From: a virus | Strand: one strand, 5' to 3' | DNA length: 64,000 nucleotides | IMG/VR virus record: IMGVR_UViG_3300010373_000004 | Location: 19,777 to 83,776 of that record | In this document: piece after piece, positions 1 to 64,000 of the stretch | Position numbering within the stretch: position 1 is the stretch's first letter | How the letters are laid out: each line of letters starts with the position of its first letter | Position numbers and translations under genes: made by a program | The notes under the pieces: generated by a model | Told to the model about the DNA's origin: nothing | What the model saw: the letters and a program-made list of their open reading frames with translations, nothing else | The model's database searches: none

Positions 1-137
1 ACCGGATTTCCGTTAGCATCTGCTACTTGAACTTGTGCAACAGACATATCTGGAGTGAAATACTGTTCATTAGAAAGTGGAGTAGCATTGTTAGCTGTAA
101 TCCAATTTTGAAAGCCTAAGCCTAATGTAAGAGCCAT
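1..137 (-). CDS. Virion/structural protein, N-terminal part (runs off window start)
   Basis: ATG at 137 preceded by AGGA; open to the window edge (MALTLGLGFQNWITANN...); co-directional with the structural block. Confidence 0.55.
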   Translation of the reverse strand, partial: MALTLGLGFQNWITANNATPLSNEQYFTPDMSVAQVQVADANGNP

Positions 138-157
138 GTTAGTATCCTATCACTTTA

Positions 158-454
158 TTAGCCACCGTGCAATTTTGCTACTATTTCAAAAGTAGTGTAC
201 CCAAGGTTAACAAGAATTGCTATAGCTGGAAGAATCATTGTTTTTAAAGACAATGATCTCTTTTTATCACTCTTTAATTCATCAACATCAGTACGTAATT
301 CTTTAATATCTCTAGTAGCTTCTTCCTTAAAAGAAAGAAATCCTTGCTGAGCTTGTAGAATCAAATCTACTTTAGCTTCAACTTTAGCTACTAGCTCTTT
401 AACGGTATAACGAACAGTAGGTTGGTCGTCAGGACTAGCCATCATTTCCTGCAT
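158..454 (-). CDS. Coiled-coil protein with C-terminal TM helix (holin/XhlA-like)
   Basis: Heptad-rich N-terminus and hydrophobic C-terminal segment MILPAIAILVNLGY. Confidence 0.5.
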   Translation of the reverse strand: MQEMMASPDDQPTVRYTVKELVAKVEAKVDLILQAQQGFLSFKEEATRDIKELRTDVDELKSDKKRSLSLKTMILPAIAILVNLGYTTFEIVAKLHGG

Positions 455-695
455 CTTTTTCCTCGTCCCAAGTAATGTTCAAGCTGCCATCATTACCTAC
501 TAAAAGCATTAAACTTGGATTTGATTCAATTTTTTCATAGTCCTCTGCCGAAAGAATATCTTTTATGATATTTTCTTTTGTCCAAGCAGCAAGTTTAACT
601 TGCTCCTGTATAATTGTACTTTCGATGACTTGATTAGCAGCATCTTTTTTCATATTCCAGGCTAGCGTATGACCTGAATCTACTTTTACTTTCAT
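435..695 (-). CDS. Hypothetical protein
   Basis: 86 aa ORF translationally coupled to both neighbours. Confidence 0.6.
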   Translation of the reverse strand: MKVKVDSGHTLAWNMKKDAANQVIESTIIQEQVKLAAWTKENIIKDILSAEDYEKIESNPSLMLLVGNDGSLNITWDEEKDAGNDG

Positions 696-1255
696 TATAC
701 TGTTCCTTGAATCGTTGCTCTAGAACCTGCAACTAGATTTGTACTTAAATTAGTCTGTACCTTTATTGTATTTATGGCTGCCGTGCTTCGCCAGCTTGCA
801 CTGGTTAGACTTACAGCCATATTTGCCTGTGTAGTATCTGCGCAACCACTACTTCCTGTAACACCTTTATTAAGGGTAGTACTGGCATAATCGAGAAACA
901 TCGCACGACAAACACCAACAATACCGGATGCCGTACTAGTACCACATGAACCCCATTGAAACTGAATTACAGTATCCGATGGAACCACACCCGTGCCAGG
1001 TGCGCTACTACTTGTTGTATTGATACTCTGATATCCATAGTGCGAGGCTGTATCAGAGTTTATAATAACTTGTAAATTCTCATTAGTATGCGCTCCATCT
1101 CCTCTTAAAGAGGTTAGGAGTTCAGCATCTTTATAAGAACCACTTAAGGAGCTAAAAGTAATGTTTGCAACGGACGAACCTAACACGCTATCTGCTAAGT
1201 TCTGCATACCGACTCCACCACTAATCTGTGAAGTTTTTAATAGTGGTTGAGACAT
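695..1255 (-). CDS. Small beta-rich virion/fibre-associated protein (paralogue 2)
   Basis: Ser/Thr/Gly-rich; shares GGVGMQNLAD..LGSS..ITFSS and SWRSTAAI..IK with 1255..1809. Confidence 0.7.
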   Translation of the reverse strand: MSQPLLKTSQISGGVGMQNLADSVLGSSVANITFSSLSGSYKDAELLTSLRGDGAHTNENLQVIINSDTASHYGYQSINTTSSSAPGTGVVPSDTVIQFQWGSCGTSTASGIVGVCRAMFLDYASTTLNKGVTGSSGCADTTQANMAVSLTSASWRSTAAINTIKVQTNLSTNLVAGSRATIQGTV

Positions 1256-1809
1256 TAGTTTATTCCTTGAAGTGTGAATCTAGAACCTGTGACGAAATTT
1301 CCTCCGGCAATACTTTTGATTGCCGTGATAGCGGCGGTACTTCGCCAACTTCCAGCCACCGTTCTGGCATACGTATTAGTAGCGGTCGAATCAGCGTAGC
1401 CAACAGTTGACACGTAGCACTTCTCGGCCGTTGTCCCCGTGTAGTTGGGAATAAGAATATGAGCAACCCCGAACGTATTAGCTCTAGGAGCATTAGCGTC
1501 CGGGATAGTTGCCCATATGGCGAAGGACGTTTGCCCAAGGCTGTTTCCACCGACCGCCGATGCGTTGTTTCCCGCTACGTACTGCGTGTCGTAATTGGCG
1601 CCCGTATCGCTGTTGAATTGGCCTGACACATTTTCTGCGGTTGCTGCCTGATCGCCACGAGCATCAAGGATATACACCATATCCTTATACACTTGACTAA
1701 TAGATGAAAATGTAATAGAAGCTGCTGACGATCCTAAGGTAGTGTCCGCTAGGTTCTGCATACCGACACCACCGCTCACCTGAGAAACAGGAACTTGATT
1801 AACACTCAT
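1255..1809 (-). CDS. Small beta-rich virion/fibre-associated protein (paralogue 1)
   Basis: Paralogue of 695..1255; TAATG stop-start overlap. Confidence 0.7.
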   Translation of the reverse strand: MSVNQVPVSQVSGGVGMQNLADTTLGSSAASITFSSISQVYKDMVYILDARGDQAATAENVSGQFNSDTGANYDTQYVAGNNASAVGGNSLGQTSFAIWATIPDANAPRANTFGVAHILIPNYTGTTAEKCYVSTVGYADSTATNTYARTVAGSWRSTAAITAIKSIAGGNFVTGSRFTLQGIN

Positions 1810-1810
1810 A

Positions 1811-2371
1811 TTAAAGATACCTATTCAAACGTGCGGAAGCTAAGACTAAATCACGATCACTGGAATTAGAATCGCGCAAAATAGCCTTATCTCTTTCATC
1901 CTGCTCGTCTTGTAATTTCTTAGCCTCAGCAGCCTTATCCTCTGCCTCTTGTGCTAAACGTTTCTGCTCCATCGCAGCATCATGTTCCTCTTGTGTGTAC
2001 TCATGCCACACAACAAAAGCACGACCACTAGCACGACCACTACCATCACAATCATCACAACCATTATGTTGCACTAATTTACCGAAGATATGAGCACCTA
2101 ATAGTTTCGTAGTCCCTGGATAATCTGGATCAGGAACAATCTGTCCACCACCACAAGTAGGGCAGGGACCAGAAGCATCAATATCGATACCAACTAATCT
2201 ACCTGATGCAGAAGTATTACCTCCACAATCAGGACATGGAACGCCATCAGTAACTTTATCTAGACAATGTTCTAAGTGAGAGCAGTGGGCGGTGCCGTCA
2301 GCTTGAACAACACCGTGCCCACCACATGTCTGACAAAGATTGTAATGACTTGGATGAGGATTATGATACAT
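1811..2371 (-). CDS. Protein with DnaJ-type CxxCxGxG zinc-finger repeats and coiled-coil C-terminus
   Basis: CQTCGGHG, CPDCGG, CPTCGGG, CDDCDGSG motifs. Confidence 0.65.
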   Translation of the reverse strand: MYHNPHPSHYNLCQTCGGHGVVQADGTAHCSHLEHCLDKVTDGVPCPDCGGNTSASGRLVGIDIDASGPCPTCGGGQIVPDPDYPGTTKLLGAHIFGKLVQHNGCDDCDGSGRASGRAFVVWHEYTQEEHDAAMEQKRLAQEAEDKAAEAKKLQDEQDERDKAILRDSNSSDRDLVLASARLNRYL

Positions 2372-2372
2372 A

Positions 2373-4238
2373 TTAGACCGCCTTACTATATGCGTATATA
2401 ATTGCTATTCCAGCAGCGCCAGTGTTACCAACACCGTTACTACTATTAGGGCCTGTTGTGCCACCTTGACCACCACCACCAACACTAGGTAAACCACTTG
2501 CTGTTCCACCAGCACCCATTGAAGATGTACCGCCAGGACCGCCTCCGTAAATTCCACCGCTAGGCATGATAACTCCCGGTCCTCCAGCTTGGCCTGATAT
2601 TGTAATATCGCCTGTACTACTACCACCACTACCACCAACACCACCTGTAGCACCAAACGCCGGAGTGGAAACAGCAACACCTGAATTCCCTCCAGTGCCG
2701 CCTTTAGCTACACACGTTGTAGAATTAAATGTTGAATCATTACCATTATTTCCAGCAGCGCCTGCACTACCTGTAGTACCGCCAGCACCTACAACTACTG
2801 TATAATTGCCTGTCGGATTAGCAAACCACTTCTGCGCAAACGCACCGCCACCGCCACCACCGCCTGCTGCTCCTTGATTAGTGCTTGTAGCAGCAAATCC
2901 TCCACCAGCACCACCGCCGCCAATAAGTTGAATTAATAAAGCGTCCGCGCCTGCTGGAGTAGTATAAGTATTAGAACCTGATGTATATACTGTTGGAGCA
3001 CCAATTAACTTATAGTTTGATCCTAACTTACCACTAGCATCAGTAACAGGAATAGTATTAGCTGTAATAGACGGAGATAATGCTGTATTATACCCATTTA
3101 GAGAGGACGCATTGCCTGCGCCTGTGCCTTGCGAACCATAGCCAATAATTACATTTGTCACACCATCAAATGCCGACGTAAATGTAAGGACACTACCAGC
3201 AATCGTGTAATCTGTGCCTGCACGCTGAATCCCCGAACCTCTGGCAACAAATAAGACTGTGCCAGGAGTCTGTGATAACGTGACAGTTGTTGCAGTATTT
3301 GCTGGTGTATATTCCTCATGCTGGAACGTTACTGCACCGCTGAATGTACTAGAAGTAGTGTAGACGATAAAGATAGTATCGGTAGATAACGCCGTAGTAA
3401 ATGTGACTGTACTACCTACAACAGTTACATCTGTTCCAATCGCTAAACCAGAACCATTCTTTCCAACGTATAGTAACGTTACACCAGAATCATTTAATGT
3501 AACAGTAGTTCCTGTAACACTTGCATTATAGAAAGTTTTAAATACAGATACCCCACCCTGGCTACCCGCATTCGCTTGAAATGTTGGTAAACTACCTGGA
3601 CCATTATCAGTTAACACGTAACCTGCTGAAACAGGTTTAGCTATTGCTACTTGCGTAGCATTTGGACCTTGACCTAACAAAACACCAATAGGTATGTTGT
3701 AGTAACCTGTTCCACCGTATAAGGCAGACAGCGGTGTAGACAACAACAGTGTGTTAATGTTTGCTGTATTAAGAACAGAAAAAGTACGTGTTGCTACGTT
3801 TCCGTTAACAAATAATGAATTACCAATAGTAGCGGCTTCACTTATTGCAATAGTAGAAACATTAAGATTTGTAACACTTTCTGCATATGTAGAAATATTT
3901 TGTCCTACACTTACAGAAGATGAAACATTTAATGAAGAAGTAAAACTACCAGCAACACCAGAAAATGTATCTGTGCCGACTGAATAGGTAGATATTGAAT
4001 TTGCTGTTACAGTACCTAAATTAGATGTACCATAAGCAGAAATATTATCAAATGATCCATTTGTTGCATTTATAGTAGCAGCAACTAACGGTCCACCTAG
4101 CTGGAGAGATTGACCAATAAACTCAGTAGCAGATACTTCATATGAAGAAATGTTACCTGATATATTAACATTTCCTGTTTGTGTACCAGAAGGGTTTAAT
4201 AAAACCGCATTGGCAAAGAAAACACCACCGTGTCTCAT
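2373..4238 (-). CDS. Tail fibre / glycine-rich virion fibre protein
   Basis: Low-complexity beta repeats, internal duplicated GTDxTxxGSxxTFT module and a Gly-rich C-terminal domain (LIGGGGAGGG...GGGGGG). Confidence 0.75.
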   Translation of the reverse strand: MRHGGVFFANAVLLNPSGTQTGNVNISGNISSYEVSATEFIGQSLQLGGPLVAATINATNGSFDNISAYGTSNLGTVTANSISTYSVGTDTFSGVAGSFTSSLNVSSSVSVGQNISTYAESVTNLNVSTIAISEAATIGNSLFVNGNVATRTFSVLNTANINTLLLSTPLSALYGGTGYYNIPIGVLLGQGPNATQVAIAKPVSAGYVLTDNGPGSLPTFQANAGSQGGVSVFKTFYNASVTGTTVTLNDSGVTLLYVGKNGSGLAIGTDVTVVGSTVTFTTALSTDTIFIVYTTSSTFSGAVTFQHEEYTPANTATTVTLSQTPGTVLFVARGSGIQRAGTDYTIAGSVLTFTSAFDGVTNVIIGYGSQGTGAGNASSLNGYNTALSPSITANTIPVTDASGKLGSNYKLIGAPTVYTSGSNTYTTPAGADALLIQLIGGGGAGGGFAATSTNQGAAGGGGGGGAFAQKWFANPTGNYTVVVGAGGTTGSAGAAGNNGNDSTFNSTTCVAKGGTGGNSGVAVSTPAFGATGGVGGSGGSSTGDITISGQAGGPGVIMPSGGIYGGGPGGTSSMGAGGTASGLPSVGGGGQGGTTGPNSSNGVGNTGAAGIAIIYAYSKAV

Positions 4239-4697
4239 TTAAGACCACGCACGTACTACAACACTTGTTGGAGTAACACACCACAAATGTATCTTAGTTG
4301 TATTAACAGAAGTTATAATTTGAGCGCCAGCAGGTATCTGCGGAGAAGCAGAATTGCTGGAAGGAGTATCAGCAAATTCTACATATACAGGATTTGAATT
4401 TCTAGTATTGTCAATCAATACCTGATGTACTGTTGCACTAAATGTAATAGTCTGATCTGTAGATGGAGAATTTGTTGGAGAAGGTGTCTGATAACTATTT
4501 GCCAATGAAAACAAATTATAAAGATCGTTATCTTTTACACCTAATTCAGCAAAATATCCTGTACCATCATCAGAATCAACATTAGATACTGTATAGGTAT
4601 TATAAGGTCTTATTCCGTAGAATCTGGTGCCATCCTCGGCGCCAAATACTGGTAAGTTTGAAGCGTCCTTAATAAGGACGTATTTTCGTACTGGCAT
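4239..4697 (-). CDS. Hypothetical virion protein
   Basis: 152 aa ORF abutting the fibre gene. Confidence 0.6.
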   Translation of the reverse strand: MPVRKYVLIKDASNLPVFGAEDGTRFYGIRPYNTYTVSNVDSDDGTGYFAELGVKDNDLYNLFSLANSYQTPSPTNSPSTDQTITFSATVHQVLIDNTRNSNPVYVEFADTPSSNSASPQIPAGAQIITSVNTTKIHLWCVTPTSVVVRAWS

Positions 4698-4698
4698 G

Positions 4699-5034
4699 TT
4701 ATAAGTCCCTCACTAGGGTTGCACCAGGAAAATTTATCTGAGAAATTGCTGTAACTAAATTACTAATAGTATTTACATTATTACCTTCAACAGAAATACG
4801 ACCAGTATCATTAGTTGTTATCGTATTTGACGGTAGCAATGCAGAAAGGGCGTTGGCTGCCTGCATATTTGACGCATTTATAGTCAACGCCCCAAAGGGA
4901 TCAAGAGACACCTGAGCTAAGGAACCACTACCTGCTGGTATATTCCATGCTAGCTCAGATGCCAATGAAGAAGCCTGAAAGCCTGCTATGTAACCATTAT
5001 CTTCTAAATGATATCGTAAAGTTACAACACTCAT
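4699..5034 (-). CDS. Hypothetical virion protein
   Basis: 111 aa ORF in tight operon. Confidence 0.6.
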   Translation of the reverse strand: MSVVTLRYHLEDNGYIAGFQASSLASELAWNIPAGSGSLAQVSLDPFGALTINASNMQAANALSALLPSNTITTNDTGRISVEGNNVNTISNLVTAISQINFPGATLVRDL

Positions 5035-5041
5035 GCTTCAA

Positions 5042-6094
5042 TTATATCAATGTTTCAAAGAAATGTCGAATTTGTTTCGCTTCCCTTTCAAAATCAACAT
5101 ACATCTTATACCGTAGTTGTGTTTGCTTACAAAGATATTGATAGAACTCTGGATTTTCGGCACGTCGTATAAAGTCTACAATCCACTCAATATTGCGTCC
5201 ATCAAGATTACAGCCAGTTTCTTCATCTACTAATAAGTCTCTAGCCTGTCTATCTCTATAAGCTTCGTAACTTGCTATTACAGGACGACCACAAGCAAAC
5301 CAATTATGAATTATATGACCGTAACCATCTACTGTCTTATAATGCCATCCAAACCTAGAGTCGTGCATTATCTTAGCAATATTACTAATTCCCGTTATTT
5401 GAGGGTGGTCACAAGGCGGAGAGTACCCATAAGATACGAAATTATAGTCTGGAAGAAGTTGCTTAGCTGCTTCAAACAGATGATGCTGTTCTGGAAACAA
5501 AATCATAGAAGTTACATTCTTTGAATCTGTTGGTTCTCCAGGATAAAACACTTCTTCTTCGAATTTCTGGTGATATCTTAGATAGTTATACGCTCTACGT
5601 TGTTCATCCCTAATCATCCCAACCGAGTCAAGAATATTAGGATACTTCCCAATTTCAGGTAAAGACCATCCAGGATTGCCAATCTGATATATAAGTTTGG
5701 CTCTCGGCTGAAACGTATTGCGTAATCCATAGAATTTCTCTAAATCATAGGGTATTGTACAAATAATAACATCAAAGTCTGTATTGGCGAAAGTTTCGAA
5801 ACTAATAGCATATGTCCGACTTTCATGAGCAATATCGTTAGCAACAAACACAGAATCGGTACGTAGGCTTCCGTAATTAATAGAAGGAACAAGATCATGC
5901 ATTGGAACAGAATCGAATTCGAGAAACTGTCTAACAGTCTCAATAGCATTACCATACGGCTCTGCAATACCAAAATATCCATTATTAAACCAATCCATAC
6001 CTACAGGTCTGTATATTTCTGCTCCTAAATCATCCGCCATCAACTGGAGAGAATGATACAGACCGCCATGATGATAATCAGCAAATATCTTCAT
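5042..6094 (-). CDS. GT-B fold glycosyltransferase
   Basis: DGYGHIIHNWFACGRPVI resembles the GT-B nucleotide-sugar binding motif; LLVDEETG; start MKIFADYHH at 6094. Confidence 0.75.
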   Translation of the reverse strand: MKIFADYHHGGLYHSLQLMADDLGAEIYRPVGMDWFNNGYFGIAEPYGNAIETVRQFLEFDSVPMHDLVPSINYGSLRTDSVFVANDIAHESRTYAISFETFANTDFDVIICTIPYDLEKFYGLRNTFQPRAKLIYQIGNPGWSLPEIGKYPNILDSVGMIRDEQRRAYNYLRYHQKFEEEVFYPGEPTDSKNVTSMILFPEQHHLFEAAKQLLPDYNFVSYGYSPPCDHPQITGISNIAKIMHDSRFGWHYKTVDGYGHIIHNWFACGRPVIASYEAYRDRQARDLLVDEETGCNLDGRNIEWIVDFIRRAENPEFYQYLCKQTQLRYKMYVDFEREAKQIRHFFETLI

Positions 6095-6116
6095 TCCGCC
6101 AGACTCGCCCAATAAT

Positions 6117-7142
6117 TTAACCAAGAAGTTCTTTCCACAAAGGTTCAACTGCCTTTGGGCTAAAATGCTTCATTGCGAACTTTCTGTTGTCCTCTGAGAT
6201 AGTCTGCAACCAATCTGGATGCTCCAGAAGTCTCTTTAACATTTCAGCACCTTCTAAGTTATTGACCATAACTTCATCAGGTATCCAGTTACAAACATCG
6301 AACATTCCTTTAGGAACCCAATGTTCATGTCCCTTGCGCCACCAATCATCTGTAAAAGTAAGAATCGGTGTTCCTACCATCATAGCTTCAATTGGTACTA
6401 ATGTGTATGCAGCAGGGATAGTGCCAGAGTAAAGAAGAATCTCCGAATGAGCGAATCCCCACAGTAAACCACTGTATTCTGGACATTGAACCGCAATTCT
6501 ATCGGCCAATCCTTCATTTGAGGGACCAAATAGAACCCTATTCGGTATGTTAGCTTCTTCTGTAACAGCAAATAAATCATTGAATTTAAGCCAACTTCCT
6601 CTCTGCTCAGCACTTTGAGCGCAAAATGCTACGTCAAACATACAATCATCAGAATTCCATGTATAAGGAATGTCCTTATAGAACGGAATTATGCAGTCTG
6701 CACCAGCATTATTAGGCCATAGAAGTTCATTCTTAGAATACTTAACTATCTTCAATTGATCTCCGAGGACCAATTTCATATTGTTAAGTTGCTGTTCAAC
6801 TAGTTCAGAGCTTTGTCCAATGCTTCTAAAGACGACAGTACCGCCCCACTGCTTTAATTTCGCTAGTTGACCTTGAATCCAATCGGGCATATGCATAAAT
6901 ACAACTACGTCTGCCCAATCTAGGTGTTCTTGATGCAAATTATCTTGGTGGAATCTATTTGAAATGTCAATATGCTGTAGATTTTGCTCCATCGACATAA
7001 TAGGTGGTCTTTTAGGGTCTCCAGGACTGTGGGGATTCGTATACGACCCAATAGCTCGAACATTATACCCAGCTTCTGAAAGTAACTTACATTCATCATA
7101 TTCTAATATCGCATGACAACTTAAATATAAAACATTTTTCAT
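6117..7142 (-). CDS. GT-B fold glycosyltransferase (GT4-like)
   Basis: YTLVPIEAMMVGTPIL motif; C-terminal RKFAMKHFS...LWKELL helix typical of GT4. Confidence 0.8.
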   Translation of the reverse strand: MKNVLYLSCHAILEYDECKLLSEAGYNVRAIGSYTNPHSPGDPKRPPIMSMEQNLQHIDISNRFHQDNLHQEHLDWADVVVFMHMPDWIQGQLAKLKQWGGTVVFRSIGQSSELVEQQLNNMKLVLGDQLKIVKYSKNELLWPNNAGADCIIPFYKDIPYTWNSDDCMFDVAFCAQSAEQRGSWLKFNDLFAVTEEANIPNRVLFGPSNEGLADRIAVQCPEYSGLLWGFAHSEILLYSGTIPAAYTLVPIEAMMVGTPILTFTDDWWRKGHEHWVPKGMFDVCNWIPDEVMVNNLEGAEMLKRLLEHPDWLQTISEDNRKFAMKHFSPKAVEPLWKELLG

Positions 7143-7705
7143 CTAACTATACCTTTGAATATACCAACACACTGAACACCAATTTCTTCATTATAGACAA
7201 CAGAAACAGCTTTCGATTCTGTTACCTCTAACCAAGGCTGATGTACTCCATTTGGTGTTTCACAATAAAAATACTGTGTGCTGAAACTAAACTTATCTAA
7301 TAAAACACCATAAAAATCTATAAGATTTTCTAGCGTTATACATTTAAATCCAGTTCCTTCTCCTTTTCCTACAGGAAACGACACGTAAATAGCCTTATCA
7401 GAAAGGTCTATTGCAGCTTTAAGAATTTCTAACGGCTTGTCTACATGTTCAATAACAGATACGCATGTAACTAGATTATATTTACTGTAGAATTCATGCG
7501 CACAAACATCATCTTGAATAAACTTATCTATATAGACTACTTCATCACCAATAGGAAGTAAGTCTATACCTGTGTAAACACCATATTTTATCAGATGTTT
7601 AGCATAGAAAGCTGAATCATGACAACCTATGTCTAAAATATTGAACGGCAGCACCCTATGAACAAATTTAACTAATTCTGGTATTTCTATTGTTCTTTCA
7701 GACAT
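7139..7705 (-). CDS. Class I SAM-dependent methyltransferase
   Basis: ILDIGC motif I, YTGID, CVSVIEHV. Confidence 0.8.
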   Translation of the reverse strand: MSERTIEIPELVKFVHRVLPFNILDIGCHDSAFYAKHLIKYGVYTGIDLLPIGDEVVYIDKFIQDDVCAHEFYSKYNLVTCVSVIEHVDKPLEILKAAIDLSDKAIYVSFPVGKGEGTGFKCITLENLIDFYGVLLDKFSFSTQYFYCETPNGVHQPWLEVTESKAVSVVYNEEIGVQCVGIFKGIVR

Positions 7706-8204
7706 GAATATTAGCTGCAAAACTTTCTAGTTTCTTTATATCTTTGAGTTTTAAGCCTCTATGAGGGTTAGGTTGGATAAAAATCGTATTTAAACGGTCT
7801 GCAACCCAATCCTCAATATGCTGTCCACCCTTGTCATCCACTACAGCACAAGGTCTGTCACCAGCAAATCGCCTTATTTCGTCCAATTTCTCTGGTAACA
7901 TTTCATCATTCTTATAATCTTCGGGATTTCCGGGCAACGGAAGCTGTTTTAGTGCAGTCGGTAGACTAAATATGGGCGATAAATAGGTATCTTCTCGTCC
8001 GCGCCAGCCTTTAGAAGCCCATACAATCTCAAATATTTCCGATAATTCAGGTAATTTGTCAACAACTGACAAGTCATAGACGAACTTATGTCCATCAACC
8101 TTAGTTTTAACTCTAGATTTAAAGTGTTCACGCGGTTTTTGAAGGTTTAAAACACCATCTACGTCTAAAAACAGGAATGGTTTACCAGATTTTGAATCTG
8201 TCAT
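7698..8204 (-). CDS. HAD phosphatase (Swiss-Army-Knife RNA-repair-type HAD domain)
   Basis: FLDVDGVLN (DxD), IVWAS..W, VVDD. Confidence 0.75.
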   Translation of the reverse strand: MTDSKSGKPFLFLDVDGVLNLQKPREHFKSRVKTKVDGHKFVYDLSVVDKLPELSEIFEIVWASKGWRGREDTYLSPIFSLPTALKQLPLPGNPEDYKNDEMLPEKLDEIRRFAGDRPCAVVDDKGGQHIEDWVADRLNTIFIQPNPHRGLKLKDIKKLESFAANIHV

Positions 8205-8877
8205 TACGCTTTATCCACAAACTCTGCTGTCCATCCATTACGCAAGCCCAAAACTCTGATAAAAGATACTCTTTTGTAAGCTTACACTTGCCACCATAAG
8301 GTAAATCATTGTCATCTAACAATAAAACCTTAAACGGAGCCTTGTCATCGAATAACTGGAGAGCAATCTTGGCTTCACAAAGCTGATGTTTCTGCGATTC
8401 TTCTGTAGTTTCCTTGCCTTCGGGTACTCTTGGGTCACAATCCATAGAATCTAGATATATTCCAGTAAATCTAGTGTCATTTCCAGAAGGCAATGTCAGC
8501 ATATTTCCCAAAATAGCTAACGAATCACCGCAAATAGGCTTCCAATCAAAGTTTTCAGACCCATTTCTAAACACTAAATTCTTAACTGCATAATCCGCAC
8601 AAGCTAAATTCTGTGCAACTATGTCTACAGAAACTAAAGTACCGCCTGGTACATAGTTTTGCATGAAATCTGATATTACCCATGAAGAACAGCCGCCACC
8701 CCAATCATCAAAAAGACGCATGCACCCTGTTTCTAAGATTGAAACTGGAACACCAGGTAAACCTGCTGATACTAAGTTAAGAAAAGCCTTCATAGAAGCA
8801 GAGCGGCCGCTTAAATTAGCACCGAATTTCTGCTCCCAATCACTATGTACGTTTACAAAATCTGTTTTTATATTCAT
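8182..8877 (-). CDS. Class I SAM-dependent methyltransferase (Methyltransf_24-like)
   Basis: ILETGC, SVDI, IYLDSMD, LLLDD, GKC motifs. Confidence 0.75.
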   Translation of the reverse strand: MNIKTDFVNVHSDWEQKFGANLSGRSASMKAFLNLVSAGLPGVPVSILETGCMRLFDDWGGGCSSWVISDFMQNYVPGGTLVSVDIVAQNLACADYAVKNLVFRNGSENFDWKPICGDSLAILGNMLTLPSGNDTRFTGIYLDSMDCDPRVPEGKETTEESQKHQLCEAKIALQLFDDKAPFKVLLLDDNDLPYGGKCKLTKEYLLSEFWACVMDGQQSLWIKRNDRFKIW

Positions 8878-8897
8878 TTCTTTATCTCTTTGCTTAA

Positions 8898-9257
8898 TTA
8901 TTGGGCGTAATAACACCCAGCGACTTCTTTTGGTTGATTATCCATGGACCTTACAGTACAGACATAGACAATTGGACCGTCTTGGTCTGAGCCTGTAAGC
9001 TTAAAAGTTACGATTTCACTAGCGCCGACTTTAGTATCATCTAGTAATTCTGGATTTCCTAATGATAGATGGTACTGCTGAACCAATGCTTTAAATTGAG
9101 GATCAGCAACAACTAGATTTAGATCATCTTGGCTTGGTTGTAGGTTATGTGGAGAGGACGCAGTTCCATGTACTGTGTATCCTTCGTAAAAACCAAAACC
9201 TAAAGCACAACATGTGATGATAAGAAATCCAATTAGTAATTTAGTAAGACTTCGCAT
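8898..9257 (-). CDS. Membrane-anchored/secreted hypothetical protein
   Basis: N-terminal hydrophobic helix LLIGFLIITCCALGFGF. Confidence 0.55.
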   Translation of the reverse strand: MRSLTKLLIGFLIITCCALGFGFYEGYTVHGTASSPHNLQPSQDDLNLVVADPQFKALVQQYHLSLGNPELLDDTKVGASEIVTFKLTGSDQDGPIVYVCTVRSMDNQPKEVAGCYYAQ

Positions 9258-9492
9258 TGTTCAAATCCACGGTGTAATTCGTTGGTGTGACTGCTGTACT
9301 GTCTCCACCTTTGGCTACGAAGATCACGCCAGCCGTAGTCAGCATGGCCATCACAGCCCCTTGAAGTGCCCCAGCCCACACAGGAGCCCCTAGAGCAGCT
9401 ACAGGGCCAAGAGCCGTCAATCCTACGAAGGTTAGTAAGATAACTAACAAAACCCAAGGTGAAACAGGTATATGAAAATTAGCTACTTTCAT
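9241..9492 (-). CDS. Small two-TM membrane protein (holin-like)
   Basis: Two hydrophobic segments, 83 aa. Confidence 0.5.
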   Translation of the reverse strand: MKVANFHIPVSPWVLLVILLTFVGLTALGPVAALGAPVWAGALQGAVMAMLTTAGVIFVAKGGDSTAVTPTNYTVDLNNAKSY

Positions 9493-11338
9493 GGTCAGGT
9501 CCTTCCATTCCTAATAATTCTGCATGTTGCATGCAGTAATCGCCATTTGAAATTTTCTTTTTACAATCTTTGTAATTACAATCATTTCCTAAGTCCATAG
9601 GGAACAAAGGCCAAGACTGCTGAGCATCTGAGTTAAAGTCTCTTGCATTCTTGGACTTTGTACTTCCCTTTCCGGACGTTACTTGTGATGTATTCTTATC
9701 TCTACCAGATGCAACCTCTCCAGTACCACCTTGCTTCTGTGAAACAAGATGTTCCCAATCAGGTTGTGCTTTTGCAGCTTTAGTACCAGTTACCTTCAAA
9801 GAAGCCTGGTCCTGTGTCTGCCAGCCATTATCTCTAATCATCTGGTGATTGCCAATCTCAACTCTATGAGCCTGCGCATCTTGTAATCGCTGAGTTGATC
9901 TAATAGCATCCCAAGAAGAAACAACGCGCAAATCATGATATCCAAGTAAGAAAGCATTTAATACAAGATGCTTCTTAATATGGTCAGATATTACATCACG
10001 ATATGCTTCTACATCATGAACATACATTTCAAACTGATTAGCAGTAAGTTCTGAATTACCGGTATCCTCTACGTCCATGAACTGAGGGATTTCTTTAAGT
10101 GCAGTAACAATTTCTCTTTTTACAGCACTTATAATTTTATCAATACCAGTAAGGTCTGCGCCTTTAACATCTTGCGTTACTTCAAGATAATCAGGATGAA
10201 CAAACGCATCCCTAGGCTGGAGAGCACCATATTGAGACTGAACTTCACTAATTCTGTCGTTTATGAATGACGCTAACTTAGCAGCACTATTCATTTCATT
10301 TGGTGAAATCTGTGCCATTAACTTCATTAAGATTTCAGACTTTAGACTAAAATCAGTGTGGCCCCATGCCTGGTTTTCAACAACCCTTTGAAGATCACGA
10401 AATAGTTGTGCCGCAAAGAAGATAACCTGTAAGGCAGGCCAAGCTGGAGAGCGGCCATACGGATCATCAATACCGGGATCAAAAGGGGTATATGCAAAAC
10501 TAGCAAGATTCATTTCCCTAAAAGGAAGTGTATTCATCTGGTGCATATCATGATACAGTTCTGGAAGATTCATTCCCCACAGATACTGTAACTGAAATGG
10601 TCTTGGAAACTGATTAGCATCCCGCTCAAAATAGATTGTATCAGGACAAACAGGAAAGATATTTCCAGTTCCCTTCAAATCTGGCATGATTTCAGAATCA
10701 TGACATGCAGCGCCCCAACAGAATATAGAAAACACCAACTGCTTTATAATCATGTTGATGCCACCATAGAAAGGATTGATTCTTGTTATACAATCATCAA
10801 TCATTCCTTGACCGCGTGGGTCCTCTGAACCATCTTTCTTAACAGCCTTGAAAGTTACTTTGGTTCCAACCATTCGTAACTTATTATTCAATGCCTTAGC
10901 AATTTCAGGAGAAACATCAGCTAAAACATTAAGTAATCCGCCTGGTGTCCAACCATAAGCGTTAAGGTCTTGAATATCAATTTGCTGAGGGTTTTTTTTC
11001 GGTATCCAAAAATAACCGTGTGTATAACCCGACGCAGCAGCAAATGGATTATAATTAGTAGGTTGTGATTGACGACCTACAGCAAGACCGAAACCTTGCG
11101 CTCCACGTAATGCTGTCCAAATTGATTCTGCTGTTGGTGACACAGGTAATTGAGCCATTTCCACTTTTTCAAGTGGAGGCGTCATTATCTTACCCGGTGA
11201 TGACTTTGGATGCCCAAAAGCATCTTTTGTCAGTTCACCAGAACCTTCTGATTGTGGCTTATTAAAACTGGAATTATCTGGCACCAGTCGCTTGTAAAGA
11301 GCATCCAGAACTGCTACATGAAATTTATCTAATTGCAT
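9479..11338 (-). CDS. Portal protein
   Basis: ~600 aa downstream of terminase; DDPYGRSP, F.WG.A..E and helical portal-like pattern; true start may be further downstream. Confidence 0.8.
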   Translation of the reverse strand: MQLDKFHVAVLDALYKRLVPDNSSFNKPQSEGSGELTKDAFGHPKSSPGKIMTPPLEKVEMAQLPVSPTAESIWTALRGAQGFGLAVGRQSQPTNYNPFAAASGYTHGYFWIPKKNPQQIDIQDLNAYGWTPGGLLNVLADVSPEIAKALNNKLRMVGTKVTFKAVKKDGSEDPRGQGMIDDCITRINPFYGGINMIIKQLVFSIFCWGAACHDSEIMPDLKGTGNIFPVCPDTIYFERDANQFPRPFQLQYLWGMNLPELYHDMHQMNTLPFREMNLASFAYTPFDPGIDDPYGRSPAWPALQVIFFAAQLFRDLQRVVENQAWGHTDFSLKSEILMKLMAQISPNEMNSAAKLASFINDRISEVQSQYGALQPRDAFVHPDYLEVTQDVKGADLTGIDKIISAVKREIVTALKEIPQFMDVEDTGNSELTANQFEMYVHDVEAYRDVISDHIKKHLVLNAFLLGYHDLRVVSSWDAIRSTQRLQDAQAHRVEIGNHQMIRDNGWQTQDQASLKVTGTKAAKAQPDWEHLVSQKQGGTGEVASGRDKNTSQVTSGKGSTKSKNARDFNSDAQQSWPLFPMDLGNDCNYKDCKKKISNGDYCMQHAELLGMEGPDHESS

Positions 11339-11631
11339 TATCTAAAGTAGTGATAGGTTCTACCTCGATTATTGCCTCGCATGCGTTCCATACCAACACC
11401 CATACGTGCCTGCCACTCTTGGACAGTTTCTCTTTGTTCTGATGACATTCCATCATCAGGGATACAACATTGTTCTAATTCTTCACGACCTATATGCGTG
11501 ATACCCACTGGAGAACTATTAACTCCATTTCCAATATCACGTAATTGGCCTGGAGCCTTACTTAATTCTTCCTGAGTGTATATAGGTTCTTTGTAGACCG
11601 CGTTAGGATCATACTCATTTGTTTCAGGCAT
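11338..11631 (-). CDS. Hypothetical protein
   Basis: 97 aa, GGAG RBS, coupled to portal. Confidence 0.55.
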   Translation of the reverse strand: MPETNEYDPNAVYKEPIYTQEELSKAPGQLRDIGNGVNSSPVGITHIGREELEQCCIPDDGMSSEQRETVQEWQARMGVGMERMRGNNRGRTYHYFR

Positions 11632-11648
11632 ACAATACTCCGTACCTA

Positions 11649-11858
11649 TTATACAGCCGCTTCTGGTTCTGCGCTACTCTTACGCTGATTATTGAACCAC
11701 TCAATGAAGTTATCATCAAATGTTAACTTTCCGCAAGACGCGCACAGAAATCCTCCGTAGGCTGGAAGGAAACGTATCTGATGATCTTGTAATAAACACT
11801 GTTCAAACCAACGCTTGTATAGGTATTGAAATTCTGGCTTAACCTGTGCAAAGTCCAT
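11649..11858 (-). CDS. Small Cys/His-rich hypothetical protein
   Basis: C....H...CASCG; paralogue-like to 11839..12021. Confidence 0.5.
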   Translation of the reverse strand: MDFAQVKPEFQYLYKRWFEQCLLQDHQIRFLPAYGGFLCASCGKLTFDDNFIEWFNNQRKSSAEPEAAV

Positions 11859-12021
11859 TCATTATATCCCAATCAGCTACTTCTCTACCACAAGAAACGC
11901 ACCGTGTGCTTTGAACATGTATATCTCTTATTACAGTATGATCGTCTCTGATACATGACCCAAACAGCAAAAACAATGCTGTAGCCCACCTATCATTAAA
12001 AGGAAGCATTTTAGATTCCAT
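11839..12021 (-). CDS. Small Cys/His-rich hypothetical protein
   Basis: C....H...CVSCG. Confidence 0.45.
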   Translation of the reverse strand: MESKMLPFNDRWATALFLLFGSCIRDDHTVIRDIHVQSTRCVSCGREVADWDIMNGLCTG

Positions 12022-12164
12022 ATACTTTTTCTATTCCTCTGACTCTAACTTTTGTAGAACCGCATTTACACTGCCATTGTTTCGGATGATATTCATCCTG
12101 GCTCCAGAAATTATGGCAGATAGCACAATACAGAGTGAAACACAAAAGAACCGCTTTTGGTTTC

Positions 12165-14138
12165 TTAGTACCCTGTAGGGCGGCTTTGAGTCGTTCCTTG
12201 TCTGTATTGTCCATAAAAACCACGTTGTTGTTGATTTCCTCTGATAACACCTAATCCTGGAAAGACTGGAGCAGATTTCTCCGGGGCCGCGCTTTTAACT
12301 CCAAAGAAAAGATCTTGAAGTGCAGTTTCTACCGGGATTGATGAATTATCAAGTCTAGTAGCTTTAGCCGCTACTAAAGCGTATGTTAATGAATGAGCAA
12401 AATGATCATCACCAGTATTTATGTATATAACTTTACCTGTTGGTACTTGCTTCTTTAATTGTCCATTTTGAAGCGTCTGGACGGAACCATCGTCTACAAT
12501 TCTAGTAAGCGCCATTAAGTGACGCGGAAACTGTCCGAACCCGCTGTCATCTTCCAAACCGCCAACTCTATGGATAGGGTAGGGCAAAACAATGTTTTTC
12601 TTAAATACATAGTCGAACATAAGCTCCAAGCATTCCGAACGGCCCATTGTAACTGAGTAGGTAAATTCTTTGGAAGATTCCAAATCATCTTCATCATAGA
12701 CGTATAGATTAGCACCTTTATTGGCCCAACCTGGAGCGTAGTGTCCAGCATAAATGCGATACGGAAATGCTTTACACAATTCCATTGTTTTACGATATTC
12801 TGGATGATTGTCAATTACGCCTCGTAGACAGTCGTATTTTTTGAATATAGGAGGTAGTTCTTCAAACTCCTTAGGACTACCAGCAAATAATAATACAGGT
12901 ACATCACGACCTCCGGTCATTTCGTATAGTGATGCATTATCTCTAGGATAACCAATCACTGTAACATGTAGAATGTTTTGTCCTACATCAACTCCCATGA
13001 AACAACGCTTCCAGTCACCATCATAGGCAGTATAAAATTGATTAAACACAGGTGAAGCATTATTGGCAGGTTGGCAGGCTTGTAAATGTTCAAGAGAACA
13101 CTGAACTCCTTGGGGAGCCCTAGGAAGTCCACAGACAGAATTATAGAATTCTTGTGTCGCAGCCTCACTTAATTTACCTTCTCTTTCTCTTTCTACTGTC
13201 TTAGCTATTGAATCAAACAACTCACCAGCAAGCCTGTTAGAGAATAGCTTAGGTAAGTGATAGCCTTCATGGTCCACGTTAGGACTAGATAATTCACGTT
13301 GATTAACCCAACGACCATTCCAAACATTACTGATATGAGCACAAGAAGGACACCCAACGTAATAGTCTTTACCACGATGAAAGTTCGTACCAATTTTTTC
13401 ATCAGCATAGTCTATTGTTAATTGTGATTGCTTAACGCCACTAAGCGGTCTAATCCAATCGTGGACCAGGGCCAAATCATGCTCATAGCCGCAACGTGAG
13501 CATTTAACCATCCAGGTTTTGTTGGTGCTCCGCTGAATGAGGGAATCAATCCCCCTATTTGGATATTTTGGTGTTGATCCGCCACGATAAAAAGGGTGCA
13601 GTGAGGACTGTGCTCTAATCTTACCAGCTTCGATGACGGTATCAGCCATTTCGTCAACTTCATCGAAAATAACAACATCAGCATCAACAGATATGACCTG
13701 GCGTCTATTTTGCGATCCTCGGAAGTATATAAATCCATCACCAACTTGTTTAATTTGAACATTTTGTTTTGTCTTTACTTTCTTTTGGTTTATAACCCTA
13801 TTAGCGGTTCGCTGGGCGAGATAAGGATTAGAAGATATCTCGGGATCAAGTCTGGCAATAGAATAGTCATTTAGCTGCTTTTCAGATGGGAAGTAATAAG
13901 CAACAACGCCTCTATCGCCCCATTTAACATCAGCAGCAAAAAATGCTAACGTAATGAGATATTCTGAGAAGAATAACTGAGCCGCTTTTTCAACATACAT
14001 TTCCATCGACTGGTCACGATAGATTGCTTTGTATGGTGGAATTATACTAAAAGGTTTCCCTTTAAGTGTTCTACGATTCAAAGACCAAGTATAAAGGTCT
14101 ATCTTCTCTAAGGGACTAAGTGGTCCTACAAGTGGCAT
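12165..14138 (-). CDS. terL: Terminase large subunit (GpA-like)
   Basis: KAAQLFFSE deviant Walker A, VIFDEVDE Walker B, GSTP coupling motif, Zn ribbon, MGVDVG and DDHFAHS nuclease motifs; start MPLVG at 14138 after GGAGG. Confidence 0.92.
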   Translation of the reverse strand: MPLVGPLSPLEKIDLYTWSLNRRTLKGKPFSIIPPYKAIYRDQSMEMYVEKAAQLFFSEYLITLAFFAADVKWGDRGVVAYYFPSEKQLNDYSIARLDPEISSNPYLAQRTANRVINQKKVKTKQNVQIKQVGDGFIYFRGSQNRRQVISVDADVVIFDEVDEMADTVIEAGKIRAQSSLHPFYRGGSTPKYPNRGIDSLIQRSTNKTWMVKCSRCGYEHDLALVHDWIRPLSGVKQSQLTIDYADEKIGTNFHRGKDYYVGCPSCAHISNVWNGRWVNQRELSSPNVDHEGYHLPKLFSNRLAGELFDSIAKTVEREREGKLSEAATQEFYNSVCGLPRAPQGVQCSLEHLQACQPANNASPVFNQFYTAYDGDWKRCFMGVDVGQNILHVTVIGYPRDNASLYEMTGGRDVPVLLFAGSPKEFEELPPIFKKYDCLRGVIDNHPEYRKTMELCKAFPYRIYAGHYAPGWANKGANLYVYDEDDLESSKEFTYSVTMGRSECLELMFDYVFKKNIVLPYPIHRVGGLEDDSGFGQFPRHLMALTRIVDDGSVQTLQNGQLKKQVPTGKVIYINTGDDHFAHSLTYALVAAKATRLDNSSIPVETALQDLFFGVKSAAPEKSAPVFPGLGVIRGNQQQRGFYGQYRQGTTQSRPTGY

Positions 14139-14514
14139 ATATGACCTCCATACATGTATGACCAGTAACAGGATCATACATAACTCCACAATTAAGGCAC
14201 TTTGTTAAACTTGTGCTAATGTAAGGAGCAGTAACAGTACACGAATGCGTTTGTCCATGAGGAACCCATGAACCACACAAGGAACACCTGTAACCAGTTA
14301 TATATACTGGAGCAGAAGGAACTGTCCACATATTTCTGTTTTGGTAAAGTGCGATTAAAATTTCAGCTAAATCATAATCTGCATCATTTAAATGCACTAA
14401 TTGAACATAATCTTCCTTATTCTTGTCGATTGGCTGGACGCCAAGCGCCGTAACGATGCTGGAGAGCATTAACTGATTTCTTTCTTTTCTATCAATCTTG
14501 AACATTGAACTCAC
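14116..14514 (-). CDS. Hypothetical zinc-finger protein
   Basis: Two CxxCG...H.C motifs. Confidence 0.55.
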   Translation of the reverse strand: MSSMFKIDRKERNQLMLSSIVTALGVQPIDKNKEDYVQLVHLNDADYDLAEILIALYQNRNMWTVPSAPVYITGYRCSLCGSWVPHGQTHSCTVTAPYISTSLTKCLNCGVMYDPVTGHTCMEVIYATCRTT

Positions 14515-15139
14515 CTTCTAGTGCCTCTATCTGTGCCAAACGATCTTCTGGATTGTTGGCCTGGTGGAATTTAGCTGTTACTTGTTGTTGTGAAGCTGTT
14601 ATAGATTCTAAATTAGCTTCACCTGGGCGAATCGCCTCAAATGGATTCGTTTTATCTGGAAGGATTCCTACTGACTGCATGTGCTTTAACTTCTTTTCCC
14701 TGATCTCGGCTCTACCTTTAATAGCCGATAGCTTGACAGCCGAACCCTTCCCTGCTTCCTCTATGAAATCCGTAAGTGCTTTTAAGTCCTCATCATACCC
14801 AAATACACCAGCACCAACTAAATGGTCTGGATTCATGTGGCGAACTGATAATTTTGTGGTTAATAATTCACCAATTGAACGTTCGTCATACTTGGGAAAG
14901 CGATTACATAGCTGGCGGACTGATGCTCCGGCTACATATAGCTCAACAATCTTATTTTCTATCTTTTCAAGTTCTACTGCATATTCTTCTTCGGGAGTCA
15001 TAACTTGAAGATGTGTTTCTTGTTGAGCCTCTAAAGGATCATCAATGTCATCTGCCTCTTGTAATAGGGCTTCCAGGTCATTTTCGGAGGACATACTGGC
15101 AGAATACCTGATTTTGTTGACAATTGCAAGAGGGTACAT
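14492..15139 (-). CDS. terS: Putative terminase small subunit
   Basis: HTH-like (IVELYVAGASVRQLC) plus helical oligomerisation region; first gene of the packaging operon; start may be MSSEND. Confidence 0.55.
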   Translation of the reverse strand: MYPLAIVNKIRYSASMSSENDLEALLQEADDIDDPLEAQQETHLQVMTPEEEYAVELEKIENKIVELYVAGASVRQLCNRFPKYDERSIGELLTTKLSVRHMNPDHLVGAGVFGYDEDLKALTDFIEEAGKGSAVKLSAIKGRAEIREKKLKHMQSVGILPDKTNPFEAIRPGEANLESITASQQQVTAKFHQANNPEDRLAQIEALEGEFNVQD

Positions 15140-15165
15140 ATACTGATTGCTCCGCGCCGCCAGGT

Positions 15166-15520
15166 AAGTCCTATTAGTATCACTGTAAAAGCTGTAATCT
15201 TGACAGGCATGGTATAATTAAAGGTGAGAGATACTAACATAAAGGGAAGTCCTATTGGTATTCTAGAAATGAAAAATATAAATTTCTGGTTAGAATCATG
15301 CTTTTCTGCAAAATCTAATAATATTATTTTCAGAAAGGGGAGAAAATTCTTTGCGACACCAGTCCCCTCGGATTGTGGACGGCGCTATTAGGGCGCGGTA
15401 ACATGGGGTCTTAGGTAATACTAACATTTGTTGTTAGGTCGGGATAAACCACGATGTTAGGGGATGCTAATAATTGCGGTGAGGGTACTAATAGATTGGA
15501 AGTTAGCGTCCTATTACCGA
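15166..15520. repeat. Clustered direct and inverted copies of a (GTC)CTATTAGTAT / ATACTAA(C/T)A motif
   Basis: aagtcctattagtat 15166, gatactaacat 15230, aagtcctattggtat 15247, aatactaacat 15417, ggtactaatag 15484, gtcctattac 15508. Confidence 0.6.
15200..15218 (+). promoter_or_regulatory. Extended -10 promoter-like site with TTGACA only 7 bp upstream
   Basis: TTGACA-ggcaTGg-TATAAT. Confidence 0.5.
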
Positions 15521-15632
15521 CCAGGACCTATTTCCTATATGTTTTGGCAGTCGCCTATCACGCGCGATACTTCCCCTGGCGGCAGGAACCGCCACGAAAA
15601 AACGCATGCCTAAAAGGCAGGAGGGACTATCA

Positions 15633-16451
15633 ATGGCCACTGATAACGAATCCACAAACAATGAGACGGAAAGCACGCAAAGGGAACGCGTATGCCCGGT
15701 GAACGTCTACAAGAAGGGCCTTATTAAACCGTTCATTATCGGCAACGGTTTCATTACCGTATGGCCCACTTTCACGGTTGAAACTGCCAAGGAACAAACC
15801 GCCGAGGATATCCTGTCTGAGCGTTTCGCGGGAAAGGTTGATGCGCTCAAAACGGCAGGGGCATATGACGCCATATTGGAAATGATCAAGGGTGAGATTG
15901 CGGCCAGGAAGAATAGCGGCAGCAATAAGCTTCCCGAATCCATCAATGGTGACGATCTGAGGGCATTTCCAGCAGTGCGTATCTACTCGGCACTCGGGCG
16001 ATATGACCTGTCTGTGATGGCAGTCAATTCGGTATCGCAGGATGACACCGAAACCCTTACCGAATTCGCCGAGCTAATCATCCGTCGCATGAACGGCAAG
16101 GTTGCCTCCTCCGATTTTGCGGTGATGTGGAAGATCGAAACCCTTGAAGCGATGATCAAGATCGCGGGATGCGCAAAGCTGACTGCCGTGGAAATGAGCC
16201 AGGATGACAAAAAGGCTCGGGATAAGGCTCGCAAGGAAAAGGCAGACAAGATGATTGCTGATTGCGGTTTCACGGCCGACCAATTGAAGATCGATGCGAT
16301 CAAGAAGATCGTTACCGATGCTTCCCGAGAGGGCGAATCCGGGCAAGCTTTCACGGTTGAGGGCAAGTGGGACAATGACAAGCTTTGGGCAGAGGTGATC
16401 AAAGCGAATCCCCGTACTGCTGGCGCCAAGGAACCTGCTAATCAACAGTAG
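15633..16451 (+). CDS. First early gene, hypothetical protein, GC-rich coding
   Basis: GGAGG RBS before ATG 15633; 272 aa; followed by a strong hairpin. Confidence 0.75.
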   Translation: MATDNESTNNETESTQRERVCPVNVYKKGLIKPFIIGNGFITVWPTFTVETAKEQTAEDILSERFAGKVDALKTAGAYDAILEMIKGEIAARKNSGSNKLPESINGDDLRAFPAVRIYSALGRYDLSVMAVNSVSQDDTETLTEFAELIIRRMNGKVASSDFAVMWKIETLEAMIKIAGCAKLTAVEMSQDDKKARDKARKEKADKMIADCGFTADQLKIDAIKKIVTDASREGESGQAFTVEGKWDNDKLWAEVIKANPRTAGAKEPANQQ

Positions 16452-16493
16452 GAACAGTCGAAACAGGGAGTGTCTGAGCAGACTTACTGATAC

Positions 16494-16541
16494 GCCGAAA
16501 CGTGCCCTCCCATCGGCAACGGTGGGAGGGTTTCGGCATTT
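16494..16541 (+). terminator. Stable hairpin / putative terminator
   Basis: gccgaaa..ccctccca-tcg-gcaa-cgg-tgggaggg-tttcggc followed by attt. Confidence 0.55.
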
Positions 16542-16922
16542 CTGAGACATGAAAGACCTGGAAATACTTTACTTTCTAAAGTATCAATGCCGGCACGGTC
16601 TGAATACCCTACCAGGGTATCCTATGACTGATGCCCTCGTTTCATGCATGGGAAGCACCATAAGCGAGAGCTATCATTCCTGCCATTTTGAGGGCCATAC
16701 AGGCGATTTTCGGCGACGTCCGATAACTGATGCGTTGAGGGCTAGAATCGCCCGTAGAATCGGCTCAAATCAGGTTTGTATTATTGTCAAGTGGAGCACG
16801 GCGGTCGCCTGGCCAGAAAAGCGACCGGCCTTCATAAATAACATCAATGTTTTGGATTGTGTTATCTATGTGGGCGCTCTAGTCCTAGTCCACTAAAATC
16901 AAAAACAGAAAGGGAAGTCCTA

Positions 16923-17156
16923 ATGTCACTCGATCAACAATTGGCCGCATTCAGAACAGACTGGAGCAATGTCAATCGCAAATTGTCATTTGCGCAAAGG
17001 GATGGCCGTAAGTCTAAGACGGCTGAATTGTCCTTGCGAAAGACAATCATCGAGAACATGATCGAAAAGATTAATCTCGATATCAACAAGTGCATCGCAT
17101 CTAGCGACCACTCCAAAGCTTTCTGCAACAATTGCGGGATGCAGGTCGAACGATGA
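16923..17156 (+). CDS. Hypothetical early protein
   Basis: AAGGGA RBS, ATGA overlap with the next gene. Confidence 0.6.
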   Translation: MSLDQQLAAFRTDWSNVNRKLSFAQRDGRKSKTAELSLRKTIIENMIEKINLDINKCIASSDHSKAFCNNCGMQVER

Positions 17157-17335
17157 TCAAAATCAACGTCAAAGAAGTCACAAGCATAGGTGTTTCCCAC
17201 AACATCATCACCGTCACTGAACAACAAGCCATTGTTTTAATCAAAGCTTTGGTCGATGTGATGACTGGTGGTGAGAATATGATGGGCTCTCATCTGCCTG
17301 GACGCGATTTCGAGGTTTCAGTAGAGCGCAAATAA
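17153..17335 (+). CDS. Hypothetical early protein
   Basis: Coupled ORF ending immediately before the hammerhead. Confidence 0.55.
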   Translation: MIKINVKEVTSIGVSHNIITVTEQQAIVLIKALVDVMTGGENMMGSHLPGRDFEVSVERK

Positions 17336-17336
17336 C

Positions 17337-17408
17337 GTCGAAATTACTGGTGGTAAATAGCCGCCAGTAATATAGTGGATTGACATTCCACTACTGATGA
17401 GACTGTCA
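17337..17408 (+). ncRNA. Type II hammerhead ribozyme with stem-I-loop pseudoknot
   Basis: gtc-GAAA-stem III (ttactggtgg/ccgccagtaa)-UA cleavage after 17372-stem I (tagtgga/tccacta)-CUGAUGA-gac; loop tgaca pairs with 3' tgtca. Confidence 0.92.
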
Positions 17409-17430
17409 CAATTTAGCAGAAAGGACAATC

Positions 17431-18753
17431 ATGGCAGGTAGAAAGTGCGCTGAATGCGGTGGGCCGGGTCATAACTCGGCTACTTGCGGACAGTATGCAC
17501 ATTACAAATGTCCAGAATGTGGGCTTACATTTAGTAAATGGCCCGCTCCTAGGTGGCGCGCAGAGGCGTACTGCAAAGGTGACGAAGTAAATCCACACAA
17601 TGAAACAGAGGTTGTGGAATTCGACGGCCGCCCAACACCGAGCGCACGACCTACTAGCAATAGTGGATTCGACCTTGATAAATTAGTCGAGCAAATATCC
17701 ACTGCTGTAGTCGCCGCCAGTGGTTTGTCAAATGTTGAATATGACAAGCTACATAACTGGATCAAAGAAGAAGCGGATTCAAGACTGGAAGCGTATGATA
17801 CGCAGCATATCCAGCTTGTTAATGAACTGCGAGAGTTTACAAACACTCTCAATGATCTCCGCAACAAAGTAGCGGCTACACAAACTCACACCCACACTTT
17901 GCAACTGGCAGAGAATAAGGGTGAGTATAAGTTCGCTACTAATGAGGCGCCCTCTGCAATCTTGCAGGATTTGGTGAAGTATTACAAGATTCGCCAGCTT
18001 GCGATGATTTGGGGACCGTCGGGCAGTGGTAAATCATTCGCCGTCGAACAAGCCTACAAAGTAATTAAGGCTCAGTTCGGATTCAGTGATGATGAATTCA
18101 TCTTTGTACCACTGTCAATGACTCTTGGCATTAATGAGGCTGACCTTTATGGTCGCATGTTGCCGGATGGCTCATTTGTTGAGTCTAAGCTTTGTGTGGC
18201 CTATGAGAAAGGTGGGCTGGTGCTGTGGGATGAAATGGACGGTGCCGACCAAAACTTGTTACTTGTCATTAATAGGATTGTGGAGTATGACGATTTCTAC
18301 AACCCAAAGAACGGCAAGACTTACAAGAGACACAAAAACTTCCATTCATTTGCTGCAACCAACACAAACGGTCGTGGACCGACAGCAGCATACAATAGCC
18401 GCAATCGGCTAGATATGGCAACACTTACACGGTTCAACCAAGCTGTGTATCTCTCTTACAATGAAGATGTGGAGAGGGCCATTCTTTCCGATGAAACATT
18501 GCTGAATGTGGCATGGAAGATCAGAGAATATCTGATGAATAACAATGCACAGGAAGTAATGTCAACCCGACATATCCGGGATATCGCTAAAGGTCTGGCA
18601 GAATTCGATGCTAAGACTCTTTTTGAACGCATGATTTCTACGTGGGCTCCTAATCTGCGCGAGGGCATCGTGCGCCTGCCAGAGTGGGGATATCTCGCTG
18701 CATATAAGGCTAATGTAAATCTGGATTTTCTCTATGAAGAAGTCGAGAACTAG
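17431..18753 (+). CDS. MoxR/CobS-type AAA+ ATPase with N-terminal zinc fingers
   Basis: GPSGSGKS, LWDEMD, AATNT.G.G, RNRLDMATLTRF, MSTR; N-terminal CAECG..GH..TC and CPECG. Confidence 0.88.
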   Translation: MAGRKCAECGGPGHNSATCGQYAHYKCPECGLTFSKWPAPRWRAEAYCKGDEVNPHNETEVVEFDGRPTPSARPTSNSGFDLDKLVEQISTAVVAASGLSNVEYDKLHNWIKEEADSRLEAYDTQHIQLVNELREFTNTLNDLRNKVAATQTHTHTLQLAENKGEYKFATNEAPSAILQDLVKYYKIRQLAMIWGPSGSGKSFAVEQAYKVIKAQFGFSDDEFIFVPLSMTLGINEADLYGRMLPDGSFVESKLCVAYEKGGLVLWDEMDGADQNLLLVINRIVEYDDFYNPKNGKTYKRHKNFHSFAATNTNGRGPTAAYNSRNRLDMATLTRFNQAVYLSYNEDVERAILSDETLLNVAWKIREYLMNNNAQEVMSTRHIRDIAKGLAEFDAKTLFERMISTWAPNLREGIVRLPEWGYLAAYKANVNLDFLYEEVEN

Positions 18754-18994
18754 ATTTACCTGCCTCGATTGTGGCGTGGACACAAGCAGGATCGGGGAGT
18801 ATTATATGCTCTCCGATTCTACTTGGAGTCTAATACACAATAGCAATAAAGGCATGTTGTGTATTGGCTGCGCTGAAAATCGTTTAGGTCGCAAGCTGGT
18901 AGCATCCGACTTCCATGTTTGTACTCTCAACGATTTTCACCATAGCTGTTATATGCGTTCACAAAGATTAGTTGATAGGATGACTAATGGCTGA
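18734..18994 (+). CDS. Cys-rich phage protein
   Basis: CLDCG.DT...EYYM....W....LCIGC.E.RLGRKL pattern, common in phages. Confidence 0.65.
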   Translation: MKKSRTRFTCLDCGVDTSRIGEYYMLSDSTWSLIHNSNKGMLCIGCAENRLGRKLVASDFHVCTLNDFHHSCYMRSQRLVDRMTNG

Positions 18995-19832
18995 TTTTGA
19001 ATACGAACACACTCTCGAAGAAATAAAAGAGTGGGTTCGGAGCGATGATTTGCGGACGGCTATCAAATTAGATAGCAATAAGCGGAACATGGATTCAAAT
19101 GTCATACGGCCTAATGATCCATCATTCTATGGTGCATCATATAAAGAGTCCGTAAGACAGTTATTCGACGGTGTTGATAACTTCAATGATTGGTTGTCTA
19201 GTTCACCGCCGATGGACATTCCCACAAAATCAATCCGGCGCCGTCGTGTTTATAGCGATAGTTCTGGTGAGATTGATATGGACCGCCGATGGGATGATTA
19301 TCCTTTTGAAACATTCCATCATGTGCGCTTTGATAATCCGATTGTCAAGGTCTACATTAATGGTGGTTTTAGAGGGATGGTTCACCAACGCCATATAAAT
19401 GCGTATGGAATGAAGATTTATTCCATCATCAACGCATTAGAGACTGCGGGTAAGATGTGTGAGATTTATCTCTACTACAATACCCTCGGGATTACTGGTG
19501 GAAATGAACTCACATTCACAACAGTGAAGATTAAAGGTTCTGATGAATACGTGGACGGCAAAGTATTAGCTACATGTTTCACCAGTTTCTTCTATCGTCG
19601 TTTCATATTTGCTCTACGTATTAAGGATGCGGACAGCCGCAACGAAACAGCATCGTGGGGCATGGGTTCGTCACAACTTTATAAGCACACTCTTTTACAA
19701 ATATCAGAGGCAGGAGATACTATTTGGTTGGAGGCCACCGACCCGGCTAATTTTGATGGGTCCACATACACAAAGGCAGTCGATGAAATCCTAGAAAAGG
19801 TTATCAAAGGAAGGGACGAGATAAGCGAATGA
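18987..19832 (+). CDS. Putative vWA-like partner of the AAA+ ATPase
   Basis: GEIDMDR, I.ALE.AG...EI, FYRRFIF and WGMG motifs typical of phage CobT-like partners; adjacent to the AAA gene. Confidence 0.6.
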   Translation: MADFEYEHTLEEIKEWVRSDDLRTAIKLDSNKRNMDSNVIRPNDPSFYGASYKESVRQLFDGVDNFNDWLSSSPPMDIPTKSIRRRRVYSDSSGEIDMDRRWDDYPFETFHHVRFDNPIVKVYINGGFRGMVHQRHINAYGMKIYSIINALETAGKMCEIYLYYNTLGITGGNELTFTTVKIKGSDEYVDGKVLATCFTSFFYRRFIFALRIKDADSRNETASWGMGSSQLYKHTLLQISEAGDTIWLEATDPANFDGSTYTKAVDEILEKVIKGRDEISE

Positions 19833-20086
19833 AGGCAGTCACTATAACTGTTGCTTTCACAGCAACTGTGCCTGACGATGTGGAAACCGGGTATTTAGCT
19901 GTTGATTTAGATGTTGACAGAATAAAGCTTGTCAATCATCGGTTTAATTCTTTGTCTAGTGCTAATTGCATTAGTCATTTATCTCTGGAACCGTATCTAA
20001 TAGTCGAAACATATCTTGACAGCTATGTTAAGATATGTCTGTGGGAGTCGCCTACCTACACTGATGATGACAGGCGAGAAAGATAA
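19829..20086 (+). CDS. Hypothetical protein
   Basis: ATGA overlap with the upstream gene. Confidence 0.5.
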   Translation: MKAVTITVAFTATVPDDVETGYLAVDLDVDRIKLVNHRFNSLSSANCISHLSLEPYLIVETYLDSYVKICLWESPTYTDDDRRER

Positions 20087-20187
20087 AACAATTATCACTT
20101 TCTATGTTTCCAATAGGGAACAAGGTCGGGCCGTTCTGCGCATGCTCAATAAGATGCGCGTTAAGGCTTTCATTGTGAGGCCGTGTT

Positions 20188-20406
20188 ATGCCTAATCTCA
20201 CTGAATATCTGGATGCGACCATGCCAGATGTAATCGAGGAAGAACAACTGGAAGAAATGAATCGTGAAGTAACGATTATGCTTCCACCAATGGAAAAGAA
20301 GGATAGGCGTCCTAAGTGCAAGGTCTGCAATAAGACCAACATTTATGGTCGTACAATCAAATTTAGCTATTGCGAACAGCACTGGCCAATGAAAGCGGAA
20401 GGATAA
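20188..20406 (+). CDS. Small hypothetical Cys-containing protein
   Basis: GAGG RBS; CKVC...YCEQH. Confidence 0.5.
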   Translation: MPNLTEYLDATMPDVIEEEQLEEMNREVTIMLPPMEKKDRRPKCKVCNKTNIYGRTIKFSYCEQHWPMKAEG

Positions 20407-20653
20407 ACAAATGCCACGTAAGAACGGACCCACTCATAAGAGGAACGAACGCAAGTATAAGAATAAGAGTCGCCCAGCTTGTCCTGGTGGAAGTTGTGGC
20501 TCTCTTACATGCACTGTTTGTCGATCACCTTGGAACAATCGTAGTTCCAATAAGTAGACGCAGATGGGACTGGAGAGAAATCTCCAGTTTAATGCGGCAG
20601 TTCCGAATTCCAAAGCACGGAACAAATAACAACCGCAGAAGAAAGGAACAGTA

Positions 20654-21451
20654 ATGTTCTCAAACCTTCCTAAGACTCAAAAGACCGCGCAGGAGCAAGT
20701 GCTGGATGCTATGGCAGTCAGTCGTTTTGTTTTCCATCTGACAGGTTCTCGCTTTTTCGGAACTAATCGTGAGGACAGCGATTACGATTTCTTTGTCGAG
20801 GATGATCATTATTCGCCTTTCGTTGGAAATGTTCGCTCATGGCTCATAAGTGAGGCTTTCTATTTGATGGATAAGAGTGATTATCTGTCAACTGTTCAGG
20901 GCATCAATGATGTTTACCAGCATGTTAGTGCGAACATTCAGGTCCAGGTTGTTCAGGATGCTACTAAGAAGCAGCGCATTCAAGACGGGATCAAGAACAG
21001 TCCTGAATGCATGAACGTCATTAAGCAGTGTGACAAGTCTCGCAATAAGGGTTTGTGGGAAGCTCTTTACATCATGGATGCTTTCAAGCCTGCTCCAAAG
21101 ACTCCCGTAAACAAGATTCTCATGATCAAGAATGTTCGTGAGTTGTCTGGATGCGGATTGAAGGAGGCCAAGGATTTCGTTGAGGGAGTTTTGATTCCCA
21201 ATTTCAATGGAACGCCTGCAACAATGGAAGTAAACGCAACAAAGAGCGTTGTTCCTGTTGTGAATTCTTCTCCACTTCCAGTTATCGCATGTGGTCGTTG
21301 CGGACTGTCACTAACGCGGTTCGCCTGTTATCGACAAGATTACCGAAACAATAAGCCGCTGTGCTTTAATTGCTGGATTAATGAACGGACATATGTTGAT
21401 CCGATCTTTGTTTCAGACTGGATAAGCACACGCAACACAACCACCGTTTAG
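20654..21451 (+). CDS. Pol-beta-family nucleotidyltransferase fused to a ribosomal L7/L12 C-terminal-like domain and a zinc finger
   Basis: LTGSRFFG....SDYDF NTase motif; NKILMIKNVRELSGCGLKEAKDFVEG matches the bL12 CTD signature; CGRC...CFNC. Confidence 0.8.
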   Translation: MFSNLPKTQKTAQEQVLDAMAVSRFVFHLTGSRFFGTNREDSDYDFFVEDDHYSPFVGNVRSWLISEAFYLMDKSDYLSTVQGINDVYQHVSANIQVQVVQDATKKQRIQDGIKNSPECMNVIKQCDKSRNKGLWEALYIMDAFKPAPKTPVNKILMIKNVRELSGCGLKEAKDFVEGVLIPNFNGTPATMEVNATKSVVPVVNSSPLPVIACGRCGLSLTRFACYRQDYRNNKPLCFNCWINERTYVDPIFVSDWISTRNTTTV

Positions 21452-21524
21452 CAGAGTGGGCCGAGAGTTTAATCTCTCGGTTTAATGCGGTAAGGTCGTC
21501 ACAAGCCCGACCTAAATACAAACG
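21445..21524 (+). ncRNA. Twister ribozyme, type P5
   Basis: cgttt-AGCAGAGUGG-P1(gccgagag/ctctcggt)-U^AAUGCGGU-P4(aggtc/gacct) with UCACAAGC loop-aaacg; predicted cleavage 21483/21484. Confidence 0.88.
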
Positions 21525-21538
21525 CATTAGGAGTATTT

Positions 21539-21775
21539 ATGCTAGAGGAAGTTCTAGCGGCATCAGAGATTCAACTGAATATGTGCATTGAAAAAGGCAT
21601 CTATTCATTTGAGGATTTGATGAATCTGAGTCTGTGGGAGCGAGATACAGCTTATGCTTGTCATTTCCAGAGACAATTCGGAGTCCATTATCACAAAGCT
21701 GGCGTCCAGTACATCAAAGATGGTGCAAAGATGCCTCCGATAAATCCTGATAAGGAGATTGGTGATGCCTCTTGA
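21539..21775 (+). CDS. Hypothetical protein
   Basis: AGGAG RBS directly after the twister. Confidence 0.65.
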   Translation: MLEEVLAASEIQLNMCIEKGIYSFEDLMNLSLWERDTAYACHFQRQFGVHYHKAGVQYIKDGAKMPPINPDKEIGDAS

Positions 21776-22141
21776 TAAAGAGGGACAACGAATGATGAAG
21801 GATTACCTTGATGAATTAATCAAGGGAAACGTTATCACAATTCCGCGCGAAGTAAATGTTTTTCGCTCAATTTATGAGCGTGCTTATAACGACGGAAAAC
21901 AGATGCAGCGCATCCGTGAGAATCAACAACTGGAAGGATTGGAAATAGCTCTCGCATTAGTATGAGGACTTATACTTCTCATGAACTTGAAACCGATGTT
22001 CTCATTGATGAATATGAGGAAGATATCGTTGTCAAATGGAAGATTGATGGATTCCGAAAGCGTATGACATTCCGTGAAGGTATGGAGTGGACTGCACAAA
22101 CATATGTGGACACTGGCGAAAGCTTCCATCTAGTAAAGTAA

Positions 22142-22531
22142 ATGGCGAAGCAGAGTAGAAAGAGGTACGGTTTCGGCCGTGCAAGAGTAGTTCGAGAATT
22201 CCTTTACATGCTCCAAAGTGGTCGCTGCGCAAGATGCGGCGGTCAAATGCTGGCAGACAAAGTTTCTATTGATCATATCAAGCCTTGGAGCATCTACAAA
22301 AATGGTGATATCCGCAATTTATGTGCGATGCATCCACGATGTAACACTCGGAAGGGTGCTATGGAGATTGAGCCGCCATTTGTAGTGCATGTTTCCATGC
22401 AAGATTGGTTCGGATGGCTAGCAAAATGCTGGTCTAATGATCCAGATCGCTATTGGAGCCACAAAGAGCAAGAAAACATCTTCCAGCATAATAATTATAG
22501 GACGTGGTCGAGGCGTGCTATTGCTGGTTGA
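22142..22531 (+). CDS. HNH endonuclease
   Basis: CARCG...IDHIKP...NL...HPRCN.RKG. Confidence 0.85.
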   Translation: MAKQSRKRYGFGRARVVREFLYMLQSGRCARCGGQMLADKVSIDHIKPWSIYKNGDIRNLCAMHPRCNTRKGAMEIEPPFVVHVSMQDWFGWLAKCWSNDPDRYWSHKEQENIFQHNNYRTWSRRAIAG

Positions 22532-22631
22532 GTTTGTTGCGTGGGCTGTATTCACAGCAGGGTTAGCTGTTGCAATCCTGTTTTATGTGATGATAGTCAT
22601 TCGTAACCTAGTAAGAGAATTTATCCGCATT

Positions 22632-22667
22632 CGAGAAGAAAGAGAAGAAAGAGAAGAAAGAGAAGAA
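22632..22667 (+). repeat. 9-bp tandem repeat (AGAGAAGAA)x4 encoding REE repeats
   Basis: Directly visible. Confidence 0.85.
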
Positions 22668-23069
22668 TATGATTATAACGGCAGGTAAGCTGCGAGAACT
22701 GATTAGTGATGTGGAGAATGATGAGCTTCTTCATATCACCGCACACTCAATCACCATAAAGAAGGAACTCTTTAAGTCAGATACATCACATCTTGGACGA
22801 CCTACTGCTCCTAAGAAGTACGAGTCTTATGAAGAAAAGAAGCACGCTTTTCTGGAGGCCATCAATGGCTCCTATGAGTATGAGATTTTAAATAACACAG
22901 GAGGAAAGAATGATTAGGTGGGTATCTGCTATTTCTGGAGGAATACTGCTTTGTTTTCTACCAGAAATAGTTGATCAGTTTGTGTATCCAGTGTCTTATA
23001 CTGTAACAATGGCTACACTTATGGCGGCTCTCGGTCTTATTATTTGGCCATTTGTTGATTGGGTGCTAC

Positions 23070-23870
23070 ATGGCTGAAAAATTTGAGGTAGGAGATCATG
23101 TCTCCTTCAAAGGCTGGGAGAGATATAAGCGTTCTAGCCGCGAATTAGATGCATTGTCAGTGCTGCAATTAGTTCGTGGACAAGTAGAGCGCGTGGACAA
23201 AAAGACCATCATTGTTCGGTGGGGCGGTAATGTCTACAAACTAGACGCAGGTGATTTCGTTATAGAGAACCGGAAGGGTTTTCTAGCAGAAATGTATCCA
23301 GAAGAAATTGAAAAGGTGATAAATGAGTCCGTTACAGAGACAGTTGAAGATCAAGAAGTTGAGGACGAAGAAGTTGGAGAAAGTGAAGAAAATCAACCAA
23401 CTCCTACGGCACCTGAACGAAATCAACAAACAAATCAGCCAACTGGAAATGTCGAACAAATCGAGTTTCTCTCCAAGAACGCACTTAAGTTTGATCCAGC
23501 CAGCAAGATTTTCATAGGAACTGCCTATAAGAAAATCCGACTTCTAGACGGCACCTTCTATCAAGTGCAAGAAGGTAATGTTGTTGATGCAGCAATTGTC
23601 CAAGATGCTTTCAAGTTGTGGCGACTTGGCAAGGTTTGCTATGATCGTCTGAATATCCTGTTTAGAAATGGTCAACACTTTGGCCGTGTTGAAGATTTCT
23701 TGCGAGATATTCATCACTCATGGGAACGGTGGGGTTCATGGTCGCCAGGACAAGTAGCAGCTTGTTACAAGCATATCAATAAGTACCAAGACGAAATCAA
23801 GAGATTACAAAAGGATGATTACCGTTCCATAAAGAATGGATGGGGAGTCATCGAACCAAAGGATGAATAA
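23070..23870 (+). CDS. Hypothetical protein with SH3-like N-terminus and acidic linker
   Basis: FEVGDHV...GQVERVDKKTIIV; acidic central segment. Confidence 0.65.
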   Translation: MAEKFEVGDHVSFKGWERYKRSSRELDALSVLQLVRGQVERVDKKTIIVRWGGNVYKLDAGDFVIENRKGFLAEMYPEEIEKVINESVTETVEDQEVEDEEVGESEENQPTPTAPERNQQTNQPTGNVEQIEFLSKNALKFDPASKIFIGTAYKKIRLLDGTFYQVQEGNVVDAAIVQDAFKLWRLGKVCYDRLNILFRNGQHFGRVEDFLRDIHHSWERWGSWSPGQVAACYKHINKYQDEIKRLQKDDYRSIKNGWGVIEPKDE

Positions 23871-24030
23871 ATGACAGCTATAATTTCAGTAGTTATCTGC
23901 CTTGCAGGAAGCATTACTCTTTTGTGGGTTTTGCCTTTCATGATTGGCTACACAATAAATGAAGTTCGTAATTCCTTTATGTGTGGTCTTACAGGTATTC
24001 CCTCGTCGAGGCGTAAGCATCGGTAAATAA

Positions 24031-24414
24031 AGGTAAACATTTGTCAGTAGGTGCTAGAGGGCCGTTGGTCGAGCGTGATCAGCCCTCTAGACCACTACTA
24101 AATCCTGTTTGCAAAAGTAAAACAGTATCCAGTAGTGGTATTCCCTCCCTCCCTAGGACCGTAAGGATCGGTCACTATCGGTAAGAGAGAGGTAAATATG
24201 AAGGTAAACATCTGTAAGTATCGGTTAATTACATTTGCTTACACATGTTTACCCTCATATTTACCGTTCTTTTACCGATATTTACATCGTATTACGATAT
24301 ATCTCTCGACTCGTTTACGCTTAGAGGCTATGTATTCCCTCTGATAAGCAGGTGGTTATGTCTACCAGGGTATGTGCTCAGCGGAGGGTAAAATCGTGTT
24401 ACACATGTTTACCT
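24031..24414 (+). other. Large palindromic non-coding element (structured RNA or replication origin)
   Basis: No ORF; ~45-bp stem 24176-24280; closing pair aggtaaacat/atgtttacct; several further hairpins. Confidence 0.65.
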
Positions 24415-24658
24415 ATCTTGACACATGCTCTCCAGTCGGCATACCATAGAGCCGAGGGAGCGCGCCTGGAAGTCCTATAAATAGAAATTGAAAGGGTAGT
24501 AATGTCAGTTAGAAAACCAGAAGATGAACAACCTTCTTGGATACTTAGAACACGCAGCTTTAAAAGAGCAGTTATGTCAGATGCTCGCCATAATAGGCTG
24601 CGCCCACCAGAGAAAAAGAGAATTTTTGCTAAACATTTTTGTCGAATAGTGTGGTGGA

Positions 24659-25054
24659 ATGATTAACGCCAACTTTATTCGTCGTGTTGAAAACAATCCA
24701 CGAAACATTCAATCAATAGATTTATACATTCCGCAGACAACACTCAAAATCGAGTGGCCAGAATATGCTAGTCATTTCATGTTGAATAACATTTCTGGTT
24801 TTTCAGATTGGTTTGCGACAACTGTCACAGACATTGTGTCTGATGATAACTTTTGGGAAGAAATCTATTATATTCCTTCTAATATTCCTAACGGTCGAGC
24901 ATGTTGGCTAACACTAGTCAATAGACTTAGAAAAGAAACAGGTCGTCCAGTCATTACTTTTGAAGAAGATGAGTGGATGACGTTTCTATGGAATATGACT
25001 GGTACACGAAAACATCAAGATTGGAGAAATATGTGGCTATCCAAAGTTGGGTAA
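24659..25054 (+). CDS. Hypothetical protein
   Basis: 131 aa coupled ORF. Confidence 0.6.
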   Translation: MINANFIRRVENNPRNIQSIDLYIPQTTLKIEWPEYASHFMLNNISGFSDWFATTVTDIVSDDNFWEEIYYIPSNIPNGRACWLTLVNRLRKETGRPVITFEEDEWMTFLWNMTGTRKHQDWRNMWLSKVG

Positions 25055-25548
25055 ATGAAGATACACTTATTCTTCTTCACCAGATGGGCATCGACTCTAA
25101 CCACAAGTTAAAAGAATTAGCTAAAACATACATTAGTCGGCGTCCATCAAATTCAATTCATGGTCTAGATGTTTTCTCTCCCAGGTATTTCTTCTTAGTC
25201 GCAGCGACTATTGATGAAGGAACTACCCAAGAACTCGTAGATCGAGCAGTTTATCTTTATCTTTCTCATTGGAAGCAAAATAATACTGATGTTCAGCGAG
25301 GATTGCAACAATTCAACACTCTAGTCGTTGCTGACTTGCGGCGATATTGTGAGCGTCATCCAGATTTTGTTAAATTCAATAACAATAGTCCTAAGTTCTC
25401 AGTCTCTCTAGTCGATAAAGAGTTTTCGTGGGAAGATTTTGAAAGAGCAAACGGAGAGCCTCTTATAGATTTGTATGCACACTGCAAAGATAAAGAACCA
25501 GAATTAAACGAAGTTCCAGATTGGAGTTGGACGGAAGAAAATGATTAA
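24973..25548 (+). CDS. Hypothetical protein
   Basis: ORF in operon; true start probably near 25033. Confidence 0.6.
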   Translation: MDDVSMEYDWYTKTSRLEKYVAIQSWVNEDTLILLHQMGIDSNHKLKELAKTYISRRPSNSIHGLDVFSPRYFFLVAATIDEGTTQELVDRAVYLYLSHWKQNNTDVQRGLQQFNTLVVADLRRYCERHPDFVKFNNNSPKFSVSLVDKEFSWEDFERANGEPLIDLYAHCKDKEPELNEVPDWSWTEEND

Positions 25549-25776
25549 GGTGCCAGAAATTTGTCCTTGTGCGCCACTTAGAGAAGAAAGACGTTGGGTT
25601 AATTCTGACAGTAACACAGGACTTCACGGACAAGGTACAGGACATATTGAACTTACTACTGCGCCAGGTTATCATGAATGGAGATATGGTGGATACAAAT
25701 CAACAATCGCAAGTACATATGATTGGTTTTACTGTATTTATTGCTTAGAAAGAAAATCAGTGTAATACCTTTAGTC

Positions 25777-25805
25777 TTGACAAGGTATTCCCTTTGTGGT
25801 ACAAT
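25777..25805 (+). promoter_or_regulatory. Sigma70-type promoter
   Basis: TTGACA-17-TACAAT with TG extension; ATG follows 7 nt later (possibly leaderless). Confidence 0.75.
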
Positions 25806-25812
25806 AGCGCGC

Positions 25813-25989
25813 ATGGAGAATCTTACATTTCCGCTGCGCGCTAAGATTGCTCCGTCAGTAATGAAATCTATAGATGACATTGCAGATGATTTTGGTTTAA
25901 ATCGTTCGGAAGCAATAAGGGCAGCTTTAAAACTGTTTATCAAACTAAGTGGAAAGCTTACACAGGAGCAAATACAAAAGTTGATTTGA
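25813..25989 (+). CDS. Ribbon-helix-helix (CopG-like) regulator
   Basis: IDDIADDFGLNRSEAIRAAL. Confidence 0.8.
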   Translation: MENLTFPLRAKIAPSVMKSIDDIADDFGLNRSEAIRAALKLFIKLSGKLTQEQIQKLI

Positions 25990-26202
25990 AATGGCCATTA
26001 ATTTCTCAGGAATTACAATGAAGTGGTCAGGTAATTTCGTAGAATTCTACACTAGATTGTTTTGTCCTGAGTGTACGAAAATAACTCCGTGTGCATTCAG
26101 AAGTAACAAGTCATTTTTAGGAATAGAATGTCTAGAATGTAAATATATTGTTATGTCTACAGTAATGAACGGAGAGCGCATCGTGAAGATGTTTCAAGAT
26201 AC

Positions 26203-26664
26203 GTGAACCTAAAAGTATTTAGTGACGGCGGCTCTAAGGGAAATCCAGGGCCGTCTGGTTACGGTGTGGTTATTCGTGATGATGCGAAAAATACGCTCTG
26301 CACATTCGGTAATTTTATTGGCATTACAGGCAATAATATTGCTGAATATGTAGGAGCTATTATGGCATTACGAAAAGCTGCTGAATTTGAAGCTGAATCT
26401 GTCCAGCTTTTCTCAGATTCACAATTAGTTGTTTGCCAAGTCAATGGTTTGTACCGCGTGCATCCAAAGTACGCGCCATACTATAGGATGCTTCTTGAAT
26501 TGAAAGAGAAGTTGGCAGCTACTGTTGATTGGATACCAAGAGGCGCTAATCAATTAGCAGATAAGGAATGTGATTATGCCATTCGAAAACGAGTTACGTG
26601 TGACCCAAGAGGAATCCCAAACGATCCTTTCTCAAATCCGTGCATCGTTTCATTCGCGGCCTAG
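26203..26664 (+). CDS. rnhA: Ribonuclease HI (archaeal/actinobacterial type)
   Basis: SDGGSKGNPGPSGYG, NNIAEY, SDSQLVV, WIPR..N..AD. Confidence 0.92.
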   Translation: MNLKVFSDGGSKGNPGPSGYGVVIRDDAKNTLCTFGNFIGITGNNIAEYVGAIMALRKAAEFEAESVQLFSDSQLVVCQVNGLYRVHPKYAPYYRMLLELKEKLAATVDWIPRGANQLADKECDYAIRKRVTCDPRGIPNDPFSNPCIVSFAA

Positions 26665-27188
26665 CCACACGTTAGATAAAAGTATTTTAGATGAAAAAGG
26701 ATGCTGCAAGTTTTGCGGAATGCCCAAAATAGAAGCGAAATGGGAAAAGCGAAAATTGCAGTGTAATTGGCCGTATGGCAATTTATGAGGTAGAGCACAC
26801 TAATTGGGTAGCAGTCAGAGAATATACACTGGTTGATGCTGATTCTAAGGAAGAAGCACAACGTATATTTGAAGATAGATATGACGCCCATGCGATGGAA
26901 TGGCCGCATGCTGTTCCAGAATTTATAAATGTCCAGGTGGATAACGTTGAAAGATATCCACTTAAGAATGCAAAAAATCTTGATGCTTTTGAGATACTAG
27001 ATTGAGTAGAATGATACTCATTGATGATCTGCCATTGTTGGAGCACAATGAGGTAAAAGAATACACAGATGATAAGGCTGTGGTTCTTAAATACATGCTT
27101 ATTCGTCAACAACACCCAATGTGGCATGTTGCAGTCGTGCCGTTTGAACCTGAAAACAAATTCAACTGCCAAAAGATAGGAACCAATC

Positions 27189-28070
27189 GTGCCAACAGAG
27201 TTACCCAAGCTAGCGACACTCCAGCCGGATAAAAATGATCCGACTTTTCCAACAAATCATGAGGCTTATATCTATGAGCCAAAGTTTGATGGAATCAGAA
27301 CGCTAGTTTACTTCAACGGTGAAGATATTAAACTGGTTTCTAGAACAGAAAAGAATGTAGATGTATCAATTAAGTTTAGAAATGCAGTCACCGAACAGCT
27401 TAAGAATACAGGCTGCCGCAACGCGATCATTGATTGCGAACTTATTGCCATTGATACTGAACACCTTACCGGAAATTTCGAGGCTTTACAAAATCGAAAG
27501 CGCTATCCTTGTATCCTACAATTACGGGCATTTGATGTGCTCTATTACAACGGAGTGGATATTAGAGGGTACTCTACAATGGAGCGGAAAAAGGTTCTCG
27601 CAGCGAAATTCGACATTAAAAGTGTCCCATTCAAATTGGTCCCATTCGCTGACTCAGTTGATGGACTCCCTGTCTACTCCAACATTGAAGGACATGTTGC
27701 TAAGCAACGTAAAGCTAAATATGAGAGTGGACGACAGCGAACTTGGGTCAAAATTAAACCCTTCGAAACAGAGATTGTACGAGTCACTGGATACATCGAG
27801 GGTTTGGGAAAGTTCGAGAATAATGTCGGCGCGTTAAACATCGAATGGATCATCGTTGATCCAAAAACTAAAGAAATCTCAACAAAAGATGCAGGTCAAG
27901 TAGGGAGTTTTCACATTGATGATTCTAAGCGCAAAGAAATCTGGGATAAGATTCAACTCATGGGCGAAAAGTTTAAACCATTTTTCGCAGAAGTTTATTA
28001 TCTTAGAAAGACAGCAGCAGGCAAGATTTATCACGGAGTATTTCTCAGAGAAGTAGAATTAGATGTTTAA
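27189..28070 (+). CDS. ATP-dependent DNA ligase
   Basis: YEPKFDGIR, IIDCE, AFDVL, EG.VAK, WVKIK. Confidence 0.92.
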   Translation: MPTELPKLATLQPDKNDPTFPTNHEAYIYEPKFDGIRTLVYFNGEDIKLVSRTEKNVDVSIKFRNAVTEQLKNTGCRNAIIDCELIAIDTEHLTGNFEALQNRKRYPCILQLRAFDVLYYNGVDIRGYSTMERKKVLAAKFDIKSVPFKLVPFADSVDGLPVYSNIEGHVAKQRKAKYESGRQRTWVKIKPFETEIVRVTGYIEGLGKFENNVGALNIEWIIVDPKTKEISTKDAGQVGSFHIDDSKRKEIWDKIQLMGEKFKPFFAEVYYLRKTAAGKIYHGVFLREVELDV

Positions 28071-28270
28071 ACCAAATTTAGAAGATTGTTGTCATCATTG
28101 CCCTAAGTGTGACGGGTGCGGTAATTTCTTTGATGATGAAGAACACTTTACAAAAATAATGCTTTCTATTCACACATATTGGAATCTGTGTCATAGATGC
28201 CTAGCACCTTTTCTTTTAGAGTGTGAAAAGCTTACATTAAAAATTAAAACCAGCAATCCAGACTTTTTCA

Positions 28271-28540
28271 ATGGCGATTCCTGATCCTAAAAAACTGGAT
28301 ATTAACTTATCTAGTAAGGCAAAGATGCCGCCCTCCGACGCTCAGATAGCCTTAGTGGATGCTCTGTGCCGAGAGAATAAGGGCCTACGCCGCCCCGAAA
28401 TGAACGCTCTAGCCGTCTCTAGGTGGCTAGATGACGTTCTAGACCGCCTGGAGCCGGACGAACCGGCCACCGTGATCCATGAGGATTTCGGCCAGTGGTC
28501 CGAATACTACGGGGAAAATTTCACAGAATTTGGGTGTTGA
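28271..28540 (+). CDS. Hypothetical protein (GC-rich coding)
   Basis: 89 aa; PSDAQIALV. Confidence 0.55.
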   Translation: MAIPDPKKLDINLSSKAKMPPSDAQIALVDALCRENKGLRRPEMNALAVSRWLDDVLDRLEPDEPATVIHEDFGQWSEYYGENFTEFGC

Positions 28541-28565
28541 CAGGCACCGCAGGCTATGGTAGTAT
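28537..28565 (+). promoter_or_regulatory. Sigma70-type promoter
   Basis: TTGACA-17-TAGTAT with TG. Confidence 0.7.
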
Positions 28566-28644
28566 GGTTGTAGACGGTGAGGCGGCCAGCCTGACGCCGC
28601 CAGCCAACAAAAAACAAAAATTTAGGAATTTAAGGCACAAACAA

Positions 28645-29193
28645 ATGGCAAAGCTTTCAAAGGCAAATAAGGACACTCTCGAAATTCTTAAGAAGGGTCT
28701 TGCAGGCAAGGAAGGTCTACCTGATGACTTGATGCAGCTTCTTGAAAAGACTATTATCGACATTAAGGAAGATGCATCTTCAAGTCGTGAGCGCAAGCCT
28801 CGATCTATTAGCAATATCTTCTCTCCGACTGCTGCAAAGATTTTCCGTATGCGAATTGTGGACGGCAAGTCTCAGCCCGATGTTGAGAAGGAACTTGATC
28901 TAGAGGCTCAGAAGGTAGCTTCCGGTGTTCGTGAAGTCGGATACAAGTTGGTGGCTCATCTTTTGAAGGATGAAAACATCGGCGAGGCAGTTAGCAAGGC
29001 AGTAGACGAACTGCTTGTTAAGTATGCCACTGGTAAGGAACGAGGTTCTAAGGATGACACCGTAGAAACTCCTTCCGCTGATGGAGCTACAGAAGGTGAG
29101 GGCGATTCCACTGATGCTGATGCAGAGGTTGGTGAGGAACCCGGCACCGAGCCTGATGATGACGAACTAGCGGCACTTTTGGCTGCTGAGTAA
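28645..29193 (+). CDS. Sigma-region-4-like HTH protein with acidic tail
   Basis: FSPTAAKIFRMRIVDGKSQPDVEKELDLEAQKV; long D/E-rich C-terminus; own promoter and hairpin. Confidence 0.65.
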   Translation: MAKLSKANKDTLEILKKGLAGKEGLPDDLMQLLEKTIIDIKEDASSSRERKPRSISNIFSPTAAKIFRMRIVDGKSQPDVEKELDLEAQKVASGVREVGYKLVAHLLKDENIGEAVSKAVDELLVKYATGKERGSKDDTVETPSADGATEGEGDSTDADAEVGEEPGTEPDDDELAALLAAE

Positions 29194-29217
29194 ATCTCAC
29201 AAAACTTTACTATACCT

Positions 29218-29244
29218 TTAGCCAGGAGAAACACTCCTGGCTAA
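29218..29244 (+). terminator. Hairpin after highly expressed gene
   Basis: ttagccaggag-aaaca-ctcctggctaa perfect 11-bp stem. Confidence 0.6.
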
Positions 29245-29558
29245 TTGTATAGTTTGGACCGAACGAAATGAAAATCAAAGGTTTATCTCGGTCTAAAAAG
29301 CTTGAAGCAAAGAAAGCGCGGATTCCAAAACATGGTCGCAGCTTTATCAAGTATTATTTAGAGGAAGAATGGAAGCGTGAGTCTAGACAGATACGACTTG
29401 GATTATTGCCAACCACCAGATGATCTTCCTGAAAAGCCAGAACTAGATGGTTTTGCGCTGGACAGAAAGATTCAAATGTCGCGTGAAGAAAGAGATAGAA
29501 AGGATTGGGAAGACTATCAGCGTTTTGAAAGCTGGCGTGAACATCAAAGGATGCATTC

Positions 29559-29837
29559 ATGAACTGTGATTTTTGCGGCCGAGAAACTGGTGATGATTAT
29601 ACTGTTAAGTATTGCGATCCTTTCATTATTTCCACGCCACTCAGTACATTTATTGATGGTGGAGAGTGGTCGGCGTGTGAAGATTGTGCTCCCTTGGTGG
29701 ATGACGATAATATAGGAGAACTTCTCCAGCGTGCATACCGCCAAAATGGCGTCGCAATGAAGAATGATTCACATTCTATGCATTTGAAAGCACATTATCA
29801 GTTCTTGTTTACTGCTTTTCTTATGCACAAGAGGTAA
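29559..29837 (+). CDS. Cys-rich hypothetical protein
   Basis: CDFC...W.ACEDC. Confidence 0.6.
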   Translation: MNCDFCGRETGDDYTVKYCDPFIISTPLSTFIDGGEWSACEDCAPLVDDDNIGELLQRAYRQNGVAMKNDSHSMHLKAHYQFLFTAFLMHKR

Positions 29838-29839
29838 TT

Positions 29840-30112
29840 ATGAGTACAGATGTTGCAGAAAGAAACTTCAAGCCTGGATTATGGTACGGACCAAAAGAGT
29901 TATGCTCTCCAGCAACGAAGTGTGATTGGTGTGGATGCGATGATTCTCCGTGTACGCGATTTACTGTGCAGGGTTTGCGTAACCAAACTGAAAACGTATG
30001 TGCAGAATGTGAAAAGCTAGCGCGTCGAATCAGTATTGGATCATTTCGTATCAATCCTAAGCATAAAGCTTTGATTGCTAAAGCAAGATTGCAGCGTAAA
30101 AATAGGACTTGA
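29840..30112 (+). CDS. Cys-rich hypothetical protein
   Basis: GAGG RBS; CDWC...CAEC. Confidence 0.6.
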   Translation: MSTDVAERNFKPGLWYGPKELCSPATKCDWCGCDDSPCTRFTVQGLRNQTENVCAECEKLARRISIGSFRINPKHKALIAKARLQRKNRT

Positions 30113-30137
30113 CACGCTCCTGCTGATGTGGTAGTAT
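30109..30137 (+). promoter_or_regulatory. Sigma70-type promoter of the tRNA cluster
   Basis: TTGACA-17-TAGTAT with TG. Confidence 0.75.
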
Positions 30138-30271
30138 AGATGAGTCGCTTCGGTGACTCTCCTTTCTCCCTCAATTCAAGACATGCTTTGCTGATTTTAG
30201 ACACTTGAATCCAAATAAAACGGTTTAATAAATTAGCTCCAAAGGACCGAATTAGATACTCGGTCTTACTA

Positions 30272-30348
30272 TTGGGGATTAAGATCAGTCAGGTAGATGG
30301 CTCGGCCTGGAACCGAGAGGTCGCGAGTTCGAATCTCGCATCCCCAAC
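30272..30348 (+). tRNA. tRNA-Pro(UGG)
   Basis: Cloverleaf; ctcgg-CC TGG AA-ccgag; GTTCGAATC. Confidence 0.9.
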
Positions 30349-30516
30349 AACTACTTCTATTTTAGAATAAAGAGAAAGATAATGAAGCGATTTGAATTGA
30401 CTGGATGGAAGGGAGCTATTGCATCTTGGTATGTGATTTTGTCCCTTGTTTTTGGAGTTGCTACAGAAGTTTATGTAGTTGCAACTCATGCTGTTCCAGC
30501 AGCAAATGCAGTTCAT

Positions 30517-30591
30517 AGCCTAGTGGCCAAGCGGTAAGGCAGGAGACTGTTAATCTTCTATGCGTAGGTTCGAATCCTACCTGGGCTGCCA
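30517..30591 (+). tRNA. tRNA-Asn(GUU), CCA encoded
   Basis: agcctag/ctgggct; CT GTT AA. Confidence 0.93.
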
Positions 30592-30593
30592 AT

Positions 30594-30668
30594 CCTCTGT
30601 TAGTCGAACGGTTTAAGATACCGCCCTGTCAAGGCGTGTGATTACGGGTTCAAATCCCGTACAGAGGG
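30594..30668 (+). tRNA. tRNA-Asp(GUC)
   Basis: cctctgt/acagagg; CT GTC AA. Confidence 0.88.
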
Positions 30669-30723
30669 CTGTCGTTAAACTTTAAGATTTGTGGAAGTTC
30701 ATCGTTATAAACAAATCACTGAT

Positions 30724-30794
30724 GGCGCATTCATCTAATGGCAGGATAAGTGACTTTCAATCATTTCGCAGGGGTTCGATCCCCCTATGCGCTA
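30724..30794 (+). tRNA. tRNA-Glu(UUC)
   Basis: ggcgcat/atgcgct; CT TTC AA. Confidence 0.9.
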
Positions 30795-30804
30795 CTCCGA
30801 ACCG

Positions 30805-30885
30805 CCGGTCTAGAACGGTCATAGTGTATGGTATTGCACGTTAGCTGCGCGAGCTAAAAGTAGAGTTCGAATCTCTTGGAACGGA
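30805..30885 (+). pseudogene. Aberrant tRNA-like element
   Basis: D arm, ttagc-TGCGCGA-gctaa arm and agag-TTCGAAT-ctct arm present; acceptor stem irregular. Confidence 0.55.
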
Positions 30886-30890
30886 AACAT

Positions 30891-30961
30891 GCCCTGATAG
30901 TTAAATGGTATAACAGTAGTCTTGTAAACTTCTGTTCTCAGTTCGATTCTGAGTCGGGGCT
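30891..30961 (+). tRNA. tRNA-Thr(UGU)
   Basis: gccctga/tcggggc; CT TGT AA. Confidence 0.9.
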
Positions 30962-31163
30962 CGATGTTAATAGTAACATTTCACAATCAAGGTATGGATA
31001 TAAACCTTCCACCAGATGAACAGTTTTGCGACTATAACGTAGAAGTTATGGTTACTACTAGTCCTACATCTGTAAAAACTATCTATAAAGGTAAAGTTAA
31101 GAAACACTATCGAAAAGATGGCTGGAAGAAATTGCTAGAGTTGGCAACAAAGCAACTCTGAAC

Positions 31164-31236
31164 GCTCCTGTGGTATAAAGGTCAATTATACTTGGTCTAC
31201 ACCCAAGTGATTCTAGTTCGAATCTAGACGGGAGTA
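31164..31236 (+). tRNA. tRNA-Val(UAC)
   Basis: gctcctg/cgggagt; cttgg-TC TAC AC-ccaag. Confidence 0.88.
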
Positions 31237-31301
31237 CAGTGACTCAGCCATCATGCACTTGATAATTTCTATCACAGTGGAACATTATAAGGATAACCAT
31301 A

Positions 31302-31386
31302 GGAAATATGCTGGAGTGGTTTAACAGGCACGCCTGCTAAGCGTGTGACCGTAACTGGTCCCTGAGTTCGAATCTCAGTATTTCCG
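31302..31386 (+). tRNA. tRNA-Ser(GCU)
   Basis: ggaaata/tatttcc; CT GCT AA; long variable arm. Confidence 0.93.
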
Positions 31387-31494
31387 CAGAGTCTTAGGGT
31401 TCGTGGTATAGAGGGCAGACTCTTTCAAAACACAGCATACTTACTGATAGTTTTAAGTTCGCGTGAGTTCTATCATTAAAAACTCTACGAAAAT

Positions 31495-31581
31495 GGAATT
31501 GTGGCCGAGTGGTTTAAGGCAATAGTCTTGAAAACTATCGACCGCGCGAGCGGTCCTAGGGTTCGAATCCCTACAATTCCT
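31495..31581 (+). tRNA. tRNA-Ser(UGA)
   Basis: ggaattg/caattcc; CT TGA AA; long variable arm. Confidence 0.93.
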
Positions 31582-31598
31582 CTTGACAAATAAGTCAT

Positions 31599-31669
31599 GT
31601 GGTGCTAAGATAATGGTAGTCCCGCAGTTTGTGACACTGCGCGTTCCCGTTCGAACCGGGAGCATCACT
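31599..31669 (+). tRNA. tRNA-His(GUG)
   Basis: gtggtgc/gcatcac; gcagt-TT GTG AC-actgc. Confidence 0.8.
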
Positions 31670-31686
31670 CTTTTAAGGTTTATTGA

Positions 31687-31935
31687 ATGTCTAACGCATG
31701 GGATTTAACAACATCTGGTGCCTTAACCAGATTTAATAGTAATGTGAATACAAAAAGCACTTATGGACCGTCAACAGCGAGTATCGGTCCCAACAGTCTC
31801 AGTGCTTCTGGATATGTTGATCCTACTATTGTAACAGCGAGTTTAGTTGAACCTTCTCAATATACTAGTCCGGCGGATAACGTCGCCAAAAAGTCATACC
31901 CCGGTTTCGAAATCGACGGAGTTAATTACATTTAG
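31687..31935 (+). CDS. Hypothetical protein in the tRNA cluster
   Basis: AAGG RBS; 82 aa. Confidence 0.55.
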   Translation: MSNAWDLTTSGALTRFNSNVNTKSTYGPSTASIGPNSLSASGYVDPTIVTASLVEPSQYTSPADNVAKKSYPGFEIDGVNYI

Positions 31936-32138
31936 AAGTTGGTCGTATTGTTGGTCCGACCATCCTCTTGGTAAAGTTCATATAGCTTGGTCGGATGATA
32001 GAAGCATTGCTTGTAAGAATATTTATTTTGTTCCGCAACATTTTAGAGTTGGGGTTCTAGGATATCTTCCTATGGAAAAGCAAAAGAATCTTTGCAAGCA
32101 TTGCGCCAAGGCTCTTGAATTAGAAAGAAGGAATATGT

Positions 32139-32276
32139 ATGCCCCTTCAAACAGGCACTTCACAGAAAGCAATTAGTAGTAATATAGCGACAGAAGTCAA
32201 GGCAGGAAAGCCACAAAAGCAAGCTGTGGCAATTGCAATGAGTAAAGCTGGTAAGAGCACTTCTAAAAAGAAGTAA
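32139..32276 (+). CDS. Small basic phage protein (MPL..G.SQKAIS.NI...[15 protein letters not shown] family)
   Basis: 45 aa ORF below the ORF-track cutoff; AAGGA RBS; recognisable widespread phage peptide pattern. Confidence 0.75.
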
Positions 32277-32286
32277 CTTACCTCAT

Positions 32287-32357
32287 GCGCCTGTGATTAA
32301 ATGGTATAATGGGTGCCTTCCAAGCATCATTTGAGAGTTCGATTCTCTCCAGACGCA
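32287..32357 (+). tRNA. tRNA-Gly(UCC)
   Basis: gcgcctg/cagacgc; CT TCC AA. Confidence 0.9.
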
Positions 32358-32461
32358 CAATGGTTTACTAGTGACAAACAACGCTTTGCAATGATTAGGA
32401 ACTAGTCGTCTAAGTAGCCTGTGAGTCGCGCATAAAGACGTTAATTGTGGAGACTCTTAAA

Positions 32462-32544
32462 GCCGCTGTGGTGGAACAGTAGACACGCTTGCCTTAGAAG
32501 CAAGTATTCTTATGAATGTACGAGTGCGAATCTTGTCAGCGGTA
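32462..32544 (+). tRNA. tRNA-Leu(UAG)
   Basis: gccgctg/cagcggt; CT TAG AA; T-loop TGCGAAT. Confidence 0.88.
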
Positions 32545-32545
32545 C

Positions 32546-32818
32546 ATGAGAACTATTAAAGATTCTGAGAGAGATAGAAGGAACGCTGATCTTAAAAGAA
32601 ATGTAGTTGATGCTTTTAAACTAGCTAAAGGTTGCATTGATTGTGGGTACAAGGAAAATGCAGCAGCACTAGAATTTGATCACTTACCAGGCTTTAGGAA
32701 AAATGCTACAGTAGCTTCTCTAATGTATAGAAGTCTTAAAGTAATTGTTGAAGAAATAAAGAAATGTGAAGTTGTATGCGCTAATTGTCATGCAATAAGA
32801 ACGTATAATAGACGATAA
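32546..32818 (+). CDS. HNH endonuclease
   Basis: CIDCG...LEFDH...EEIKKCEVVCANCH. Confidence 0.85.
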   Translation: MRTIKDSERDRRNADLKRNVVDAFKLAKGCIDCGYKENAAALEFDHLPGFRKNATVASLMYRSLKVIVEEIKKCEVVCANCHAIRTYNRR

Positions 32819-32819
32819 T

Positions 32820-32902
32820 GCTTCCTTGGTGGAACGGTAGACACCCTGGACTTAAAATCCAGTGTTCGAAAGGACGTGTCGGTTCGAATCCGACAGGAAG
32901 TA
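32820..32902 (+). tRNA. tRNA-Leu(UAA)
   Basis: gcttcct/aggaagt; CT TAA AA. Confidence 0.93.
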
Positions 32903-32932
32903 CGGGTTTAATAAACCTAAATTAAAATTATA

Positions 32933-33154
32933 ATGGAGGCCCATGTAGTGGCTAAGTTATGTTCAAGCAACCTAGAAAGTTGCGAATTTGATTCCGAAAC
33001 TGGAGTCTTAGTAATAGATTTTGTTGCAGGTTCTACTTATAAGTATAAGAATGTTCCTGCTAACATTTATCACGGCTTATTAGCTGCTGAGTCTCATGGA
33101 AAATTCTTCCATGAAAATATTAGGGATAAGTTCCCTTATCATAGAGTAGCTTAG
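32933..33154 (+). CDS. KTSC domain protein
   Basis: SSNL...FD...L.I.F..G.TYKY.NVP..IY.GLL.AES.GKFF..NIR. Confidence 0.9.
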   Translation: MEAHVVAKLCSSNLESCEFDSETGVLVIDFVAGSTYKYKNVPANIYHGLLAAESHGKFFHENIRDKFPYHRVA

Positions 33155-33166
33155 TCTACTCTTAGT

Positions 33167-33240
33167 GCTTCAATAGCCAAGTGATCTAAGGCGCTTGTCT
33201 GCAAAACAAGTATTCGTCGGTTTGAATCCGACTTGAAGCT
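33167..33240 (+). tRNA. tRNA-Cys(GCA)
   Basis: gcttcaa/ttgaagc; CT GCA AA. Confidence 0.9.
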
Positions 33241-33314
33241 CATTGGTTTGTTAGTTTTCCAAAAGACACATAGTCTCTTTGTGATTTACACGGTCTAGAA
33301 AAACTAACACAAAT

Positions 33315-33387
33315 GCCTCATTGGTCTAATGGACAGGGCGGCAGCCTTCTAAGCTGTTCGGTACAGGTTCGAATCCTGTATGAGGTA
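33315..33387 (+). tRNA. tRNA-Arg(UCU)
   Basis: gcctcat/atgaggt; CT TCT AA. Confidence 0.92.
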
Positions 33388-33417
33388 TATTAGCTAATCA
33401 AGGACTCAATTAGGTCA

Positions 33418-33807
33418 ATGAACAGCAATGAGCAAAAAGCTTTGCAATTAGGAATGCCTTTTGGTACAGCCTGTAATAGATTAAGAAAAAATATACTTTT
33501 TAAACTTCTAGTAGATTTTAAATTAAATGTATGTTTTCATTGTAATAGAGATATTACTAATGTAGACGAACTGAGTATTGAACACAAACAACCTTGGTTT
33601 AAAACAAATGCTGATTTATTTTGGGATTTAGATAATATAGCATTTAGTCACTACTCATGTAATTCAGGTGCTGCAAATCATGACAATCAGAGAATACTTA
33701 AAACCCATTGTATAAATGGGCATGAATATACAGAAGCAAATACGTCTAGGGTACTAATTCGCGGTAAAGTAACTCGTCGATGTAAAAAGTGTTTAAGTAA
33801 TCGTTAA
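33418..33807 (+). CDS. HNH endonuclease with C-terminal KTHC.NGH zinc finger
   Basis: CFHC...SIEHKQPW...NIAFSHYSCN; KTHCINGHEY...RCKKC. Confidence 0.85.
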   Translation: MNSNEQKALQLGMPFGTACNRLRKNILFKLLVDFKLNVCFHCNRDITNVDELSIEHKQPWFKTNADLFWDLDNIAFSHYSCNSGAANHDNQRILKTHCINGHEYTEANTSRVLIRGKVTRRCKKCLSNR

Positions 33808-33822
33808 ATTATCGTATGACAC

Positions 33823-34050
33823 ATGACAGAAAAGCAATTTAAAGATAATAGTATTGTCTGGTGGAGTTGGGTCTTTCTTTGGTTAATACTGGAAGGATTG
33901 GGATTCTCACGGAAAACTCCGTGGGCGCCACTTACTGAGTATGTTTGGGCCATCGAAGATAGAAATCACTTGGCGCAGTACGGTTTCTTAGTTCTATTTG
34001 CGGCTCTGTTAGTCCACTTTGTCGGTAGGTGGACTGGACACAACGATTAA
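33823..34050 (+). CDS. Small membrane protein
   Basis: Two hydrophobic Trp-rich segments. Confidence 0.6.
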   Translation: MTEKQFKDNSIVWWSWVFLWLILEGLGFSRKTPWAPLTEYVWAIEDRNHLAQYGFLVLFAALLVHFVGRWTGHND

Positions 34051-34052
34051 AT

Positions 34053-34126
34053 GGTCCTGTGGTGTACGGGTGCGTGCATAAGTGTCTTATAAACACCAGG
34101 TTCTAGTTCGACTCTAGGCAGGACTA
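34053..34126 (+). tRNA. tRNA-Ile(UAU)
   Basis: ggtcctg/caggact; CT TAT AA. Confidence 0.85.
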
Positions 34127-34131
34127 CGTAT

Positions 34132-34204
34132 GCTCCGATAGCTCAGATGGTAGAGCGCATGTCTGAAAAACATGAGGTCGTCGGATCGATACCGACTCGG
34201 AGCA
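34132..34204 (+). tRNA. tRNA-Phe(GAA)
   Basis: gctccga/tcggagc; CT GAA AA; T-loop ATCGATA. Confidence 0.9.
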
Positions 34205-34210
34205 CTTATT

Positions 34211-34282
34211 GCTCGCTTACGCTAATGGTTGGCGACAGTTCTGATAAAGCTGTGTGAGGTAGTCCGATTCTACCAGCGAGTA
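34211..34282 (+). tRNA. tRNA-Ile(GAU)
   Basis: gctcgct/agcgagt; CT GAT AA; T-loop TCCGATT. Confidence 0.85.
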
Positions 34283-34299
34283 CAAAGCTAAAATAGCAC

Positions 34300-34328
34300 T
34301 TGACATCGTTCCTCCAGTATGGTATTAT
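34300..34328 (+). promoter_or_regulatory. Sigma70-type promoter inside the tRNA cluster
   Basis: TTGACA-17-TATTAT with TG. Confidence 0.72.
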
Positions 34329-34342
34329 AGATAGGTCGTTGA

Positions 34343-34414
34343 GCGCCTCTGACGTAACGGTAGCGTAGCGGACTTTTAATCCGACAAGTAAGAGTTCGAA
34401 TCTCTTGGGGCGTA
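34343..34414 (+). tRNA. tRNA-Lys(UUU)
   Basis: gcgcctc/ggggcgt; CT TTT AA. Confidence 0.9.
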
Positions 34415-34423
34415 CAAAAAGAA

Positions 34424-34657
34424 ATGCTAAAAACAAAAGAAGCAGTAAAAAGAACAGCTACCTTCAAAGCTTTTGAAATTGAAGGTCTTTGGTATCGTGA
34501 AACCTGTAATTTCTGTGGTAAGGAAATAGATCACTTCTATAAATTAGAGTTTGACGATACATATCCAATAAAGGAAAATCAGGATGGTCCTAATAGACCA
34601 TACATTTATCTTTGTTTGGAACATTACGAACGGTTAACACATGCTCCAGTAGCATAA
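34424..34657 (+). CDS. Cys-rich hypothetical protein
   Basis: CNFCG...LCLEH; 3' end overlaps tRNA-Arg(UCG). Confidence 0.55.
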   Translation: MLKTKEAVKRTATFKAFEIEGLWYRETCNFCGKEIDHFYKLEFDDTYPIKENQDGPNRPYIYLCLEHYERLTHAPVA

Positions 34658-34715
34658 TGGAAAGTGTCTCTGCCTTCGAAGCAGGTGGGTACGGGTTCGA
34701 ATCCTGTCTGGAGTA
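34643..34715 (+). tRNA. tRNA-Arg(UCG)
   Basis: gctccag/ctggagt; CT TCG AA. Confidence 0.9.
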
Positions 34716-34759
34716 CGCAAATGGTTACTCAATAGACTCTCGTTTGATGGAATTAGAAT

Positions 34760-34830
34760 GGGCCATTAAGTTAATGGGAAACTTCCTGCTTTGCACGCAG
34801 GGTTTGAGAGTTCGATTCTCTCATGGTCCA
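34760..34830 (+). tRNA. tRNA-Ala(UGC)
   Basis: gggccat/atggtcc with G3:U70; TT TGC AC. Confidence 0.9.
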
Positions 34831-34831
34831 C

Positions 34832-34904
34832 TGCGGGATAGTGTAATAGCAACATGCCAGCCTCATAAGCTGTGCGACTATGGGTGCAAATCCCATTTCC
34901 GCTA
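34832..34904 (+). tRNA. tRNA-Met(CAU), 1:72 mismatch (initiator-like)
   Basis: tgcggga/ttccgct; CT CAT AA; lacks the GGG:CCC anticodon stem. Confidence 0.85.
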
Positions 34905-35042
34905 CTGAGTTGTCAGAGTCTTTAAAACTGTCTGTCAGTTACCAATCTGACATTAATTAAAATTGGGTGCGCGAATAGAATTAACGAGGCGTCGCTACAC
35001 GCCTACACAGCGAGTAATGTCGGTGAGCTATTCCGGTAAAAT

Positions 35043-35113
35043 TGCCGAGTGTTGTAATGGTAGCAAAAGTGACTTTGAATCATTTAGTCTGGGTTCGAAA
35101 CCTAGCTCGGCAG
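35043..35113 (+). tRNA. tRNA-Gln(UUG)
   Basis: tgccgag/ctcggca; CT TTG AA. Confidence 0.9.
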
Positions 35114-35283
35114 CTACACAGTAGTCGAATAATAGACAGCCTGACAAAGGTAAATGTGCAAGAATGAGAGAATCTTGCCTGTGGTAGGAAGCCAGTAATC
35201 CTTATTCCAAACTGGTTGTACATAAATGAATTGGTGCCTTAACCTTTAGGTAAAAGCTTAATGTCTAGAACGCCAATTCTTAT

Positions 35284-35356
35284 TACCGAATGGTGTAATA
35301 GGTAACACAACTGTCTCTGAAACAGTAGAGTAGTGGTTCGAAGCCACTTTCGGTAG
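35284..35356 (+). tRNA. tRNA-Gln(CUG)
   Basis: taccgaa/ttcggta; CT CTG AA. Confidence 0.9.
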
Positions 35357-35420
35357 CCGCGCCCTCAAACATGCCAAACAGTTCACTAGCTCTGTATAAA
35401 AAGCTAGTTTTATTTTGTCT

Positions 35421-36422
35421 ATGAGTTTATCACTTCTTTCTTTTAATAATCAAGTAGCTTCCGGCGCTGTAGTTAACGCCGTTAAGCTTGCACGACCTAG
35501 AGCCATACTTGTTATGGACGTAAATAATAAGCCGTATCTTGAAGATTTGCGTGCAGCTAATCCTAATATGTGGGTCATTGCGCGTAATTATCAATTTGAC
35601 GGAAACTATGATGGTCCAGCAGCGTATCAAACTGGACAGCAACATGGTGAAGCAGCACTAAATATTGAAGCAAATGGATTTAAGTTTGATCGCTGGACGA
35701 GTATAAATGAGCCAATATCTGATTGGGAACCTAATTGGTCTTGGTATGATAGTTATGCTGCTGGGTTTTATGATACTGTGGGTGACAGGGCGTTGGCGTT
35801 CAATACTGCAACGGGTAACTTTCCTAAAGTATCGTCTCCTGGACAATTTGTAGAGGATGACTTTGACCGTTTTACCCAAATTCAACAACGTTACCACAAA
35901 TTTGCATTTCATGCCTACGGTCATCCTAGATTTGATGCCAATTCGGTTCCCTGGTGGATCGGTCGTTACCAGCATTTTATTCATGATCCGCTGGCGGAGA
36001 TTCACCTTACTGAGGTCGGATATCATACGGTTAGTGGCAATCCCACTCCAGATAAGGGTTACAAATACGACGGTGTAACCGAAGATGATTACTGGAACCA
36101 AATGGTTTGGCTTGATGATTTTCATATCGCCGATCCTAGGGTTGAGGATTTATGTGTGTTTATCGTTGGAGGGAACTCTGGCTGGTCATCTTTTGAAATA
36201 CTAGGAACATCAATCATTCAGCGACTTGCTGACAGGAATAATGAATTGGATCAAACAATTGGGCAGCAGTTGGCTGCATTTCAAACACAATTTCAAACAC
36301 AAAATGATATGTTAGGTCATGGTCTGTCTGATTTTGTAAAGGCTAATCCTAGTCTAGAAACACAAGAGCTAAAGACATGGTTGAAGGCAATGTCACCAGA
36401 TGCTCCGTGGGCGCAATTTTAA
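35421..36422 (+). CDS. Clan-A TIM-barrel glycoside hydrolase
   Basis: INEP acid/base, FHAYG, LTEVGY nucleophile, aromatic-rich. Confidence 0.75.
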   Translation: MSLSLLSFNNQVASGAVVNAVKLARPRAILVMDVNNKPYLEDLRAANPNMWVIARNYQFDGNYDGPAAYQTGQQHGEAALNIEANGFKFDRWTSINEPISDWEPNWSWYDSYAAGFYDTVGDRALAFNTATGNFPKVSSPGQFVEDDFDRFTQIQQRYHKFAFHAYGHPRFDANSVPWWIGRYQHFIHDPLAEIHLTEVGYHTVSGNPTPDKGYKYDGVTEDDYWNQMVWLDDFHIADPRVEDLCVFIVGGNSGWSSFEILGTSIIQRLADRNNELDQTIGQQLAAFQTQFQTQNDMLGHGLSDFVKANPSLETQELKTWLKAMSPDAPWAQF

Positions 36423-36677
36423 ATGCTACCTGAGAATGAAAGAGAGCAGATAAAACGAGCAGTCATAGGGTTTGCTGTTGATTTAACTAGAGCACTTCAA
36501 GAGTTTAAGTTTAGTTCTATGGCTTCTGATGAAGCTGAGGCTGTTTGGAATCTTATTGGTGCAACTTCAAATAATTACCTAGAAGTCATCGCTAGACCTA
36601 AGAAGCAAATCCATGCCAGCAAGCAAACGAAGTCTGCTGGTGAAACATTAAATACAAATACAGTAGTGACAGAATAA
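36423..36677 (+). CDS. Hypothetical protein
   Basis: Tightly coupled ORF. Confidence 0.55.
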   Translation: MLPENEREQIKRAVIGFAVDLTRALQEFKFSSMASDEAEAVWNLIGATSNNYLEVIARPKKQIHASKQTKSAGETLNTNTVVTE

Positions 36678-37163
36678 ATGAAAGTATACGTAGCTGGCTC
36701 ATGGGATGCCAGACAAACATGCAGAGAAATCGCTAACCATGTAGCTAGCAAAGGACACGTTGTTCTTTCTAACTGGTTGTATTGGGAACCACCAGAGGAC
36801 GTTCTTGCTAATTCTAAGAAGCTTAATATGCTTATTAAGAAGATGGACTGCGACGGCGTTAGAAATGCTGATGCAATTATCGTCTTTACAGAAGTACCTT
36901 CAACTAAGCATGGTTTCTATTTTGAAACAGGAATGGCGGAAGGCTGGAACGCTCTAGTTCGTTACATGGGTAGCCAGATGGCGAATCTAGAGAAAATCAT
37001 CTATATGATAGGTAAGCAGCCAGAAGATTTGTGTGCTTTCTTGGCAGGCTATAGAACCTATCCAACGCTGGACGATTTCTATCATCATTGGCCTAAGATG
37101 GGTGATTCCAATGAGATTGATCTGACAGCTATTACTCCACTTATTGGTCCTAGTGATAACTAG
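36678..37163 (+). CDS. Nucleoside 2-deoxyribosyltransferase-like protein
   Basis: KVYVAG, D..GV..ADAII, G..FETGMA. Confidence 0.8.
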   Translation: MKVYVAGSWDARQTCREIANHVASKGHVVLSNWLYWEPPEDVLANSKKLNMLIKKMDCDGVRNADAIIVFTEVPSTKHGFYFETGMAEGWNALVRYMGSQMANLEKIIYMIGKQPEDLCAFLAGYRTYPTLDDFYHHWPKMGDSNEIDLTAITPLIGPSDN

Positions 37164-37170
37164 GACTTTA

Positions 37171-37242
37171 CCCGACAAGATGTTAAGGCGGCATACACGA
37201 CTCTTAATCGTAGAAGTGAGGGTTCGAATCCCTCTGTCGGGA
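37171..37242 (+). tRNA. tRNA-Lys(CUU)
   Basis: cccgaca/tgtcggg; CT CTT AA. Confidence 0.85.
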
Positions 37243-37469
37243 CGATATTATGGCTAATAAAAGAATATCACATGACTGGACTGGACAACTTGGTGGTGTT
37301 TTCAAGTGTTCAGTTTGCAGAACAACATTAACAGATAAAACACTAAACAGTGGTTGTCAAGGTACACGGCATCGGAGTGATAATGAACATGTTTCATTTG
37401 GAGAGCCGTTAAGAAATATAGGACAGATAATGCAAGCCTTGTCTCCAGAAACAGTAAAAGCACTTAAAA

Positions 37470-38357
37470 ATGCAGCGTAATCAAAAGATTATATTCATGC
37501 GAGGACTGCCAGGTTCTGGTAAGTCCACATGGGCAAAAGCAAAGGTACAAGAAGAACCAAACATCTGGTATCGTATCAATCGAGATACGCTGCGAGAAAT
37601 GATTGTAGAACCAAAGCTATCCATTCAAGAGAAGAAGGTAGCGAAGTGTCGTGACGCTCTAATTGTTCATGCAATTCAAGATGGTCAAAATGTAATCATT
37701 GATGATACTAATCTTGATATAGATTCTATTCAGGCTCATGTAAAAGACTTGTTGGTGAATACTGTCCATACATTTACGGTGGATTTTGAAGTTCAAGATT
37801 TTACATGGGTTCCACTGGAGGAATGTATAAAGCGTGATAAGAATAGACGTGGTGAGAGTGTTGGTGAGCACGTTATCAGGCGCATGCATCACCAGTATCT
37901 TGCTCCAAAACAAGATAAGCCTGCATATAATCCTTCACTGCCGTGGGCTATTATCTGTGATCTGGATGGAACCTTAGCTAAGATTATAGATAGAAGTCCT
38001 TATGAAGCAAAGTATGAGACTGACGTTCCACGGGAATCACTTACTAGTTTATTGCGAGCGCATTACTTCCACTATAACGATAAGATTGTATTTGTTTCGG
38101 CACGCGAAGATCAGTACAGAGAAAAGACTATTGACTGGCTACGGAATACAGCTAATTTTTGGGACCTCGCCTTCGATCTTATCATGCGAAAGACAGAGGA
38201 CTTTCGTAACGATGCAATCGTCAAAGAAGAAATATACGAAAATCAAATAAAGCCTAATTACAATGTTAGGTTTGTGTTAGATGACAGGGATAGAGTTGTA
38301 CAAATGTGGAGAGATAAGGGACTAGATTGTCTCCAGGTTGATTATGGCGAATTTTAA
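37470..38357 (+). CDS. pseT: T4-type polynucleotide 5'-kinase / 3'-phosphatase
   Basis: GLPGSGKST, INRD.LR, IIDDTN; HAD domain CDLDGTLA, SAR, R.D..VK, LDDR. Confidence 0.93.
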   Translation: MQRNQKIIFMRGLPGSGKSTWAKAKVQEEPNIWYRINRDTLREMIVEPKLSIQEKKVAKCRDALIVHAIQDGQNVIIDDTNLDIDSIQAHVKDLLVNTVHTFTVDFEVQDFTWVPLEECIKRDKNRRGESVGEHVIRRMHHQYLAPKQDKPAYNPSLPWAIICDLDGTLAKIIDRSPYEAKYETDVPRESLTSLLRAHYFHYNDKIVFVSAREDQYREKTIDWLRNTANFWDLAFDLIMRKTEDFRNDAIVKEEIYENQIKPNYNVRFVLDDRDRVVQMWRDKGLDCLQVDYGEF

Positions 38358-38543
38358 TTCAGTTGTAGCTTGGGATAAAGACTCAATGGCTACATTAAAT
38401 AGAATTGTTGGTAATTTGGAGAACAAACTGTCATCACTAAAGAGACTTCGCCTCCAGTGTCATGAACAAACTCCTGATGTTAAGAAACCTGTCGTTGATC
38501 TAAACGACATACTAAAAGAAATACTAATGAGAGATATAACTTA

Positions 38544-39473
38544 GTGCTAGCTATACCAAGTTACGTAAAGATAGCTCACGCTGGTGATGGTATTGCTGCT
38601 AATGCTTTTATCGGCACCGAAATTATCATTCAAGAAAAGATAGATGGTTCGCAATTCGGCTTCGGTTGGAACGAGAATGGAGATTTGACTTGCCGGTCTA
38701 AAGGTAAAGTTCAAGATATCGACGCTCCTGATAAGATGTTCACACTAGCAGTAGAGTATTGTCGAGGACTGGAAACACGACTTCCGGACACATATTTCTA
38801 CTGTGAGTATTTGAATAAACCAAAGCACAATGTTCTTTGCTACGACCATACACCAAAGCACAATTTAGTTCTTTTTGATGTACTTCAACCAGATGGACAG
38901 TTTATTGGCAAAGATAGAAAATCACTAGAGTATTCAGCAGAGGTTCTTGGAATAGATGTTGTTCCAGAACTGTATCGTGGTCCAGTTGATTTACAACTGA
39001 TCAAGGATATGACTGAAACTCCACCTGAAAGTTTCTTAGGTCGAGAAAAGATTGAAGGTGTTGTCTGCAAGAACTATGATCAAGTAGTAAACTTCTATGG
39101 CCATCTTTTTCCTTTAATGGTAAAGCATGTTCGTGAAGCATTTAAGGAAAAGCACTCTATTGAGTGGTCATCACCAGAGAAGGCATCCACTAGACTTAAT
39201 GCACAGACATTCGTCCAGTCTTTTAAAACAGATGGTCGCTGGCAGAAGGCAATCATCCATGCCAGAGAGAATGGAACGTTAACCAACTCTCCAAAGGATA
39301 TCGGTCCTCTTATTAGAATTATTCAAGAGGATATCAAGGAAGAAGAACGAGAATATATAAAGGCAACACTGTATAGTCTTTATATAGATGATGTTCTTAG
39401 AAATGCTATATCAGGATTTCCTGAGTGGTACAAGAATAAACTATTAGAAGGTGCGTTTGAAAAAGTAGCATGA
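38544..39473 (+). CDS. RNA ligase (Rnl2-like)
   Basis: QEKIDGSQF, CEY, LFDV, VVP, EGVVCK, MVK....FKE. Confidence 0.88.
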   Translation: MLAIPSYVKIAHAGDGIAANAFIGTEIIIQEKIDGSQFGFGWNENGDLTCRSKGKVQDIDAPDKMFTLAVEYCRGLETRLPDTYFYCEYLNKPKHNVLCYDHTPKHNLVLFDVLQPDGQFIGKDRKSLEYSAEVLGIDVVPELYRGPVDLQLIKDMTETPPESFLGREKIEGVVCKNYDQVVNFYGHLFPLMVKHVREAFKEKHSIEWSSPEKASTRLNAQTFVQSFKTDGRWQKAIIHARENGTLTNSPKDIGPLIRIIQEDIKEEEREYIKATLYSLYIDDVLRNAISGFPEWYKNKLLEGAFEKVA

Positions 39474-39817
39474 AAGAAGGTTTTGGAGCAGTAGCAACAT
39501 TTTTAGTTGTCGCTGTATTTCTAACAGCATTAGGTATAGGAGGTGTGTTCCTGTGGGCTAAGATGGAACGTCCACTGAATGATATTCATAGACAGGCAAC
39601 AGAATGTAGTCTTGAATATGTAAATAGTACACAGGCAACACTACAAGCACAGATTACGCAGTATAACGGATTTGGACCCGATACTACTGAGGGACAGAAG
39701 CGAGCACTTATTAGTCAGATGCACGCTGAAATCAATGTAATTGATACTTGTAGTGACAATAACAATCCTGTTCCTCCAGCAATCCGGTCGTTTATTAACG
39801 CCCATCCAGTTAATTAA
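39470..39817 (+). CDS. Membrane-anchored protein
   Basis: N-terminal TM helix. Confidence 0.65.
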   Translation: MKEGFGAVATFLVVAVFLTALGIGGVFLWAKMERPLNDIHRQATECSLEYVNSTQATLQAQITQYNGFGPDTTEGQKRALISQMHAEINVIDTCSDNNNPVPPAIRSFINAHPVN

Positions 39818-39833
39818 CAAAAGATAAAGAGAT

Positions 39834-40445
39834 ATGAAAAGAAACATTTTCGGCATCCTGGGTATTCTCGCTCTTATTACTACGATTTTCCTTAATGCTT
39901 GTAGTGCGGAAGCACAGTCTACGAGTAAAGCTAACGTAGCAGAAAATCAAGTAGTGCTCAATCAACAAGATCACTATAACAAGACTCAACCAGTTCCCTA
40001 CTTTGATTTCAGCTTGAAGCGACAGATTCTGATTGACTACTATAAGGCAGCTAATTCAGCAGTCAGTACATTTAGTTATGTTTTGACGCAGTTCCCACAG
40101 CCACAAATGCATCTTATTTGTCCATCCGTAAGCTTTCCTATTCAGGGTGGTACACAGTTAACAAATGGACAGCAAGCAACTGAATACGCTGCTGATGGCA
40201 CTAGAGCATGTTATAATGGTTGCTCACTCGCAACAATTGGACAAGCTGAACCTGACGGCTCATTCTCTCCAGCTAATGGACAAGGAACAATTGTTTTGTG
40301 TTTGAACGATGACGGAACTGCTGCTCCAGTTTATCAAGAAGGTGAAGTTTATACGTATCCGTATAAGTTAGCTAACGCAGATGAAAAACTTATGGCGCGT
40401 AGTGGAAAGTCTAGTATAAATCTTGACACCAAACAGCACGAATAA
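39834..40445 (+). CDS. Lipoprotein
   Basis: Signal peptide with lipobox LNAC; QP.P.FDFS..RQ, TQLTN, QAEPDG.F motifs. Confidence 0.75.
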   Translation: MKRNIFGILGILALITTIFLNACSAEAQSTSKANVAENQVVLNQQDHYNKTQPVPYFDFSLKRQILIDYYKAANSAVSTFSYVLTQFPQPQMHLICPSVSFPIQGGTQLTNGQQATEYAADGTRACYNGCSLATIGQAEPDGSFSPANGQGTIVLCLNDDGTAAPVYQEGEVYTYPYKLANADEKLMARSGKSSINLDTKQHE

Positions 40446-41115
40446 AACAAATATACTAAAGGTTCTTGTGGGTAGCCACGCTCATGGACTGGCTACTCCA
40501 GAATCTGACTACGATTATCGTGGTGTGTTTGTTGTACCAACGAGAGAAATCCTCTCTCTTGGTAGTAGAATTAAGAACACTAATTGGATCGAAGGTAATG
40601 TCGATGATACTTCTTGGGAGGTCGGACATTTTCTTAACTTGGCGGTCCACTGCAATCCAACTATTCTAGAAGTATTTGCTGCTCCTAAAACACCTAAAGA
40701 TTGTGATCCTTATTGGGGAGATCAACTGGCGGAACTGTTTGATTATTTGTGGAATCCAAATGACGTTAAAAATGCGTTTATGGGTTATTCACATAACCAA
40801 CAGAAGAAGTTTCTGGATGGTAAGGATGCCAAGTCAGCTAAATTTGCTTGCGCTTATCTAAGAGTTTTAGTTCAAGCAGATTTTCTCTTGACTTATCAAA
40901 AAATGCTTGTTGACTTTCGCGACACGCCGGTGTATAATACATTGGTACGTTGGAAAGCCTGGAAGCAAGAAGATATAGACTACGGTGAAGTTATGTCTAT
41001 ATGCAAATATTGGGAAGGGAAAGTCCTTGAAGCGTATGATCGATGCAAATCTCATACCCCGGATATAAACAAGGTTAACGATTACCTTCTTAGAGTGCGC
41101 CAGAGATTCTGGTAG
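40423..41115 (+). CDS. Pol-beta-superfamily nucleotidyltransferase (YcgL/RlaP-like)
   Basis: GSHAHGLATPESDYDYRGVF, NPTILE, F.GY...Q. Confidence 0.88.
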   Translation: MTPNSTNKTNILKVLVGSHAHGLATPESDYDYRGVFVVPTREILSLGSRIKNTNWIEGNVDDTSWEVGHFLNLAVHCNPTILEVFAAPKTPKDCDPYWGDQLAELFDYLWNPNDVKNAFMGYSHNQQKKFLDGKDAKSAKFACAYLRVLVQADFLLTYQKMLVDFRDTPVYNTLVRWKAWKQEDIDYGEVMSICKYWEGKVLEAYDRCKSHTPDINKVNDYLLRVRQRFW

Positions 41116-41122
41116 CACTATT

Positions 41123-41193
41123 AGGGGCTTAGGCTAGAGGTAAACTGAGGGTCTCCAAAACCCAAGTCGAGAGTTCGATTCTCTCAGCCCCTG
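41123..41193 (+). tRNA. tRNA-Trp(CCA)
   Basis: aggggct/agcccct; CT CCA AA. Confidence 0.9.
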
Positions 41194-41460
41194 CGATGAA
41201 CATTCTTATATTAGAAGAAGCTAATGACGTTTTCATTAAACCATTCTATCTTTTACAAACCCGAGAATCAGTCTCCTTACCTGTCGCTAGCGCGTTATCC
41301 AGAAACAGGTCAAATCATTTTTATATGGTTCGTGAAGTTCCTAGATTTCGCTCCACTTTCTGGATGGCGGATATACTTTGGTGGCGTCCTGAGTATGTGG
41401 TAAACATAGCTGATTGGGAAGTATGGGTAGATTTCAATAAATATTTATTAGGTAAAGGCC

Positions 41461-41904
41461 GTGACTAAACGAGCACAGATTATTGACGAAGGTCATGAAC
41501 AAACACAATTTGTGACTGGTGGACGCAGAGAGATTATCCCAGGTAAAGGACGCTTTGATCTTATTCCTCCAGAACCAATTACAGAATCATCACAGCATTT
41601 TGAGGCTGGTGCAAATAAGTATGCAGAACGTAATTGGGAACAAGGCTTACCTTTAAGTACATTTTATAACTCACTCAGTCGTCATCTACGTGACTGGTAT
41701 ATGTATGGTAAGACAGATGAAAATCATTTAGCTGCACTTGTATGGAATGCTATGTGTGCTTTAGCAACACAACGACGTATTGATGCAGGAACATTACCAG
41801 CATCATTAGATACGCGACCAGCTACAGCGATAACAAATTGGAATTGCTCTCTTGGTGGAACGGTAGACACAGCAGATTCAAAACCTGCCGCTCTAACAGC
41901 GTGA
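41461..41904 (+). CDS. dATP/dGTP diphosphohydrolase domain protein (DUF5664-like)
   Basis: GKGRFDLIP, GA.KY.ERNWEQG, SL.RH, E.HLAA..WNA. Confidence 0.85.
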   Translation: MTKRAQIIDEGHEQTQFVTGGRREIIPGKGRFDLIPPEPITESSQHFEAGANKYAERNWEQGLPLSTFYNSLSRHLRDWYMYGKTDENHLAALVWNAMCALATQRRIDAGTLPASLDTRPATAITNWNCSLGGTVDTADSKPAALTA

Positions 41905-41927
41905 GAGTTCGAATCTCTCAGAGAGTA
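41846..41927 (+). tRNA. tRNA-Leu(CAA)
   Basis: gctctct/agagagt; TT CAA AA; long variable arm. Confidence 0.9.
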
Positions 41928-41931
41928 CAAT

Positions 41932-42002
41932 GCGGTTGTGGTATAGTGGTAGAATGCGACCTTGCCAAGGTTGAGACGCGAGTTCAATTCTCGCCAGCCG
42001 CA
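41932..42002 (+). tRNA. tRNA-Gly(GCC)
   Basis: gcggttg/cagccgc; TT GCC AA. Confidence 0.92.
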
Positions 42003-42013
42003 CGGAGTAAATA

Positions 42014-42469
42014 ATGATACACGCAACACAGATAAGAGATAGACTTTGGATAGGTTCACACCAGGCTTATGATGAAGTTGCTAATGGTAATCCAGATAAT
42101 ATAACAGCTATACTTAATGTGGCAATGGATTATGTTCCTAAGCATACAATTCATCCACACAACGTTAAGTATGCTAAAATCAATCTTGGTGATGGATTAG
42201 ACAATCCACAAGAACAAATAGATTTAGCCGTGTTGGTTGGATACATTTACTACACTAACGGTAATAATCTTCTTATTCACTGTATTTCTGGTGTAAGTCG
42301 TAGTCCGCACATCGCAACCAAAATTCTTCTTCGTGATGACTTTTTGTTTGGTGCTACTTATGATAGTATTTATCAAGAGATAAAGTATAAGCGTCCAGAA
42401 GTACAGGTTCCTAGTTTCATGGATGCTCGTCCTGAAAGTCTTAAAATTAGAATGTTAAACGAAGTATAG
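42014..42469 (+). CDS. Dual-specificity phosphatase
   Basis: LWIGS, ILNVA, IHCISGVSRS (CX5R). Confidence 0.9.
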   Translation: MIHATQIRDRLWIGSHQAYDEVANGNPDNITAILNVAMDYVPKHTIHPHNVKYAKINLGDGLDNPQEQIDLAVLVGYIYYTNGNNLLIHCISGVSRSPHIATKILLRDDFLFGATYDSIYQEIKYKRPEVQVPSFMDARPESLKIRMLNEV

Positions 42470-42861
42470 ATGGCTGGTTATGTTAGTCCTCCTACGGACG
42501 TTAGATACAAAAGACCCATTGACGGCGACACGTTCCAAGAGTTGGTAAGACAACTTAATGCTGGAGAAAGATTAGCTATTCTTGCAGATGCTCGACACAA
42601 TCGTACCGGGTATTCTGCACATGTATGTCCTATTATAGAGACTCAGGAAGAATTTGATTCTTGGATGCTGAAATGGACAGACGAAGGATACTACATAATT
42701 CATCCATATGCAGTATAAGATAATTAGTTACACGTGGCCTGCTCATTTAGAAGAAGAAATAAATACGCTTGCTAAAGAAGGCTGGCGACTTATGAACCCA
42801 GGTGTACAAATGAGTTGTGTAGGAACAGATATTTACTACTACTGCACACTTTGGAAATCAG

Positions 42862-43779
42862 ATGGAACCCATTAGAGTAGACGTATCTGGAATGAAGCTT
42901 TGGCGCGACTGCCAATTAGCTCATTATCTTAGCTATGTTCGTAAGCTTCAACCTAAAGGCTCTAGTAATCCTAAAAGTCCGCTCATTTATGGCTCTATAG
43001 GTCATGATGGGCTGGAGGGATGGTATACGCCATCTACCTATCATGATGACCAAGCCTCTGTTCTCGCCAGCACTAAATCTTGGGCCAGATATCGCGCAAC
43101 AGATGAACGCGCAGAAGAAAACAAACTTGAATGGGGAACACTTCTTGCTGGTGTAACAGGGAACCTTGTTAACTACCATAAGTTTTATCGTGAAGAAGAT
43201 GTGCATCCTCTTAATCCAGAGCAACCATTTGAGTTAGAATTAACTTCCGATGTTTCACTATATGGCAAGATTGACTCCTTCATTGAATATAAAGGTAGTA
43301 ATGATCTGGACTATAAGATTTGGATTCTTGAACACAAGTTTTATAAGACCATTCCAAATGATCTTACTTACCTCAATTGGGATTTTCAAACGTCGGTTTA
43401 CTCCTTTGTGGGCCGCGCGTTGTTTGGGGAACGGTTCGGTGGAGTTCTATACAATTTTATCCGTAAAGTAGTTCCCAAAGACCCTGAGAATCCACAATTC
43501 CTAAGACAAGAAATAACCAGACCAAAAGAACTTCTTAAGTCTATTGCTAAGTTCGTTGTTGTGCAAGCACGACAAATGAATATGGTTTATGAACGTGGTC
43601 CTATTTGGTTAGTTCCCAAGTTAGATTCAAGCCCAATGTATAACAACACCTGTAAAGGGTGTATGTTTAATCGTGATGCCTGTAAAGCCTTTAGAGAAGG
43701 TGGCGATTGGGAAGGCATCCTAGAAAACAATTATATGGCTCGTCCAGAATATGCGAACCATGAAGAAGCAGATTTATAA
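42862..43779 (+). CDS. PD-(D/E)XK (Cas4/AddB-like) exonuclease
   Basis: C..., GS.GH, EQPF, GKID, LEHK, Q..VY, C-terminal CKGC.F...C. Confidence 0.85.
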   Translation: MEPIRVDVSGMKLWRDCQLAHYLSYVRKLQPKGSSNPKSPLIYGSIGHDGLEGWYTPSTYHDDQASVLASTKSWARYRATDERAEENKLEWGTLLAGVTGNLVNYHKFYREEDVHPLNPEQPFELELTSDVSLYGKIDSFIEYKGSNDLDYKIWILEHKFYKTIPNDLTYLNWDFQTSVYSFVGRALFGERFGGVLYNFIRKVVPKDPENPQFLRQEITRPKELLKSIAKFVVVQARQMNMVYERGPIWLVPKLDSSPMYNNTCKGCMFNRDACKAFREGGDWEGILENNYMARPEYANHEEADL

Positions 43780-44204
43780 TGGTACAAGAAGAATTAGATA
43801 AGTTAGTGGCTGGTGTCACTCCTTCCAGCTATATTAAAGACGCGATGCGCACAAACAGTCTTGCTGGTAATGACCCTGAGACATTGGTAGGTGCTATCAA
43901 TCATCCTACGTTTGGAGTACGTTACGTTACCGTTGGTGACTTGATGCTTCAAGATGCTGGATGGGGAATTACAGGTGAAGCTGGAGAGGTTGCTGATTTG
44001 ATAAAGAAGCAATACTCTATGAATCATCCAACAGACGATGACAAGCTTGCTAAAGAAACTGGTGATGTTCTTTGGTATGTAGCAGAGATTTGTTTAGTTA
44101 AGGGTTGGACATTCAAGCAGCTAATGGCTGCAAACGTTAAGAAGTTGGCAGAAAGATATGGCGACAAGTTTACAACAGAAAAGTCTCTCAACAGAGCAGC
44201 ATGA
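43779..44204 (+). CDS. mazG: MazG-like NTP pyrophosphohydrolase
   Basis: GITGEAGEVADLIKK, KETGDVLWY, N..KL..RY. Confidence 0.9.
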   Translation: MVQEELDKLVAGVTPSSYIKDAMRTNSLAGNDPETLVGAINHPTFGVRYVTVGDLMLQDAGWGITGEAGEVADLIKKQYSMNHPTDDDKLAKETGDVLWYVAEICLVKGWTFKQLMAANVKKLAERYGDKFTTEKSLNRAA

Positions 44205-44335
44205 AGATTATAGAGACAACGATCATAGAGTACGAGACAATACTAGCATGGATTTATGTGCCGTGGCTGGATGCACTAATTTCACTTATTACAGTGGATT
44301 ATATTGTCTCTATCATCATCACCAATATCTAACGC

Positions 44336-44866
44336 ATGCGTAGAAGATTTGATGCTTATTTATCACAAGAACAATCTGTTACCGCGTTACTTCCTTATTT
44401 TGAAGCACAGCCTGATGACGTTATATATGAACCTTGCTGTGGTTACAAACATGTTATCGCCAGAACTCTTTGGCGCGCTGGTTATAAGCGTATTTTCCTT
44501 AATGACTTAGATGAAACTGTACGGGCTCATAGAAATATTAACGCCGCCCATTTCATTAAGTGTTTCGAACCACGTCCAGACTGGATTTGTACTAATCCTC
44601 CTTTCTCCGAAGCAATGGGTATACTGCGTCAAGCGTGGGAACATGCTAGATGTGGCGTTATATTCCAACTTCGTTTATCATTTCTGGAACCAACGTTTGA
44701 AAGACAAGAATTTCTGGAGAAATTTCCTCCAGATCGTTTATTAGTTTTACCTAGATATTCTTTCACTGAGAATGGTAAAACTGATAGTGTGACCACAGCC
44801 TGGATGATGTGGCATAAATATCCAGTTCAACCCTTTATAAAGGTGATTCCTAAATTTGCAGCTTGA
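44336..44866 (+). CDS. DNA amino-methyltransferase (N6A/N4C)
   Basis: EPCCG motif I, TNPPF motif IV, LRLSFLEP. Confidence 0.85.
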   Translation: MRRRFDAYLSQEQSVTALLPYFEAQPDDVIYEPCCGYKHVIARTLWRAGYKRIFLNDLDETVRAHRNINAAHFIKCFEPRPDWICTNPPFSEAMGILRQAWEHARCGVIFQLRLSFLEPTFERQEFLEKFPPDRLLVLPRYSFTENGKTDSVTTAWMMWHKYPVQPFIKVIPKFAA

Positions 44867-44891
44867 CAATACAATAGAGTTGTGGTATAAT
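44863..44891 (+). promoter_or_regulatory. Consensus sigma70 promoter
   Basis: TTGACA-17-TATAAT with TG. Confidence 0.85.
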
Positions 44892-44923
44892 AGTCGCCGA
44901 CTTTTCCAAATTAGAGACTTACT

Positions 44924-46804
44924 ATGGTAGATGCGGCTAAGGCTATTCAAGATTTTATCTATACAAGAACTTATGCGCGTTGGGTTCCAGAACTAAACCG
45001 ACGCGAAACCTGGCCAGAAACTGTTAGCCGTTATGTTACTTGGCTTCTTAAAGACCAGCCGTTAAAGAAAGATTCCATTGAGGCTATACACACTTCCCTT
45101 TACAGTGCTATACTATCACAACATGTGGTTCCTTCAATGCGTGCCATTTGGAGTGCTGGTAGGGCGGCAGACAAAGACAATACAGCCATATATAATTGCT
45201 CTTTCCTTGTGCTGGATAGTATCACTTCCTTTAAAGAACTGTTCTATATCCTTATGTGTGGAACAGGTGTAGGTTTTAGCTGTGAAGAACAGTATGTTTC
45301 TAAACTGCCAAGACTAGCTCCGCGTGACTGCTATCCCATTCCAGCCTACTACCAAATACCAGATACGCGAGAAGGTTGGTCAGATGCACTAGACTTTGTA
45401 TTAACCAATGAGTTCCTGGGACGACCTTACAGCGTTGATTATTCACAAATTCGTCCAGCAGGACAGAGACTGAATACGTTTGGTGGTTATTCAAGTGGTC
45501 CCGAGCCGCTTATTAAACTGCTTAGTAACATTCATGTTTTGTTTGATAACAAGCGCAATTTCAATGAGTTAACTATTACTCCACTTGAAGCACATGATAT
45601 AGCATGTATGGTTGCAGAGGCTGTTGTGGTTGGTGGTGTTCGACGGTCATCACTTATATCACTGTCAGACTTAGATAATAATGAGTTAAAGAATGCAAAG
45701 CACTGGCCATTTCCGCAGTATCGTGGAATGTCAAACAACTCCGCAGTATTTACTGGTACAGAAACCTATCAAGATTTTCAGTCTGAGTGGGACAACTTGG
45801 TCCAGTCAGGTACAGGCGAACGCGGGATTTTCAATCGATCAACTGCGTTTAGAAAATCTGGTCGATTCTTTGCGGATAGCATTGGTGTTAACCCTTGCGC
45901 AGAGATTATTTTGCGTGGCAATCAGTTTTGCAACCTTTCGGAAGCCGTATGTCGTTCCTACGATACAGCGGAAGGCATAAGAAGAAAGGTAGAACTAGCG
46001 ACAGTTATCGGTATTTTGCAGGCAAACAAGACATACTTTCCATATCTACGTAAGTCTTGGCAAGATAATTGTGAAGAAGAACGATTACTTGGTGTAAGTA
46101 TAACAGGTCAATATGATAATATTGATTTGTTCACTCCAGAGAATCTTGATTACTGGAGACGCTCTGCTGAATTAATTGCATGCAACTATGCAAATCAAAT
46201 GGGCATCAATACACCAACAGCAATCACATGTACTAAACCATCAGGAACAGTAAGTCAACTTGTTGATGCTTCGTCAGGCGCTCATCCACGTTATGCAGAA
46301 CACTATATTAGACGCTATCGTATCAGCGATAATGACCCTCTGCTTGCTCTTATGCGCGATAGCGGGTTTAATATTATTGTTGATAACGTTTCTGCTGATA
46401 CTAGTGTTGTCGAGTTTCCTATGGCCTCCCCTAGGGGCGCTGTTACTCGTCACGATATTTCTAGTTTTGATCAATTTAGACATTATATAAAGATGCAGCA
46501 ATATTGGGCAGAACATAATACGTCTATGACAATTTATGTCTCTCCTGATGAATGGGAACAGCTTGGTCATGAAGTATGGAAACATAGAAATGATGTTGTT
46601 GCTGTATCATTTTTGCCCAAAGAGGATGAAAACCATCATTACGAATTAGCTCCTTATGAAGAAATTAGTTATTCTCAGTATAATCTGATGCTTGACAAAC
46701 TTCCGCAGATCGATTATACTGAGTTGACGAAGTACGAACAAACAGACCATACGATAGGTGAACGAGAGTTTGCGTGTATAGGTGATAGGTGCGAAATTGC
46801 CTAG
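44924..46804 (+). CDS. nrdJ: Class II (B12-dependent) ribonucleotide reductase
   Basis: RTYARW, RRETW, YNCSF, GTGVGFS, GGVRRS, NPCAEI, FCNLSE, KPSGT, C-terminal CIGDRC. Confidence 0.93.
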   Translation: MVDAAKAIQDFIYTRTYARWVPELNRRETWPETVSRYVTWLLKDQPLKKDSIEAIHTSLYSAILSQHVVPSMRAIWSAGRAADKDNTAIYNCSFLVLDSITSFKELFYILMCGTGVGFSCEEQYVSKLPRLAPRDCYPIPAYYQIPDTREGWSDALDFVLTNEFLGRPYSVDYSQIRPAGQRLNTFGGYSSGPEPLIKLLSNIHVLFDNKRNFNELTITPLEAHDIACMVAEAVVVGGVRRSSLISLSDLDNNELKNAKHWPFPQYRGMSNNSAVFTGTETYQDFQSEWDNLVQSGTGERGIFNRSTAFRKSGRFFADSIGVNPCAEIILRGNQFCNLSEAVCRSYDTAEGIRRKVELATVIGILQANKTYFPYLRKSWQDNCEEERLLGVSITGQYDNIDLFTPENLDYWRRSAELIACNYANQMGINTPTAITCTKPSGTVSQLVDASSGAHPRYAEHYIRRYRISDNDPLLALMRDSGFNIIVDNVSADTSVVEFPMASPRGAVTRHDISSFDQFRHYIKMQQYWAEHNTSMTIYVSPDEWEQLGHEVWKHRNDVVAVSFLPKEDENHHYELAPYEEISYSQYNLMLDKLPQIDYTELTKYEQTDHTIGEREFACIGDRCEIA

Positions 46805-47051
46805 TCTTAACATTGAGACTGCTTGTGAACTGCTCCACTTAACTCGTCGTCAGTTAATGCGTCGTATAGAAAAGGGTGAACTACCAAGACCTGTGAAGGA
46901 TGGTCGTGACTATAAGATCACCGCCCAATGGCTTGACGCCGCTATGGCTAAACGAGAAGTAGAGTTGATTGAACAAGCACATTTAGAGAAACTAAGAAAA
47001 CGATCTGCCTTAATGCTGGAACGAGCAGAGGCAGCAGCTAATGAGGATTAG
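46782..47051 (+). CDS. Excisionase-like HTH protein
   Basis: ACELL.LTRR.L.RRIEKGELP...K.GR.Y. Confidence 0.75.
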   Translation: MIGAKLPSLNIETACELLHLTRRQLMRRIEKGELPRPVKDGRDYKITAQWLDAAMAKREVELIEQAHLEKLRKRSALMLERAEAAANED

Positions 47052-47331
47052 AATGGAACAGGAACTGCAAGAGTTCTTTGAGAAGATTGAGTCAGAACGT
47101 ACATACCAGCAAGAGAAGTGGGGCAACGAATTCGACAAGAAGAATACACCTAATGACTGGATTGCTTACATTGCGCAGTATGCTGGTAAAGGTGTAACCC
47201 TTCCTTTTGACGAAGAACAGTTTAAGACTGCTCTCATTAAGGTAGCGACATTGTGCGCTGCTGCTTGGTGTCGTGAAGAATACGCGCCTCGCCATTACGA
47301 TAGAATTGATATGGTTGATATTACAAATTAA
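47041..47331 (+). CDS. Small MazG-like all-alpha pyrophosphatase
   Basis: ER.YQ.EKWG...W..YI...LIKVA.L..AA. Confidence 0.6.
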   Translation: MRIRMEQELQEFFEKIESERTYQQEKWGNEFDKKNTPNDWIAYIAQYAGKGVTLPFDEEQFKTALIKVATLCAAAWCREEYAPRHYDRIDMVDITN

Positions 47332-48104
47332 TGTCTGTACTCGATGATGAGCTAAAATCTCTAGGCATAGACCTAGTAGACCTAGAAGATTTAGCAGCTA
47401 CACAAACCGTCGTTGGGGTCTTATATGGCCCCTTCGGCGGTGGAAAAACAAGAAGCTTTGATACACTTCCAGAAAAATCTGGACTCTATCTTAACGTAGA
47501 GAACGGTGAACGATCAGTCGTAGGATCAAAGGCTGGTAAGAAGATTCAGATATCTTCTATTGCACAGCTTGCAAAAGTTCTCGTGGCCTTGAAGAAAGAC
47601 ATATCTAACGGTGAAAATACCTTTCCATATCTATTTATTGACTCAGCTACAGACTTATACAAACGAGAGATTGCAGCGCAAAGTAAAGCGAGTGCGGCTG
47701 ATCCAACTAACAACCAACAAGACCCGGACGTCCCTTCGCCTAGAGACTACATGAAGGTTTCTAAGAGAGTTGATAGAGTTATTAACTATGCGAAAGATAT
47801 GCCGCTCACAGTTATATTTACGGCTGCTGAACAACTTATTCAAGACGATAATTCAATCGCACGCATTGCTCCTGCCATGTCTCCTGCTGTACGCGATAGT
47901 TTCATTATGTATAGCGATTTTGTTTTATACTTATCTTCCCAATCAGATGGAAAGAGGGTCATGTTAACACAGCAGACTGGTAAATACATTGCAAAGTGCA
48001 GGATGCCAGTCGGTAAGTCGATTCCTCCGAAGATTCTCAATCCCAACCTGTACGATGTGATTAAAGCTATTCGTGGTGAAGAAATCAAATTCGAAACCCC
48101 TTAG
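47331..48104 (+). CDS. Sak4-like AAA recombination protein
   Basis: YGPFGGGKT, FIDS.T, VIFTA, AKCR. Confidence 0.85.
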   Translation: MSVLDDELKSLGIDLVDLEDLAATQTVVGVLYGPFGGGKTRSFDTLPEKSGLYLNVENGERSVVGSKAGKKIQISSIAQLAKVLVALKKDISNGENTFPYLFIDSATDLYKREIAAQSKASAADPTNNQQDPDVPSPRDYMKVSKRVDRVINYAKDMPLTVIFTAAEQLIQDDNSIARIAPAMSPAVRDSFIMYSDFVLYLSSQSDGKRVMLTQQTGKYIAKCRMPVGKSIPPKILNPNLYDVIKAIRGEEIKFETP

Positions 48105-48278
48105 CTCTATTATTCGTTTCTACCCTCCAAATGGAGCGCATGTAGGATTCCAAGTATCAATAGATAGACCTGGAGAACTTATAGTATTTACAGATAAACA
48201 TTACATGCTGTACCTCAGCGAAGAACAAACACAAGAACTTAAAAATTTTCTAAACTTTTTCTATACATAGGACTTAAC

Positions 48279-48806
48279 ATGGCAACTGCCCTTCCCGATA
48301 TGAATCTTGACCTGGAAAATACTGACGATTTAAACAAGTCATTCGCTCCAGTCAAGAACGGAAACTACACCCTCACGATCACTAAGGCTCCTACGGCTAA
48401 GCTTTCTCAACCATCGCCAAAGAATCCTGACGGTGCATGGATGCTAATGCTCGAATACGCAGTAGACAATCCAGAAACTGGCAATACACAGAAGATTTGG
48501 GACAATCTTGTTTTTACACAGAAGTCTCTTTTCAAGGTTCGCCAGTGGCTTCTATCTCTAGGCTTTGAAGGAAACATGAATGCTAGCGCACTGCTAGAGG
48601 ATGATTTCCGTGAGAGTCTTGTAGGTAGAGAAGTTACAGCCGATGTTGTGATTAAGGCTCAGGAATATCCAGCAGGTAGCAAGAACTACGTTCAGAAGAA
48701 TGTCGTTGCTTCCTATACATCTGATGAAGTTCCTTCCAGAAACACAGCAAGTTCTGCTTCTTCCAGCGAAGCTAGCTCAGGCGACTTAGACGACATTCCG
48801 TTCTAA
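48279..48806 (+). CDS. ssb: Single-stranded DNA-binding protein (DUF669-like)
   Basis: F.PV..G.Y, OB-like core, DDIPF C-terminus. Confidence 0.85.
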   Translation: MATALPDMNLDLENTDDLNKSFAPVKNGNYTLTITKAPTAKLSQPSPKNPDGAWMLMLEYAVDNPETGNTQKIWDNLVFTQKSLFKVRQWLLSLGFEGNMNASALLEDDFRESLVGREVTADVVIKAQEYPAGSKNYVQKNVVASYTSDEVPSRNTASSASSSEASSGDLDDIPF

Positions 48807-48815
48807 ACCCTCTTA

Positions 48816-48869
48816 CGGTCAATAAAGCCAGGCTCCCTTTTATGGGGTCTGGCTTTATTAATTTGACCG
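48816..48869 (+). terminator. Rho-independent terminator-like hairpin
   Basis: aataaagccaggctcc/ggggtctggctttatt. Confidence 0.7.
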
Positions 48870-48889
48870 AAATTATAAGAAACTAGATA

Positions 48890-51151
48890 ATGCGGTATTT
48901 ATACAGTCCAGAAGATTACTACAAAATCCATGCGCCAAAAACGCTGGAACTTAAAAATCAAGACCAAAATAACTGGAGTGCTGATTGTCCTTTTTGTGGT
49001 AAGGAAGGGAAGTTTTACATTCATAAGACTGGTGGATTCTACCAGTGTTTCGTATGTAAAGAAAAAGGTAGTATCGTCAAGTACCATGCACATTTTGGTG
49101 GCGTATCTGAGGCTGACGCATATACACTTCTATCAGATGATAACGAAGTTTCATTAGCTAAAGAGCCACGAATATCTGACGATCTTATCGACACACTTCA
49201 TGATAAGCTACTTAAATCTGAACTTGCTAAAGATGCCATAAGAAAAGGCTGGGGATTTAGCAACGAAGCAATTGACCACTTTAAACTTGGCTTAAAGGAT
49301 GGTTACTGCTGCTTCCCTATATACAATAAGCAAGGCGAGTGTGTAAACATTCGCATGAAAAAGATATGGCCTCAACCAGGCGATAAGTATAAATACAGAA
49401 ATTATACTGATGACGACAAAGAAGTTAAGTATAGTAAACCAAGACTATATCCTTATGATGTGGTTCTCACTGAACAAGAGGTCTTTCTTGTGGCTGGAGA
49501 GAAGGATATGGTTTCAACATGGTCCCAGGGAATTTTCAACGTCATTACGACTACGCATGGTGAAGGGACATTCCCTGCAAGTTTTGCGTTCGATCTTGCC
49601 GGTAAGAAAGTCCACATCGTTTATGATATTGATAATACCGGTATAATAGATACCAAGAAGGTATACGACGAATTAAAGCACATTGCTGATGTTGATGTTG
49701 TAACCCTTCCAAAGATGGAGCCCTATCCAGATGGTAAGGCTCGCAAAGATTTAACTGACTTTTGGCTTTTAGGAAATACAAAGGACGATTTAATTAATGT
49801 CCTTCGTAAAGTTAAAGTAGAGAAGCCAAAACAACTTGACCTAATAAGACGCGGTCCCGAAGAATTTACTTCGCTCATATCAACAGAAGAACTGCAATGG
49901 TTGTCTAAAAGTGAACCAACATTTATCGATCGGTATACTGATTATTTTTCTGGAAGGGTTAATAGCCCAAAGTCTTTTCATAGATTATGTAGTCTTTGGC
50001 TCATTTCTAACCTCATTGGCCGCAATTGTATCTCTATGGCTCACGGCTACGGGATTCTGCCTAATATTTGGGCAATGGTTATTGGACCATCCACAGGCGT
50101 TTCTAAGTCATCTACCTGCTTACAAGCCAGAACTTTACTTCTTAAAGTTGACAAAGACGCCATTGGAGCAACAAGCTTCACACCACAAGGATTATATAAG
50201 CGATTGTCCCAGCGTGAAGATGATATTGCAACAGCTATTTATATAGATGAAATAAGTTATTTTTTCGACCAGATCAAGAACTTAGATTTTATGGCTGGCG
50301 CGAGAGAACAACTTATCAAAGTCTTTAACTGTGAACCTATAGCATACGAAAAAGCAAAAGAAGATGTTACCATTAATCGTTCGTATACTACCTTATTGGG
50401 TAATGGGACTCCGACTGGACTTGCTGAGGTTCTTACAGATAACGATGTTACTAGAGGATTGTTACCACGCTTCTTGGTTTGCATTGAACGTAAGCAAATG
50501 GAGTTTCAACCAGAAGAAATTGACACTCCAATTGTGGAAACATTAGAATACTTTAAACTTCTAGATGAAGCAAAACATATTAGACATAAGTGGTCCACTC
50601 CTTGGAGAGTCCAACTTAAAAAAGAAATGATACTTAAAGCCAGAGAGGATGATCCAGATAAGGATAAGAATCAGTATGGCTTTTATATGAACAAGAAAGC
50701 ATTAGATAGGTATAATGAATTTCGACGAGTTACTGAGTATGGAGATTTTCCTAACGAACAGATTGCGATTGCTCACCAGCGTTTGCCAATGTTGTTACGT
50801 AAACTCTCGACAATATACGCCTCGATTGATCCTTATGTTAGAATTTTCGCAAATACTGCTGAGGTTAATCTGGAACACGTTTTGTTTGCTATTCGTGATT
50901 TGCAAACTTATCGTTCTTCGATGATTGAACTTATCAATAACGTAGGATTAACACCAATTGAGAAACTTGTTAATAAAACTATTGATCTTGTATATCGACG
51001 TCCTCGCATCACTAGAAGCGAAATCGCCAGAGAGCTACATGGCATTGGCAGTAAAGATGTTGATTTGGTTATCTCAACTTGTATTGATAGGCGTGTTATA
51101 CGTGCTAATAAGCTGCCTAATGGTAATTACGAATATTTGGTTGCAAGTTAA
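48890..51151 (+). CDS. Primase-helicase (Zn finger, TOPRIM, DUF3987-like P-loop)
   Basis: CPFC...CFVC, GEKD, YDID, KDLTD; GPSTGVSKSS, IDEI, GLLPRF. Confidence 0.88.
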   Translation: MRYLYSPEDYYKIHAPKTLELKNQDQNNWSADCPFCGKEGKFYIHKTGGFYQCFVCKEKGSIVKYHAHFGGVSEADAYTLLSDDNEVSLAKEPRISDDLIDTLHDKLLKSELAKDAIRKGWGFSNEAIDHFKLGLKDGYCCFPIYNKQGECVNIRMKKIWPQPGDKYKYRNYTDDDKEVKYSKPRLYPYDVVLTEQEVFLVAGEKDMVSTWSQGIFNVITTTHGEGTFPASFAFDLAGKKVHIVYDIDNTGIIDTKKVYDELKHIADVDVVTLPKMEPYPDGKARKDLTDFWLLGNTKDDLINVLRKVKVEKPKQLDLIRRGPEEFTSLISTEELQWLSKSEPTFIDRYTDYFSGRVNSPKSFHRLCSLWLISNLIGRNCISMAHGYGILPNIWAMVIGPSTGVSKSSTCLQARTLLLKVDKDAIGATSFTPQGLYKRLSQREDDIATAIYIDEISYFFDQIKNLDFMAGAREQLIKVFNCEPIAYEKAKEDVTINRSYTTLLGNGTPTGLAEVLTDNDVTRGLLPRFLVCIERKQMEFQPEEIDTPIVETLEYFKLLDEAKHIRHKWSTPWRVQLKKEMILKAREDDPDKDKNQYGFYMNKKALDRYNEFRRVTEYGDFPNEQIAIAHQRLPMLLRKLSTIYASIDPYVRIFANTAEVNLEHVLFAIRDLQTYRSSMIELINNVGLTPIEKLVNKTIDLVYRRPRITRSEIARELHGIGSKDVDLVISTCIDRRVIRANKLPNGNYEYLVAS

Positions 51152-51340
51152 TGAAGAAAATATATATTTGTGCGAGGGAGAAGGAGTTTATATCTGGAGA
51201 GGAAAACTTCCAACCAATCTCCAAGGCAGAACGTCTCCAGTTAAATCCTAAGTATATTCGACGACTCAAGGATTACATCAATAACCTTGAGCCGCCGTTT
51301 ATATTGATATCTCGTTCTCCATTTATGACTATTCTATTAG

Positions 51341-53260
51341 ATGCCGCTGGCTTTATATATGAGACCCTTTACTTATAGCACTGTAGCAGATGACGAAGAT
51401 GTAATAGCAACTTTTAAACAGGCACTTCGTGAAGGCTCAATTGGCTTCGACACTGAAACTAATTACAACGAATGGTGGAAGTGGTACGGAGCTAAATCAT
51501 ATAAGAACATCGCTGGCATATCTATTACTTTGTCAGACAAAGATGTGTATATCCCGCTCAACCATCAGCTATACATGCCAGAGGACCATAACGCCAATCT
51601 AGGCTTGGTCAAAGGCTGCCTCCGCCAGCTTGTGAAGGCCGGCACGCGGCTTATCGGCGGCAACCTGAAATATGACTGGCACGCCGTCTACCGAAGCCTA
51701 GACGTAGACCTTAGCGGGAATTGTTTTACCGACGTGCTGCTAGATTCACATATATGGCGAATAAACTCACTTCACTCAGTAAAACAGTTAGGTAAAGAAT
51801 ATGTTACAGATAATGCCGATCTCTATGAGAGACTTATTTATGCTTGGAAAAAAGAAGCCGGGTATAAAAAAGATATGTATGATTATCGTGTACTGCCCAT
51901 TGGGTTATGTACTCCTTACGCAGCTATGGATACTTACTTGGCTGTTGGTATTGACAGTTATCATAAGTCCAATGGTTTTGATAATCTTTTTGCTCAGTAT
52001 TCTGGTTATGAACATGATATGGCCCGCCATCTATTTCGTACTGAGGAAAATGGGATAAAGGTTGATATCCCGTATCTTGAAGAATTAAAAGAGCAGTACG
52101 AAAAAGAAATCACATTAACTGAAAATGTGATTAGAGTTCTCGCTGGACGAGCGGGTATGAATCCTTATTCAAATCCGCAGCTTATGGACGTTGTATATAA
52201 CGATTTAAAACTTCCTAAGCAAAAGAAGTTCGACAAAGAAAAGCAAGAGTGGAAAATCTCTCTTGACAAAATGGCTCTAATGATGCTTACTGGAAAGCAT
52301 CCAATTATAGAGCAGATACAAAAACTAAGAAAGATAACAAAACTTAAAGGTACTTATGTAGATGGCATCCTCAACAATTATAACCCGCATACATTTCGAA
52401 TGCACACTACATACAACCAATTTGTTGAAAACTCTGACAGTCTCCGGACTGGCCGATTGTCAAGTTCTGATCCGCTCAATTTCGAAAACATACCAAGAAA
52501 CGATACAGCAATTCGAAAAGCATTCTTACCAGATACAGAGTTCGTTTTCTGTGATTATGCCGGACAAGAAATTAGACTGTATACACACTATTCCAGGGAA
52601 CCTAAGCTCATGCGGGCTTTCGAAATGGGTGAAGATGTACATTCCCGCACTTGCGAGGCTGTATTTAGACTCGAATATGATTTCATCGCGGCGAACAGAA
52701 AAACTGATAAAGAGATTGAACTCAAAAGGGAAATTGCCAAAAGAATATTCTTCGGTGCGTTGTATGGTGCAAAGGGACGACGTGTCGCTGAAATCCTCGC
52801 GGAGTTTGGTTTTGGTTACGACATAAAAGAAGGCTCACGTTTAATTGATAACCTTTACACAAACTATCCACATTTTCCAAAGTACATGACAAGTATCGCT
52901 ACCAGAATTGCGGAAAGAGGATACGTAGAAGATGTACTTGGACGGCGCTATATTCCTAAGAATCCAGCAGTTGTATATCCAGTAGGTAACTATCTAATTC
53001 AAGGAACTGCTGGTGGAATGCTTAAAATTGATACTATAAACCTAGCTAAAACTTTTGGTTCATCTGTATTCTCAAACTTCATTCACGATGAAATTGTTTT
53101 TGATAGGTTAGAACGTCGGTCTGATATTATAGAAGTTAAACGAATCATGGAGGATTGGCCTCAGATAAAAGTTCCGATGATTGTTGAGTGTTCATACGCT
53201 CAGGGTTCTTGGGAACAAAAGAAAGAAATAAAAGATTTAGACGCATGGATAAAACAATAG
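51341..53260 (+). CDS. polA: Family A DNA polymerase with 3'-5' exonuclease
   Basis: FDTET, NLKYD, YAAMD; TGRLSSSDP, DYAGQEIR, AK..FFG.LYG, NYLIQGTA, HDEI. Confidence 0.95.
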   Translation: MPLALYMRPFTYSTVADDEDVIATFKQALREGSIGFDTETNYNEWWKWYGAKSYKNIAGISITLSDKDVYIPLNHQLYMPEDHNANLGLVKGCLRQLVKAGTRLIGGNLKYDWHAVYRSLDVDLSGNCFTDVLLDSHIWRINSLHSVKQLGKEYVTDNADLYERLIYAWKKEAGYKKDMYDYRVLPIGLCTPYAAMDTYLAVGIDSYHKSNGFDNLFAQYSGYEHDMARHLFRTEENGIKVDIPYLEELKEQYEKEITLTENVIRVLAGRAGMNPYSNPQLMDVVYNDLKLPKQKKFDKEKQEWKISLDKMALMMLTGKHPIIEQIQKLRKITKLKGTYVDGILNNYNPHTFRMHTTYNQFVENSDSLRTGRLSSSDPLNFENIPRNDTAIRKAFLPDTEFVFCDYAGQEIRLYTHYSREPKLMRAFEMGEDVHSRTCEAVFRLEYDFIAANRKTDKEIELKREIAKRIFFGALYGAKGRRVAEILAEFGFGYDIKEGSRLIDNLYTNYPHFPKYMTSIATRIAERGYVEDVLGRRYIPKNPAVVYPVGNYLIQGTAGGMLKIDTINLAKTFGSSVFSNFIHDEIVFDRLERRSDIIEVKRIMEDWPQIKVPMIVECSYAQGSWEQKKEIKDLDAWIKQ

Positions 53261-53396
53261 AATTCAAACAAGGACTTGCGCAAAACAAGTGGCATGTGGT
53301 ACGATCCAATAAGAACCCGAAGCGAATCATGTCATGGTGCGGTAAGGTTCTCACTGGAGAAAGTGAGATTCTAGACAACATGGAGAATAAGAATAT

Positions 53397-53702
53397 ATGT
53401 CACTACTGTGTAAGTATCTTACAAAAACAATCGCAGCAATCTGCCTGATATTTGTTACGTGTTACAATGATATCGGAAATATGGCAGACGGTGTACAAAC
53501 ATACTTCGGCGCCGTGGCTTGTCCAGCCTGGTTGCGCCTTGGTACTACAGTTAATATCGTCGGGCTTGGTAATTTTACTTGCCACGATAGGTATTCTTCA
53601 ACACTATCTGATCGTTTCGATATTGCCGTTCCTGGTGCTTCTTTGGATACTTGTTATAGCTATACCGGAGTATATGAATGGTCGATAGTAACGAACGGAT
53701 AA
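53397..53702 (+). CDS. 3D-domain (MltA-like) cell-wall protein
   Basis: MADG...GAVACP...LGT...CHDR....RFDI. Confidence 0.7.
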   Translation: MSLLCKYLTKTIAAICLIFVTCYNDIGNMADGVQTYFGAVACPAWLRLGTTVNIVGLGNFTCHDRYSSTLSDRFDIAVPGASLDTCYSYTGVYEWSIVTNG

Positions 53703-54205
53703 TCCTTGGTATTGACCCTGGAGAAATTCTAAATGGACTTGCAATTTTCAAAGCTACCAGCAGCATATGTACGCTTGTCGCTGGACGTAGACCTCCTACT
53801 GACAAGCTGGGAGAACTTATCGAAAGAATCGCAGACAAAGACCCTATCATCTGTTACGAGTTGTATAGAGTCTATAATTCAAAATTATCTGCCCATCGTT
53901 TTTCGAGAGTTAGAACCATTGAGTCCATCGGCATGCTTGAATATCTCATCAAGCGTTACGGACTCAAAAGTTATAAGTCTATGGCAGTAAACCATAAACT
54001 TAAAACCTCTCCAGTCACAAAAGATTTTATGCTGGCAGAAGGGTATTGGGGTCAGTATCCTACTAAAGACGCAGATCACATACGTGATGCTACGCGAGTA
54101 GGATTATACTGGTGGAAACACCAAGGAATTCTAAACAACGGAAAATACGTTGTTACTGATTGGGATAGGCAGGTGCTAGGTATTGGGACGAAAGCAACTT
54201 CTTAA
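53678..54205 (+). CDS. RuvC-like Holliday junction resolvase
   Basis: LGIDPG, CYE.Y, E.IG.L, H.RDA. Confidence 0.8.
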   Translation: MVDSNERIILGIDPGEILNGLAIFKATSSICTLVAGRRPPTDKLGELIERIADKDPIICYELYRVYNSKLSAHRFSRVRTIESIGMLEYLIKRYGLKSYKSMAVNHKLKTSPVTKDFMLAEGYWGQYPTKDADHIRDATRVGLYWWKHQGILNNGKYVVTDWDRQVLGIGTKATS

Positions 54206-54356
54206 CCTAGAACAACAAGAATTTATACGCCGCGTTTTACGTGCAGGTTTAGCGTCGCAAGACCAACTAGCACATAAGTACGGTGTTTCGCAAAGAGTCA
54301 TTTCTAGAATTGCAAGAAATATCTACAAAACGAAAAATACCCGAGATAGCACTTGA
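54183..54356 (+). CDS. Small HTH protein (below ORF-track cutoff)
   Basis: TTG start; SQDQLAHKYGVSQRVISRI. Confidence 0.65.
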   Translation: MGRKQLLNLEQQEFIRRVLRAGLASQDQLAHKYGVSQRVISRIARNIYKTKNTRDST

Positions 54357-54371
54357 CAGCCGTGGTATAAT
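54353..54371 (+). promoter_or_regulatory. Extended -10 promoter-like site with TTGACA only 7 bp upstream
   Basis: TTGACA-gccgTGg-TATAAT before the helicase. Confidence 0.55.
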
Positions 54372-54389
54372 AGATATATAGGTGGACAG

Positions 54390-56255
54390 GTGTATCAGTT
54401 AAAGCAGACAGTCTCAATTTATCCAGTCAAAGACAACACTAGGATAAGAATAGAGGCTAACATTCTGTTCAGAGTTTTCCCTCTTATAAGGAAGCTCCGA
54501 TTTACAGAACACAAAGGTTATTACGAAGGTAACTTTAACATGCGTAATCTTTACGTGGTGTTAAAGAGAAGCCAGCAGTTCAAGGATGAATTCGATGTAT
54601 CTATTCATCCAGTCGTACTTGCTGAGTTCAAGAAGTGGAATGACAAAAGATTACATCTTCTTAAGATAAAGCAAAAACCAACCTCTGATTTATGGGGACA
54701 TAGACTAACTAACAACGATGGGTCTAAAAGTCTTTGGGACTTTCAAACTACAGATGTTGAGTTTATGGTCGAGGCCGAGCAGGTTTATAACGCCAATGAA
54801 ATGGGTACAGGTAAAACTGTAGAATCTGCGGTTACACTGGATATCTGGAGAGAACGGCATCCAGAAGATATGAAGCATGGACTTATTATTTGTCCTAGTA
54901 CATTAGTTACTAGCTGGAGAGATCATATTCTTGACTGGACGAGTTATAAGCCTGATCAAATTCTTCTGGCAAATCAAGCATCCCTTCCAGATCGTTTAGC
55001 ACCACTAGTAATAGGACAGCATGAAGTATTTGACGGGATTGTTATTACTCCCTGGGAAACTCTCCGAAATGATACAGTTCTTAAACTTATTCAAAATTTT
55101 GAATACAGTTTTATTATTGCAGACGAAATTCATCGTGCTAGAAATCTGGCTGCTAAGCAATCGGCTAACTTTATTCGAACTAAAGCTGCGTCGAAACGAA
55201 AAATTGGTCTTAGCGGAACTGGTGTCGTTAACTACGGCGGCGATTTATACGCAATAGTTCATTGGCTGCGTCCAGACCAATACGACAACTTCGATGTATT
55301 CAATGAGGATTTTGTAGAGAATCCTACTAGGACAGTCGTTCGTGTAAAGGAAGGCAAAATGTCTAAGGCAGAAGTTGATGCCTTGGAACAAGAACTTGAT
55401 TATCTCATGGTTCGCCGTGAAAAGAAAGATGTTCTTAAAGACCTTCCTGAGTTAATTCAGACAGTTGTTAATCTGGAACTTTACCCTGAACAACGTAAGC
55501 TTTATAACCAGATGCGCGATAACTGGATTCTATCGCTAACTGGTAATGAAGAAGAAGTTGTTAACGCTAAAGTTGTAATCGCACAACTTATGCGACTGAA
55601 ACAACTAGCTGTGTCTCCAGCTTTGATTCAGATGACACAAGACACTACAACGTTTGGTCATCGTGTTTTTCCTTACAAAGCTATTGAGAAGTTTGACTAT
55701 TCAGTTAAACTAGACTGGTTGATGAACTACCTTGAAAACGAAGTTAATCCTGGTGACAAGGTAATTGTCTTTTCTCAATGGGCAACTACACTTAAGCTTT
55801 TGGAAGCACGCATAAGAGAGTCATCATTCTGGAGAGACAATCATTATGGGTGGGTCACAATAACTAGTGACCAATATTACCAACAATCTAATGGTGCTAT
55901 TAAGACAATAAAAGACACTCACGATATAGAGAGTATCTTCAACAATGAACCTGATGCTTTTCTAGCACTTTCTACCTTAAAGAAAGGTGGCGAAGGATTA
56001 ACGCTCACTGGCGGAAATCATGTTGTAGAAACTGACCAGTGGTGGAATCCCGCTACAATGGATCAAGCAGAAGGTAGAGCACATAGGGGAGGACAGACGA
56101 AAACTGTGTATGCAAACAATCTTGTTGCAGAGAACACAGTAGAACAAAAAATTCTAGGAATGCTTAGTTCGAAAACAAACACATTCAACACAATGATTCG
56201 CTCAAAACAAATGTTACTAAAACTTCTACAAGAAGATAAGGAAAAGAATGGCTAG
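54390..56255 (+). CDS. SNF2-family helicase
   Basis: EMGTGKT, IICP, DEIH, LSGT, RREK, FSQW, GEGLTL, WNP...QAEGRAHR.GQ. Confidence 0.93.
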   Translation: MYQLKQTVSIYPVKDNTRIRIEANILFRVFPLIRKLRFTEHKGYYEGNFNMRNLYVVLKRSQQFKDEFDVSIHPVVLAEFKKWNDKRLHLLKIKQKPTSDLWGHRLTNNDGSKSLWDFQTTDVEFMVEAEQVYNANEMGTGKTVESAVTLDIWRERHPEDMKHGLIICPSTLVTSWRDHILDWTSYKPDQILLANQASLPDRLAPLVIGQHEVFDGIVITPWETLRNDTVLKLIQNFEYSFIIADEIHRARNLAAKQSANFIRTKAASKRKIGLSGTGVVNYGGDLYAIVHWLRPDQYDNFDVFNEDFVENPTRTVVRVKEGKMSKAEVDALEQELDYLMVRREKKDVLKDLPELIQTVVNLELYPEQRKLYNQMRDNWILSLTGNEEEVVNAKVVIAQLMRLKQLAVSPALIQMTQDTTTFGHRVFPYKAIEKFDYSVKLDWLMNYLENEVNPGDKVIVFSQWATTLKLLEARIRESSFWRDNHYGWVTITSDQYYQQSNGAIKTIKDTHDIESIFNNEPDAFLALSTLKKGGEGLTLTGGNHVVETDQWWNPATMDQAEGRAHRGGQTKTVYANNLVAENTVEQKILGMLSSKTNTFNTMIRSKQMLLKLLQEDKEKNG

Positions 56256-56799
56256 TCCAGTAATAACCACCAGCCCATACGGCCGCGATTCTCGCGAAAG
56301 TTTTATAGGTGTAGCTTGTTGGGACGATTCAAAAGAGGTAAACATCTACCTTGATTGCATCTTATACCCTAACGCAATTAGAATCAAGGATGAAATAACC
56401 ATCCTTAACGATCAAGGTAAAACGCTTACGCAAGAGGAACTGTCTGCTAAAGTGAGAGAGTTGGCAGAGGCAGTTATTGATCAGCGAGATAGTAAGCGTT
56501 TTGTTATTAACAGTAAGAAACAACCAAACGCTTTGGTGGACACAGTAGTGCTTCAATTCGGTAGTCCGCCAGAATCAATCTCAGCAAGAACGTCATTTAG
56601 TACAATGTCAACAGTAGGGATGCGTTTGCAGGCCCTTTTGTTCTCGGCACTTTACGGTCTTGATAGTTCGCCGCTTAAGAACTATCCACACTTTTTGAGC
56701 TGTATTAGAGAGTTACAACTTCAAAAGACAATCAGGTATCCAGTTAAGTTCCTTGTAGACTTTGAAGATGAACGTCTTGTGTCTGGTTGGACAGAATAA
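56248..56799 (+). CDS. Hypothetical protein
   Basis: 183 aa coupled ORF. Confidence 0.6.
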   Translation: MASPVITTSPYGRDSRESFIGVACWDDSKEVNIYLDCILYPNAIRIKDEITILNDQGKTLTQEELSAKVRELAEAVIDQRDSKRFVINSKKQPNALVDTVVLQFGSPPESISARTSFSTMSTVGMRLQALLFSALYGLDSSPLKNYPHFLSCIRELQLQKTIRYPVKFLVDFEDERLVSGWTE

Positions 56800-57612
56800 A
56801 TGGAGAAAGAGACAGAGAAGATGCACAAGGGAGATACTGTAAATGTTTTGGATCATGGTTACATTCGCCTGCTTGATTACCTTGGCGATGATCAGTTTCT
56901 TGCAGATACAGCCCGCGTTAGTACACAGAGCCAAGGCAAATCCTTGGGTTTGGTTACTCGTCTTGTCGCTGATAGGCACACTAGCCCTCTGGAGTTTGGT
57001 ATTGTCCAGTTTGAAATCAAAGCCCCTTTGTTTGTATTTAGGGAATGGCACCGTCACCGAACTCAATCATATTCAGAACAATCAGCCCGCTTTGGCGAAT
57101 TGCCAATGGATTTTTATACTCCCTCGCTAGAGAGGATGAATCCACAACACGAAACAAATAAGCAAATGTCTGATGAACGACAAATGCTACTTGACGCCTC
57201 TACAGCTAGAAATTGCTGGACTAGAGTATTAGATGATTGTAAGGAACTTGTCTCTAATTATAGAGGCATGTTTCCTCTAACAAGAGAACTATCTCAAAGA
57301 CTATACCCACAAAATAGGTACACTGTTTGTCGTGCCAGTGCTAATCTTTGGAACTGGATGGCTTTCTTAAAGCTAAGGTGTGCTCCAGATGCTCAATACG
57401 AAATCCGACGTTATGCTTGGGTTATCGAGCAAATCCTTAAAGAACTTTTCCCTGTAGCTATGGAAGCTTGGGAAGAACATATTTTCTACGCAACTACCTT
57501 TAGTCGTAGAGAAACAGCTTATTTACGAGAACTGGTTGGTTCTCCAGCAGCAATAGATGAAGAAGATAAAAAGGTATGGCAGTCGATACAAACGAAATTA
57601 AATCTGTCATAG
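56800..57612 (+). CDS. thyX: FAD-dependent thymidylate synthase
   Basis: ARVS, HTSPLE, REWHRHR..SYSEQSARF, FLKLR....AQYEIR. Confidence 0.95.
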   Translation: MEKETEKMHKGDTVNVLDHGYIRLLDYLGDDQFLADTARVSTQSQGKSLGLVTRLVADRHTSPLEFGIVQFEIKAPLFVFREWHRHRTQSYSEQSARFGELPMDFYTPSLERMNPQHETNKQMSDERQMLLDASTARNCWTRVLDDCKELVSNYRGMFPLTRELSQRLYPQNRYTVCRASANLWNWMAFLKLRCAPDAQYEIRRYAWVIEQILKELFPVAMEAWEEHIFYATTFSRRETAYLRELVGSPAAIDEEDKKVWQSIQTKLNLS

Positions 57613-57926
57613 AACAAGATACAGAAGAACGAGATAAGATTTACAAGTACATTCGTGGTGCAATCGTAAATACTATTCAAGCGCATGGACCTATTACGAA
57701 TCTTCTTATCGACTCTGCTACCAAGAGGATTGTCGGGGAACTTATTAGCACAGGTTACTTACGCAATTGGGGCAGGTTACGGAAGTCGTACACCGACGAA
57801 ATTTGTGATAACTGTGGGTCGATCATTCCAGCAGGTCGCCTTTATCGTAGAACCCAATCGTTTAAATGTTGTTTTGTATGTTTAGATAAAGCTACAGAAC
57901 AAGAGAAAGAAGGTGATAGCTCGTAA
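57576..57926 (+). CDS. Hypothetical zinc-finger protein
   Basis: HGPIT...SATKRI; CDNC...CFVC. Confidence 0.6.
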   Translation: MAVDTNEIKSVIEQDTEERDKIYKYIRGAIVNTIQAHGPITNLLIDSATKRIVGELISTGYLRNWGRLRKSYTDEICDNCGSIIPAGRLYRRTQSFKCCFVCLDKATEQEKEGDSS

Positions 57927-57960
57927 ACAGGGATGACACATACCGTCCTAATGTACAGCG

Positions 57961-58013
57961 AAGCCCCGCTAGCGCATCTATTTAATAGATGTTTTTAAAA
58001 GCTAGCGGGGCTT
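57961..58013. terminator. Bidirectional terminator between convergent blocks
   Basis: aagccccgctagc/gctagcggggctt 13-bp stem with inner catctatt/aatagatg hairpin. Confidence 0.75.
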
Positions 58014-58076
58014 TGTATTACTGGTGCCGGTTCGGCATCTACAGTAATCACCTTCTTTCTAAATAAGTTGAATAAG

Positions 58077-59609
58077 TTAATATCTAACCAACCATCCGAA
58101 TCCTACAGAATAAGGATTCATTATATTGTACGGTGAACCACCACCCGAAGAATTTATGATCGTACCAGAGTTGTTCACAGCTAGTCCTGTACTTGCACTC
58201 TGGTTTGTAGCTGTAGTATTAGTTATATTTGCATTGCCACTATTAACAGTTATATTTGAAGTTTGTTCATCTGTAAATGGTTCTTGGTAAAATATACCAG
58301 GGCCTGTGTATCCGAACTGTGAACCTGTTTGAGCAGCAATAAATGCATTACCTTCTGTTTGAGGACCGTGCTTATGTTTACCGTCTGTTACACCATGAGG
58401 GTGTCCCGTATCGTTGTGTCCATGAGCATTTTGTAGATGATTATGTGGTGATTCAGTTGTACCATGACTATGTACACCAGTACCGTGATCATGTGTAACC
58501 ATTTCACCGATAGTATTTGAGTGCGTAGCAGAACCACCTTTGCTACCAGTAGAAGCTGGAGAAGGAAGTCTATTAGCTGCCCCCTGACCAAAATTATCTG
58601 GTCCAGTTGGACCACCAACACCACGCAAGTCTATCACACCAAATGTAGTGATTCCGTCACCACCATAGCTAGTTCCCCACAAACCAAATAAACGAGCATA
58701 TGTAGTTGTAGAAATATTGGTTCTACCGTCGCACCACATTGTTCCAGGAAGTAAACTACCGTTTGGAGACTGGAACGGAACACCTACAGGATAGTCTATC
58801 TGTTCACCATAAATAGGGTCCATTACATAGCGATTACCATCTGATTTGTAATAAACTCGGTAATGAGAAGCAGCCCCTTCTGTTGGCGTAGATATTGCTG
58901 GATAGTCTATGTATCCACCAACAGATACATTACCGTTGATAGAGATAGAACCAGACTGTGGAGAGCCTGGGTTTAACTGAACAGCATTATTGTTAGCAAT
59001 AAGATTAGCTAATGCTACAAGATTTTGAAACTGAGTAACTCTAGTTGTACTAATAGTAGCTTGTGTAGCAACAGTATCGTTGTAATGAACTGTTATATCG
59101 GCAAGTAGTACGTAACTATTATCACTTAAAATAGCTGGTACAGAGCCAGGATTACCAGGCGTGCCAGGGTTTACAAAGATACTGGTTGTATCTGTGATTA
59201 TATCTGCGCCGTTAGTATTTTGACTTTGTGTTTGAGAATACTGCAAGTATATTGAGTCAGTTCTAGTTTGTCCAGATGACATACCTGTACCATTAACAAC
59301 ACCGTTTCCAGTATTAAATGACGACGGTTGTCCCGGCCCAGCAGCGGTTACTAGCTGTACTACTTTTAAACCACCAAGCGCTCGGGCTCTACCTGTCGCA
59401 ATGTTAAACTGCATATCAGAACCCGCAGTTACAGTAAGACCGTTAAGGATACCATTTATAAATCCAAATAAGTCGCCGTGTGAGAAATTAGCTTCGGAAA
59501 TCCAGTTCCAAAGCATATTCATCATATCGCTAGGCTGGACTAAATAACCTGGCTGATCCCAATGAAATTCTTGGAGAGCCTGTTGAACAGGTGTAATAAT
59601 TGTTGACAT
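58077..59609 (-). CDS. Tail fibre with tail-collar domain and His-rich tip
   Basis: CDGR...YARLF..WGT.YGGDG.TTF...DLRG collar; repeated HxH motifs. Confidence 0.88.
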   Translation of the reverse strand: MSTIITPVQQALQEFHWDQPGYLVQPSDMMNMLWNWISEANFSHGDLFGFINGILNGLTVTAGSDMQFNIATGRARALGGLKVVQLVTAAGPGQPSSFNTGNGVVNGTGMSSGQTRTDSIYLQYSQTQSQNTNGADIITDTTSIFVNPGTPGNPGSVPAILSDNSYVLLADITVHYNDTVATQATISTTRVTQFQNLVALANLIANNNAVQLNPGSPQSGSISINGNVSVGGYIDYPAISTPTEGAASHYRVYYKSDGNRYVMDPIYGEQIDYPVGVPFQSPNGSLLPGTMWCDGRTNISTTTYARLFGLWGTSYGGDGITTFGVIDLRGVGGPTGPDNFGQGAANRLPSPASTGSKGGSATHSNTIGEMVTHDHGTGVHSHGTTESPHNHLQNAHGHNDTGHPHGVTDGKHKHGPQTEGNAFIAAQTGSQFGYTGPGIFYQEPFTDEQTSNITVNSGNANITNTTATNQSASTGLAVNNSGTIINSSGGGSPYNIMNPYSVGFGWLVRY

Positions 59610-59612
59610 ATG

Positions 59613-61253
59613 TTACTCAAAAATTAAAATAGGAATAGCGCCGACTGGATTTATGAAGTAGATAAACTTTAGTAGATCATCAGGAACTACACCAGGGTCA
59701 GCACCCGGAATGTGAATTTCATACGACCAAGCTTTAGTGTTAACACCACCTAAGTAAGTGTTAATACCAATCTCTCCACTACCTAAAGCCCATTGCTGTG
59801 TTACACTTTGTAGAGGCTTTACATAGACGTTTTGTGAAGCTCCATTTACTAAACAATATGCTTGTAATGCTGATTGAATAAAGTTTAGATTAGCTCCACT
59901 ATACGCACCTTGTTTTATCAACATAAGTCTTTGCTGGTAGTCAGTAAAGTTCTCATGAACATGCATAGGAACTCCAAGTATGAATCCCCACTGTAATAAC
60001 TGTTCTTGTTCAGACGAACTGATAGCCTTACCCTTTATATACTTATGATACTTCTGATACCACTTATAAGACAAAGCTGCCCACGCTGACATGACTGCTT
60101 GTACGGTTGGACCGCCTACAATTGGTCCAAGTAGTGTCAAGAAGCTATCGCTAGCTGGACGCCAGAAAAAGAATTCTGGTGAACGTACATAATCTGTATA
60201 GCCTGTCAGACTCATTATAGCTTGGGCGTACTGGCCTGTTAACATGCCGCAACTAGCAACATTAGTTCTAAATGCTTGTTGGTTGTTCTGGTTAGGATAA
60301 TCAATGAACGTAACTGTCTGTGGTACGTATATCTGCCAGGTTTGATCAGGTGTTGCTGTAGAACCAACTTTTACTTGTGATAGATAAGCTGATGTTGAAT
60401 TAATAGGCGCTTCCCACTTAGCTTCTGTCCACTGTGTAAATGGATTACCAGAATCCATAATAGGAGATACCCATTGACCAAGTGTTGTTAAATTAGGGTA
60501 TATTGTGTACGAGTTTAATAACACACCTACAGCATTTGTTTTAACTACGGCAGAATCACCTACAGAAAGACCAGCTGAATTTACCGAAACATTAAATCCT
60601 GGTATCGCGTTATTCTGTGAAACATTTATATTGTACGTATTAGTTCCACCAGTAGATGTACGTGTTATATTGTATGTTGTTGAACTTAACGCTGTGAACG
60701 TCCAAGTATCTGTGATTATAGTTGTATTGTTTAACTGGAGAGCTATTGACCCGCCAACAGATGTACCAGATGTATTTGTTGGACCCGTAAAATATGGAGC
60801 CGCTTTACTACTAAAACCAGTATTATACAAACTTATTGTATTAGGTCTAGTTCCATTAAGAGGTATTTCATAAATAGTTTGTGTACCTAATGGACCATAC
60901 GTAGAAAAGTTCTCTAGATTTTGTCCATTAGCATATACCTTTACAAATGCTCCAGTCGGCTGATTATCTGCGACAATATCAATTCGATATGCTAAAACAT
61001 TAGACAAGGTTACACTAGCGCCAGACACAGTTGTACTAAGGTCTATTCCTTGGGTAGTCCAAGAATTAGGAGGTAACTGTGTTGGTGACGGAATTGCAGA
61101 TTCAAAATACTGACTTGTAGAGGTAGTAGTTACTACATCTGGAACAACGGCTGGTAGATTGTACAGTGTTATATTTTTTGTATAATCTACGTGGCTGTTT
61201 ATGTACAAGCCAGTATCTAAATCTTCTTCACCAATGAAGTGAAAACTTTGCAT
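59613..61253 (-). CDS. Baseplate wedge protein (gpI-like C-terminus with large beta-rich N-terminus)
   Basis: L.QWG.ILG......E...YQQRL; position after baseplate J. Confidence 0.65.
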   Translation of the reverse strand: MQSFHFIGEEDLDTGLYINSHVDYTKNITLYNLPAVVPDVVTTTSTSQYFESAIPSPTQLPPNSWTTQGIDLSTTVSGASVTLSNVLAYRIDIVADNQPTGAFVKVYANGQNLENFSTYGPLGTQTIYEIPLNGTRPNTISLYNTGFSSKAAPYFTGPTNTSGTSVGGSIALQLNNTTIITDTWTFTALSSTTYNITRTSTGGTNTYNINVSQNNAIPGFNVSVNSAGLSVGDSAVVKTNAVGVLLNSYTIYPNLTTLGQWVSPIMDSGNPFTQWTEAKWEAPINSTSAYLSQVKVGSTATPDQTWQIYVPQTVTFIDYPNQNNQQAFRTNVASCGMLTGQYAQAIMSLTGYTDYVRSPEFFFWRPASDSFLTLLGPIVGGPTVQAVMSAWAALSYKWYQKYHKYIKGKAISSSEQEQLLQWGFILGVPMHVHENFTDYQQRLMLIKQGAYSGANLNFIQSALQAYCLVNGASQNVYVKPLQSVTQQWALGSGEIGINTYLGGVNTKAWSYEIHIPGADPGVVPDDLLKFIYFINPVGAIPILIFE

Positions 61254-62360
61254 TTAGTTTGGTTCTGAAATTAATGTTGGAGTTAATGTTCCAAGTTTTA
61301 CAACTTCCCAAGGCTTTGGAACATACGGTGTAGCAATACTACAAGAGGTAATGGTGAAATCTAATAAGCCAGCTACATAGTAGTACGTTGAGTTTGTGCC
61401 TATAATGAAACTCTGTAAATCAAAGACTCGAAAAGTTTTGCCGATAATAAGCTGGGAGAAGTATTGTGTTATAGCGGCTTCTAGATTTTGTAGTACAGTT
61501 GCTGATGAATATTGTGACTGGACGGCATAATTAAAACTTATATTAGCATAGGTTACAGTTGGAGCTATAACTGTAACGGTACTACCGATACTAGTTGCTC
61601 CGCTTGCCGCAGATAAAACAGCACTTTGATTTGCTGGAGTCAAAGTTCCAGTATCGTCGGAGGCATATACATAAACATTACCAAGGTGGTCTTGTTGGTC
61701 AAACACTGCGGCTGTAGCAATATTTGGAACATTTAATACGGCGCTTGTTATAGCGGTCACAGTATTTTGTGGTACTGTTGAGAGAAGTATTCGTTGTCTA
61801 AAAGCCGCATCTGTTTCTCTATCAGCACCACCAGACAAAGCAGTACCATTAGAAACACTAGTAACACCTTCAATAGGCACAGCAATGTTGGATACCATAC
61901 CAACACCTACGTTACCTACTGATCCAGTGAAATCGCACATTACATTTACAACAGCCTGTGCTTGACCAGCCTGGAAGGAGAATGGTTGAGTGCTGGTAAA
62001 TGTAACAACTTTTGTGAAATCTGGATTCACTGTAGAAAACTTCTGTCCAGCTTGACCAGTTAAAGCAGCCGTCGTATTTTGTCGAGTTAGTGTTACTTGT
62101 CCAGTTGCTTGTGTTGCTGCAAATCTTTGCAGCTTATAGTCTAGTCCTAATGCATCTAAAGCTGTTCCAGACGCACTGGTTATGTATGTATCACTAATAG
62201 ATGTGTTTAATGAACTTTGCAACTGATAGTTTATATTAGCAAATATAGACAGCATTGAAGATAAAATAGTACCGGGAGATACGTTTATCTGAGGAAAGGC
62301 TGCCTTTAGATATTGGACTTGATCGTTTATAAAGTCCTGTAGTGTCTTTGTAAGTGCCAT
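61254..62360 (-). CDS. Baseplate J-like protein
   Basis: TSASG.ALD.LG....R..AT.ATG; G.VGNV; GGADRETD..FRQRI. Confidence 0.92.
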   Translation of the reverse strand: MALTKTLQDFINDQVQYLKAAFPQINVSPGTILSSMLSIFANINYQLQSSLNTSISDTYITSASGTALDALGLDYKLQRFAATQATGQVTLTRQNTTAALTGQAGQKFSTVNPDFTKVVTFTSTQPFSFQAGQAQAVVNVMCDFTGSVGNVGVGMVSNIAVPIEGVTSVSNGTALSGGADRETDAAFRQRILLSTVPQNTVTAITSAVLNVPNIATAAVFDQQDHLGNVYVYASDDTGTLTPANQSAVLSAASGATSIGSTVTVIAPTVTYANISFNYAVQSQYSSATVLQNLEAAITQYFSQLIIGKTFRVFDLQSFIIGTNSTYYYVAGLLDFTITSCSIATPYVPKPWEVVKLGTLTPTLISEPN

Positions 62361-62848
62361 TATGTTAGCGGAACCCGAACTACGAACATATTATCTTGTT
62401 CTGTAGTTAATGTAATTGTTACGGCTATATTGTTAGACGTATCTGTTTCTGGAGCTACATTGACATTCACTATGGAGTTTATTAGCTCAGATGCTTCTAA
62501 CGGACGTTTTGTTTTCTCTGCGTTCTTATATGTCTGTAAAGCTACAAGTGCTTGACCTATGGCTTGCTCAATTTGTCCTTGGAAAGATTCAGCAGTCGCA
62601 AGTAAGGAGATAACAGGATTACCCCAATTTGGGTCCATTAAAGATGTACCTCTTGGACTAAGAAGAAACAACTTAATATCCTGTTCCAGTTTGGCATTTC
62701 CAGTGAGGGCTTGTAAGTTACCTACAGGATCAAGTTGAAAATCTCCATTAACCGTAAGACCTAAGTCTATAGAAATGTATGGAACTATACCAGGATTATA
62801 AGCACCAAGACTGTAAGACTGTCCTGAAACGGCAATAAACTGTGGCAT
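62360..62848 (-). CDS. Baseplate gp25/gpW-like protein
   Basis: GD.....GNL...G...LEQ.I...L.SP.G....P.WG. Confidence 0.8.
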   Translation of the reverse strand: MPQFIAVSGQSYSLGAYNPGIVPYISIDLGLTVNGDFQLDPVGNLQALTGNAKLEQDIKLFLLSPRGTSLMDPNWGNPVISLLATAESFQGQIEQAIGQALVALQTYKNAEKTKRPLEASELINSIVNVNVAPETDTSNNIAVTITLTTEQDNMFVVRVPLT

Positions 62849-63315
62849 TATGCACTCAATGTATTTATGGTACTAGCAACTATGTGGCCGTTTACAACAG
62901 CATCACCATGACGCGCCACAGGAGCAACGTTAGTCTGTCCACCAAGTATTATAGGCTTTCCTGGCGCAGGAAGCAAATAAATAGTTCCATCCGCTAACAT
63001 ATCAATTTTGGCTCCAGACTCATTGTATATAATTACTTCACCTTGATTTGGTGGTGCGTAATTAAATTCTGGATCAGTAGGAAATTCTCTATTAGCAACT
63101 GGAACAAATACTCCAATTATATAGTAGTGGAATCCATCAGTATCAGCCACAAATACCATGTCTCCAGCATCTAACTGGAAAATCATTCCGTGGCGACCTG
63201 TTCCATAACAAACTGGAACAATGTGTGGAGATACTGTTCCAGTTGTATGGAAAAGTTTTACCTGCGCTAAATTGTTTACGTAGTCAACATCAGTGACTAA
63301 ACCCATCTGAATCAT
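62848..63315 (-). CDS. Baseplate spike (gpV-like)
   Basis: G.VTDVD OB fold, GD.V.V, PVARHGD PAAR-like C-terminus. Confidence 0.78.
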   Translation of the reverse strand: MIQMGLVTDVDYVNNLAQVKLFHTTGTVSPHIVPVCYGTGRHGMIFQLDAGDMVFVADTDGFHYYIIGVFVPVANREFPTDPEFNYAPPNQGEVIIYNESGAKIDMLADGTIYLLPAPGKPIILGGQTNVAPVARHGDAVVNGHIVASTINTLSA

Positions 63316-63316
63316 T

Positions 63317-64000
63317 TTAACCGTATGAAGGAAAACTACGTTTTAATAGATTATTGTAGTATATTGATTGCATTGCGTTTATCTCTTGAACTGCATTATC
63401 ATGGTTCCATATATTTAACAGAGCCTGGGCTTGATTTGTCCAGTCAGCGTCAGGATTATCTTTTAAGAACTTTCTGTATGGAGCATATAACGGCTGGTTT
63501 ATTTGGTTTACAAATATTTGAGCGGCATCTTGAATACTTGCTGGCTGTCTACCATTTGGAAGCAGTGATTGTGGAATACCGTTTAGTGACGTAGAAGTAT
63601 TACCAAGATTAAAAATATTCCAAGGCTGTATCTGATGTTGTAACCAACTTGTTTCGTTAGCAACCAATGCTTGGTACATAAGTGAACTGCCACCAAGTTG
63701 TGCCGCAGCATAATCCCCAAACAAGGGAATATCCTGCTTATAGTTTGTATCTTTCCAAGTACCATCAGAATTTTGGACTAAACCTAGTTGTACCGTAGGA
63801 GTATTCGACCCTGTTACCGTATAGTCCGGTAGCTGATAGTTTGGATCATTTATTGTTATAACTTTAAATGGGTCCGCAGTATTCACTATTTGTGTTGTAG
63901 GATATTGATCGTTTACTCCACCAGGCAGTTGCACTTGGAAATGTAAATGTATATTTCCTTTTGGATATACATTGCCTAATGACCCTTCTATACCAACAGA
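63317..64000 (-). CDS. C-terminal part of a baseplate hub protein with an M23-peptidase-like motif (partial)
   Basis: Frame stays open to the window end: VGIEGSLGN...IHLHFQV; the ORF-track start at 63934 is internal. Confidence 0.65.
   Translation of the reverse strand, partial: SVGIEGSLGNVYPKGNIHLHFQVQLPGGVNDQYPTTQIVNTADPFKVITINDPNYQLPDYTVTGSNTPTVQLGLVQNSDGTWKDTNYKQDIPLFGDYAAAQLGGSSLMYQALVANETSWLQHQIQPWNIFNLGNTSTSLNGIPQSLLPNGRQPASIQDAAQIFVNQINQPLYAPYRKFLKDNPDADWTNQAQALLNIWNHDNAVQEINAMQSIYYNNLLKRSFPSYG

What the first reader, a model, noticed from the sequence alone, without database searches (positions are those of the whole stretch)
17337..17408. Complete type II hammerhead ribozyme upstream of the AAA+ ATPase
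Seen: all core nucleotides (CUGAUGA, GAAA, UH = AUA triplet), a 10-bp stem III, a 7-bp stem I, a 3-bp stem II and a 5-bp pseudoknot (tgaca 17381-85 with tgtca 17404-08). It starts 1 nt after a stop codon and ends just before the AAA gene RBS. Predicted cleavage after 17372 gives the downstream mRNA a 5'-OH end.
Basis: partly seen in the sequence, partly recalled or inferred. Interest (0 to 1): 0.8.

Follow-up and report, generated by a model that had tools for sequence, protein, structure and literature searches.

The report
Type II hammerhead ribozyme in phage
A soil phage carries a complete self-cutting hammerhead RNA between two genes, a well-known kind of element that most likely cuts a long phage message into separate pieces, so it is real but ordinary.

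Summary
Positions 17337-17408 (+) carry the full hammerhead core, a stem III of 11-12 bp, a 7-bp stem I, a 3-bp open stem II and a 5-bp loop I/3'-tail pseudoknot. H17 is A17372.

Rfam Hammerhead_II (RF02276) gives no hit at gathering or at E<=10. That model is narrow: it saw 11 of 35 descriptor-valid viral type II hammerheads, and none with H17=A or U15.2.

Other tests are positive:
- A structural descriptor finds this one site in the 83.8-kb genome, with 0 strict hits in 200 shuffles.
- Three covariance models built from other viral hammerheads hit only 17337-17413 and a second hammerhead at 20003-20081.
- A sub-family sharing its loop I covaries in all four helices, pseudoknot included.

It belongs to a cluster with two twister-P5 candidates. 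The likely role is cutting a polycistronic phage transcript, as proposed in 2011 (PMC3088659). That role is inferred; cleavage was not tested.

It is a new member of a known kind. The scan had noted this same stretch before (e1-6131981).

The parts
17132..17335 (+). upstream ORF (67 aa, no family hit); its TAA stop at 17333-35 lies 1 nt before the ribozyme
17337..17339 (+). stem II 3' strand GUC (11.3-11.1), pairs with 17401-03
   Evidence: covaries in relatives
17340..17342 (+). core G12 A13 A14
17343..17371 (+). stem III hairpin from A15.1 to U16.1; 12 bp in the MFE fold, loop AAAUA
17372..17372 (+). H17 = A; predicted scission between 17372 and 17373
   Evidence: position rule of the hammerhead, applied; not tested experimentally
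17373..17393 (+). stem I hairpin, 7 bp, loop UUGACAU 17380-86
17394..17400 (+). core C3 U4 G5 A6 U7 G8 A9
17401..17403 (+). stem II 5' strand GAC (10.1-10.3)
17404..17408 (+). 3' tail UGUCA, pseudoknot partner of loop I UGACA 17381-85
   Evidence: pair 68-91 covaries: G-C in 15 rows, A-U in 2
17421..17433 (+). AAGGA ribosome-binding site and ATG of the downstream gene
17431..17753 (+). start of the AAA_5 / CobS-like ATPase gene; the full gene is 17431-18753
20003..20081 (+). second type II hammerhead: extra U between A9 and G10.1, 6-bp pseudoknot, predicted scission 20039/20040
20559..20620 (+). twister-P5 candidate just below the Rfam cut-off (37.1 bits against 37.6)
21450..21510 (+). twister-P5 ribozyme, 39.7 bits (cut-off 37.6)

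Best explanation
Positions 17337-17408 encode a type II hammerhead self-cleaving ribozyme of the pseudoknotted class common in phages. Once transcribed as part of a long + strand message, stems III and I form and the 3-bp stem II closes the three-way junction. The loop I / 3'-tail pseudoknot holds stems I and II parallel. The RNA then cuts itself between A17372 and U17373. The upstream fragment ends in the 12-bp stem III hairpin with a 2',3'-cyclic phosphate. The downstream fragment starts with a 5'-OH directly on the stem I hairpin and carries a 58-nt leader, the ribosome-binding site and the CobS-like AAA ATPase gene. A second hammerhead (20003-20081) and two twister candidates (20559, 21450) would cut the same transcript further into sub-operon mRNAs with structured, non-phosphorylated ends, which should change their stability or translation. 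Shown here: the sequence anatomy, its statistical significance, family membership by independent models, and covariation. Inferred: that it cleaves, that the transcript is polycistronic, and what cleavage achieves.
For: The anatomy is complete, with no mispair next to the core. It is the only descriptor hit in the genome, and 0 of 200 shuffles give a strict hit. The MFE fold and the 171-nt context fold both keep stems III and I. Model R1 (14 viral hammerheads) scores it 35.6 bits, E 5.5e-7. Model R2 (150 sequences) scores it 42.3 bits, E 1e-10, and finds only 2 hits in the genome. Model R3 was built from 25 hammerheads that my search pattern did not select; it scores 34.7 bits, E 7.9e-8. A pattern for its loop I found 18 matches in 16 viral loci, and all 18 parse as full type II hammerheads. 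In the 18-row alignment 98.1% of cells pair, against 76.1% in shuffles and 26-42% when partners are slid. Eleven of 20 pairs change on both sides. As a class feature, 82 of 105 viral sites have a pseudoknot of 5 bp or more, against a mean of 18% with permuted tails. On context, in 48 of 63 viral sites with an open upstream frame the stop lies -1 to +3 nt from the ribozyme start, as it does here. Passages of PMC3088659 describe the same class, the same pseudoknot and the same clustered phage context. Three type II hammerheads cleave in vivo in D. vulgaris (PMC8782182, passages).
Against: Rfam RF02276 and all other Rfam hammerhead models give no hit, even at E<=10 in an 86-nt slice. No orthologous locus could be examined. 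The only close relative of the AAA protein (P0003, 63% identity) has no DNA available to me. No RNA run is listed, so there is no direct evidence of transcription or cleavage. R1 and R2 were trained on sequences found with a pattern taken from this site's own core and stem II, which inflates their scores; R3 addresses this. The AUA cleavage triplet is rarer than GUC-type triplets: H17=A in 16 of 163 sites and U15.2 in 6 of 163. It may cleave more slowly (recalled, not tested). The context fold pairs part of the GUCGAA core with upstream coding sequence. The promoter and terminator scans are not above chance.
Confidence: 0.87

Rival explanations
1. It is a real hammerhead fold that is slow or conditional. 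Cleavage would be gated by translation termination 1 nt upstream, or by the competing helix with upstream coding sequence. The element would then work as a regulated switch, not as a constitutive cutter.
For: The stop codon lies 1 nt before the ribozyme, so a terminating ribosome would cover GUC-GAAA and the start of stem III (inference). This tight spacing is the rule in the class, 48 of 63. The context fold shows UUCGA/UCGAA pairing that sequesters the core. AUA is a minority triplet. PMC3088659 raises regulated cleavage for phage hammerheads.
Against: Tight spacing is equally explained by genome compaction. The competing helix is only 5 bp and appears in a prediction with ensemble frequency 0.002. 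The pseudoknot is a hallmark of fast ribozymes (PMC3088659).
Confidence: 0.08
2. The two hammerheads define an RNA cassette (17373-20039, 2,667 nt) whose 5'-OH and 2',3'-cyclic phosphate ends are healed and sealed by the phage's own PNKP and RNA ligase. The result would be a circular or re-joined RNA.
For: The phage encodes PNKP (kinase plus HAD phosphatase, E 1e-43), an RNA ligase and RlaP. Hammerhead products carry exactly the ends these enzymes act on (established chemistry).
Against: The repair genes sit inside a block of 25 tRNA genes, which fits tRNA repair better. PMC3088659 reports looking for spliced or circular products of clustered phage hammerheads and finding none. No data here bear on it.
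Confidence: 0.04
3. It is a chance or decayed hammerhead-like motif without activity. The conserved hairpins would serve only as mRNA-stabilising or terminator structures.
For: No Rfam hit. A hammerhead-like remnant lacking G8 and A9 exists nearby at 16457-16494, so decay does occur in this genome.
Against: All core positions are intact. There were 0 strict hits in 200 shuffles. Three models give E of 1e-7 to 1e-10. The pseudoknot covaries with relatives. Stem III is not followed by a U tract.
Confidence: 0.02

Closest known systems
Pseudoknotted type II hammerhead ribozymes of bacteria and phages (Perreault et al. 2011, PMC3088659; Rfam RF02276)
   Same: Same core, same permutation (stems I and III capped, stem II open and only 3 bp), and the same pseudoknot between loop I and the nucleotides right after stem II. 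Same setting between phage genes, in a cluster with other ribozymes.
   Different: It is AU-rich (GC 0.42 against a median of 0.58), has an AUA cleavage triplet with U15.2-A16.2, and a 12-bp stem III (3 of 163 viral sites are that long). These features put it below any reportable score of the Rfam model.
GGAUUGNCAUUCC loop-I sub-family of viral type II hammerheads (found here)
   Same: Identical apical stem I and loop I. The loop N and the tail base covary: G with C in 15 rows, A with U here and in L124. L124 also shares the tail UGUCACAAU.
   Different: No shared flanking proteins apart from one weak hit in L129, so the likeness is in the ribozyme alone. Stem III here is longer and AU-rich.
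Second hammerhead of the same phage (20003-20081)
   Same: Type II, 3-bp GUC/GAC stem II, pseudoknot straight after stem II, same strand, 2.7 kb downstream.
   Different: It has an extra U between A9 and G10.1, H17 = C, a 6-bp pseudoknot and a different loop I. It overlaps the 3' end of ORF 19829..20086.
Twister-P5 ribozymes (Rfam RF02684) in the same gene block
   Same: Self-cleaving RNAs placed at stop codons on the same strand, giving the same end chemistry.
   Different: Unrelated fold and catalytic core.

Membership tests
Hammerhead ribozyme | Conserved core C3 U4 G5 A6 N7 G8 A9, G12 A13 A14, and H17 not G | tested here: met
   CUGAUGA 17394-17400, GAA 17340-42, A17372
Hammerhead ribozyme | Three helices around the core with no mispair next to it (10.1-11.1, 1.1-2.1, A15.1-U16.1); acceptance rule quoted from PMC3088659 methods | tested here: met
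   G17401-C17339, U17373-A17393, A17343-U17371. Stems of 3, 7 and 12 bp.
Hammerhead ribozyme, type II | Stems I and III closed by loops, stem II open | tested here: met
   Order GUC-GAA-[hairpin III]-A-[hairpin I]-CUGAUGA-GAC
Hammerhead ribozyme, type II | Pseudoknot of 4 bp or more between loop I and the nucleotides immediately 3' of stem II (a majority feature, PMC3088659) | tested here: met
   5 bp, 17381-85 with 17404-08, starting at offset 0. It covaries with relatives.
Hammerhead ribozyme, type II | Match to the Rfam RF02276 covariance model at its gathering score. This is a detection tool, not a defining feature. | tested here: not met
   No hit at gathering or at E<=10. In a control the model saw 11 of 35 valid viral sites, and none with H17=A or U15.2.
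Hammerhead ribozyme, type II | Match to covariance models built from other natural type II hammerheads | tested here: met
   R1 35.6 bits, R2 42.3 bits, R3 34.7 bits. Each gave only two hits in the window.
Hammerhead ribozyme, type II | Helices supported by compensatory changes among relatives | tested here: met
   11 of 20 pairs change on both sides; 98.1% of cells pair against 76.1% in shuffles. Caveat: rows were chosen by a pattern that fixes 21 columns.
Hammerhead ribozyme | Mg2+-dependent self-cleavage 3' of H17, giving 2',3'-cyclic phosphate and 5'-OH | not testable with these tools
   No RNA run is listed for this DNA. Needs a bench assay.

The most novel reading that the evidence does not exclude
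The four ribozymes and the phage's own PNKP, RNA ligase and RlaP could form one system. The ribozymes would cut the early transcript into segments with 5'-OH and 2',3'-cyclic phosphate ends. The phage repair enzymes would then re-phosphorylate, circularise or re-join chosen segments. The end chemistry of mRNAs would become a programmed, host-independent control of their lifetime. The near-universal placement of these ribozymes -1 to +3 nt after a stop codon (48 of 63) would let the terminating ribosome time the cut.
Probability: 0.05. Interest if true: 0.75.

Novelty: new member of a known kind. Interest (0 to 1): 0.27.

Why it matters
As biology it adds one more example to a class described in 2011, whose role in phages is still only inferred. 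Two side results are of practical use. First, the curated Rfam model misses about two thirds of structurally valid viral type II hammerheads in my control (24 of 35). It misses all AU-rich, H17=A and U15.2 variants among them, so phage ribozyme counts based on Rfam are probably low. Second, these ribozymes start almost exactly at the upstream stop codon. That is a testable clue to how cleavage and translation termination relate. The phage also offers four ribozymes next to an RNA-repair module, a compact setting to test what ribozyme-made mRNA ends are for.

Tried and rejected
Rfam. I ran the gathering scan of the window, E<=10 scans of 251-nt and 86-nt slices and RF02276 on the whole genome. 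None gave a hammerhead hit. I do not take this as refutation, for the reasons shown.

Orthologous loci.
- blastn of 17000-18800 against GenBank phages found no match.
- The search for related loci in viral contigs found no relative with P0001, alignment A1 or alignment A2.
- The search for related loci in metagenome contigs with A2 found none.
- The search for homologous proteins gave one relative, P0003, at 63% identity.
- tblastn against GenBank phages gave 856 records, all below 60% identity and none covering 80% of the query. The best were Acinetobacter phages at 31%. These are too distant for an orthologous intergenic comparison, and I did not follow them.

Expression. No RNA holder is listed. 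Laying runs X1 and X2 showed X1 identical over the whole stretch; it may be the source of this DNA. X2 covered only 17818-18063 and 19404-19646. Nothing bears on the ribozyme.

Shared flanking genes. tblastn of window ORFs against the hammerhead loci found CobS-like homologues at 30-31% in L021, L097, L053 and L051. In none of them is the hammerhead directly upstream of that gene. I make no claim of a conserved gene-ribozyme link.

Region 16452-16548. It reads GUC-GAA-ACA..UGU-C-UGAG..CUUA-CUGAUAC, so G8 and A9 are missing. It has no hit with R1-R3 or with Rfam at E<=1. I reject it as an active hammerhead.

Promoter and terminator scan. Counts were at chance level. I use only the 11-of-12 promoter-like site at 15117-15144, and only as a hint.

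Rows dropped.
- A5 uses 25 of the 29 pattern-independent sites. Left out: L047:6309-6396, L055:12246-12318 and L107:1523-1603 (long inserts), and L120:808-872 (already in A3).
- A7 uses 17 of the 18 sub-family matches plus the window. L133 was left out because it is identical to L123.
- searched 100 of the 120 loci then held.
- One search tested 10 of the 120 loci.

Supplements of the papers were not opened. The alignments in Dataset S1 of PMC3088659 may already hold close relatives of this sequence.

Full report
WHAT IS THERE. The window is bases 19777-83776 of an 83,776-bp viral record with direct terminal repeats. By the listing of runs that hold it, it comes from soil.

The stretch 17337-17408 reads, 5' to 3':
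- GUC (17337-39)
- GAA (17340-42)
- a hairpin from A17343 to U17371
- A17372
- a hairpin UAGUGGA-UUGACAU-UCCACUA (17373-93)
- CUGAUGA (17394-17400)
- GAC (17401-03)
- UGUCA (17404-08)

This is the order of a type II hammerhead, and each piece has its expected role:
- Core and cleavage site: G12 A13 A14, the A15.1-U16.1 pair, H17 = A, and C3 to A9.
- Stems: the stem II 3' strand comes first, stem III and stem I are both capped, and the stem II 5' strand comes last, with G10.1 paired to C11.1.
- Tail: it is complementary to UGACA (17381-85) in loop I.

The TAA of ORF 17132..17335 ends 1 nt before the ribozyme. AAGGA (17421-25) and the ATG (17431) of the AAA gene follow 12 nt after the pseudoknot.

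IS IT MORE THAN CHANCE. I wrote a structural descriptor: CUGANGA, GAA, A15.1-U16.1, H not G, and perfect stems. It finds exactly this site and no other on either strand of the whole genome.
- In 200 dinucleotide-preserving shuffles of the genome, the loose version (I>=4, III>=3, II>=2) hit 22 times in 21 shuffles.
- A strict version (I>=6, III>=6, II>=3), which this site passes easily, hit 0 times.
- The 77-nt RNA folds at -27.7 kcal/mol into exactly stems III and I, with z = -4.75; 0 of 200 shuffles fold as well.
- The same two stems persist in a 171-nt context.
- The reverse strand also folds (z = -3.64), as any hairpin pair must, but it has no core.

THE RFAM TEST FAILS, AND WHY. It gives nothing. 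There was no hit at gathering, none at E<=10 in a 251-nt or an 86-nt slice, and none in a whole-genome search with RF02276, where one candidate was scored and rejected. No other Rfam hammerhead family hit either.

To see what that means I needed other type II hammerheads. Many contigs had several copies.

My strict descriptor finds 163 sites in 107 of these 120 loci. Their features:
- Stem II has 3 bp in 99 sites.
- H17 is C in 143, A in 16 and U in 4.
- Position 15.2 is C in 152 and U in 6.
- Stem III is 5-12 bp; only 3 sites have 12 bp.

I ran Rfam at gathering on 10 of these loci. It reported 12 Hammerhead_II hits at 38-49 bits, against a cut-off of 37. Eleven of them overlap the 35 strict sites in those loci. 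None of the 9 sites with H17=A was seen, and none of the 3 with U15.2. The printed Rfam consensus is GC-rich (…GAAACgccC…GggcGUC…). This site has GC 0.42 against a median of 0.58, U15.2-A16.2 and H17=A. So the Rfam miss reflects a narrow model. It is not evidence against the fold.

INDEPENDENT MODELS. I built three covariance models from other viral hammerheads and searched the window with each.

| Model | Built from | Score at 17337-17413 | Score at 20003-20081 |
|---|---|---|---|
| R1 | 14 viral hammerheads of uniform geometry | 35.6 bits, E 5.5e-7 | 40.7 bits, E 2.8e-8 |
| R2 | 150 of the 157 matches of R1 in 100 loci | 42.3 bits, E 1e-10 | 50.0 bits, E 4.3e-13 |
| R3 | 25 pattern-independent hammerheads | 34.7 bits, E 7.9e-8 | 36.8 bits, E 2e-8 |

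Each model found exactly these two matches in the window at E<=10. R2 found the same two, and only those, in the whole genome.

R1 and R2 were trained on sequences fetched with a pattern from this very site, so up to about 12 bits could be circular. R3 answers that. It uses 25 hammerheads from the same contigs that the pattern did not select, with other stem II sequences or other N7. E-values from these models are rough because calibration was shortened.

COVARIATION. A second pattern fixed only the apical stem I, loop I and the start of the core (GGATTGNCATTCC NNNN CTGATGAG). It matched 18 times in 16 viral loci, where about 0.1 match is my rough estimate for chance. All 18 parse as complete type II hammerheads with a 3-bp stem II.

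I aligned 17 of them with this site and counted pairs for the proposed structure, pseudoknot included:
- 98.1% of 360 cells pair, against 76.1% in 500 shuffles (0 of 500 reach it) and 26-42% with partners slid by 1-3 columns.
- 11 of 20 pairs change on both sides.
- Stem II shows U-A, A-U and G-C at its middle pair.
- The four outer stem I pairs and four stem III pairs each show 3-6 pair types.
- The variable loop position pairs with the tail as G-C in 15 rows and as A-U in 2, namely this site and L124. One row is shifted by a base.

Caveats: the structure was derived from this sequence, and the pattern fixes 21 columns. The tail, stem II, stem III and the outer stem I were free.

At the level of the whole class, 82 of 105 unique viral sites with a loop I of 6 nt or more have a loop-tail helix of 5 bp or more. 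With tails permuted among sites the mean is 18% and the maximum 27% over 200 permutations.

SURROUNDINGS. The block from about 15.4 to 23 kb is a run of small + strand genes. It lies downstream of a promoter-like TTGACA-16-TATACT at 15117-15144, and no terminator signal exceeds chance.

The downstream gene (17431-18753) has an AAA_5 domain and matches phrog_249, labelled "porphyrin biosynthesis", which I read as CobS-like. The next genes match phrog_6053 and DUF7192.

The second hammerhead (20003-20081) has H17 = C20039, an extra U between A9 and G10.1, and a 6-bp pseudoknot, UCGCCU 20048-53 with AGGCGA 20072-77. Rfam finds a twister-P5 at 21450-21510 (39.7 bits) and a second candidate at 20559-20620 (37.1 bits against a cut-off of 37.6). 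So four self-cleaving motifs lie within 4.2 kb on one strand.

Three of the four sit at stop codons: stop at 17335 and ribozyme at 17337; stop at 20557 and ribozyme at 20559; stop at 21451 and ribozyme at 21450. The fourth is preceded by TAATAG, with the G shared.

This placement is typical of the class. Among the 163 viral sites, 63 have a same-strand frame that stays open through the 300 nt upstream and closes near the ribozyme. In 48 of these 63 the stop ends -1 to +3 nt from the ribozyme start. Flanking open frames are on the same strand about three times as often as on the opposite strand: 54 against 17 upstream and 36 against 13 downstream. Many flanks gave no call.

HOW IT MOST LIKELY WORKS. 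What follows is established hammerhead chemistry, not shown here. Scission 3' of H17 leaves a 2',3'-cyclic phosphate on the upstream RNA and a 5'-OH on the downstream RNA. Applied here, the upstream message would end 37 nt after its stop codon in a 12-bp hairpin with a 1-nt overhang. The AAA-gene message would begin with a 5'-OH directly on the stem I hairpin and carry a 58-nt leader.

From general knowledge of bacterial mRNA decay (recalled, not tested), 3' hairpins hinder 3' exonucleases. 5' hairpins and the lack of a 5' monophosphate hinder RNase E and RNase J entry. I therefore infer that the ribozyme uncouples the fates of the flanking messages and gives both protected ends.

With the second hammerhead, the 2,667-nt segment 17373-20039 would be released as one unit. 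It holds the AAA ATPase, the phrog_6053 protein, the DUF7192 protein and a small ORF.

[quoted passage not shown] The 2019 review PMC6765202 (passages) still calls the bacterial roles largely elusive. In vivo cleavage of three type II hammerheads near phage genes in D. vulgaris is reported in PMC8782182 (passages).

COMPARISON WITH WHAT IS KNOWN. The element meets every structural criterion of the pseudoknotted type II class of PMC3088659: the core, no mispair next to it, capped stems I and III, a short open stem II, and a pseudoknot of 4 bp or more starting right after stem II. It differs by its AU-rich make-up, its AUA triplet and its long stem III. These are variations seen in a minority of natural members. 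It is a new member of a known kind.

The phage also encodes PNKP, an RNA ligase and RlaP among its 25 tRNA genes. I confirmed the domains but have no evidence for the link, and tRNA repair is the simpler reading. I keep the idea as the low-probability novel case.

VERDICT. Interest is low to moderate. The useful by-products are the measured blind spot of the Rfam model and the tight stop-codon placement of this class.

RECALLED, FROM NO CALL. The numbering conventions. The report of natural hammerheads with an extra nucleotide between A9 and G10.1. The relative activity of cleavage triplets. The RNase E and RNase J end preferences. The T4 Pnk/Rnl tRNA-repair paradigm.

Noticed in passing
window 20003-20081 (+): A second type II hammerhead that my perfect-match descriptor missed, because an extra U sits between A9 and G10.1. 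Scores are 40.7, 50.0 and 36.8 bits with R1, R2 and R3. It has a 6-bp pseudoknot, and predicted scission is at 20039/20040. Rfam does not report it either.
   Followed up: partly
window 19829-20086 and 19929-20000 (+): ORF 19829..20086 (85 aa, ATGA overlap with the previous gene) reads straight through the second hammerhead, so cleavage would leave it without a stop codon. A 23-aa hydrophobic ORF (19929..20000) in another frame ends at the TAATAG that abuts the ribozyme. Which of the two is the real gene is unresolved.
   Followed up: no
window 20559-20620 and 21450-21510 (+): Two twister-P5 matches (37.1 bits, just under the 37.6 cut-off, and 39.7 bits). Each starts at a stop codon, and they bracket ORF 20654..21451, which has an L7/L12 C-terminal-like stretch. 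An earlier agent followed these up (e1-6131994).
   Followed up: partly
window 16457-16540 (+): Right after the stop at 16449-51 lies a hammerhead-like remnant (GUC GAA ACA..UGU C UGAG..CUUA CUGAUAC) that lacks G8 and A9. It is followed by a long GC-rich hairpin (GCCGAAAC...GUUUCGGC with an inner 11-bp stem). No model hits it. It may be a decayed ribozyme plus a terminator or stabiliser.
   Followed up: partly
loci L001-L120 (IMG/VR): Rfam RF02276 at its gathering score saw 11 of 35 descriptor-valid type II hammerheads in 10 viral loci. It saw none with H17=A or U15.2 and none of the short-loop-I, 4-bp-stem-II class (for example 0 of 9 in L045).
   Followed up: partly
loci L001-L120 (IMG/VR): In 48 of 63 viral type II hammerheads with an open upstream same-strand frame, the stop codon ends -1 to +3 nt from the first stem II nucleotide. 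In 16 cases the stop shares its last base with the ribozyme.
   Followed up: partly
window 30274-42002 and 37470-41115 (+): There are 25 tRNA genes by Rfam. Interleaved with them are PNKP (kinase plus HAD phosphatase), an RNA ligase, an RlaP-family nucleotidyltransferase, a dGTP diphosphohydrolase-like protein and a dual-specificity phosphatase.
   Followed up: partly
loci L021, L051, L053, L097: Four of the 120 hammerhead-bearing viral loci also encode a CobS-like AAA ATPase 30-31% identical to the window's. L021 also has the DUF7192 neighbour. The hammerheads lie 0.5-2.7 kb away, not directly upstream.
   Followed up: no
window 17308-17342 (+): In the 171-nt context fold, UUCGA of the upstream coding region pairs with UCGAA of the ribozyme core. 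This is a possible competing helix that translation of the upstream ORF would open.
   Followed up: no

What the first reader, a model, noticed from the sequence alone, without database searches (positions are those of the whole stretch)
17373..21483. Ribozyme-bracketed 4.1-kb early cassette in a phage that encodes RNA end-healing and ligation enzymes
Seen: a hammerhead and a twister on the same strand flank the AAA+ ATPase, its partner, small ORFs and the NTase-L7/L12 fusion, and I saw no strong terminator between them. Known: both ribozymes leave 5'-OH and 2',3'-cyclic phosphate ends, which T4-type Pnk converts to ligatable ends for an RNA ligase; both enzymes are encoded at 37470-39473. Inference: self-excision of a 4111-nt polycistronic RNA, protected by a 5'-OH or possibly circularised. 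This would be a protein-independent mRNA segmentation system, and I know of no description of one in a myovirus.
Basis: inference. Interest (0 to 1): 0.85.

Follow-up and report, generated by a model that had tools for sequence, protein, structure and literature searches.

The report
Three ribozymes punctuating a phage operon
A soil phage places three self-cutting RNA motifs (one hammerhead, two twisters) right after stop codons in one gene block, which probably chops a long message into shorter ones; this layout has been known in phages since 2011, so it is a clean new example rather than a new phenomenon.

Summary
The twister at 21450-21510 passes Rfam's cut-off (39.7 bits, cut-off 37.6). 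The hammerhead at 17337-17408 is a complete type II motif: the only site in the window that fits a strict descriptor, with 0 hits in 200 shuffles. Rfam's Hammerhead_II model does not score it.

It lies inside the proposed unit, so the predicted products are 3218 nt (17373-20590) and 893 nt (20591-21483), not one 4111-nt RNA.

Each ribozyme fills an intergenic gap and starts within 1 nt of, or overlaps, the upstream stop codon. In other phage contigs 38 of 108 twisters do the same, against 261 of 5400 random positions.

Pnk and an RNA ligase are real, but they sit inside the tRNA cluster. Among 42 twister-pattern phage records, 1 encodes an RNA ligase, 1 a Pnk phosphatase domain, none RtcB and none both. 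The predicted termini pair no better than shuffles. No RNA data exist.

Perreault et al. 2011 already described ribozymes flanking genes in prophages, proposed mRNA segmentation, and looked for circles without finding them. This scan has noted the same layout on other DNA (27 notes, at least 25 genomes). Verdict: a new member of a known kind.

The parts
17132..17335 (+). 67-aa ORF whose stop codon (17333-17335) lies 1 nt before the hammerhead
   Evidence: ORF list, sequence; no Pfam family
17337..17408 (+). Type II hammerhead motif. Predicted cleavage after A17 (17372|17373). Stem III 17343-17371, stem I 17373-17393, core CUGAUGA 17394-17400, stem II GUC 17337-39 / GAC 17401-03, pseudoknot 17381-85 with 17404-08.
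   Evidence: Descriptor scan: 1 site in the window, 0 hits in 200 dinucleotide shuffles, 1 hit in 100 mononucleotide shuffles. Fold z = -4.73. Features match the type II definition in PMC3088659. No Rfam hammerhead match.
17373..20590 (+). Predicted segment A (3218 nt) between the hammerhead and twister 1 cuts. Genes: AAA_5 ATPase 17431-18753, phrog_6053 18734-18994, DUF7192 18987-19832, small ORFs 19829-20086, 20188-20406 and 20411-20557.
   Evidence: Cleavage sites inferred from the motifs. Gene families. Overlapping stop/start codons within 17431-20086.
20559..20620 (+). Twister-P5 ribozyme 1. Predicted cleavage 20590|20591. Starts 1 nt after the TAG of the 48-aa ORF 20411-20557.
   Evidence: 37.1 bits, E 3.3e-5 in 5 kb and 4.2e-4 in the window. 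Fold z = -5.76. T1 pairs as UGG/CCA and T2 as GC, as in other phage twisters.
20591..21483 (+). Predicted segment B (893 nt), carrying the single 265-aa gene 20654-21451 (NTase-like N-terminus, L7/L12 C-terminal-domain piece, Cys-rich tail).
   Evidence: Pfam Ribosomal_L12 at residues 152-179. The hGS..DxD motif is conserved in the only full-length relative, P0002.
21450..21510 (+). Twister-P5 ribozyme 2. Predicted cleavage 21483|21484. Overlaps the TAG (21449-21451) of the 265-aa gene.
   Evidence: 39.7 bits against a gathering score of 37.6. Fold z = -3.99. T1 is GUC-free GUG/CAC, the commonest phage variant (45 of 115); T2 is a G-U variant (10 of 115).
21539..21775 (+). First ORF (78 aa) downstream of twister 2; start of the next predicted segment.
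   Evidence: ORF list; no family
37470..39473 (+). Pnk (37470-38357) and RNA ligase, PF09414 type (38544-39473). Context only; no link to the ribozymes was found.
   Evidence: Pfam. They lie inside the tRNA cluster at 30274-42002. No association with twisters in other phage records.

Best explanation
A co-directional accessory-gene block of an 83.8-kb soil phage is punctuated by three cis-acting self-cleaving ribozymes: one type II hammerhead and two type-P5 twisters. Each fills an intergenic gap of about 90 nt. Each begins within 1 nt of, or overlaps, the upstream stop codon, and ends shortly before the next ribosome-binding site.

During or just after transcription each ribozyme would cut itself. 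That would turn a long polycistronic RNA into shorter mRNAs: one ending at 17372, then 17373-20590, then 20591-21483, then one starting at 21484.

Because both ribozyme permutations are open at a helix other than the ones next to the cut, every upstream product would keep its stop codon and end in a stable hairpin (hammerhead stem III or twister P1) with a 2',3'-cyclic phosphate. Every downstream product would begin with a 5'-OH, followed directly (hammerhead stem I) or within about 10 nt (twister P4) by a hairpin.

The likely benefit is that neighbouring cistrons are uncoupled in stability and translation.

Shown: the motifs, their positions and their recurrence in other phages. Inferred: co-transcription, cleavage in vivo, and the effect on stability or translation.
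For: Motifs:
- Twister 2 is above Rfam's cut-off. Twister 1 is 0.5 bit under it, with E 3.3e-5. Both keep P1, P2 and P4 and a complementary T1 triplet. Across 115 parsed phage twisters, T1 is fully complementary in 66, against 12-15 in slid registers.
- The hammerhead is a unique descriptor hit, with 0 hits in 200 shuffles. It has the loop-I/3'-tail pseudoknot that PMC3088659 reports for most type II hammerheads.
- The descriptor is validated: its only other hit in 104 phage loci (865 kb) is scored by Rfam Hammerhead_II at 37.6 bits.

Position:
- All three ribozymes abut a stop codon.
- In other phage contigs 38 of 108 twisters do so, against 261 of 5400 random positions.

Recurrence:
- 14 of 90 sources, the window among them, carry two or more same-strand regex twisters.
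- G010, G011 and G012 carry Rfam-confirmed pairs or arrays.
- L086, from a complete unrelated phage, has a Hammerhead_II and a Twister-P5 1.4 kb apart, both flush with stop codons.

Product ends: predicted terminal hairpins of -18.0, -13.9 and -14.1 kcal/mol at the 3' ends, and -9.6, -7.1 and -7.7 kcal/mol at the 5' ends.

Literature: clustered hammerheads flanking genes cleave in vitro, and in E. coli for one Agrobacterium array, and were proposed to segment phage transcripts (PMC3088659). The review PMC6765202, section 13, says the same for twisters.
Against: - No RNA evidence of any kind for this phage.
- Rfam's Hammerhead_II model does not score the hammerhead, even at E<=10 in 151 nt. Its cleavage triplet is AUA and its 15.2-16.2 pair is U-A, where that model's consensus shows GAAAC...GUC (alignment).
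- Twister 1 is formally below the gathering score.
- No relative of this phage was found, so conservation of the three sites cannot be tested.
- None of 27 scanned loci encoding relatives of the flanked NTase-like gene has a ribozyme.
- Whether one promoter drives the whole block is unknown. The promoter and terminator scans were at chance level.
- The benefit of cleavage is untested, here and in the literature.
Confidence: 0.7

Rival explanations
1. One reading: the RNA between the outer ribozymes is excised, and its 5'-OH and 2',3'-cyclic phosphate ends are healed by the phage Pnk and sealed by the phage RNA ligase. This would give a protected or circular mRNA, a natural counterpart of the synthetic Tornado system.
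For: The chemistry is compatible: ribozyme ends are Pnk substrates, and both enzymes are encoded. In the synthetic Tornado system, two flanking twisters plus the cellular RtcB ligase give circles (PMC7324948, passage read). PMC3088659 raised circular products as a possibility.
Against: - An internal twister splits the 4111-nt unit.
- Termini pair no better than shuffles for any of the three candidate segments.
- Joining twister 2's 5' half to twister 1's 3' half would mismatch T1 (GUG against CCA, read from the sequence).
- Pnk and the ligase sit in the tRNA cluster. That fits the textbook tRNA-repair role of T4 Pnk and RNA ligase (recalled, not tested).
- In 42 twister-pattern phage records: RNA_ligase 1, HAD_PNKP 1, RtcB 0, never two together.
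- Perreault et al. report that they looked for circular or spliced products and detected none.
Confidence: 0.04
2. Only the two twisters are active. The 17337-17408 element is a terminator-like or stabilising hairpin pair that resembles a hammerhead by descent or by chance and does not cleave.
For: No Rfam hammerhead family scores it. Stem II is only 3 bp. CTGATGA alone occurs 22 times in the window. The stem III hairpin of up to 12 bp follows a stop codon directly, as a terminator would.
Against: The full descriptor (all core nucleotides, three helices in type II order, NUH triplet) occurs once in the window and 0 times in 200 shuffles. [quoted passage not shown] No U-tract follows the hairpin. 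An equally built hammerhead in L086 passes Rfam.
Confidence: 0.15
3. The ribozymes are passengers of mobile accessory-gene cassettes, or decaying relics. They mark cassette boundaries but give the phage no benefit in mRNA processing.
For: The flanked genes differ between phages, and at least 33 of the 42 ORFs that precede twisters have no Pfam family. The NTase-like gene's relatives lack ribozymes in 27 of 27 scanned loci, and the closest relative sits behind a tRNA gene instead. An HNH endonuclease gene lies 0.6 kb downstream.
Against: All helices and tertiary pairs are intact in both twisters, with compensatory T1 variants. The tight, recurrent placement at stop codons (35% against 4.8%) argues for selection on an mRNA-level role. 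No repeats or cassette scars were looked for, so mobility is untested.
Confidence: 0.1

Closest known systems
Clustered hammerhead ribozymes flanking single genes or short gene blocks in prophages (Perreault et al. 2011, PMC3088659; passages read)
   Same: Several self-cleaving ribozymes on one strand, in intergenic gaps of a phage gene block, flanking non-conserved accessory genes. Type II hammerhead with a loop-I/3'-tail pseudoknot. The proposed role is processing into operon- or gene-length mRNAs, and circular products were already considered there.
   Different: Here the set is mixed (one hammerhead, two type-P5 twisters). The host genome is an 83.8-kb tRNA-rich phage with terminal repeats from a soil metagenome, not a prophage. 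One flanked gene is an NTase-like/L12-domain protein. No cleavage assay exists for this locus.
Type-P5 twister ribozyme (Rfam RF02684); twisters near phage genes and in 3' UTRs (review PMC6765202, section 13; passages read)
   Same: Both window elements align over all 58 model positions with P1, P2, P4 and the UAAUGC cleavage region. They are placed just downstream of coding regions.
   Different: Twister 1 scores 0.5 bit under Rfam's gathering score and has a 12-nt P4 loop. Twister 2 has a G-U in T2. The stop-codon-flush placement was quantified here; I did not find it stated in the passages I read.
Ribozyme clusters that mix classes (hammerhead, twister, pistol and others). The review describes this as the basis for discovering new ribozyme classes (PMC6765202). 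The attribution to Weinberg et al. 2015 is recalled, and that paper was not read.
   Same: Different ribozyme classes occupy equivalent slots in one operon. I saw this in L025 (pistol plus twisters) and in L086 (hammerhead plus twister).
   Different: Nothing essential; the window is one more instance.
Synthetic analogues: pRAP, ribozyme-assisted polycistronic co-expression (PMC9872166, abstract read), and Tornado, two twisters plus RtcB giving circular RNA (PMC7324948, passage read)
   Same: pRAP converts a polycistronic mRNA co-transcriptionally into monocistrons with ribozymes, which is what I infer here. Tornado uses two flanking twisters, as around the 265-aa gene.
   Different: Both are engineered. 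Tornado's ends are designed to pair for ligation, whereas the window's predicted ends do not pair beyond chance.

Membership tests
Hammerhead ribozyme, type II | Conserved core: C3 U4 G5 A6 N7 G8 A9 and G12 A13 A14 | tested here: met
   CUGAUGA at 17394-17400 and GAA at 17340-17342
Hammerhead ribozyme, type II | Three helices in type II order (stem II open; stems III and I closed by loops), with the A15.1-U16.1 and G10.1-C11.1 pairs | tested here: met
   Stem III up to 12 bp, stem I 7 bp, stem II 3 bp (GAC/GUC). One descriptor hit, 0 in 200 shuffles.
Hammerhead ribozyme, type II | Cleavage triplet NUH directly 5' of stem I | tested here: met
   AUA at 17370-17372. That AUA is an efficient triplet is recalled, not tested.
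Hammerhead ribozyme, type II | Pseudoknot of 4 or more bp between loop I and the nucleotides immediately 3' of stem II (PMC3088659) | tested here: met
   UGACA 17381-85 with UGUCA 17404-08, 5 bp, starting at the first base after stem II. Definition read.
Hammerhead ribozyme, type II | Match to the curated covariance model (Rfam RF02276, gathering score 37 bits) | tested here: not met
   No match at E<=10. The same model scores the analogous L086 element at 37.6 bits.
Hammerhead ribozyme, type II | Self-cleavage activity | not testable with these tools
   Needs in vitro transcription or end-specific RNA-seq
Twister ribozyme, type P5 (RF02684) | Score at or above Rfam's gathering score over the full model | tested here: met
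   Twister 2: 39.7 against 37.6 bits, positions 1-58 of 58
Twister ribozyme, type P5 (RF02684) | Same criterion for twister 1 | tested here: not met
   37.1 against 37.6 bits, positions 1-58 of 58, E 3.3e-5. Short by 0.5 bit.
Twister ribozyme, type P5 (RF02684) | P1, P2 and P4 helices and the UAAUGC cleavage region | tested here: met
   Both elements. The invariant columns of the 12-sequence alignment are kept in both.
Twister ribozyme, type P5 (RF02684) | Tertiary pseudoknots T1 and T2 (assignment recalled from the published structures, then checked by covariation) | tested here: met
   T1: twister 2 GUG/CAC, twister 1 UGG/CCA. 66 of 115 phage twisters are fully complementary, against 12-15 in slid registers. 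T2: GC (twister 1), GU wobble (twister 2).
Ribozyme-punctuated phage operon (Perreault 2011 type) | Two or more self-cleaving ribozymes on one strand, in intergenic gaps of a co-directional phage gene block, flanking one or a few genes | tested here: met
   Three motifs on the + strand at 17337, 20559 and 21450, among + strand ORFs
Ribozyme-punctuated phage operon (Perreault 2011 type) | All ribozymes are transcribed in one RNA and cleave | not testable with these tools
   No RNA data could be obtained (see Tried and rejected)
Ribozyme-plus-ligase circular RNA (Tornado-like) | Ends brought together by base pairing for the ligase | tested here: not met
   The cofold gain and duplex energy of the termini lie within the shuffle distribution for all three segments
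Ribozyme-plus-ligase circular RNA (Tornado-like) | Ligase or healing enzymes co-occur with the ribozymes across phages | tested here: not met
   RNA_ligase 1 of 42, HAD_PNKP 1 of 42, RtcB 0 of 42 records. Host enzymes were not testable.

The most novel reading that the evidence does not exclude
The ribozyme-released segments, in particular the 893-nt one-gene RNA between the two twisters, are healed by the phage Pnk and sealed by the phage Rnl2-type ligase (or by a host RtcB) into circular, exonuclease-resistant mRNAs. That would be a natural counterpart of the engineered Tornado system. A milder variant: because each ribozyme starts at the stop codon, a terminating ribosome masks its first helix, so cleavage is gated by translation of the upstream gene.
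Probability: 0.04. Interest if true: 0.85.

Novelty: new member of a known kind. Interest (0 to 1): 0.27.

Why it matters
The biological purpose of ribozyme clusters in phages is still untested. The 2019 review (PMC6765202) calls bacterial ribozyme roles largely elusive.

This locus is a compact, clean test case. It has three ribozymes of two classes, defined predicted cut sites, and products that would all carry hairpin-capped ends. It sits in a phage that also encodes RNA end-healing and sealing enzymes.

It also shows that Rfam's Hammerhead_II model can miss a structurally complete type II hammerhead. And it adds a number to a layout rule: 35% of the phage twisters examined sit flush with a stop codon, against 4.8% of random positions.

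None of this changes the current picture. It adds one example and one quantified regularity.

Tried and rejected
My own error. Until I rejected the hammerhead, because I had tried only type I and type III topologies by eye and relied on Rfam's silence and on a fold of 17366-17430 (z = -0.47) that left out stem III and the 5' strand of stem II. The descriptor test then overturned my rejection.

Rejected candidates:
- Hammerhead_3 candidate at window 20032-20094 (13.4 bits, E 0.35): no credible stem II by eye.
- Hammerhead at 16457-16548 with a 53-nt insert at N7: a descriptor that allows such an insert gives 124 hits in 100 shuffled windows, which is chance level.

Relatives:
- No near match in INPHARED phages.
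- tblastn of the AAA protein gave only relatives under 60% identity.
- No relatives of the 265-aa or AAA proteins in viral contigs.
- One full-length relative of the 265-aa protein. A metagenome scan instead returned a 1020-bp contig, L028.
- L039 of the 28 metagenome loci was not scanned for RNA families.

Expression: no RNA holder listed. The laid contigs were DNA: the probable source sample, and a 166-nt identical contig in a second soil run. The other parts of the stretch had no cover in that second run.

Structure: AlphaFold2 on the 2-sequence alignment gave mean pLDDT 35.4. It is unusable, so no fold search was run.

The MAFFT alignment A2 put P4 in inconsistent registers. I therefore built no covariance model and parsed the tertiary pairs with anchored regular expressions instead. 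That regex set also catches some non-twisters, and in the UCCAAAGC subtype the T1 triplet is ambiguous in register by one base.

Not all of them are Rfam-confirmed twister carriers: G001 and G003 had no Rfam hit.

Felletti et al. 2017 (twisters in 3' UTRs) is cited by the review but is not in the searchable library, so I did not read it. Supplementary files of PMC3088659 (its figures S1-S3 on the arrays) were not opened. 'Myovirus' and 'early' were not tested.

Full report
WHAT WAS CLAIMED. From this it inferred self-excision of one 4111-nt RNA that the phage's Pnk and RNA ligase might heal or circularise, and it knew of no precedent.

THE TWISTERS. An Rfam scan of the whole window at gathering thresholds gave 25 tRNAs and one ribozyme, a Twister-P5 at 21450-21510 (+), 39.7 bits against a cut-off of 37.6. 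Permissive scans of 17000-22000 and of the whole window added a second Twister-P5 at 20559-20620 (+). It scores 37.1 bits, 0.5 bit below the cut-off, with E 3.3e-5 in 5 kb. The window is bases 19777-83776 of an 83,776-bp virus record with direct terminal repeats, and that whole genome has just these two twisters. A scan of the remaining 19.9 kb found no RNA family at E<=0.1.

Both elements align over all 58 model positions and fold into P2/P1 and P4 (z = -5.76 and -3.99). The U|A cleavage sites, read from the alignments, are 20590|20591 and 21483|21484.

I recalled the T1 and T2 tertiary pairs from the published structures and tested them by covariation on 115 distinct twisters parsed from phage contigs. 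T1 is fully complementary in 66, against 12-15 when either side is slid by one base. Twister 2 carries GUG/CAC (45 of 115). Twister 1 carries UGG/CCA, a subtype of 9 (twister 1 included) that my parser placed one base out of register. T2 is GC in twister 1 (86 of 115) and the wobble GU in twister 2 (10 of 115). Both therefore look structurally complete.

THE HAMMERHEAD. I first rejected it. No Rfam hammerhead family matched at E<=10, the best Hammerhead_3 hit in the genome lay elsewhere (13.4 bits), CTGATGA occurs 22 times in the window, and I could not draw stems II and III. That was my error, because I had tried only type I and type III topologies.

Read that way, the sequence gives:
- GUC, GAA
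- a stem III hairpin of up to 12 bp
- A17 at 17372
- a 7-bp stem I hairpin
- CUGAUGA, then GAC, with the G10.1-C11.1 and A15.1-U16.1 pairs in place
- a 5-bp pseudoknot between loop I and the bases directly 3' of stem II

A descriptor that encodes the core, the three helices in type II order and the NUH rule finds this one site in the window on both strands. It finds none in 200 dinucleotide-preserving shuffles and one in 100 mononucleotide shuffles with stem III relaxed to 3 bp. The 79-nt element folds with z = -4.73.

Perreault et al. 2011 define type II by these features. [quoted passage not shown]

Rfam's Hammerhead_II model still gives no match, either on the genome or on a 151-nt slice. 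As a check on my descriptor, its only other hit in 104 phage loci (865 kb) is L086 2129-2189. Rfam scores that site as Hammerhead_II at 37.6 bits, cut-off 37. That element has the same build. It differs from the window's in having the GAAAC...GUC that the model's consensus shows, where the window has U-A at 15.2-16.2 and an AUA triplet. That this difference explains Rfam's miss is my inference.

I put the chance that 17337-17408 is a genuine hammerhead at about 85%. Activity is untested.

ANATOMY. All ORFs from 15606 to beyond 23870 that matter here are on the + strand. Stop and start codons overlap within 17431-20086. Each ribozyme fills a gap of about 90 nt.
- The hammerhead starts 1 nt after the stop at 17333-35 and ends 12 nt before an AAAGGA that lies 5 nt upstream of the ATG at 17431.
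- Twister 1 starts 1 nt after the TAG at 20555-57.
- Twister 2 overlaps the TAG at 21449-51.

The predicted products are 17373-20590 and 20591-21483. The first (3218 nt) carries an AAA_5 ATPase assigned to the PHROG 'porphyrin biosynthesis', a phrog_6053 protein, a DUF7192 protein and three small ORFs. The second (893 nt) carries one 265-aa gene. That RNA would therefore exist only if twister 1 failed to cut.

The predicted product ends are hairpins: -18.0, -13.9 and -14.1 kcal/mol at the 3' ends, and -9.6, -7.1 and -7.7 at the 5' ends. The consensus promoter and terminator scans were at chance level.

IS THE LAYOUT GENERAL? Two degenerate twister patterns found 13 viral contigs and at least 119 (capped, 80 loci returned). 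Rfam on the whole records behind the first 13 loci (12 searched, L011 not held) gave twisters in 7 and same-strand pairs or trios in 3.

In a regex survey:
- 14 of 90 sources, the window among them, have two or more twisters on one strand, mostly 300-950 nt apart; one has five, another four.
- 38 of 108 twisters (window excluded) have a frame of at least 40 codons whose stop ends within -2 to +5 nt of the ribozyme, against 261 of 5400 random positions on the same strands.
- The 42 distinct ORFs in that position are small (46-373 aa, median 91). Their Pfam matches were DUF932 in 4 members and ArdcN, MPTase-PolyVal, GP88, VWA_2 and VWA in 1 each, so at least 33 have none.

Mixed arrays occur. 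L025 holds a twister-like element, a pistol and two Twister-P5 within 1.2 kb. L086, from a complete 56-kb phage, holds a Hammerhead_II and a Twister-P5 (69.8 bits) 1.4 kb apart, each flush with a stop codon.

The flanked gene is not what is conserved. Of 28 metagenome loci encoding relatives of its NTase-like domain, 27 were scanned and none has a ribozyme. The closest (53% identity) has a tRNA gene just upstream.

THE Pnk/LIGASE LINK AND CIRCLES. Pnk (kinase plus HAD phosphatase) and a PF09414 RNA ligase are real, but they lie inside the cluster of 25 tRNA genes. That is the setting of the tRNA-repair role known for T4 (recalled).

Among 42 twister-pattern records of at least 30 kb, RNA_ligase occurs in 1, HAD_PNKP in 1 other and RtcB in 0. 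All three counts are 0 among the 20 records that are at least 90% complete. This set has no ribozyme-free control, and host enzymes are invisible to the test.

The first and last 40 nt of each candidate segment pair no better than shuffles. Joining twister 2's 5' half to twister 1's 3' half would mismatch T1. No RNA run holds the stretch (see Tried and rejected).

Perreault et al. wrote that cleavage followed by ligation could give spliced or circular products, but that they detected neither. Circularisation is not excluded. I found nothing that supports it.

WHAT IS KNOWN. Perreault et al. [quoted passage not shown] The 2019 review says that bacterial ribozymes of different classes lie close to each other and to phage genes, that hammerheads and twisters have been suggested to process polycistronic transcripts, and that their roles remain largely elusive (PMC6765202).

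The engineered pRAP and Tornado systems do on purpose what is inferred or speculated here.

This scan's own earlier notes hold 27 findings of the kind in at least 25 genomes. The follow-ups shown to me file it under the same precedent. I did not check those notes.

VERDICT. This is a new member of a known kind. Best explanation: 0.7. Interest: 0.27.

Noticed in passing
window 16452-16548: The intergenic gap one gene block upstream is strongly structured (z = -3.96), with a GC-rich hairpin of about 18 bp. It reads as a type II hammerhead only if about 53 nt are inserted at core position N7. A descriptor that allows this gives 124 hits per 100 shuffled windows, so it is not supported as a ribozyme. 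It could be a terminator-like hairpin or an uncatalogued module in the ribozyme slot.
   Followed up: partly
L056-L135 and L004-L016 (viral contigs): Twister-P5 ribozymes in phage contigs sit flush with the stop codon of a preceding, usually small, ORF far more often than chance: 38 of 108 against 261 of 5400 random positions. Same-strand arrays of 2-5 twisters spaced about 300-950 nt apart are common (13 of 89 loci).
   Followed up: yes
L086 2128-2197 and 3601-3658: An unrelated, complete 56-kb phage has an Rfam-confirmed type II hammerhead (37.6 bits) and a Twister-P5 (69.8 bits) on one strand, 1.4 kb apart, each directly after a stop codon. The flanked 322-aa ORF has no Pfam family. A DUF6908 gene follows.
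   Followed up: partly
L025 346-1561: A dense mixed ribozyme array in a 6.5-kb viral contig: a twister-like element (43.6 bits to twister-P1, below its cut-off), a pistol (64.7 bits) and two Twister-P5 (56.4 and 49.6 bits), all within 1.2 kb on one strand.
   Followed up: no
window 17337-17408: Rfam's Hammerhead_II model (RF02276) gives no match at E<=10 to a structurally complete type II hammerhead with an AUA triplet and a 12-bp stem III. This is a sensitivity gap that would make Rfam-based censuses undercount such hammerheads.
   Followed up: partly
window 20654-21451 and L028: The 265-aa protein (NTase-like hGS..DxD N-terminus, a piece of the ribosomal L7/L12 C-terminal domain at residues 152-179, Cys-rich C-terminus) is nearly an orphan: one full-length relative (53% identity) in 5.8 billion clusters. 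The closest metagenome relative (L028, also 53% identity) lies directly behind a tRNA gene. The AlphaFold2 model was unusable (pLDDT 35).
   Followed up: partly
window 20411-20557: A 48-aa, very basic, Cys-rich ORF (possible zinc ribbon) with no family ends 1 nt before twister 1.
   Followed up: no
window 30274-42002: 25 tRNA genes in two clusters, with Pnk, an RNA ligase and a nucleoside 2-deoxyribosyltransferase-like gene (36678-37163, just under the Pfam cut-off) embedded among them. This looks like a tRNA supply-and-repair island.
   Followed up: no
window 22142-22531: An HNH endonuclease gene (14 PHROG families matched, best E 9.2e-11) lies 0.6 kb downstream of twister 2. Whether the ribozyme-flanked gene belongs to a mobile cassette was not tested.
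   Followed up: no
window 20586-20751: A 166-nt contig identical to the window occurs in a second soil metagenome run from another study (X2), so the same phage, or a very close one, is present in a second sample.
   Followed up: no

What the first reader, a model, noticed from the sequence alone, without database searches (positions are those of the whole stretch)
20654..21451. Nucleotidyltransferase fused to a ribosomal L7/L12 C-terminal domain
Seen: an N-terminal GS..DxD Pol-beta NTase, then NKILMIKNVRELSGCGLKEAKDFVE, then a C4 zinc finger. Known: the bL12 CTD surface (KI.VIK.VR..TGLGLKEAK..VE) recruits EF-Tu, EF-G, IF2 and RF3, and phages carry bL12-like domains. Inference: a bait-and-modify enzyme that nucleotidylates translation GTPases or their bound tRNA during takeover.
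Basis: partly seen in the sequence, partly recalled or inferred. Interest (0 to 1): 0.75.

Follow-up and report, generated by a model that had tools for sequence, protein, structure and literature searches.

The report
Phage nucleotidyltransferase carrying a ribosomal-stalk hairpin
An uncultured phage encodes a small enzyme of the nucleotide-transferring kind joined to a 28-residue copy of the part of ribosomal protein L7/L12 that grips translation factors, a new form of a known class of phage proteins whose function has not been tested.

Summary
ORF 20654-21451 (+, 265 aa) is a real gene of a complete 83.8-kb phage genome.

- **Residues 11-141:** a confidently modelled Pol-beta-fold minimal nucleotidyltransferase with the exact GS-X10-DXD motif of MntA-type protein adenylyltransferases.
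- **Residues 152-180:** these match Pfam Ribosomal_L12 above its cut-off, but only profile positions 10-37 of 67. That is helices 4 and 5, not a whole L12 C-terminal domain.
- **Tail:** CxxC-X20-CxxC is present, but it has no relatives and is poorly modelled.

The two-helix piece is a portable module. It ends 7 other phage NTase homologues and occurs as 2-6 copies in non-ribosomal proteins.

"Bait-and-modify of translation GTPases" remains an inference (my odds about 0.3). No binding or activity was shown. The third catalytic position is Gln here, and 2 of 9 fused relatives lose the Lys70-equivalent.

Phage proteins with embedded bL12 domains were published in 2019 (PMC6375957), and this scan has met such fusions before on other DNA. 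This is therefore a new variant of a known kind.

In passing: the gene is bracketed by two twister-P5 ribozyme matches.

The parts
20559..20620 (+). Upstream Twister-P5 ribozyme candidate (context, not part of the protein)
   Evidence: Rfam RF02684, 37.1 bits, just under the gathering score of 37.6, E 4.3e-5 in a 6.5-kb scan, full model 1-58. It starts 2 nt after the stop of the 48-aa ORF 20411-20557.
20643..20647 (+). Shine-Dalgarno-like AAGGA, 6 nt before the ATG
   Evidence: Read directly from the sequence.
20654..21451 (+). Whole ORF, 265 aa (P0001), including the TAG stop at 21449-21451
   Evidence: ORF list. The identical protein is in the collection, and there is one 53%-identical homologue, P0002. 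It is the only copy in its own genome.
20684..21076 (+). Minimal Pol-beta-fold nucleotidyltransferase domain, residues 11-141
   Evidence: AF2 block pLDDT is 90-97 over most of residues 11-140, with dips to 70 and 76 in blocks 51-60 and 71-80. VIA-align gives GrpB domains Z 7.6 and 7.2, CCA-adding enzyme Z 6.4, MenT1 Z 5.3, and nearly all 50 rows are NTase-fold proteins. 18 of 60 relatives hit Pfam NTP_transf_2 at E<=0.01.
20744..20788 (+). Catalytic signature G31-S32-X10-D43-x-D45
   Evidence: Sequence. Conserved in 119 of 119 N-domain relatives, allowing E for the first acid in one; X10 spacing in 116 of 119. It has the same form as the MntA motif GSX10DXD (PMC7641770).
20939..20941 (+). Gln96, on strand 95-100, where relatives have His (59), Asp (41) or Gln (10) of 111. 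This is the candidate third metal-ligand position.
   Evidence: Column counts; strand assignment. That this column is the third-carboxylate site is my inference.
21107..21193 (+). bL12 helix 4-helix 5 hairpin module, residues 152-180
   Evidence: Pfam PF00542 32.2 bits versus cut-off 25.9, profile positions 10-37 of 67. bL12 chains in PDB. AF2 helices 154-165 and 169-180, block pLDDT 86-92.
21194..21289 (+). Pro/Asn/Val-rich linker, residues 181-212, predicted disordered
   Evidence: Block pLDDT 42-60 and no secondary structure.
21290..21373 (+). Cys cluster C213xxC216 ... C225 ... C237xxC240, a possible zinc ribbon or knuckle
   Evidence: Sequence. No Pfam hit even at E<=10, no homologue of residues 186-265, no paralogue in its own genome, pLDDT 50-61.
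21450..21510 (+). Downstream Twister-P5 ribozyme abutting the stop codon (context)
   Evidence: Rfam RF02684, 39.7 bits, above the gathering score of 37.6, full model 1-58.

Best explanation
Shown: this is a non-structural gene of an uncultured tailed phage. Its product joins three parts:
1. a minimal Pol-beta-type nucleotidyltransferase with an intact GS-X10-DXD signature;
2. a self-standing two-helix copy of helices 4-5 of ribosomal stalk protein bL12;
3. an orphan Cys-rich tail.

Inferred: the hairpin acts as a targeting peptide. It brings the transferase to whatever normally docks on that face of bL12, most likely a translational GTPase (EF-Tu, EF-G, IF2 or RF3), alone or with its bound tRNA. 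The transferase then adds a nucleotide monophosphate (AMP by analogy with MntA) to that protein or to the nearby RNA end. This would adjust or shut down host translation while the phage brings its own 26 tRNAs.

The anatomy is near certain (about 0.9). The mechanism is a hypothesis.
For: **Anatomy.**
- NTase fold and motif.
- bL12 helices 4-5 above the Pfam cut-off.

**The hairpin is an autonomous, selected module.**
- Seven other NTase homologues (P0005, P0008, P0022, P0042, P0077, P0090, P0103) carry it at or near their very C-terminus, several ending 2-9 residues after it.
- 31 non-NTase proteins among the best 150 representatives carry 101 copies of it, separated by Pro-rich linkers.

**Pattern of conservation.**
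- In the 101 stand-alone copies, the equivalents of K65 (90 of 101), I66 (89), I69 (93), K70 (93) and R73 (98) stay almost invariant.
- The equivalents of V68 and L78 relax. V68 is V in 53 of 57 real bL12 but A in 72 of 101 copies. L78 is L in 57 of 57 real bL12 but L in 53 of 101 copies. L86 looks relaxed too (L in 28 of 101), but its invariance in the real-bL12 sample is forced by the search patterns.
- This is what I would expect if the face that packs on the missing rest of the domain is freed while another face is kept.

**Literature.**
- Helices 4 and 5 are the named EF-Tu contact (title of Kothe 2004, seen in the reference lists of PMC3299993 and PMC3505967).
- Mizuno 2019 states that phage bL12 domains keep the residues that contact EF-G and EF-Tu (PMC6375957, passage).
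- GS-X10-DXD minimal NTases can modify proteins: MntA adds AMP to a Tyr of HepT (PMC7641770).
- All 4 stand-alone relatives tested give their best NCBIfam hit to MntA (E 0.014-0.049, far under the cut-off).

**Setting.** The gene lies in the + strand non-structural arm, upstream of a 26-tRNA array.
Against: - No binding and no catalysis was shown by any search.
- The protein itself scores below Pfam's cut-offs for NTase families: NTP_transf_2 13.7 bits versus 21, Polbeta 11.9 versus 26.9.
- Fold matches are middling. The best Z is 7.6, and the tool warns that Z under 8 can be a common arrangement. No Foldseek PDB match reaches E<=0.001.
- Residue 96 is Gln where 100 of 111 relatives have His or Asp, so this copy could be weakly active or inactive.
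- Two of 9 alignable fused relatives have lost the Lys70-equivalent (Glu in P0002, Gly in P0005), and P0002 has Lys for Arg73.
- Only 28 of 67 domain positions are present, so the fragment may not present the bL12 surface in the same shape.
- About 109 of 119 family members work without any hairpin, so the core function does not need it.
- The conservation counts come from sequences chosen for similarity to the query or by motif patterns, which inflates them.
Confidence: 0.3

Rival explanations
1. Counter-defence or antitoxin-like protein adenylyltransferase. Like MntA, the minimal NTase AMPylates and silences a host toxin or defence effector (for example a HEPN RNase). The hairpin and Cys tail are lineage-specific specificity add-ons that need have nothing to do with translation factors.
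For: - The motif is exactly GS-X10-DXD, the MntA signature (PMC7641770).
- A profile of 60 relatives has as its only PDB sequence hit an MNT antitoxin (7ae2, E 0.03).
- All 4 stand-alone relatives tested have MntA as their best NCBIfam hit.
- The family is phage-borne, and one 144-kb viral contig has 7 tandem paralogues (L003), a pattern common for arms-race genes (my knowledge).
Against: - All MntA hits are 13.5-15.3 bits against a cut-off of 60.
- No HEPN or other conserved partner gene lies next to family members in 12 viral loci and the window.
- Neighbours in the window have no HEPN hit.
- No PADLOC hit for 6 members.
- This reading leaves the strong conservation of the bL12-like face unexplained.
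Confidence: 0.25
2. RNA 3'-end nucleotidyltransferase. The enzyme adds nucleotides to tRNA or other RNA ends (MenT-like blocking, or CCA-like repair). The hairpin and the Cys tail serve as RNA- or ribosome-proximal binding parts.
For: - Fold rows include the CCA-adding enzyme (Z 6.4), MenT1 toxin (Z 5.3), TUTases and poly(A) polymerases.
- MenT toxins extend tRNA acceptor ends (abstracts of PMC10435456 and PMC7450476).
- The phage carries 26 tRNAs and at least one self-cleaving ribozyme next to the gene, so RNA-end chemistry matters to it.
- Lys65 of the bL12 GANK motif was cross-linked to a tRNA analogue (abstract of PMC6110070).
Against: - At about 130 residues the catalytic domain lacks the neck, body and tail or other RNA-binding domains of known RNA NTases (my knowledge).
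- The Z scores are no better than those for non-RNA NTases such as GrpB (7.6, 7.2) and LinB (5.0).
- No DUF1814/MenT sequence hit.
Confidence: 0.15
3. Small-molecule or unknown-substrate NTase of the GrpB or antibiotic-NTase type. The hairpin is merely a structural, dimerisation or solubility cap kept for folding reasons.
For: - The top structural rows are GrpB domains (6n39 C-terminal domain Z 7.6; 2nrk Z 7.2), and LinB, ANT(2'') and LnuA also appear.
- The family strand motif [IV]-[HD]-[VI]-Q resembles the His-containing strand I recall for GrpB (recalled, not tested).
- Most members (about 109 of 119) have no hairpin.
Against: - No Pfam GrpB hit in any of the 60 members at E<=0.01.
- The hairpin's charged, exposed positions are conserved far more than a simple cap would need.
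- The same module is reused in unrelated proteins.
Confidence: 0.15
4. Decoy. The protein works mainly by titration. The free bL12-like hairpin competes with ribosomal bL12 for translation factors, or with factors for a bL12-binding partner, and the NTase domain is a degenerate scaffold.
For: - Gln96 replaces the His or Asp of most relatives.
- Mizuno 2019 proposed that viral bL12-domain proteins provide interfaces for factors (PMC6375957).
Against: - GS and DxD are intact, which is unexpected for a dead scaffold.
- A single low-affinity hairpin is unlikely to out-compete four to six stalk copies per ribosome (my knowledge).
Confidence: 0.1

Closest known systems
Virus-encoded bL12-domain proteins (Mizuno et al. 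2019, Nat Commun 10:752, PMC6375957; passages read)
   Same: A phage protein with a PF00542 match embedded in a larger, otherwise unrelated polypeptide. The factor-contacting residues are kept and the function is untested.
   Different: Here only helices 4-5 are present (28 of 67 profile positions), not a whole C-terminal domain. The partner is a minimal NTase, a word that does not occur in that paper's main text. Its supplementary figures, which list architectures, were not open to me.
Bacterial ribosomal protein bL12 (L7/L12), C-terminal domain (PF00542; PDB 1ctf, 1dd3)
   Same: 16 of 29 residues are identical to E. coli and 19 of 31 to T. maritima over helices 4-5 (my counts from the alignments). 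The equivalents of K65, I69, K70, R73, G79, L80, K81, E82, A83, K84, D85, V87 and E88 are all present.
   Different: There is no N-terminal uL10-binding domain and none of the strands or helix 6 of the C-terminal domain. TIGR00855 scores 25.2 bits against a cut-off of 84.4. It cannot be a stalk protein.
MntA, the minimal nucleotidyltransferase antitoxin of type VII HepT/MntA systems (PMC7641770)
   Same: About 130-residue Pol-beta-fold domain with the exact GS-X10-DXD signature. It is the nearest sequence family for stand-alone relatives.
   Different: Scores are far below the family cut-off. There is no HEPN partner gene. The gene is phage-encoded and fused to other modules.
GrpB / UPF0157 domain (PDB 2nrk; C-terminal domain of mycobacterial CoaE, 6n39)
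   Same: Best structural superposition: Z 7.6 over 131 residues and Z 7.2 over 122 residues.
   Different: 6-12% identity, no Pfam GrpB hit, and GrpB's own biochemical function is not established. The abstract of PMC2765170 describes only a folding role.
Non-ribosomal bacterial proteins with tandem bL12-like hairpins (for example P0004 and P0007, labelled 'ribosomal protein L7/L12' by their source; NCBIfam NF005269 PRK06771 'hypothetical protein')
   Same: The same roughly 28-residue module is used outside the ribosome.
   Different: Those are membrane-anchored arrays of 3-4 copies without an enzyme domain. They are uncharacterised.

Membership tests
Pol-beta superfamily minimal nucleotidyltransferase (Pfam clan of NTP_transf_2 / Polbeta) | hG[GS] motif at the strand-helix turn | tested here: met
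   L29-T30-G31-S32. G and S are present in 119 of 119 N-domain relatives, which were picked with a motif pattern.
Pol-beta superfamily minimal nucleotidyltransferase (Pfam clan of NTP_transf_2 / Polbeta) | [DE]x[DE] metal-binding pair on the next strand | tested here: met
   D43-Y-D45 on strand 44-49. Conserved in 119 of 119, with E for the first acid in one.
Pol-beta superfamily minimal nucleotidyltransferase (Pfam clan of NTP_transf_2 / Polbeta) | Third carboxylate on a neighbouring strand | tested here: inconclusive
   The candidate column 96 is Q here, against H 59, D 41 and Q 10 of 111. D102 (D 75, N 27) is an alternative. No coordinates were available to decide.
Pol-beta superfamily minimal nucleotidyltransferase (Pfam clan of NTP_transf_2 / Polbeta) | Alpha/beta NTase fold | tested here: met
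   The AF2 N-domain has block pLDDT 90-97 over most of residues 11-140, with dips to 70 and 76. Nearly all of the 50 VIA-align rows are NTase-fold proteins, but the best Z is only 7.6. Foldseek PDB rows are all NTases, but at E>=0.027.
Pol-beta superfamily minimal nucleotidyltransferase (Pfam clan of NTP_transf_2 / Polbeta) | Score above the Pfam gathering threshold | tested here: not met
   NTP_transf_2 13.7 bits versus 21; Polbeta 11.9 versus 26.9. 18 and 9 of 60 relatives reach E<=0.01. It is a divergent family inside the fold, not a member of these Pfam models by score.
Ribosomal protein bL12 C-terminal domain (PF00542) | Sequence match above the gathering threshold | tested here: met
   32.2 bits versus 25.9. 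The six-frame search of its own genome gives 33.1 bits.
Ribosomal protein bL12 C-terminal domain (PF00542) | Complete domain of about 67 residues (strands plus helices 4, 5 and 6) | tested here: not met
   Only profile positions 10-37 of 67 align. The model has two helices and then disorder. Fused relatives end just after helix 5.
Ribosomal protein bL12, full protein (TIGR00855) | N-terminal uL10-binding dimerisation domain and the equivalog score | tested here: not met
   25.2 bits versus a cut-off of 84.4; only model positions 69-95 of 125 align.
Virus-encoded bL12-domain proteins (Mizuno 2019) | PF00542-matching segment in a protein of a viral genome, lacking the ribosome anchor | tested here: met
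   Virus record with direct terminal repeats, rated 100% complete. Terminase, portal, DNA polymerase and primase are present. PF00542 hit.
Virus-encoded bL12-domain proteins (Mizuno 2019) | Association with ribosomes or factors | not testable with these tools
   This needs biochemistry.
MntA antitoxin (NF047752; type VII TA) | GSX10DXD motif | tested here: met
   G31-S32, ten residues, D43-x-D45. X10 in 116 of 119 relatives. Motif as defined in PMC7641770.
MntA antitoxin (NF047752; type VII TA) | Family score and an adjacent HEPN (RX4HXY) toxin gene | tested here: not met
   No NF047752 hit for P0001 at E<=0.1. All 4 stand-alone relatives tested score 13.5-15.3 bits against a cut-off of 60. 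There is no conserved neighbour and no HEPN hit in neighbours.
MenT / DUF1814 tRNA nucleotidyltransferase toxins | Fold and sequence membership | tested here: inconclusive
   MenT1 8an4: Z 5.3, 90 residues aligned, rmsd 3.6. No sequence hit.
C4 zinc ribbon / zinc finger | Two CxxC knuckles in a recognised family or a confident fold | tested here: inconclusive
   C213xxC216 and C237xxC240 are present. No Pfam match at E<=10, no relatives, pLDDT 50-61.

The most novel reading that the evidence does not exclude
The 28-residue bL12 helix 4-5 hairpin is a portable docking peptide for translational GTPases. Evolution has pasted it onto unrelated proteins: phage NTases, and membrane-anchored arrays in bacteria. 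In this phage it would aim an MntA-like AMP-transferase at EF-Tu, EF-G, IF2 or RF3, or at the tRNA they carry. That would be a previously undescribed way for a virus to rewire host translation by nucleotidylation.
Probability: 0.15. Interest if true: 0.8.

Novelty: new variant of a known kind. Interest (0 to 1): 0.5.

Why it matters
If the hairpin alone does bind translation factors, it would be the smallest known transferable factor-recruiting unit. It would explain why bL12 pieces turn up in so many phage and bacterial proteins. It would also give a direct handle for finding what these proteins act on: peptide pull-downs and point mutants.

Coupled to an intact GS-X10-DXD transferase, it would point to enzymatic marking of the translation apparatus by a phage.

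If it does not bind factors, the finding is still a clean description of three things:
- a large, uncharacterised, phage-borne family of minimal NTases;
- a reusable two-helix module;
- a gene flanked by two twister-P5 matches.

Tried and rejected
**1. Co-folding.** I co-folded residues 141-190 (alignment A1) with Swiss-Prot EFTU1_ECOLI. The tool's verdict was 'no answer' (score 0.02, mark 0.32; controls not run). It counts neither for nor against binding.

**2. Known phages.** megablast of 19000-23000 and tblastn of the protein against 50,697 phage records gave no match. The terminase is only about 24% identical to SPO1-like Bacillus phages, so no host could be named.

**3. Origin of the fusions.** I asked whether the hairpin fusions arose once or several times, using a tree of 119 N-domains. 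The careful search did not finish, so the quick tree was used. It needs 7 changes, but its well-supported branches force only 1. The question is unresolved.

**4. Conserved partner gene.** An all-against-all BLAST of ORFs from 12 viral loci plus window 14001-28000 found none shared between unrelated loci.

**5. Downstream 78-aa ORF 21539-21775.** It contains R-x4-H-Y, which made me consider a mini-HEPN partner. There is no Pfam hit at E<=10, no PHROG hit, and the Atlas gives only unnamed clusters and a poor model. I rejected it as probably chance.

**6. The Cys tail.** No relatives in near or shorter length classes and no paralogue in its own genome.

**7. Defence libraries.** PADLOC gave no hit for 6 members. 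In PHROGs, only 3 of 60 relatives touch phrog_388.

**8. Genome scan with P0004.** This mostly returned ordinary rplL genes. 78 of 80 loci had a single hairpin by my strict pattern. Only L014 and L015 showed non-ribosomal multi-hairpin proteins.

**9. Literature.** I found no paper describing an NTase-bL12 fusion. Specifically, one search gave 4 papers, of which I checked one (PMC7344957) and found it unrelated; one search showed no 'nucleotidyltransferase' in the main text of Mizuno 2019.

**10. Hammerheads.** Earlier first-reader notes place hammerhead ribozymes at 16457-16548 and 17337-17408. Rfam gave no hammerhead match at E<=1 in 16000-22500.
Full report
**1. What is at the coordinates**

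The ORF 20654..21451 (+) exists exactly as described and encodes 265 residues. An AAGGA lies 6 nt before its ATG.

The window is bases 19777-83776 of an 83,776-base virus record with direct terminal repeats, rated 100% complete. It encodes a large terminase, portal, ribonucleotide reductase, primase, DNA polymerase and helicase, and 26 tRNAs.

The gene lies in the + strand non-structural arm, between a CobS-like AAA ATPase with a DUF7192 protein upstream and an HNH endonuclease downstream. No known phage is close. There is no nucleotide or protein match for this region or gene in 50,697 phage records. The terminase is about 24% identical to SPO1-like phages.

**2. The N-terminal domain**

An exhaustive HMMER search of 1.84 billion representatives gave 686 hits at E<=0.001, of which I could see the best 150. 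By motif, 119 of these 150 carry the N-domain. Most are stand-alone proteins of about 125-170 residues.

Conservation in the N-domain:
- In an alignment of 111 of them, T30, G31, S32, S42, D43, D45 and W135 are invariant. F27, R33, F35, Y77, Q98, K106 and Q110 are nearly so.
- The remaining 8 also have GS and [DE]xD.
- The selection used a motif pattern, so part of this invariance is built in.
- The spacing is exactly GS-X10-[DE]xD in 116 of 119. This is the signature that MntA needs to add AMP to a tyrosine of HepT (PMC7641770, passages read).

Sequence family hits:
- By itself the protein hits NTase models only weakly: NTP_transf_2 E 0.082, Polbeta E 0.26, phrog_388 E 0.04.
- 18 of 60 relatives reach NTP_transf_2 and 9 of 60 reach Polbeta at E<=0.01.
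- A profile of the 60 finds one PDB sequence, an MNT antitoxin (7ae2, E 0.03).
- All 4 stand-alone relatives tested have MntA as their best NCBIfam hit, at 13.5-15.3 bits against a cut-off of 60.

Structure:
- AlphaFold2 with the 60-row alignment models most of residues 11-141 at block pLDDT 90-97, with dips to 70 and 76. The strand-helix-strand order is that of a Pol-beta NTase.
- Foldseek against PDB gave no match at E<=0.001, but its rows are GrpB, TUTases, LinB, CCA-adding enzymes, CD-NTases, OAS and poly(A) polymerases.
- VIA-align against 48,161 chains gave GrpB domains at Z 7.6 (131 aligned, rmsd 3.9) and Z 7.2 (122, rmsd 4.4). The CCA-adding enzyme is at Z 6.4 and MenT1 at Z 5.3. Nearly all 50 rows are NTase-fold proteins. 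The tool notes that Z under 8 is middling.
- BFVD gave one match at E<=0.001 and many uncharacterised phage proteins of 130-180 residues.
- The ESM Atlas structure rows are again NTases, at TM 0.35-0.44.

I conclude that this is a divergent, mostly phage-borne branch of minimal NTases. It is absent from PHROGs, where 3 of 60 relatives touch phrog_388.

One caveat on activity: on strand 95-100 the column that is His (59) or Asp (41) in 111 relatives is Gln in this protein and 9 others. That this column is the third metal ligand is my inference.

**3. The middle segment**

Residues 152-179 match Pfam Ribosomal_L12 at 32.2 bits (cut-off 25.9, E 1.3e-7), but only profile positions 10-37 of 67. The same is found by a six-frame search of the phage genome, and it is the only such segment there.

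phmmer against PDB lists 14 bL12 chains among 16 hits. The alignment to the 120-residue E. coli chain puts query 151-179 on residues 62-90. This is the GANK motif, helix 4, the TGLGL turn and helix 5.

By my count from the printed alignments, 16 of 29 residues are identical to E. coli and 19 of 31 to T. maritima. The equivalents of K65, I69, K70, R73, G79-D85, V87 and E88 are all there.

The AF2 model shows two helices (154-165 and 169-180, pLDDT 86-92) followed by a disordered Pro/Asn-rich stretch. Nothing corresponds to the strands or helix 6 of the C-terminal domain. The full-protein model TIGR00855 scores 25.2 bits against a cut-off of 84.4.

So the segment is homologous to bL12, but it is a fragment.

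**4. The fragment is a module in its own right**

- Seven other N-domain proteins (P0005, P0008, P0022, P0042, P0077, P0090, P0103) and the nearest homologue P0002 carry the same hairpin after the NTase. Two more (P0101, P0053) have degenerate versions. Several end 2-9 residues after helix 5. P0005 lies on a 109-kb viral contig (L002).
- The other 31 of the best 150 hits are non-NTase proteins holding 101 copies of the hairpin. These are typically an N-terminal membrane helix followed by 3-4 copies separated by Pro/Ala/Ser linkers.
- Their sources call them 'ribosomal protein L7/L12'. P0004 also matches NCBIfam NF005269 'hypothetical protein' four times.
- In bacterial genomes, L014 (Caldilineaceae MAG) encodes a 493-residue protein with a CxxC...CxxC start, two hairpins, a membrane segment and a large C-terminal domain. 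L015 (Acaryochloris MAG) encodes a membrane helix plus two hairpins.

**5. What the conservation pattern says**

I compared three samples:
- 57 real bL12 proteins (taken from loci; positions 81-88 are fixed by the search patterns and say nothing);
- the 101 stand-alone copies (positions 79-84 fixed by my anchor pattern);
- the 10 fused copies.

The free positions behave in two ways:
- The equivalents of K65, I66, I69, K70, V72, R73 and T76 stay nearly invariant in the stand-alone copies: 90, 89, 93, 93, 69, 98 and 93 of 101.
- V68 (V in 53 of 57 bL12) becomes Ala in 72 of 101. L78 (57 of 57) drops to 53 of 101. L86 is L in only 28 of 101 copies, but its invariance in the bL12 sample is forced by the search patterns.

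This fits loss of the packing face towards the missing sheet and helix 6, with retention of another face.

Helices 4 and 5 are the published EF-Tu contact. I saw only the titles of Kothe et al. 2004 and Helgstrand et al. 2007, in reference lists. Which individual residues matter is recalled, not read.

Against a strict reading: among the 9 alignable fused copies the K70-equivalent is K in 7 (Glu in P0002, Gly in P0005), and the R73-equivalent is R in 8. All samples are biased towards similarity to the query.

**6. The tail**

C213xxC216, C225 and C237xxC240 are present. There is no Pfam hit even at E<=10. Residues 186-265 have no relative in near or shorter length classes and no paralogue in the phage. 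pLDDT is 37-61.

P0002, at 207 residues, has no such tail.

A zinc knuckle or ribbon is plausible but unproven. Several small neighbouring ORFs also carry CxxC pairs.

**7. Context**

No gene is consistently next to family members in 12 viral loci and the window, so this is not a two-gene toxin-antitoxin-like unit. One 144-kb viral contig (L003) has seven tandem paralogues of the N-domain. PADLOC has no match.

Whether the hairpin was fused once or several times is unresolved. The quick tree needs 7 changes, its strong branches force only 1, and the careful search did not finish. Linker lengths differ: about 10 residues here and in P0090, and about 40 in P0005, P0008 and P0042.

**8. Mechanism**

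What is shown is the anatomy. What I infer is that the hairpin aims an MntA-like NMP-transferase at a partner of the bL12 head, most likely a translational GTPase or its tRNA cargo. I put this at about 0.3.

The rivals are:
- an MntA-like counter-defence adenylyltransferase with unrelated add-ons (0.25);
- an RNA-end transferase (0.15);
- a GrpB-like or small-molecule enzyme with a structural cap (0.15);
- a decoy (0.1).

**9. Comparison with what is known, and novelty**

Phage proteins with bL12 domains embedded in larger polypeptides, acquired repeatedly and keeping factor-contact residues, were described in 2019 (PMC6375957; passages). That main text does not mention nucleotidyltransferases. 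My other searches found no description of this fusion or of the two-helix module as such. Supplements were closed.

This scan has already reported bL12-domain fusions on other DNA. Fifteen notes hold the search words; the 8 shown all concern non-ribosomal bL12-domain proteins, with partners such as RadA-like ATPase, rIIB and coiled coils.

The new points here are:
- the minimal two-helix form;
- its recurrence on a phage NTase family with an MntA-type motif;
- its reuse in tandem arrays.

I rate it a new variant of a known kind, interest 0.5.

**10. Seen in passing**

Rfam finds a Twister-P5 ribozyme at 21450-21510, above the gathering score (39.7 versus 37.6 bits). It begins inside the gene's stop codon. 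A second full-length match lies at 20559-20620, just under the threshold (37.1 bits, E 4.3e-5), 34 nt before the start codon. The two differ in the sequence of the long hairpin stem, yet both can pair (alignments).

If both cleave, the gene with its ribosome-binding site would be released as a transcript of about 0.9 kb of its own. Cleavage was not tested.

Noticed in passing
window 20559-20620 (+) and 21450-21510 (+): Two Twister-P5 (RF02684) matches bracket the gene. The downstream one is above the gathering score (39.7 bits). The upstream one is just below it (37.1 versus 37.6 bits, E 4.3e-5) and appears in none of the 8 earlier notes I was shown for this genome (22 fit the look-up). The upstream one starts 2 nt after the stop of a 48-aa Cys-rich ORF (20411-20557).
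   Followed up: partly
window 16457-16548 and 17337-17408: Earlier first-reader notes place hammerhead ribozymes here. An Rfam scan of 16000-22500 at E<=1 returned only the two twisters and no hammerhead family.
   Followed up: partly
L003:1651-6485 (144-kb IMG/VR contig): Seven tandem paralogues of the stand-alone minimal NTase domain lie on one strand. This is a local gene-family expansion.
   Followed up: partly
proteins P0003, P0004, P0007, P0010, P0012; L014:2869-4350; L015:2662-3342: Non-ribosomal proteins built from 2-6 tandem bL12 helix 4-5 hairpins, often behind an N-terminal membrane helix. L014 (Caldilineaceae MAG) combines a CxxC...CxxC start, two hairpins, a membrane segment and a large C-terminal domain. 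P0004 matches NCBIfam NF005269 'hypothetical protein' four times.
   Followed up: partly
protein P0129 (179 aa): An apparent genuine bL12, with its N-terminal domain, in which the helix 4-5 region and the following segment are duplicated in tandem.
   Followed up: no
window 17431-19832 (+): A CobS/MoxR-like AAA ATPase (phrog_249, E 4.5e-41; Pfam AAA_5) with an N-terminal Cys-rich extension, followed by a small phrog_6053 protein and a DUF7192 protein.
   Followed up: no
window 30273-42003 (+): A tRNA array. ARAGORN finds 26 tRNAs. Rfam lists 25, including one at 34053-34126 that ARAGORN does not report, while ARAGORN reports His (31599) and Ile (34211), which are absent from the Rfam list.
   Followed up: no
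window 21539-21775 (+): The 78-aa ORF just after the downstream twister contains R-x4-H-Y, but has no HEPN or other family support.
   Followed up: yes
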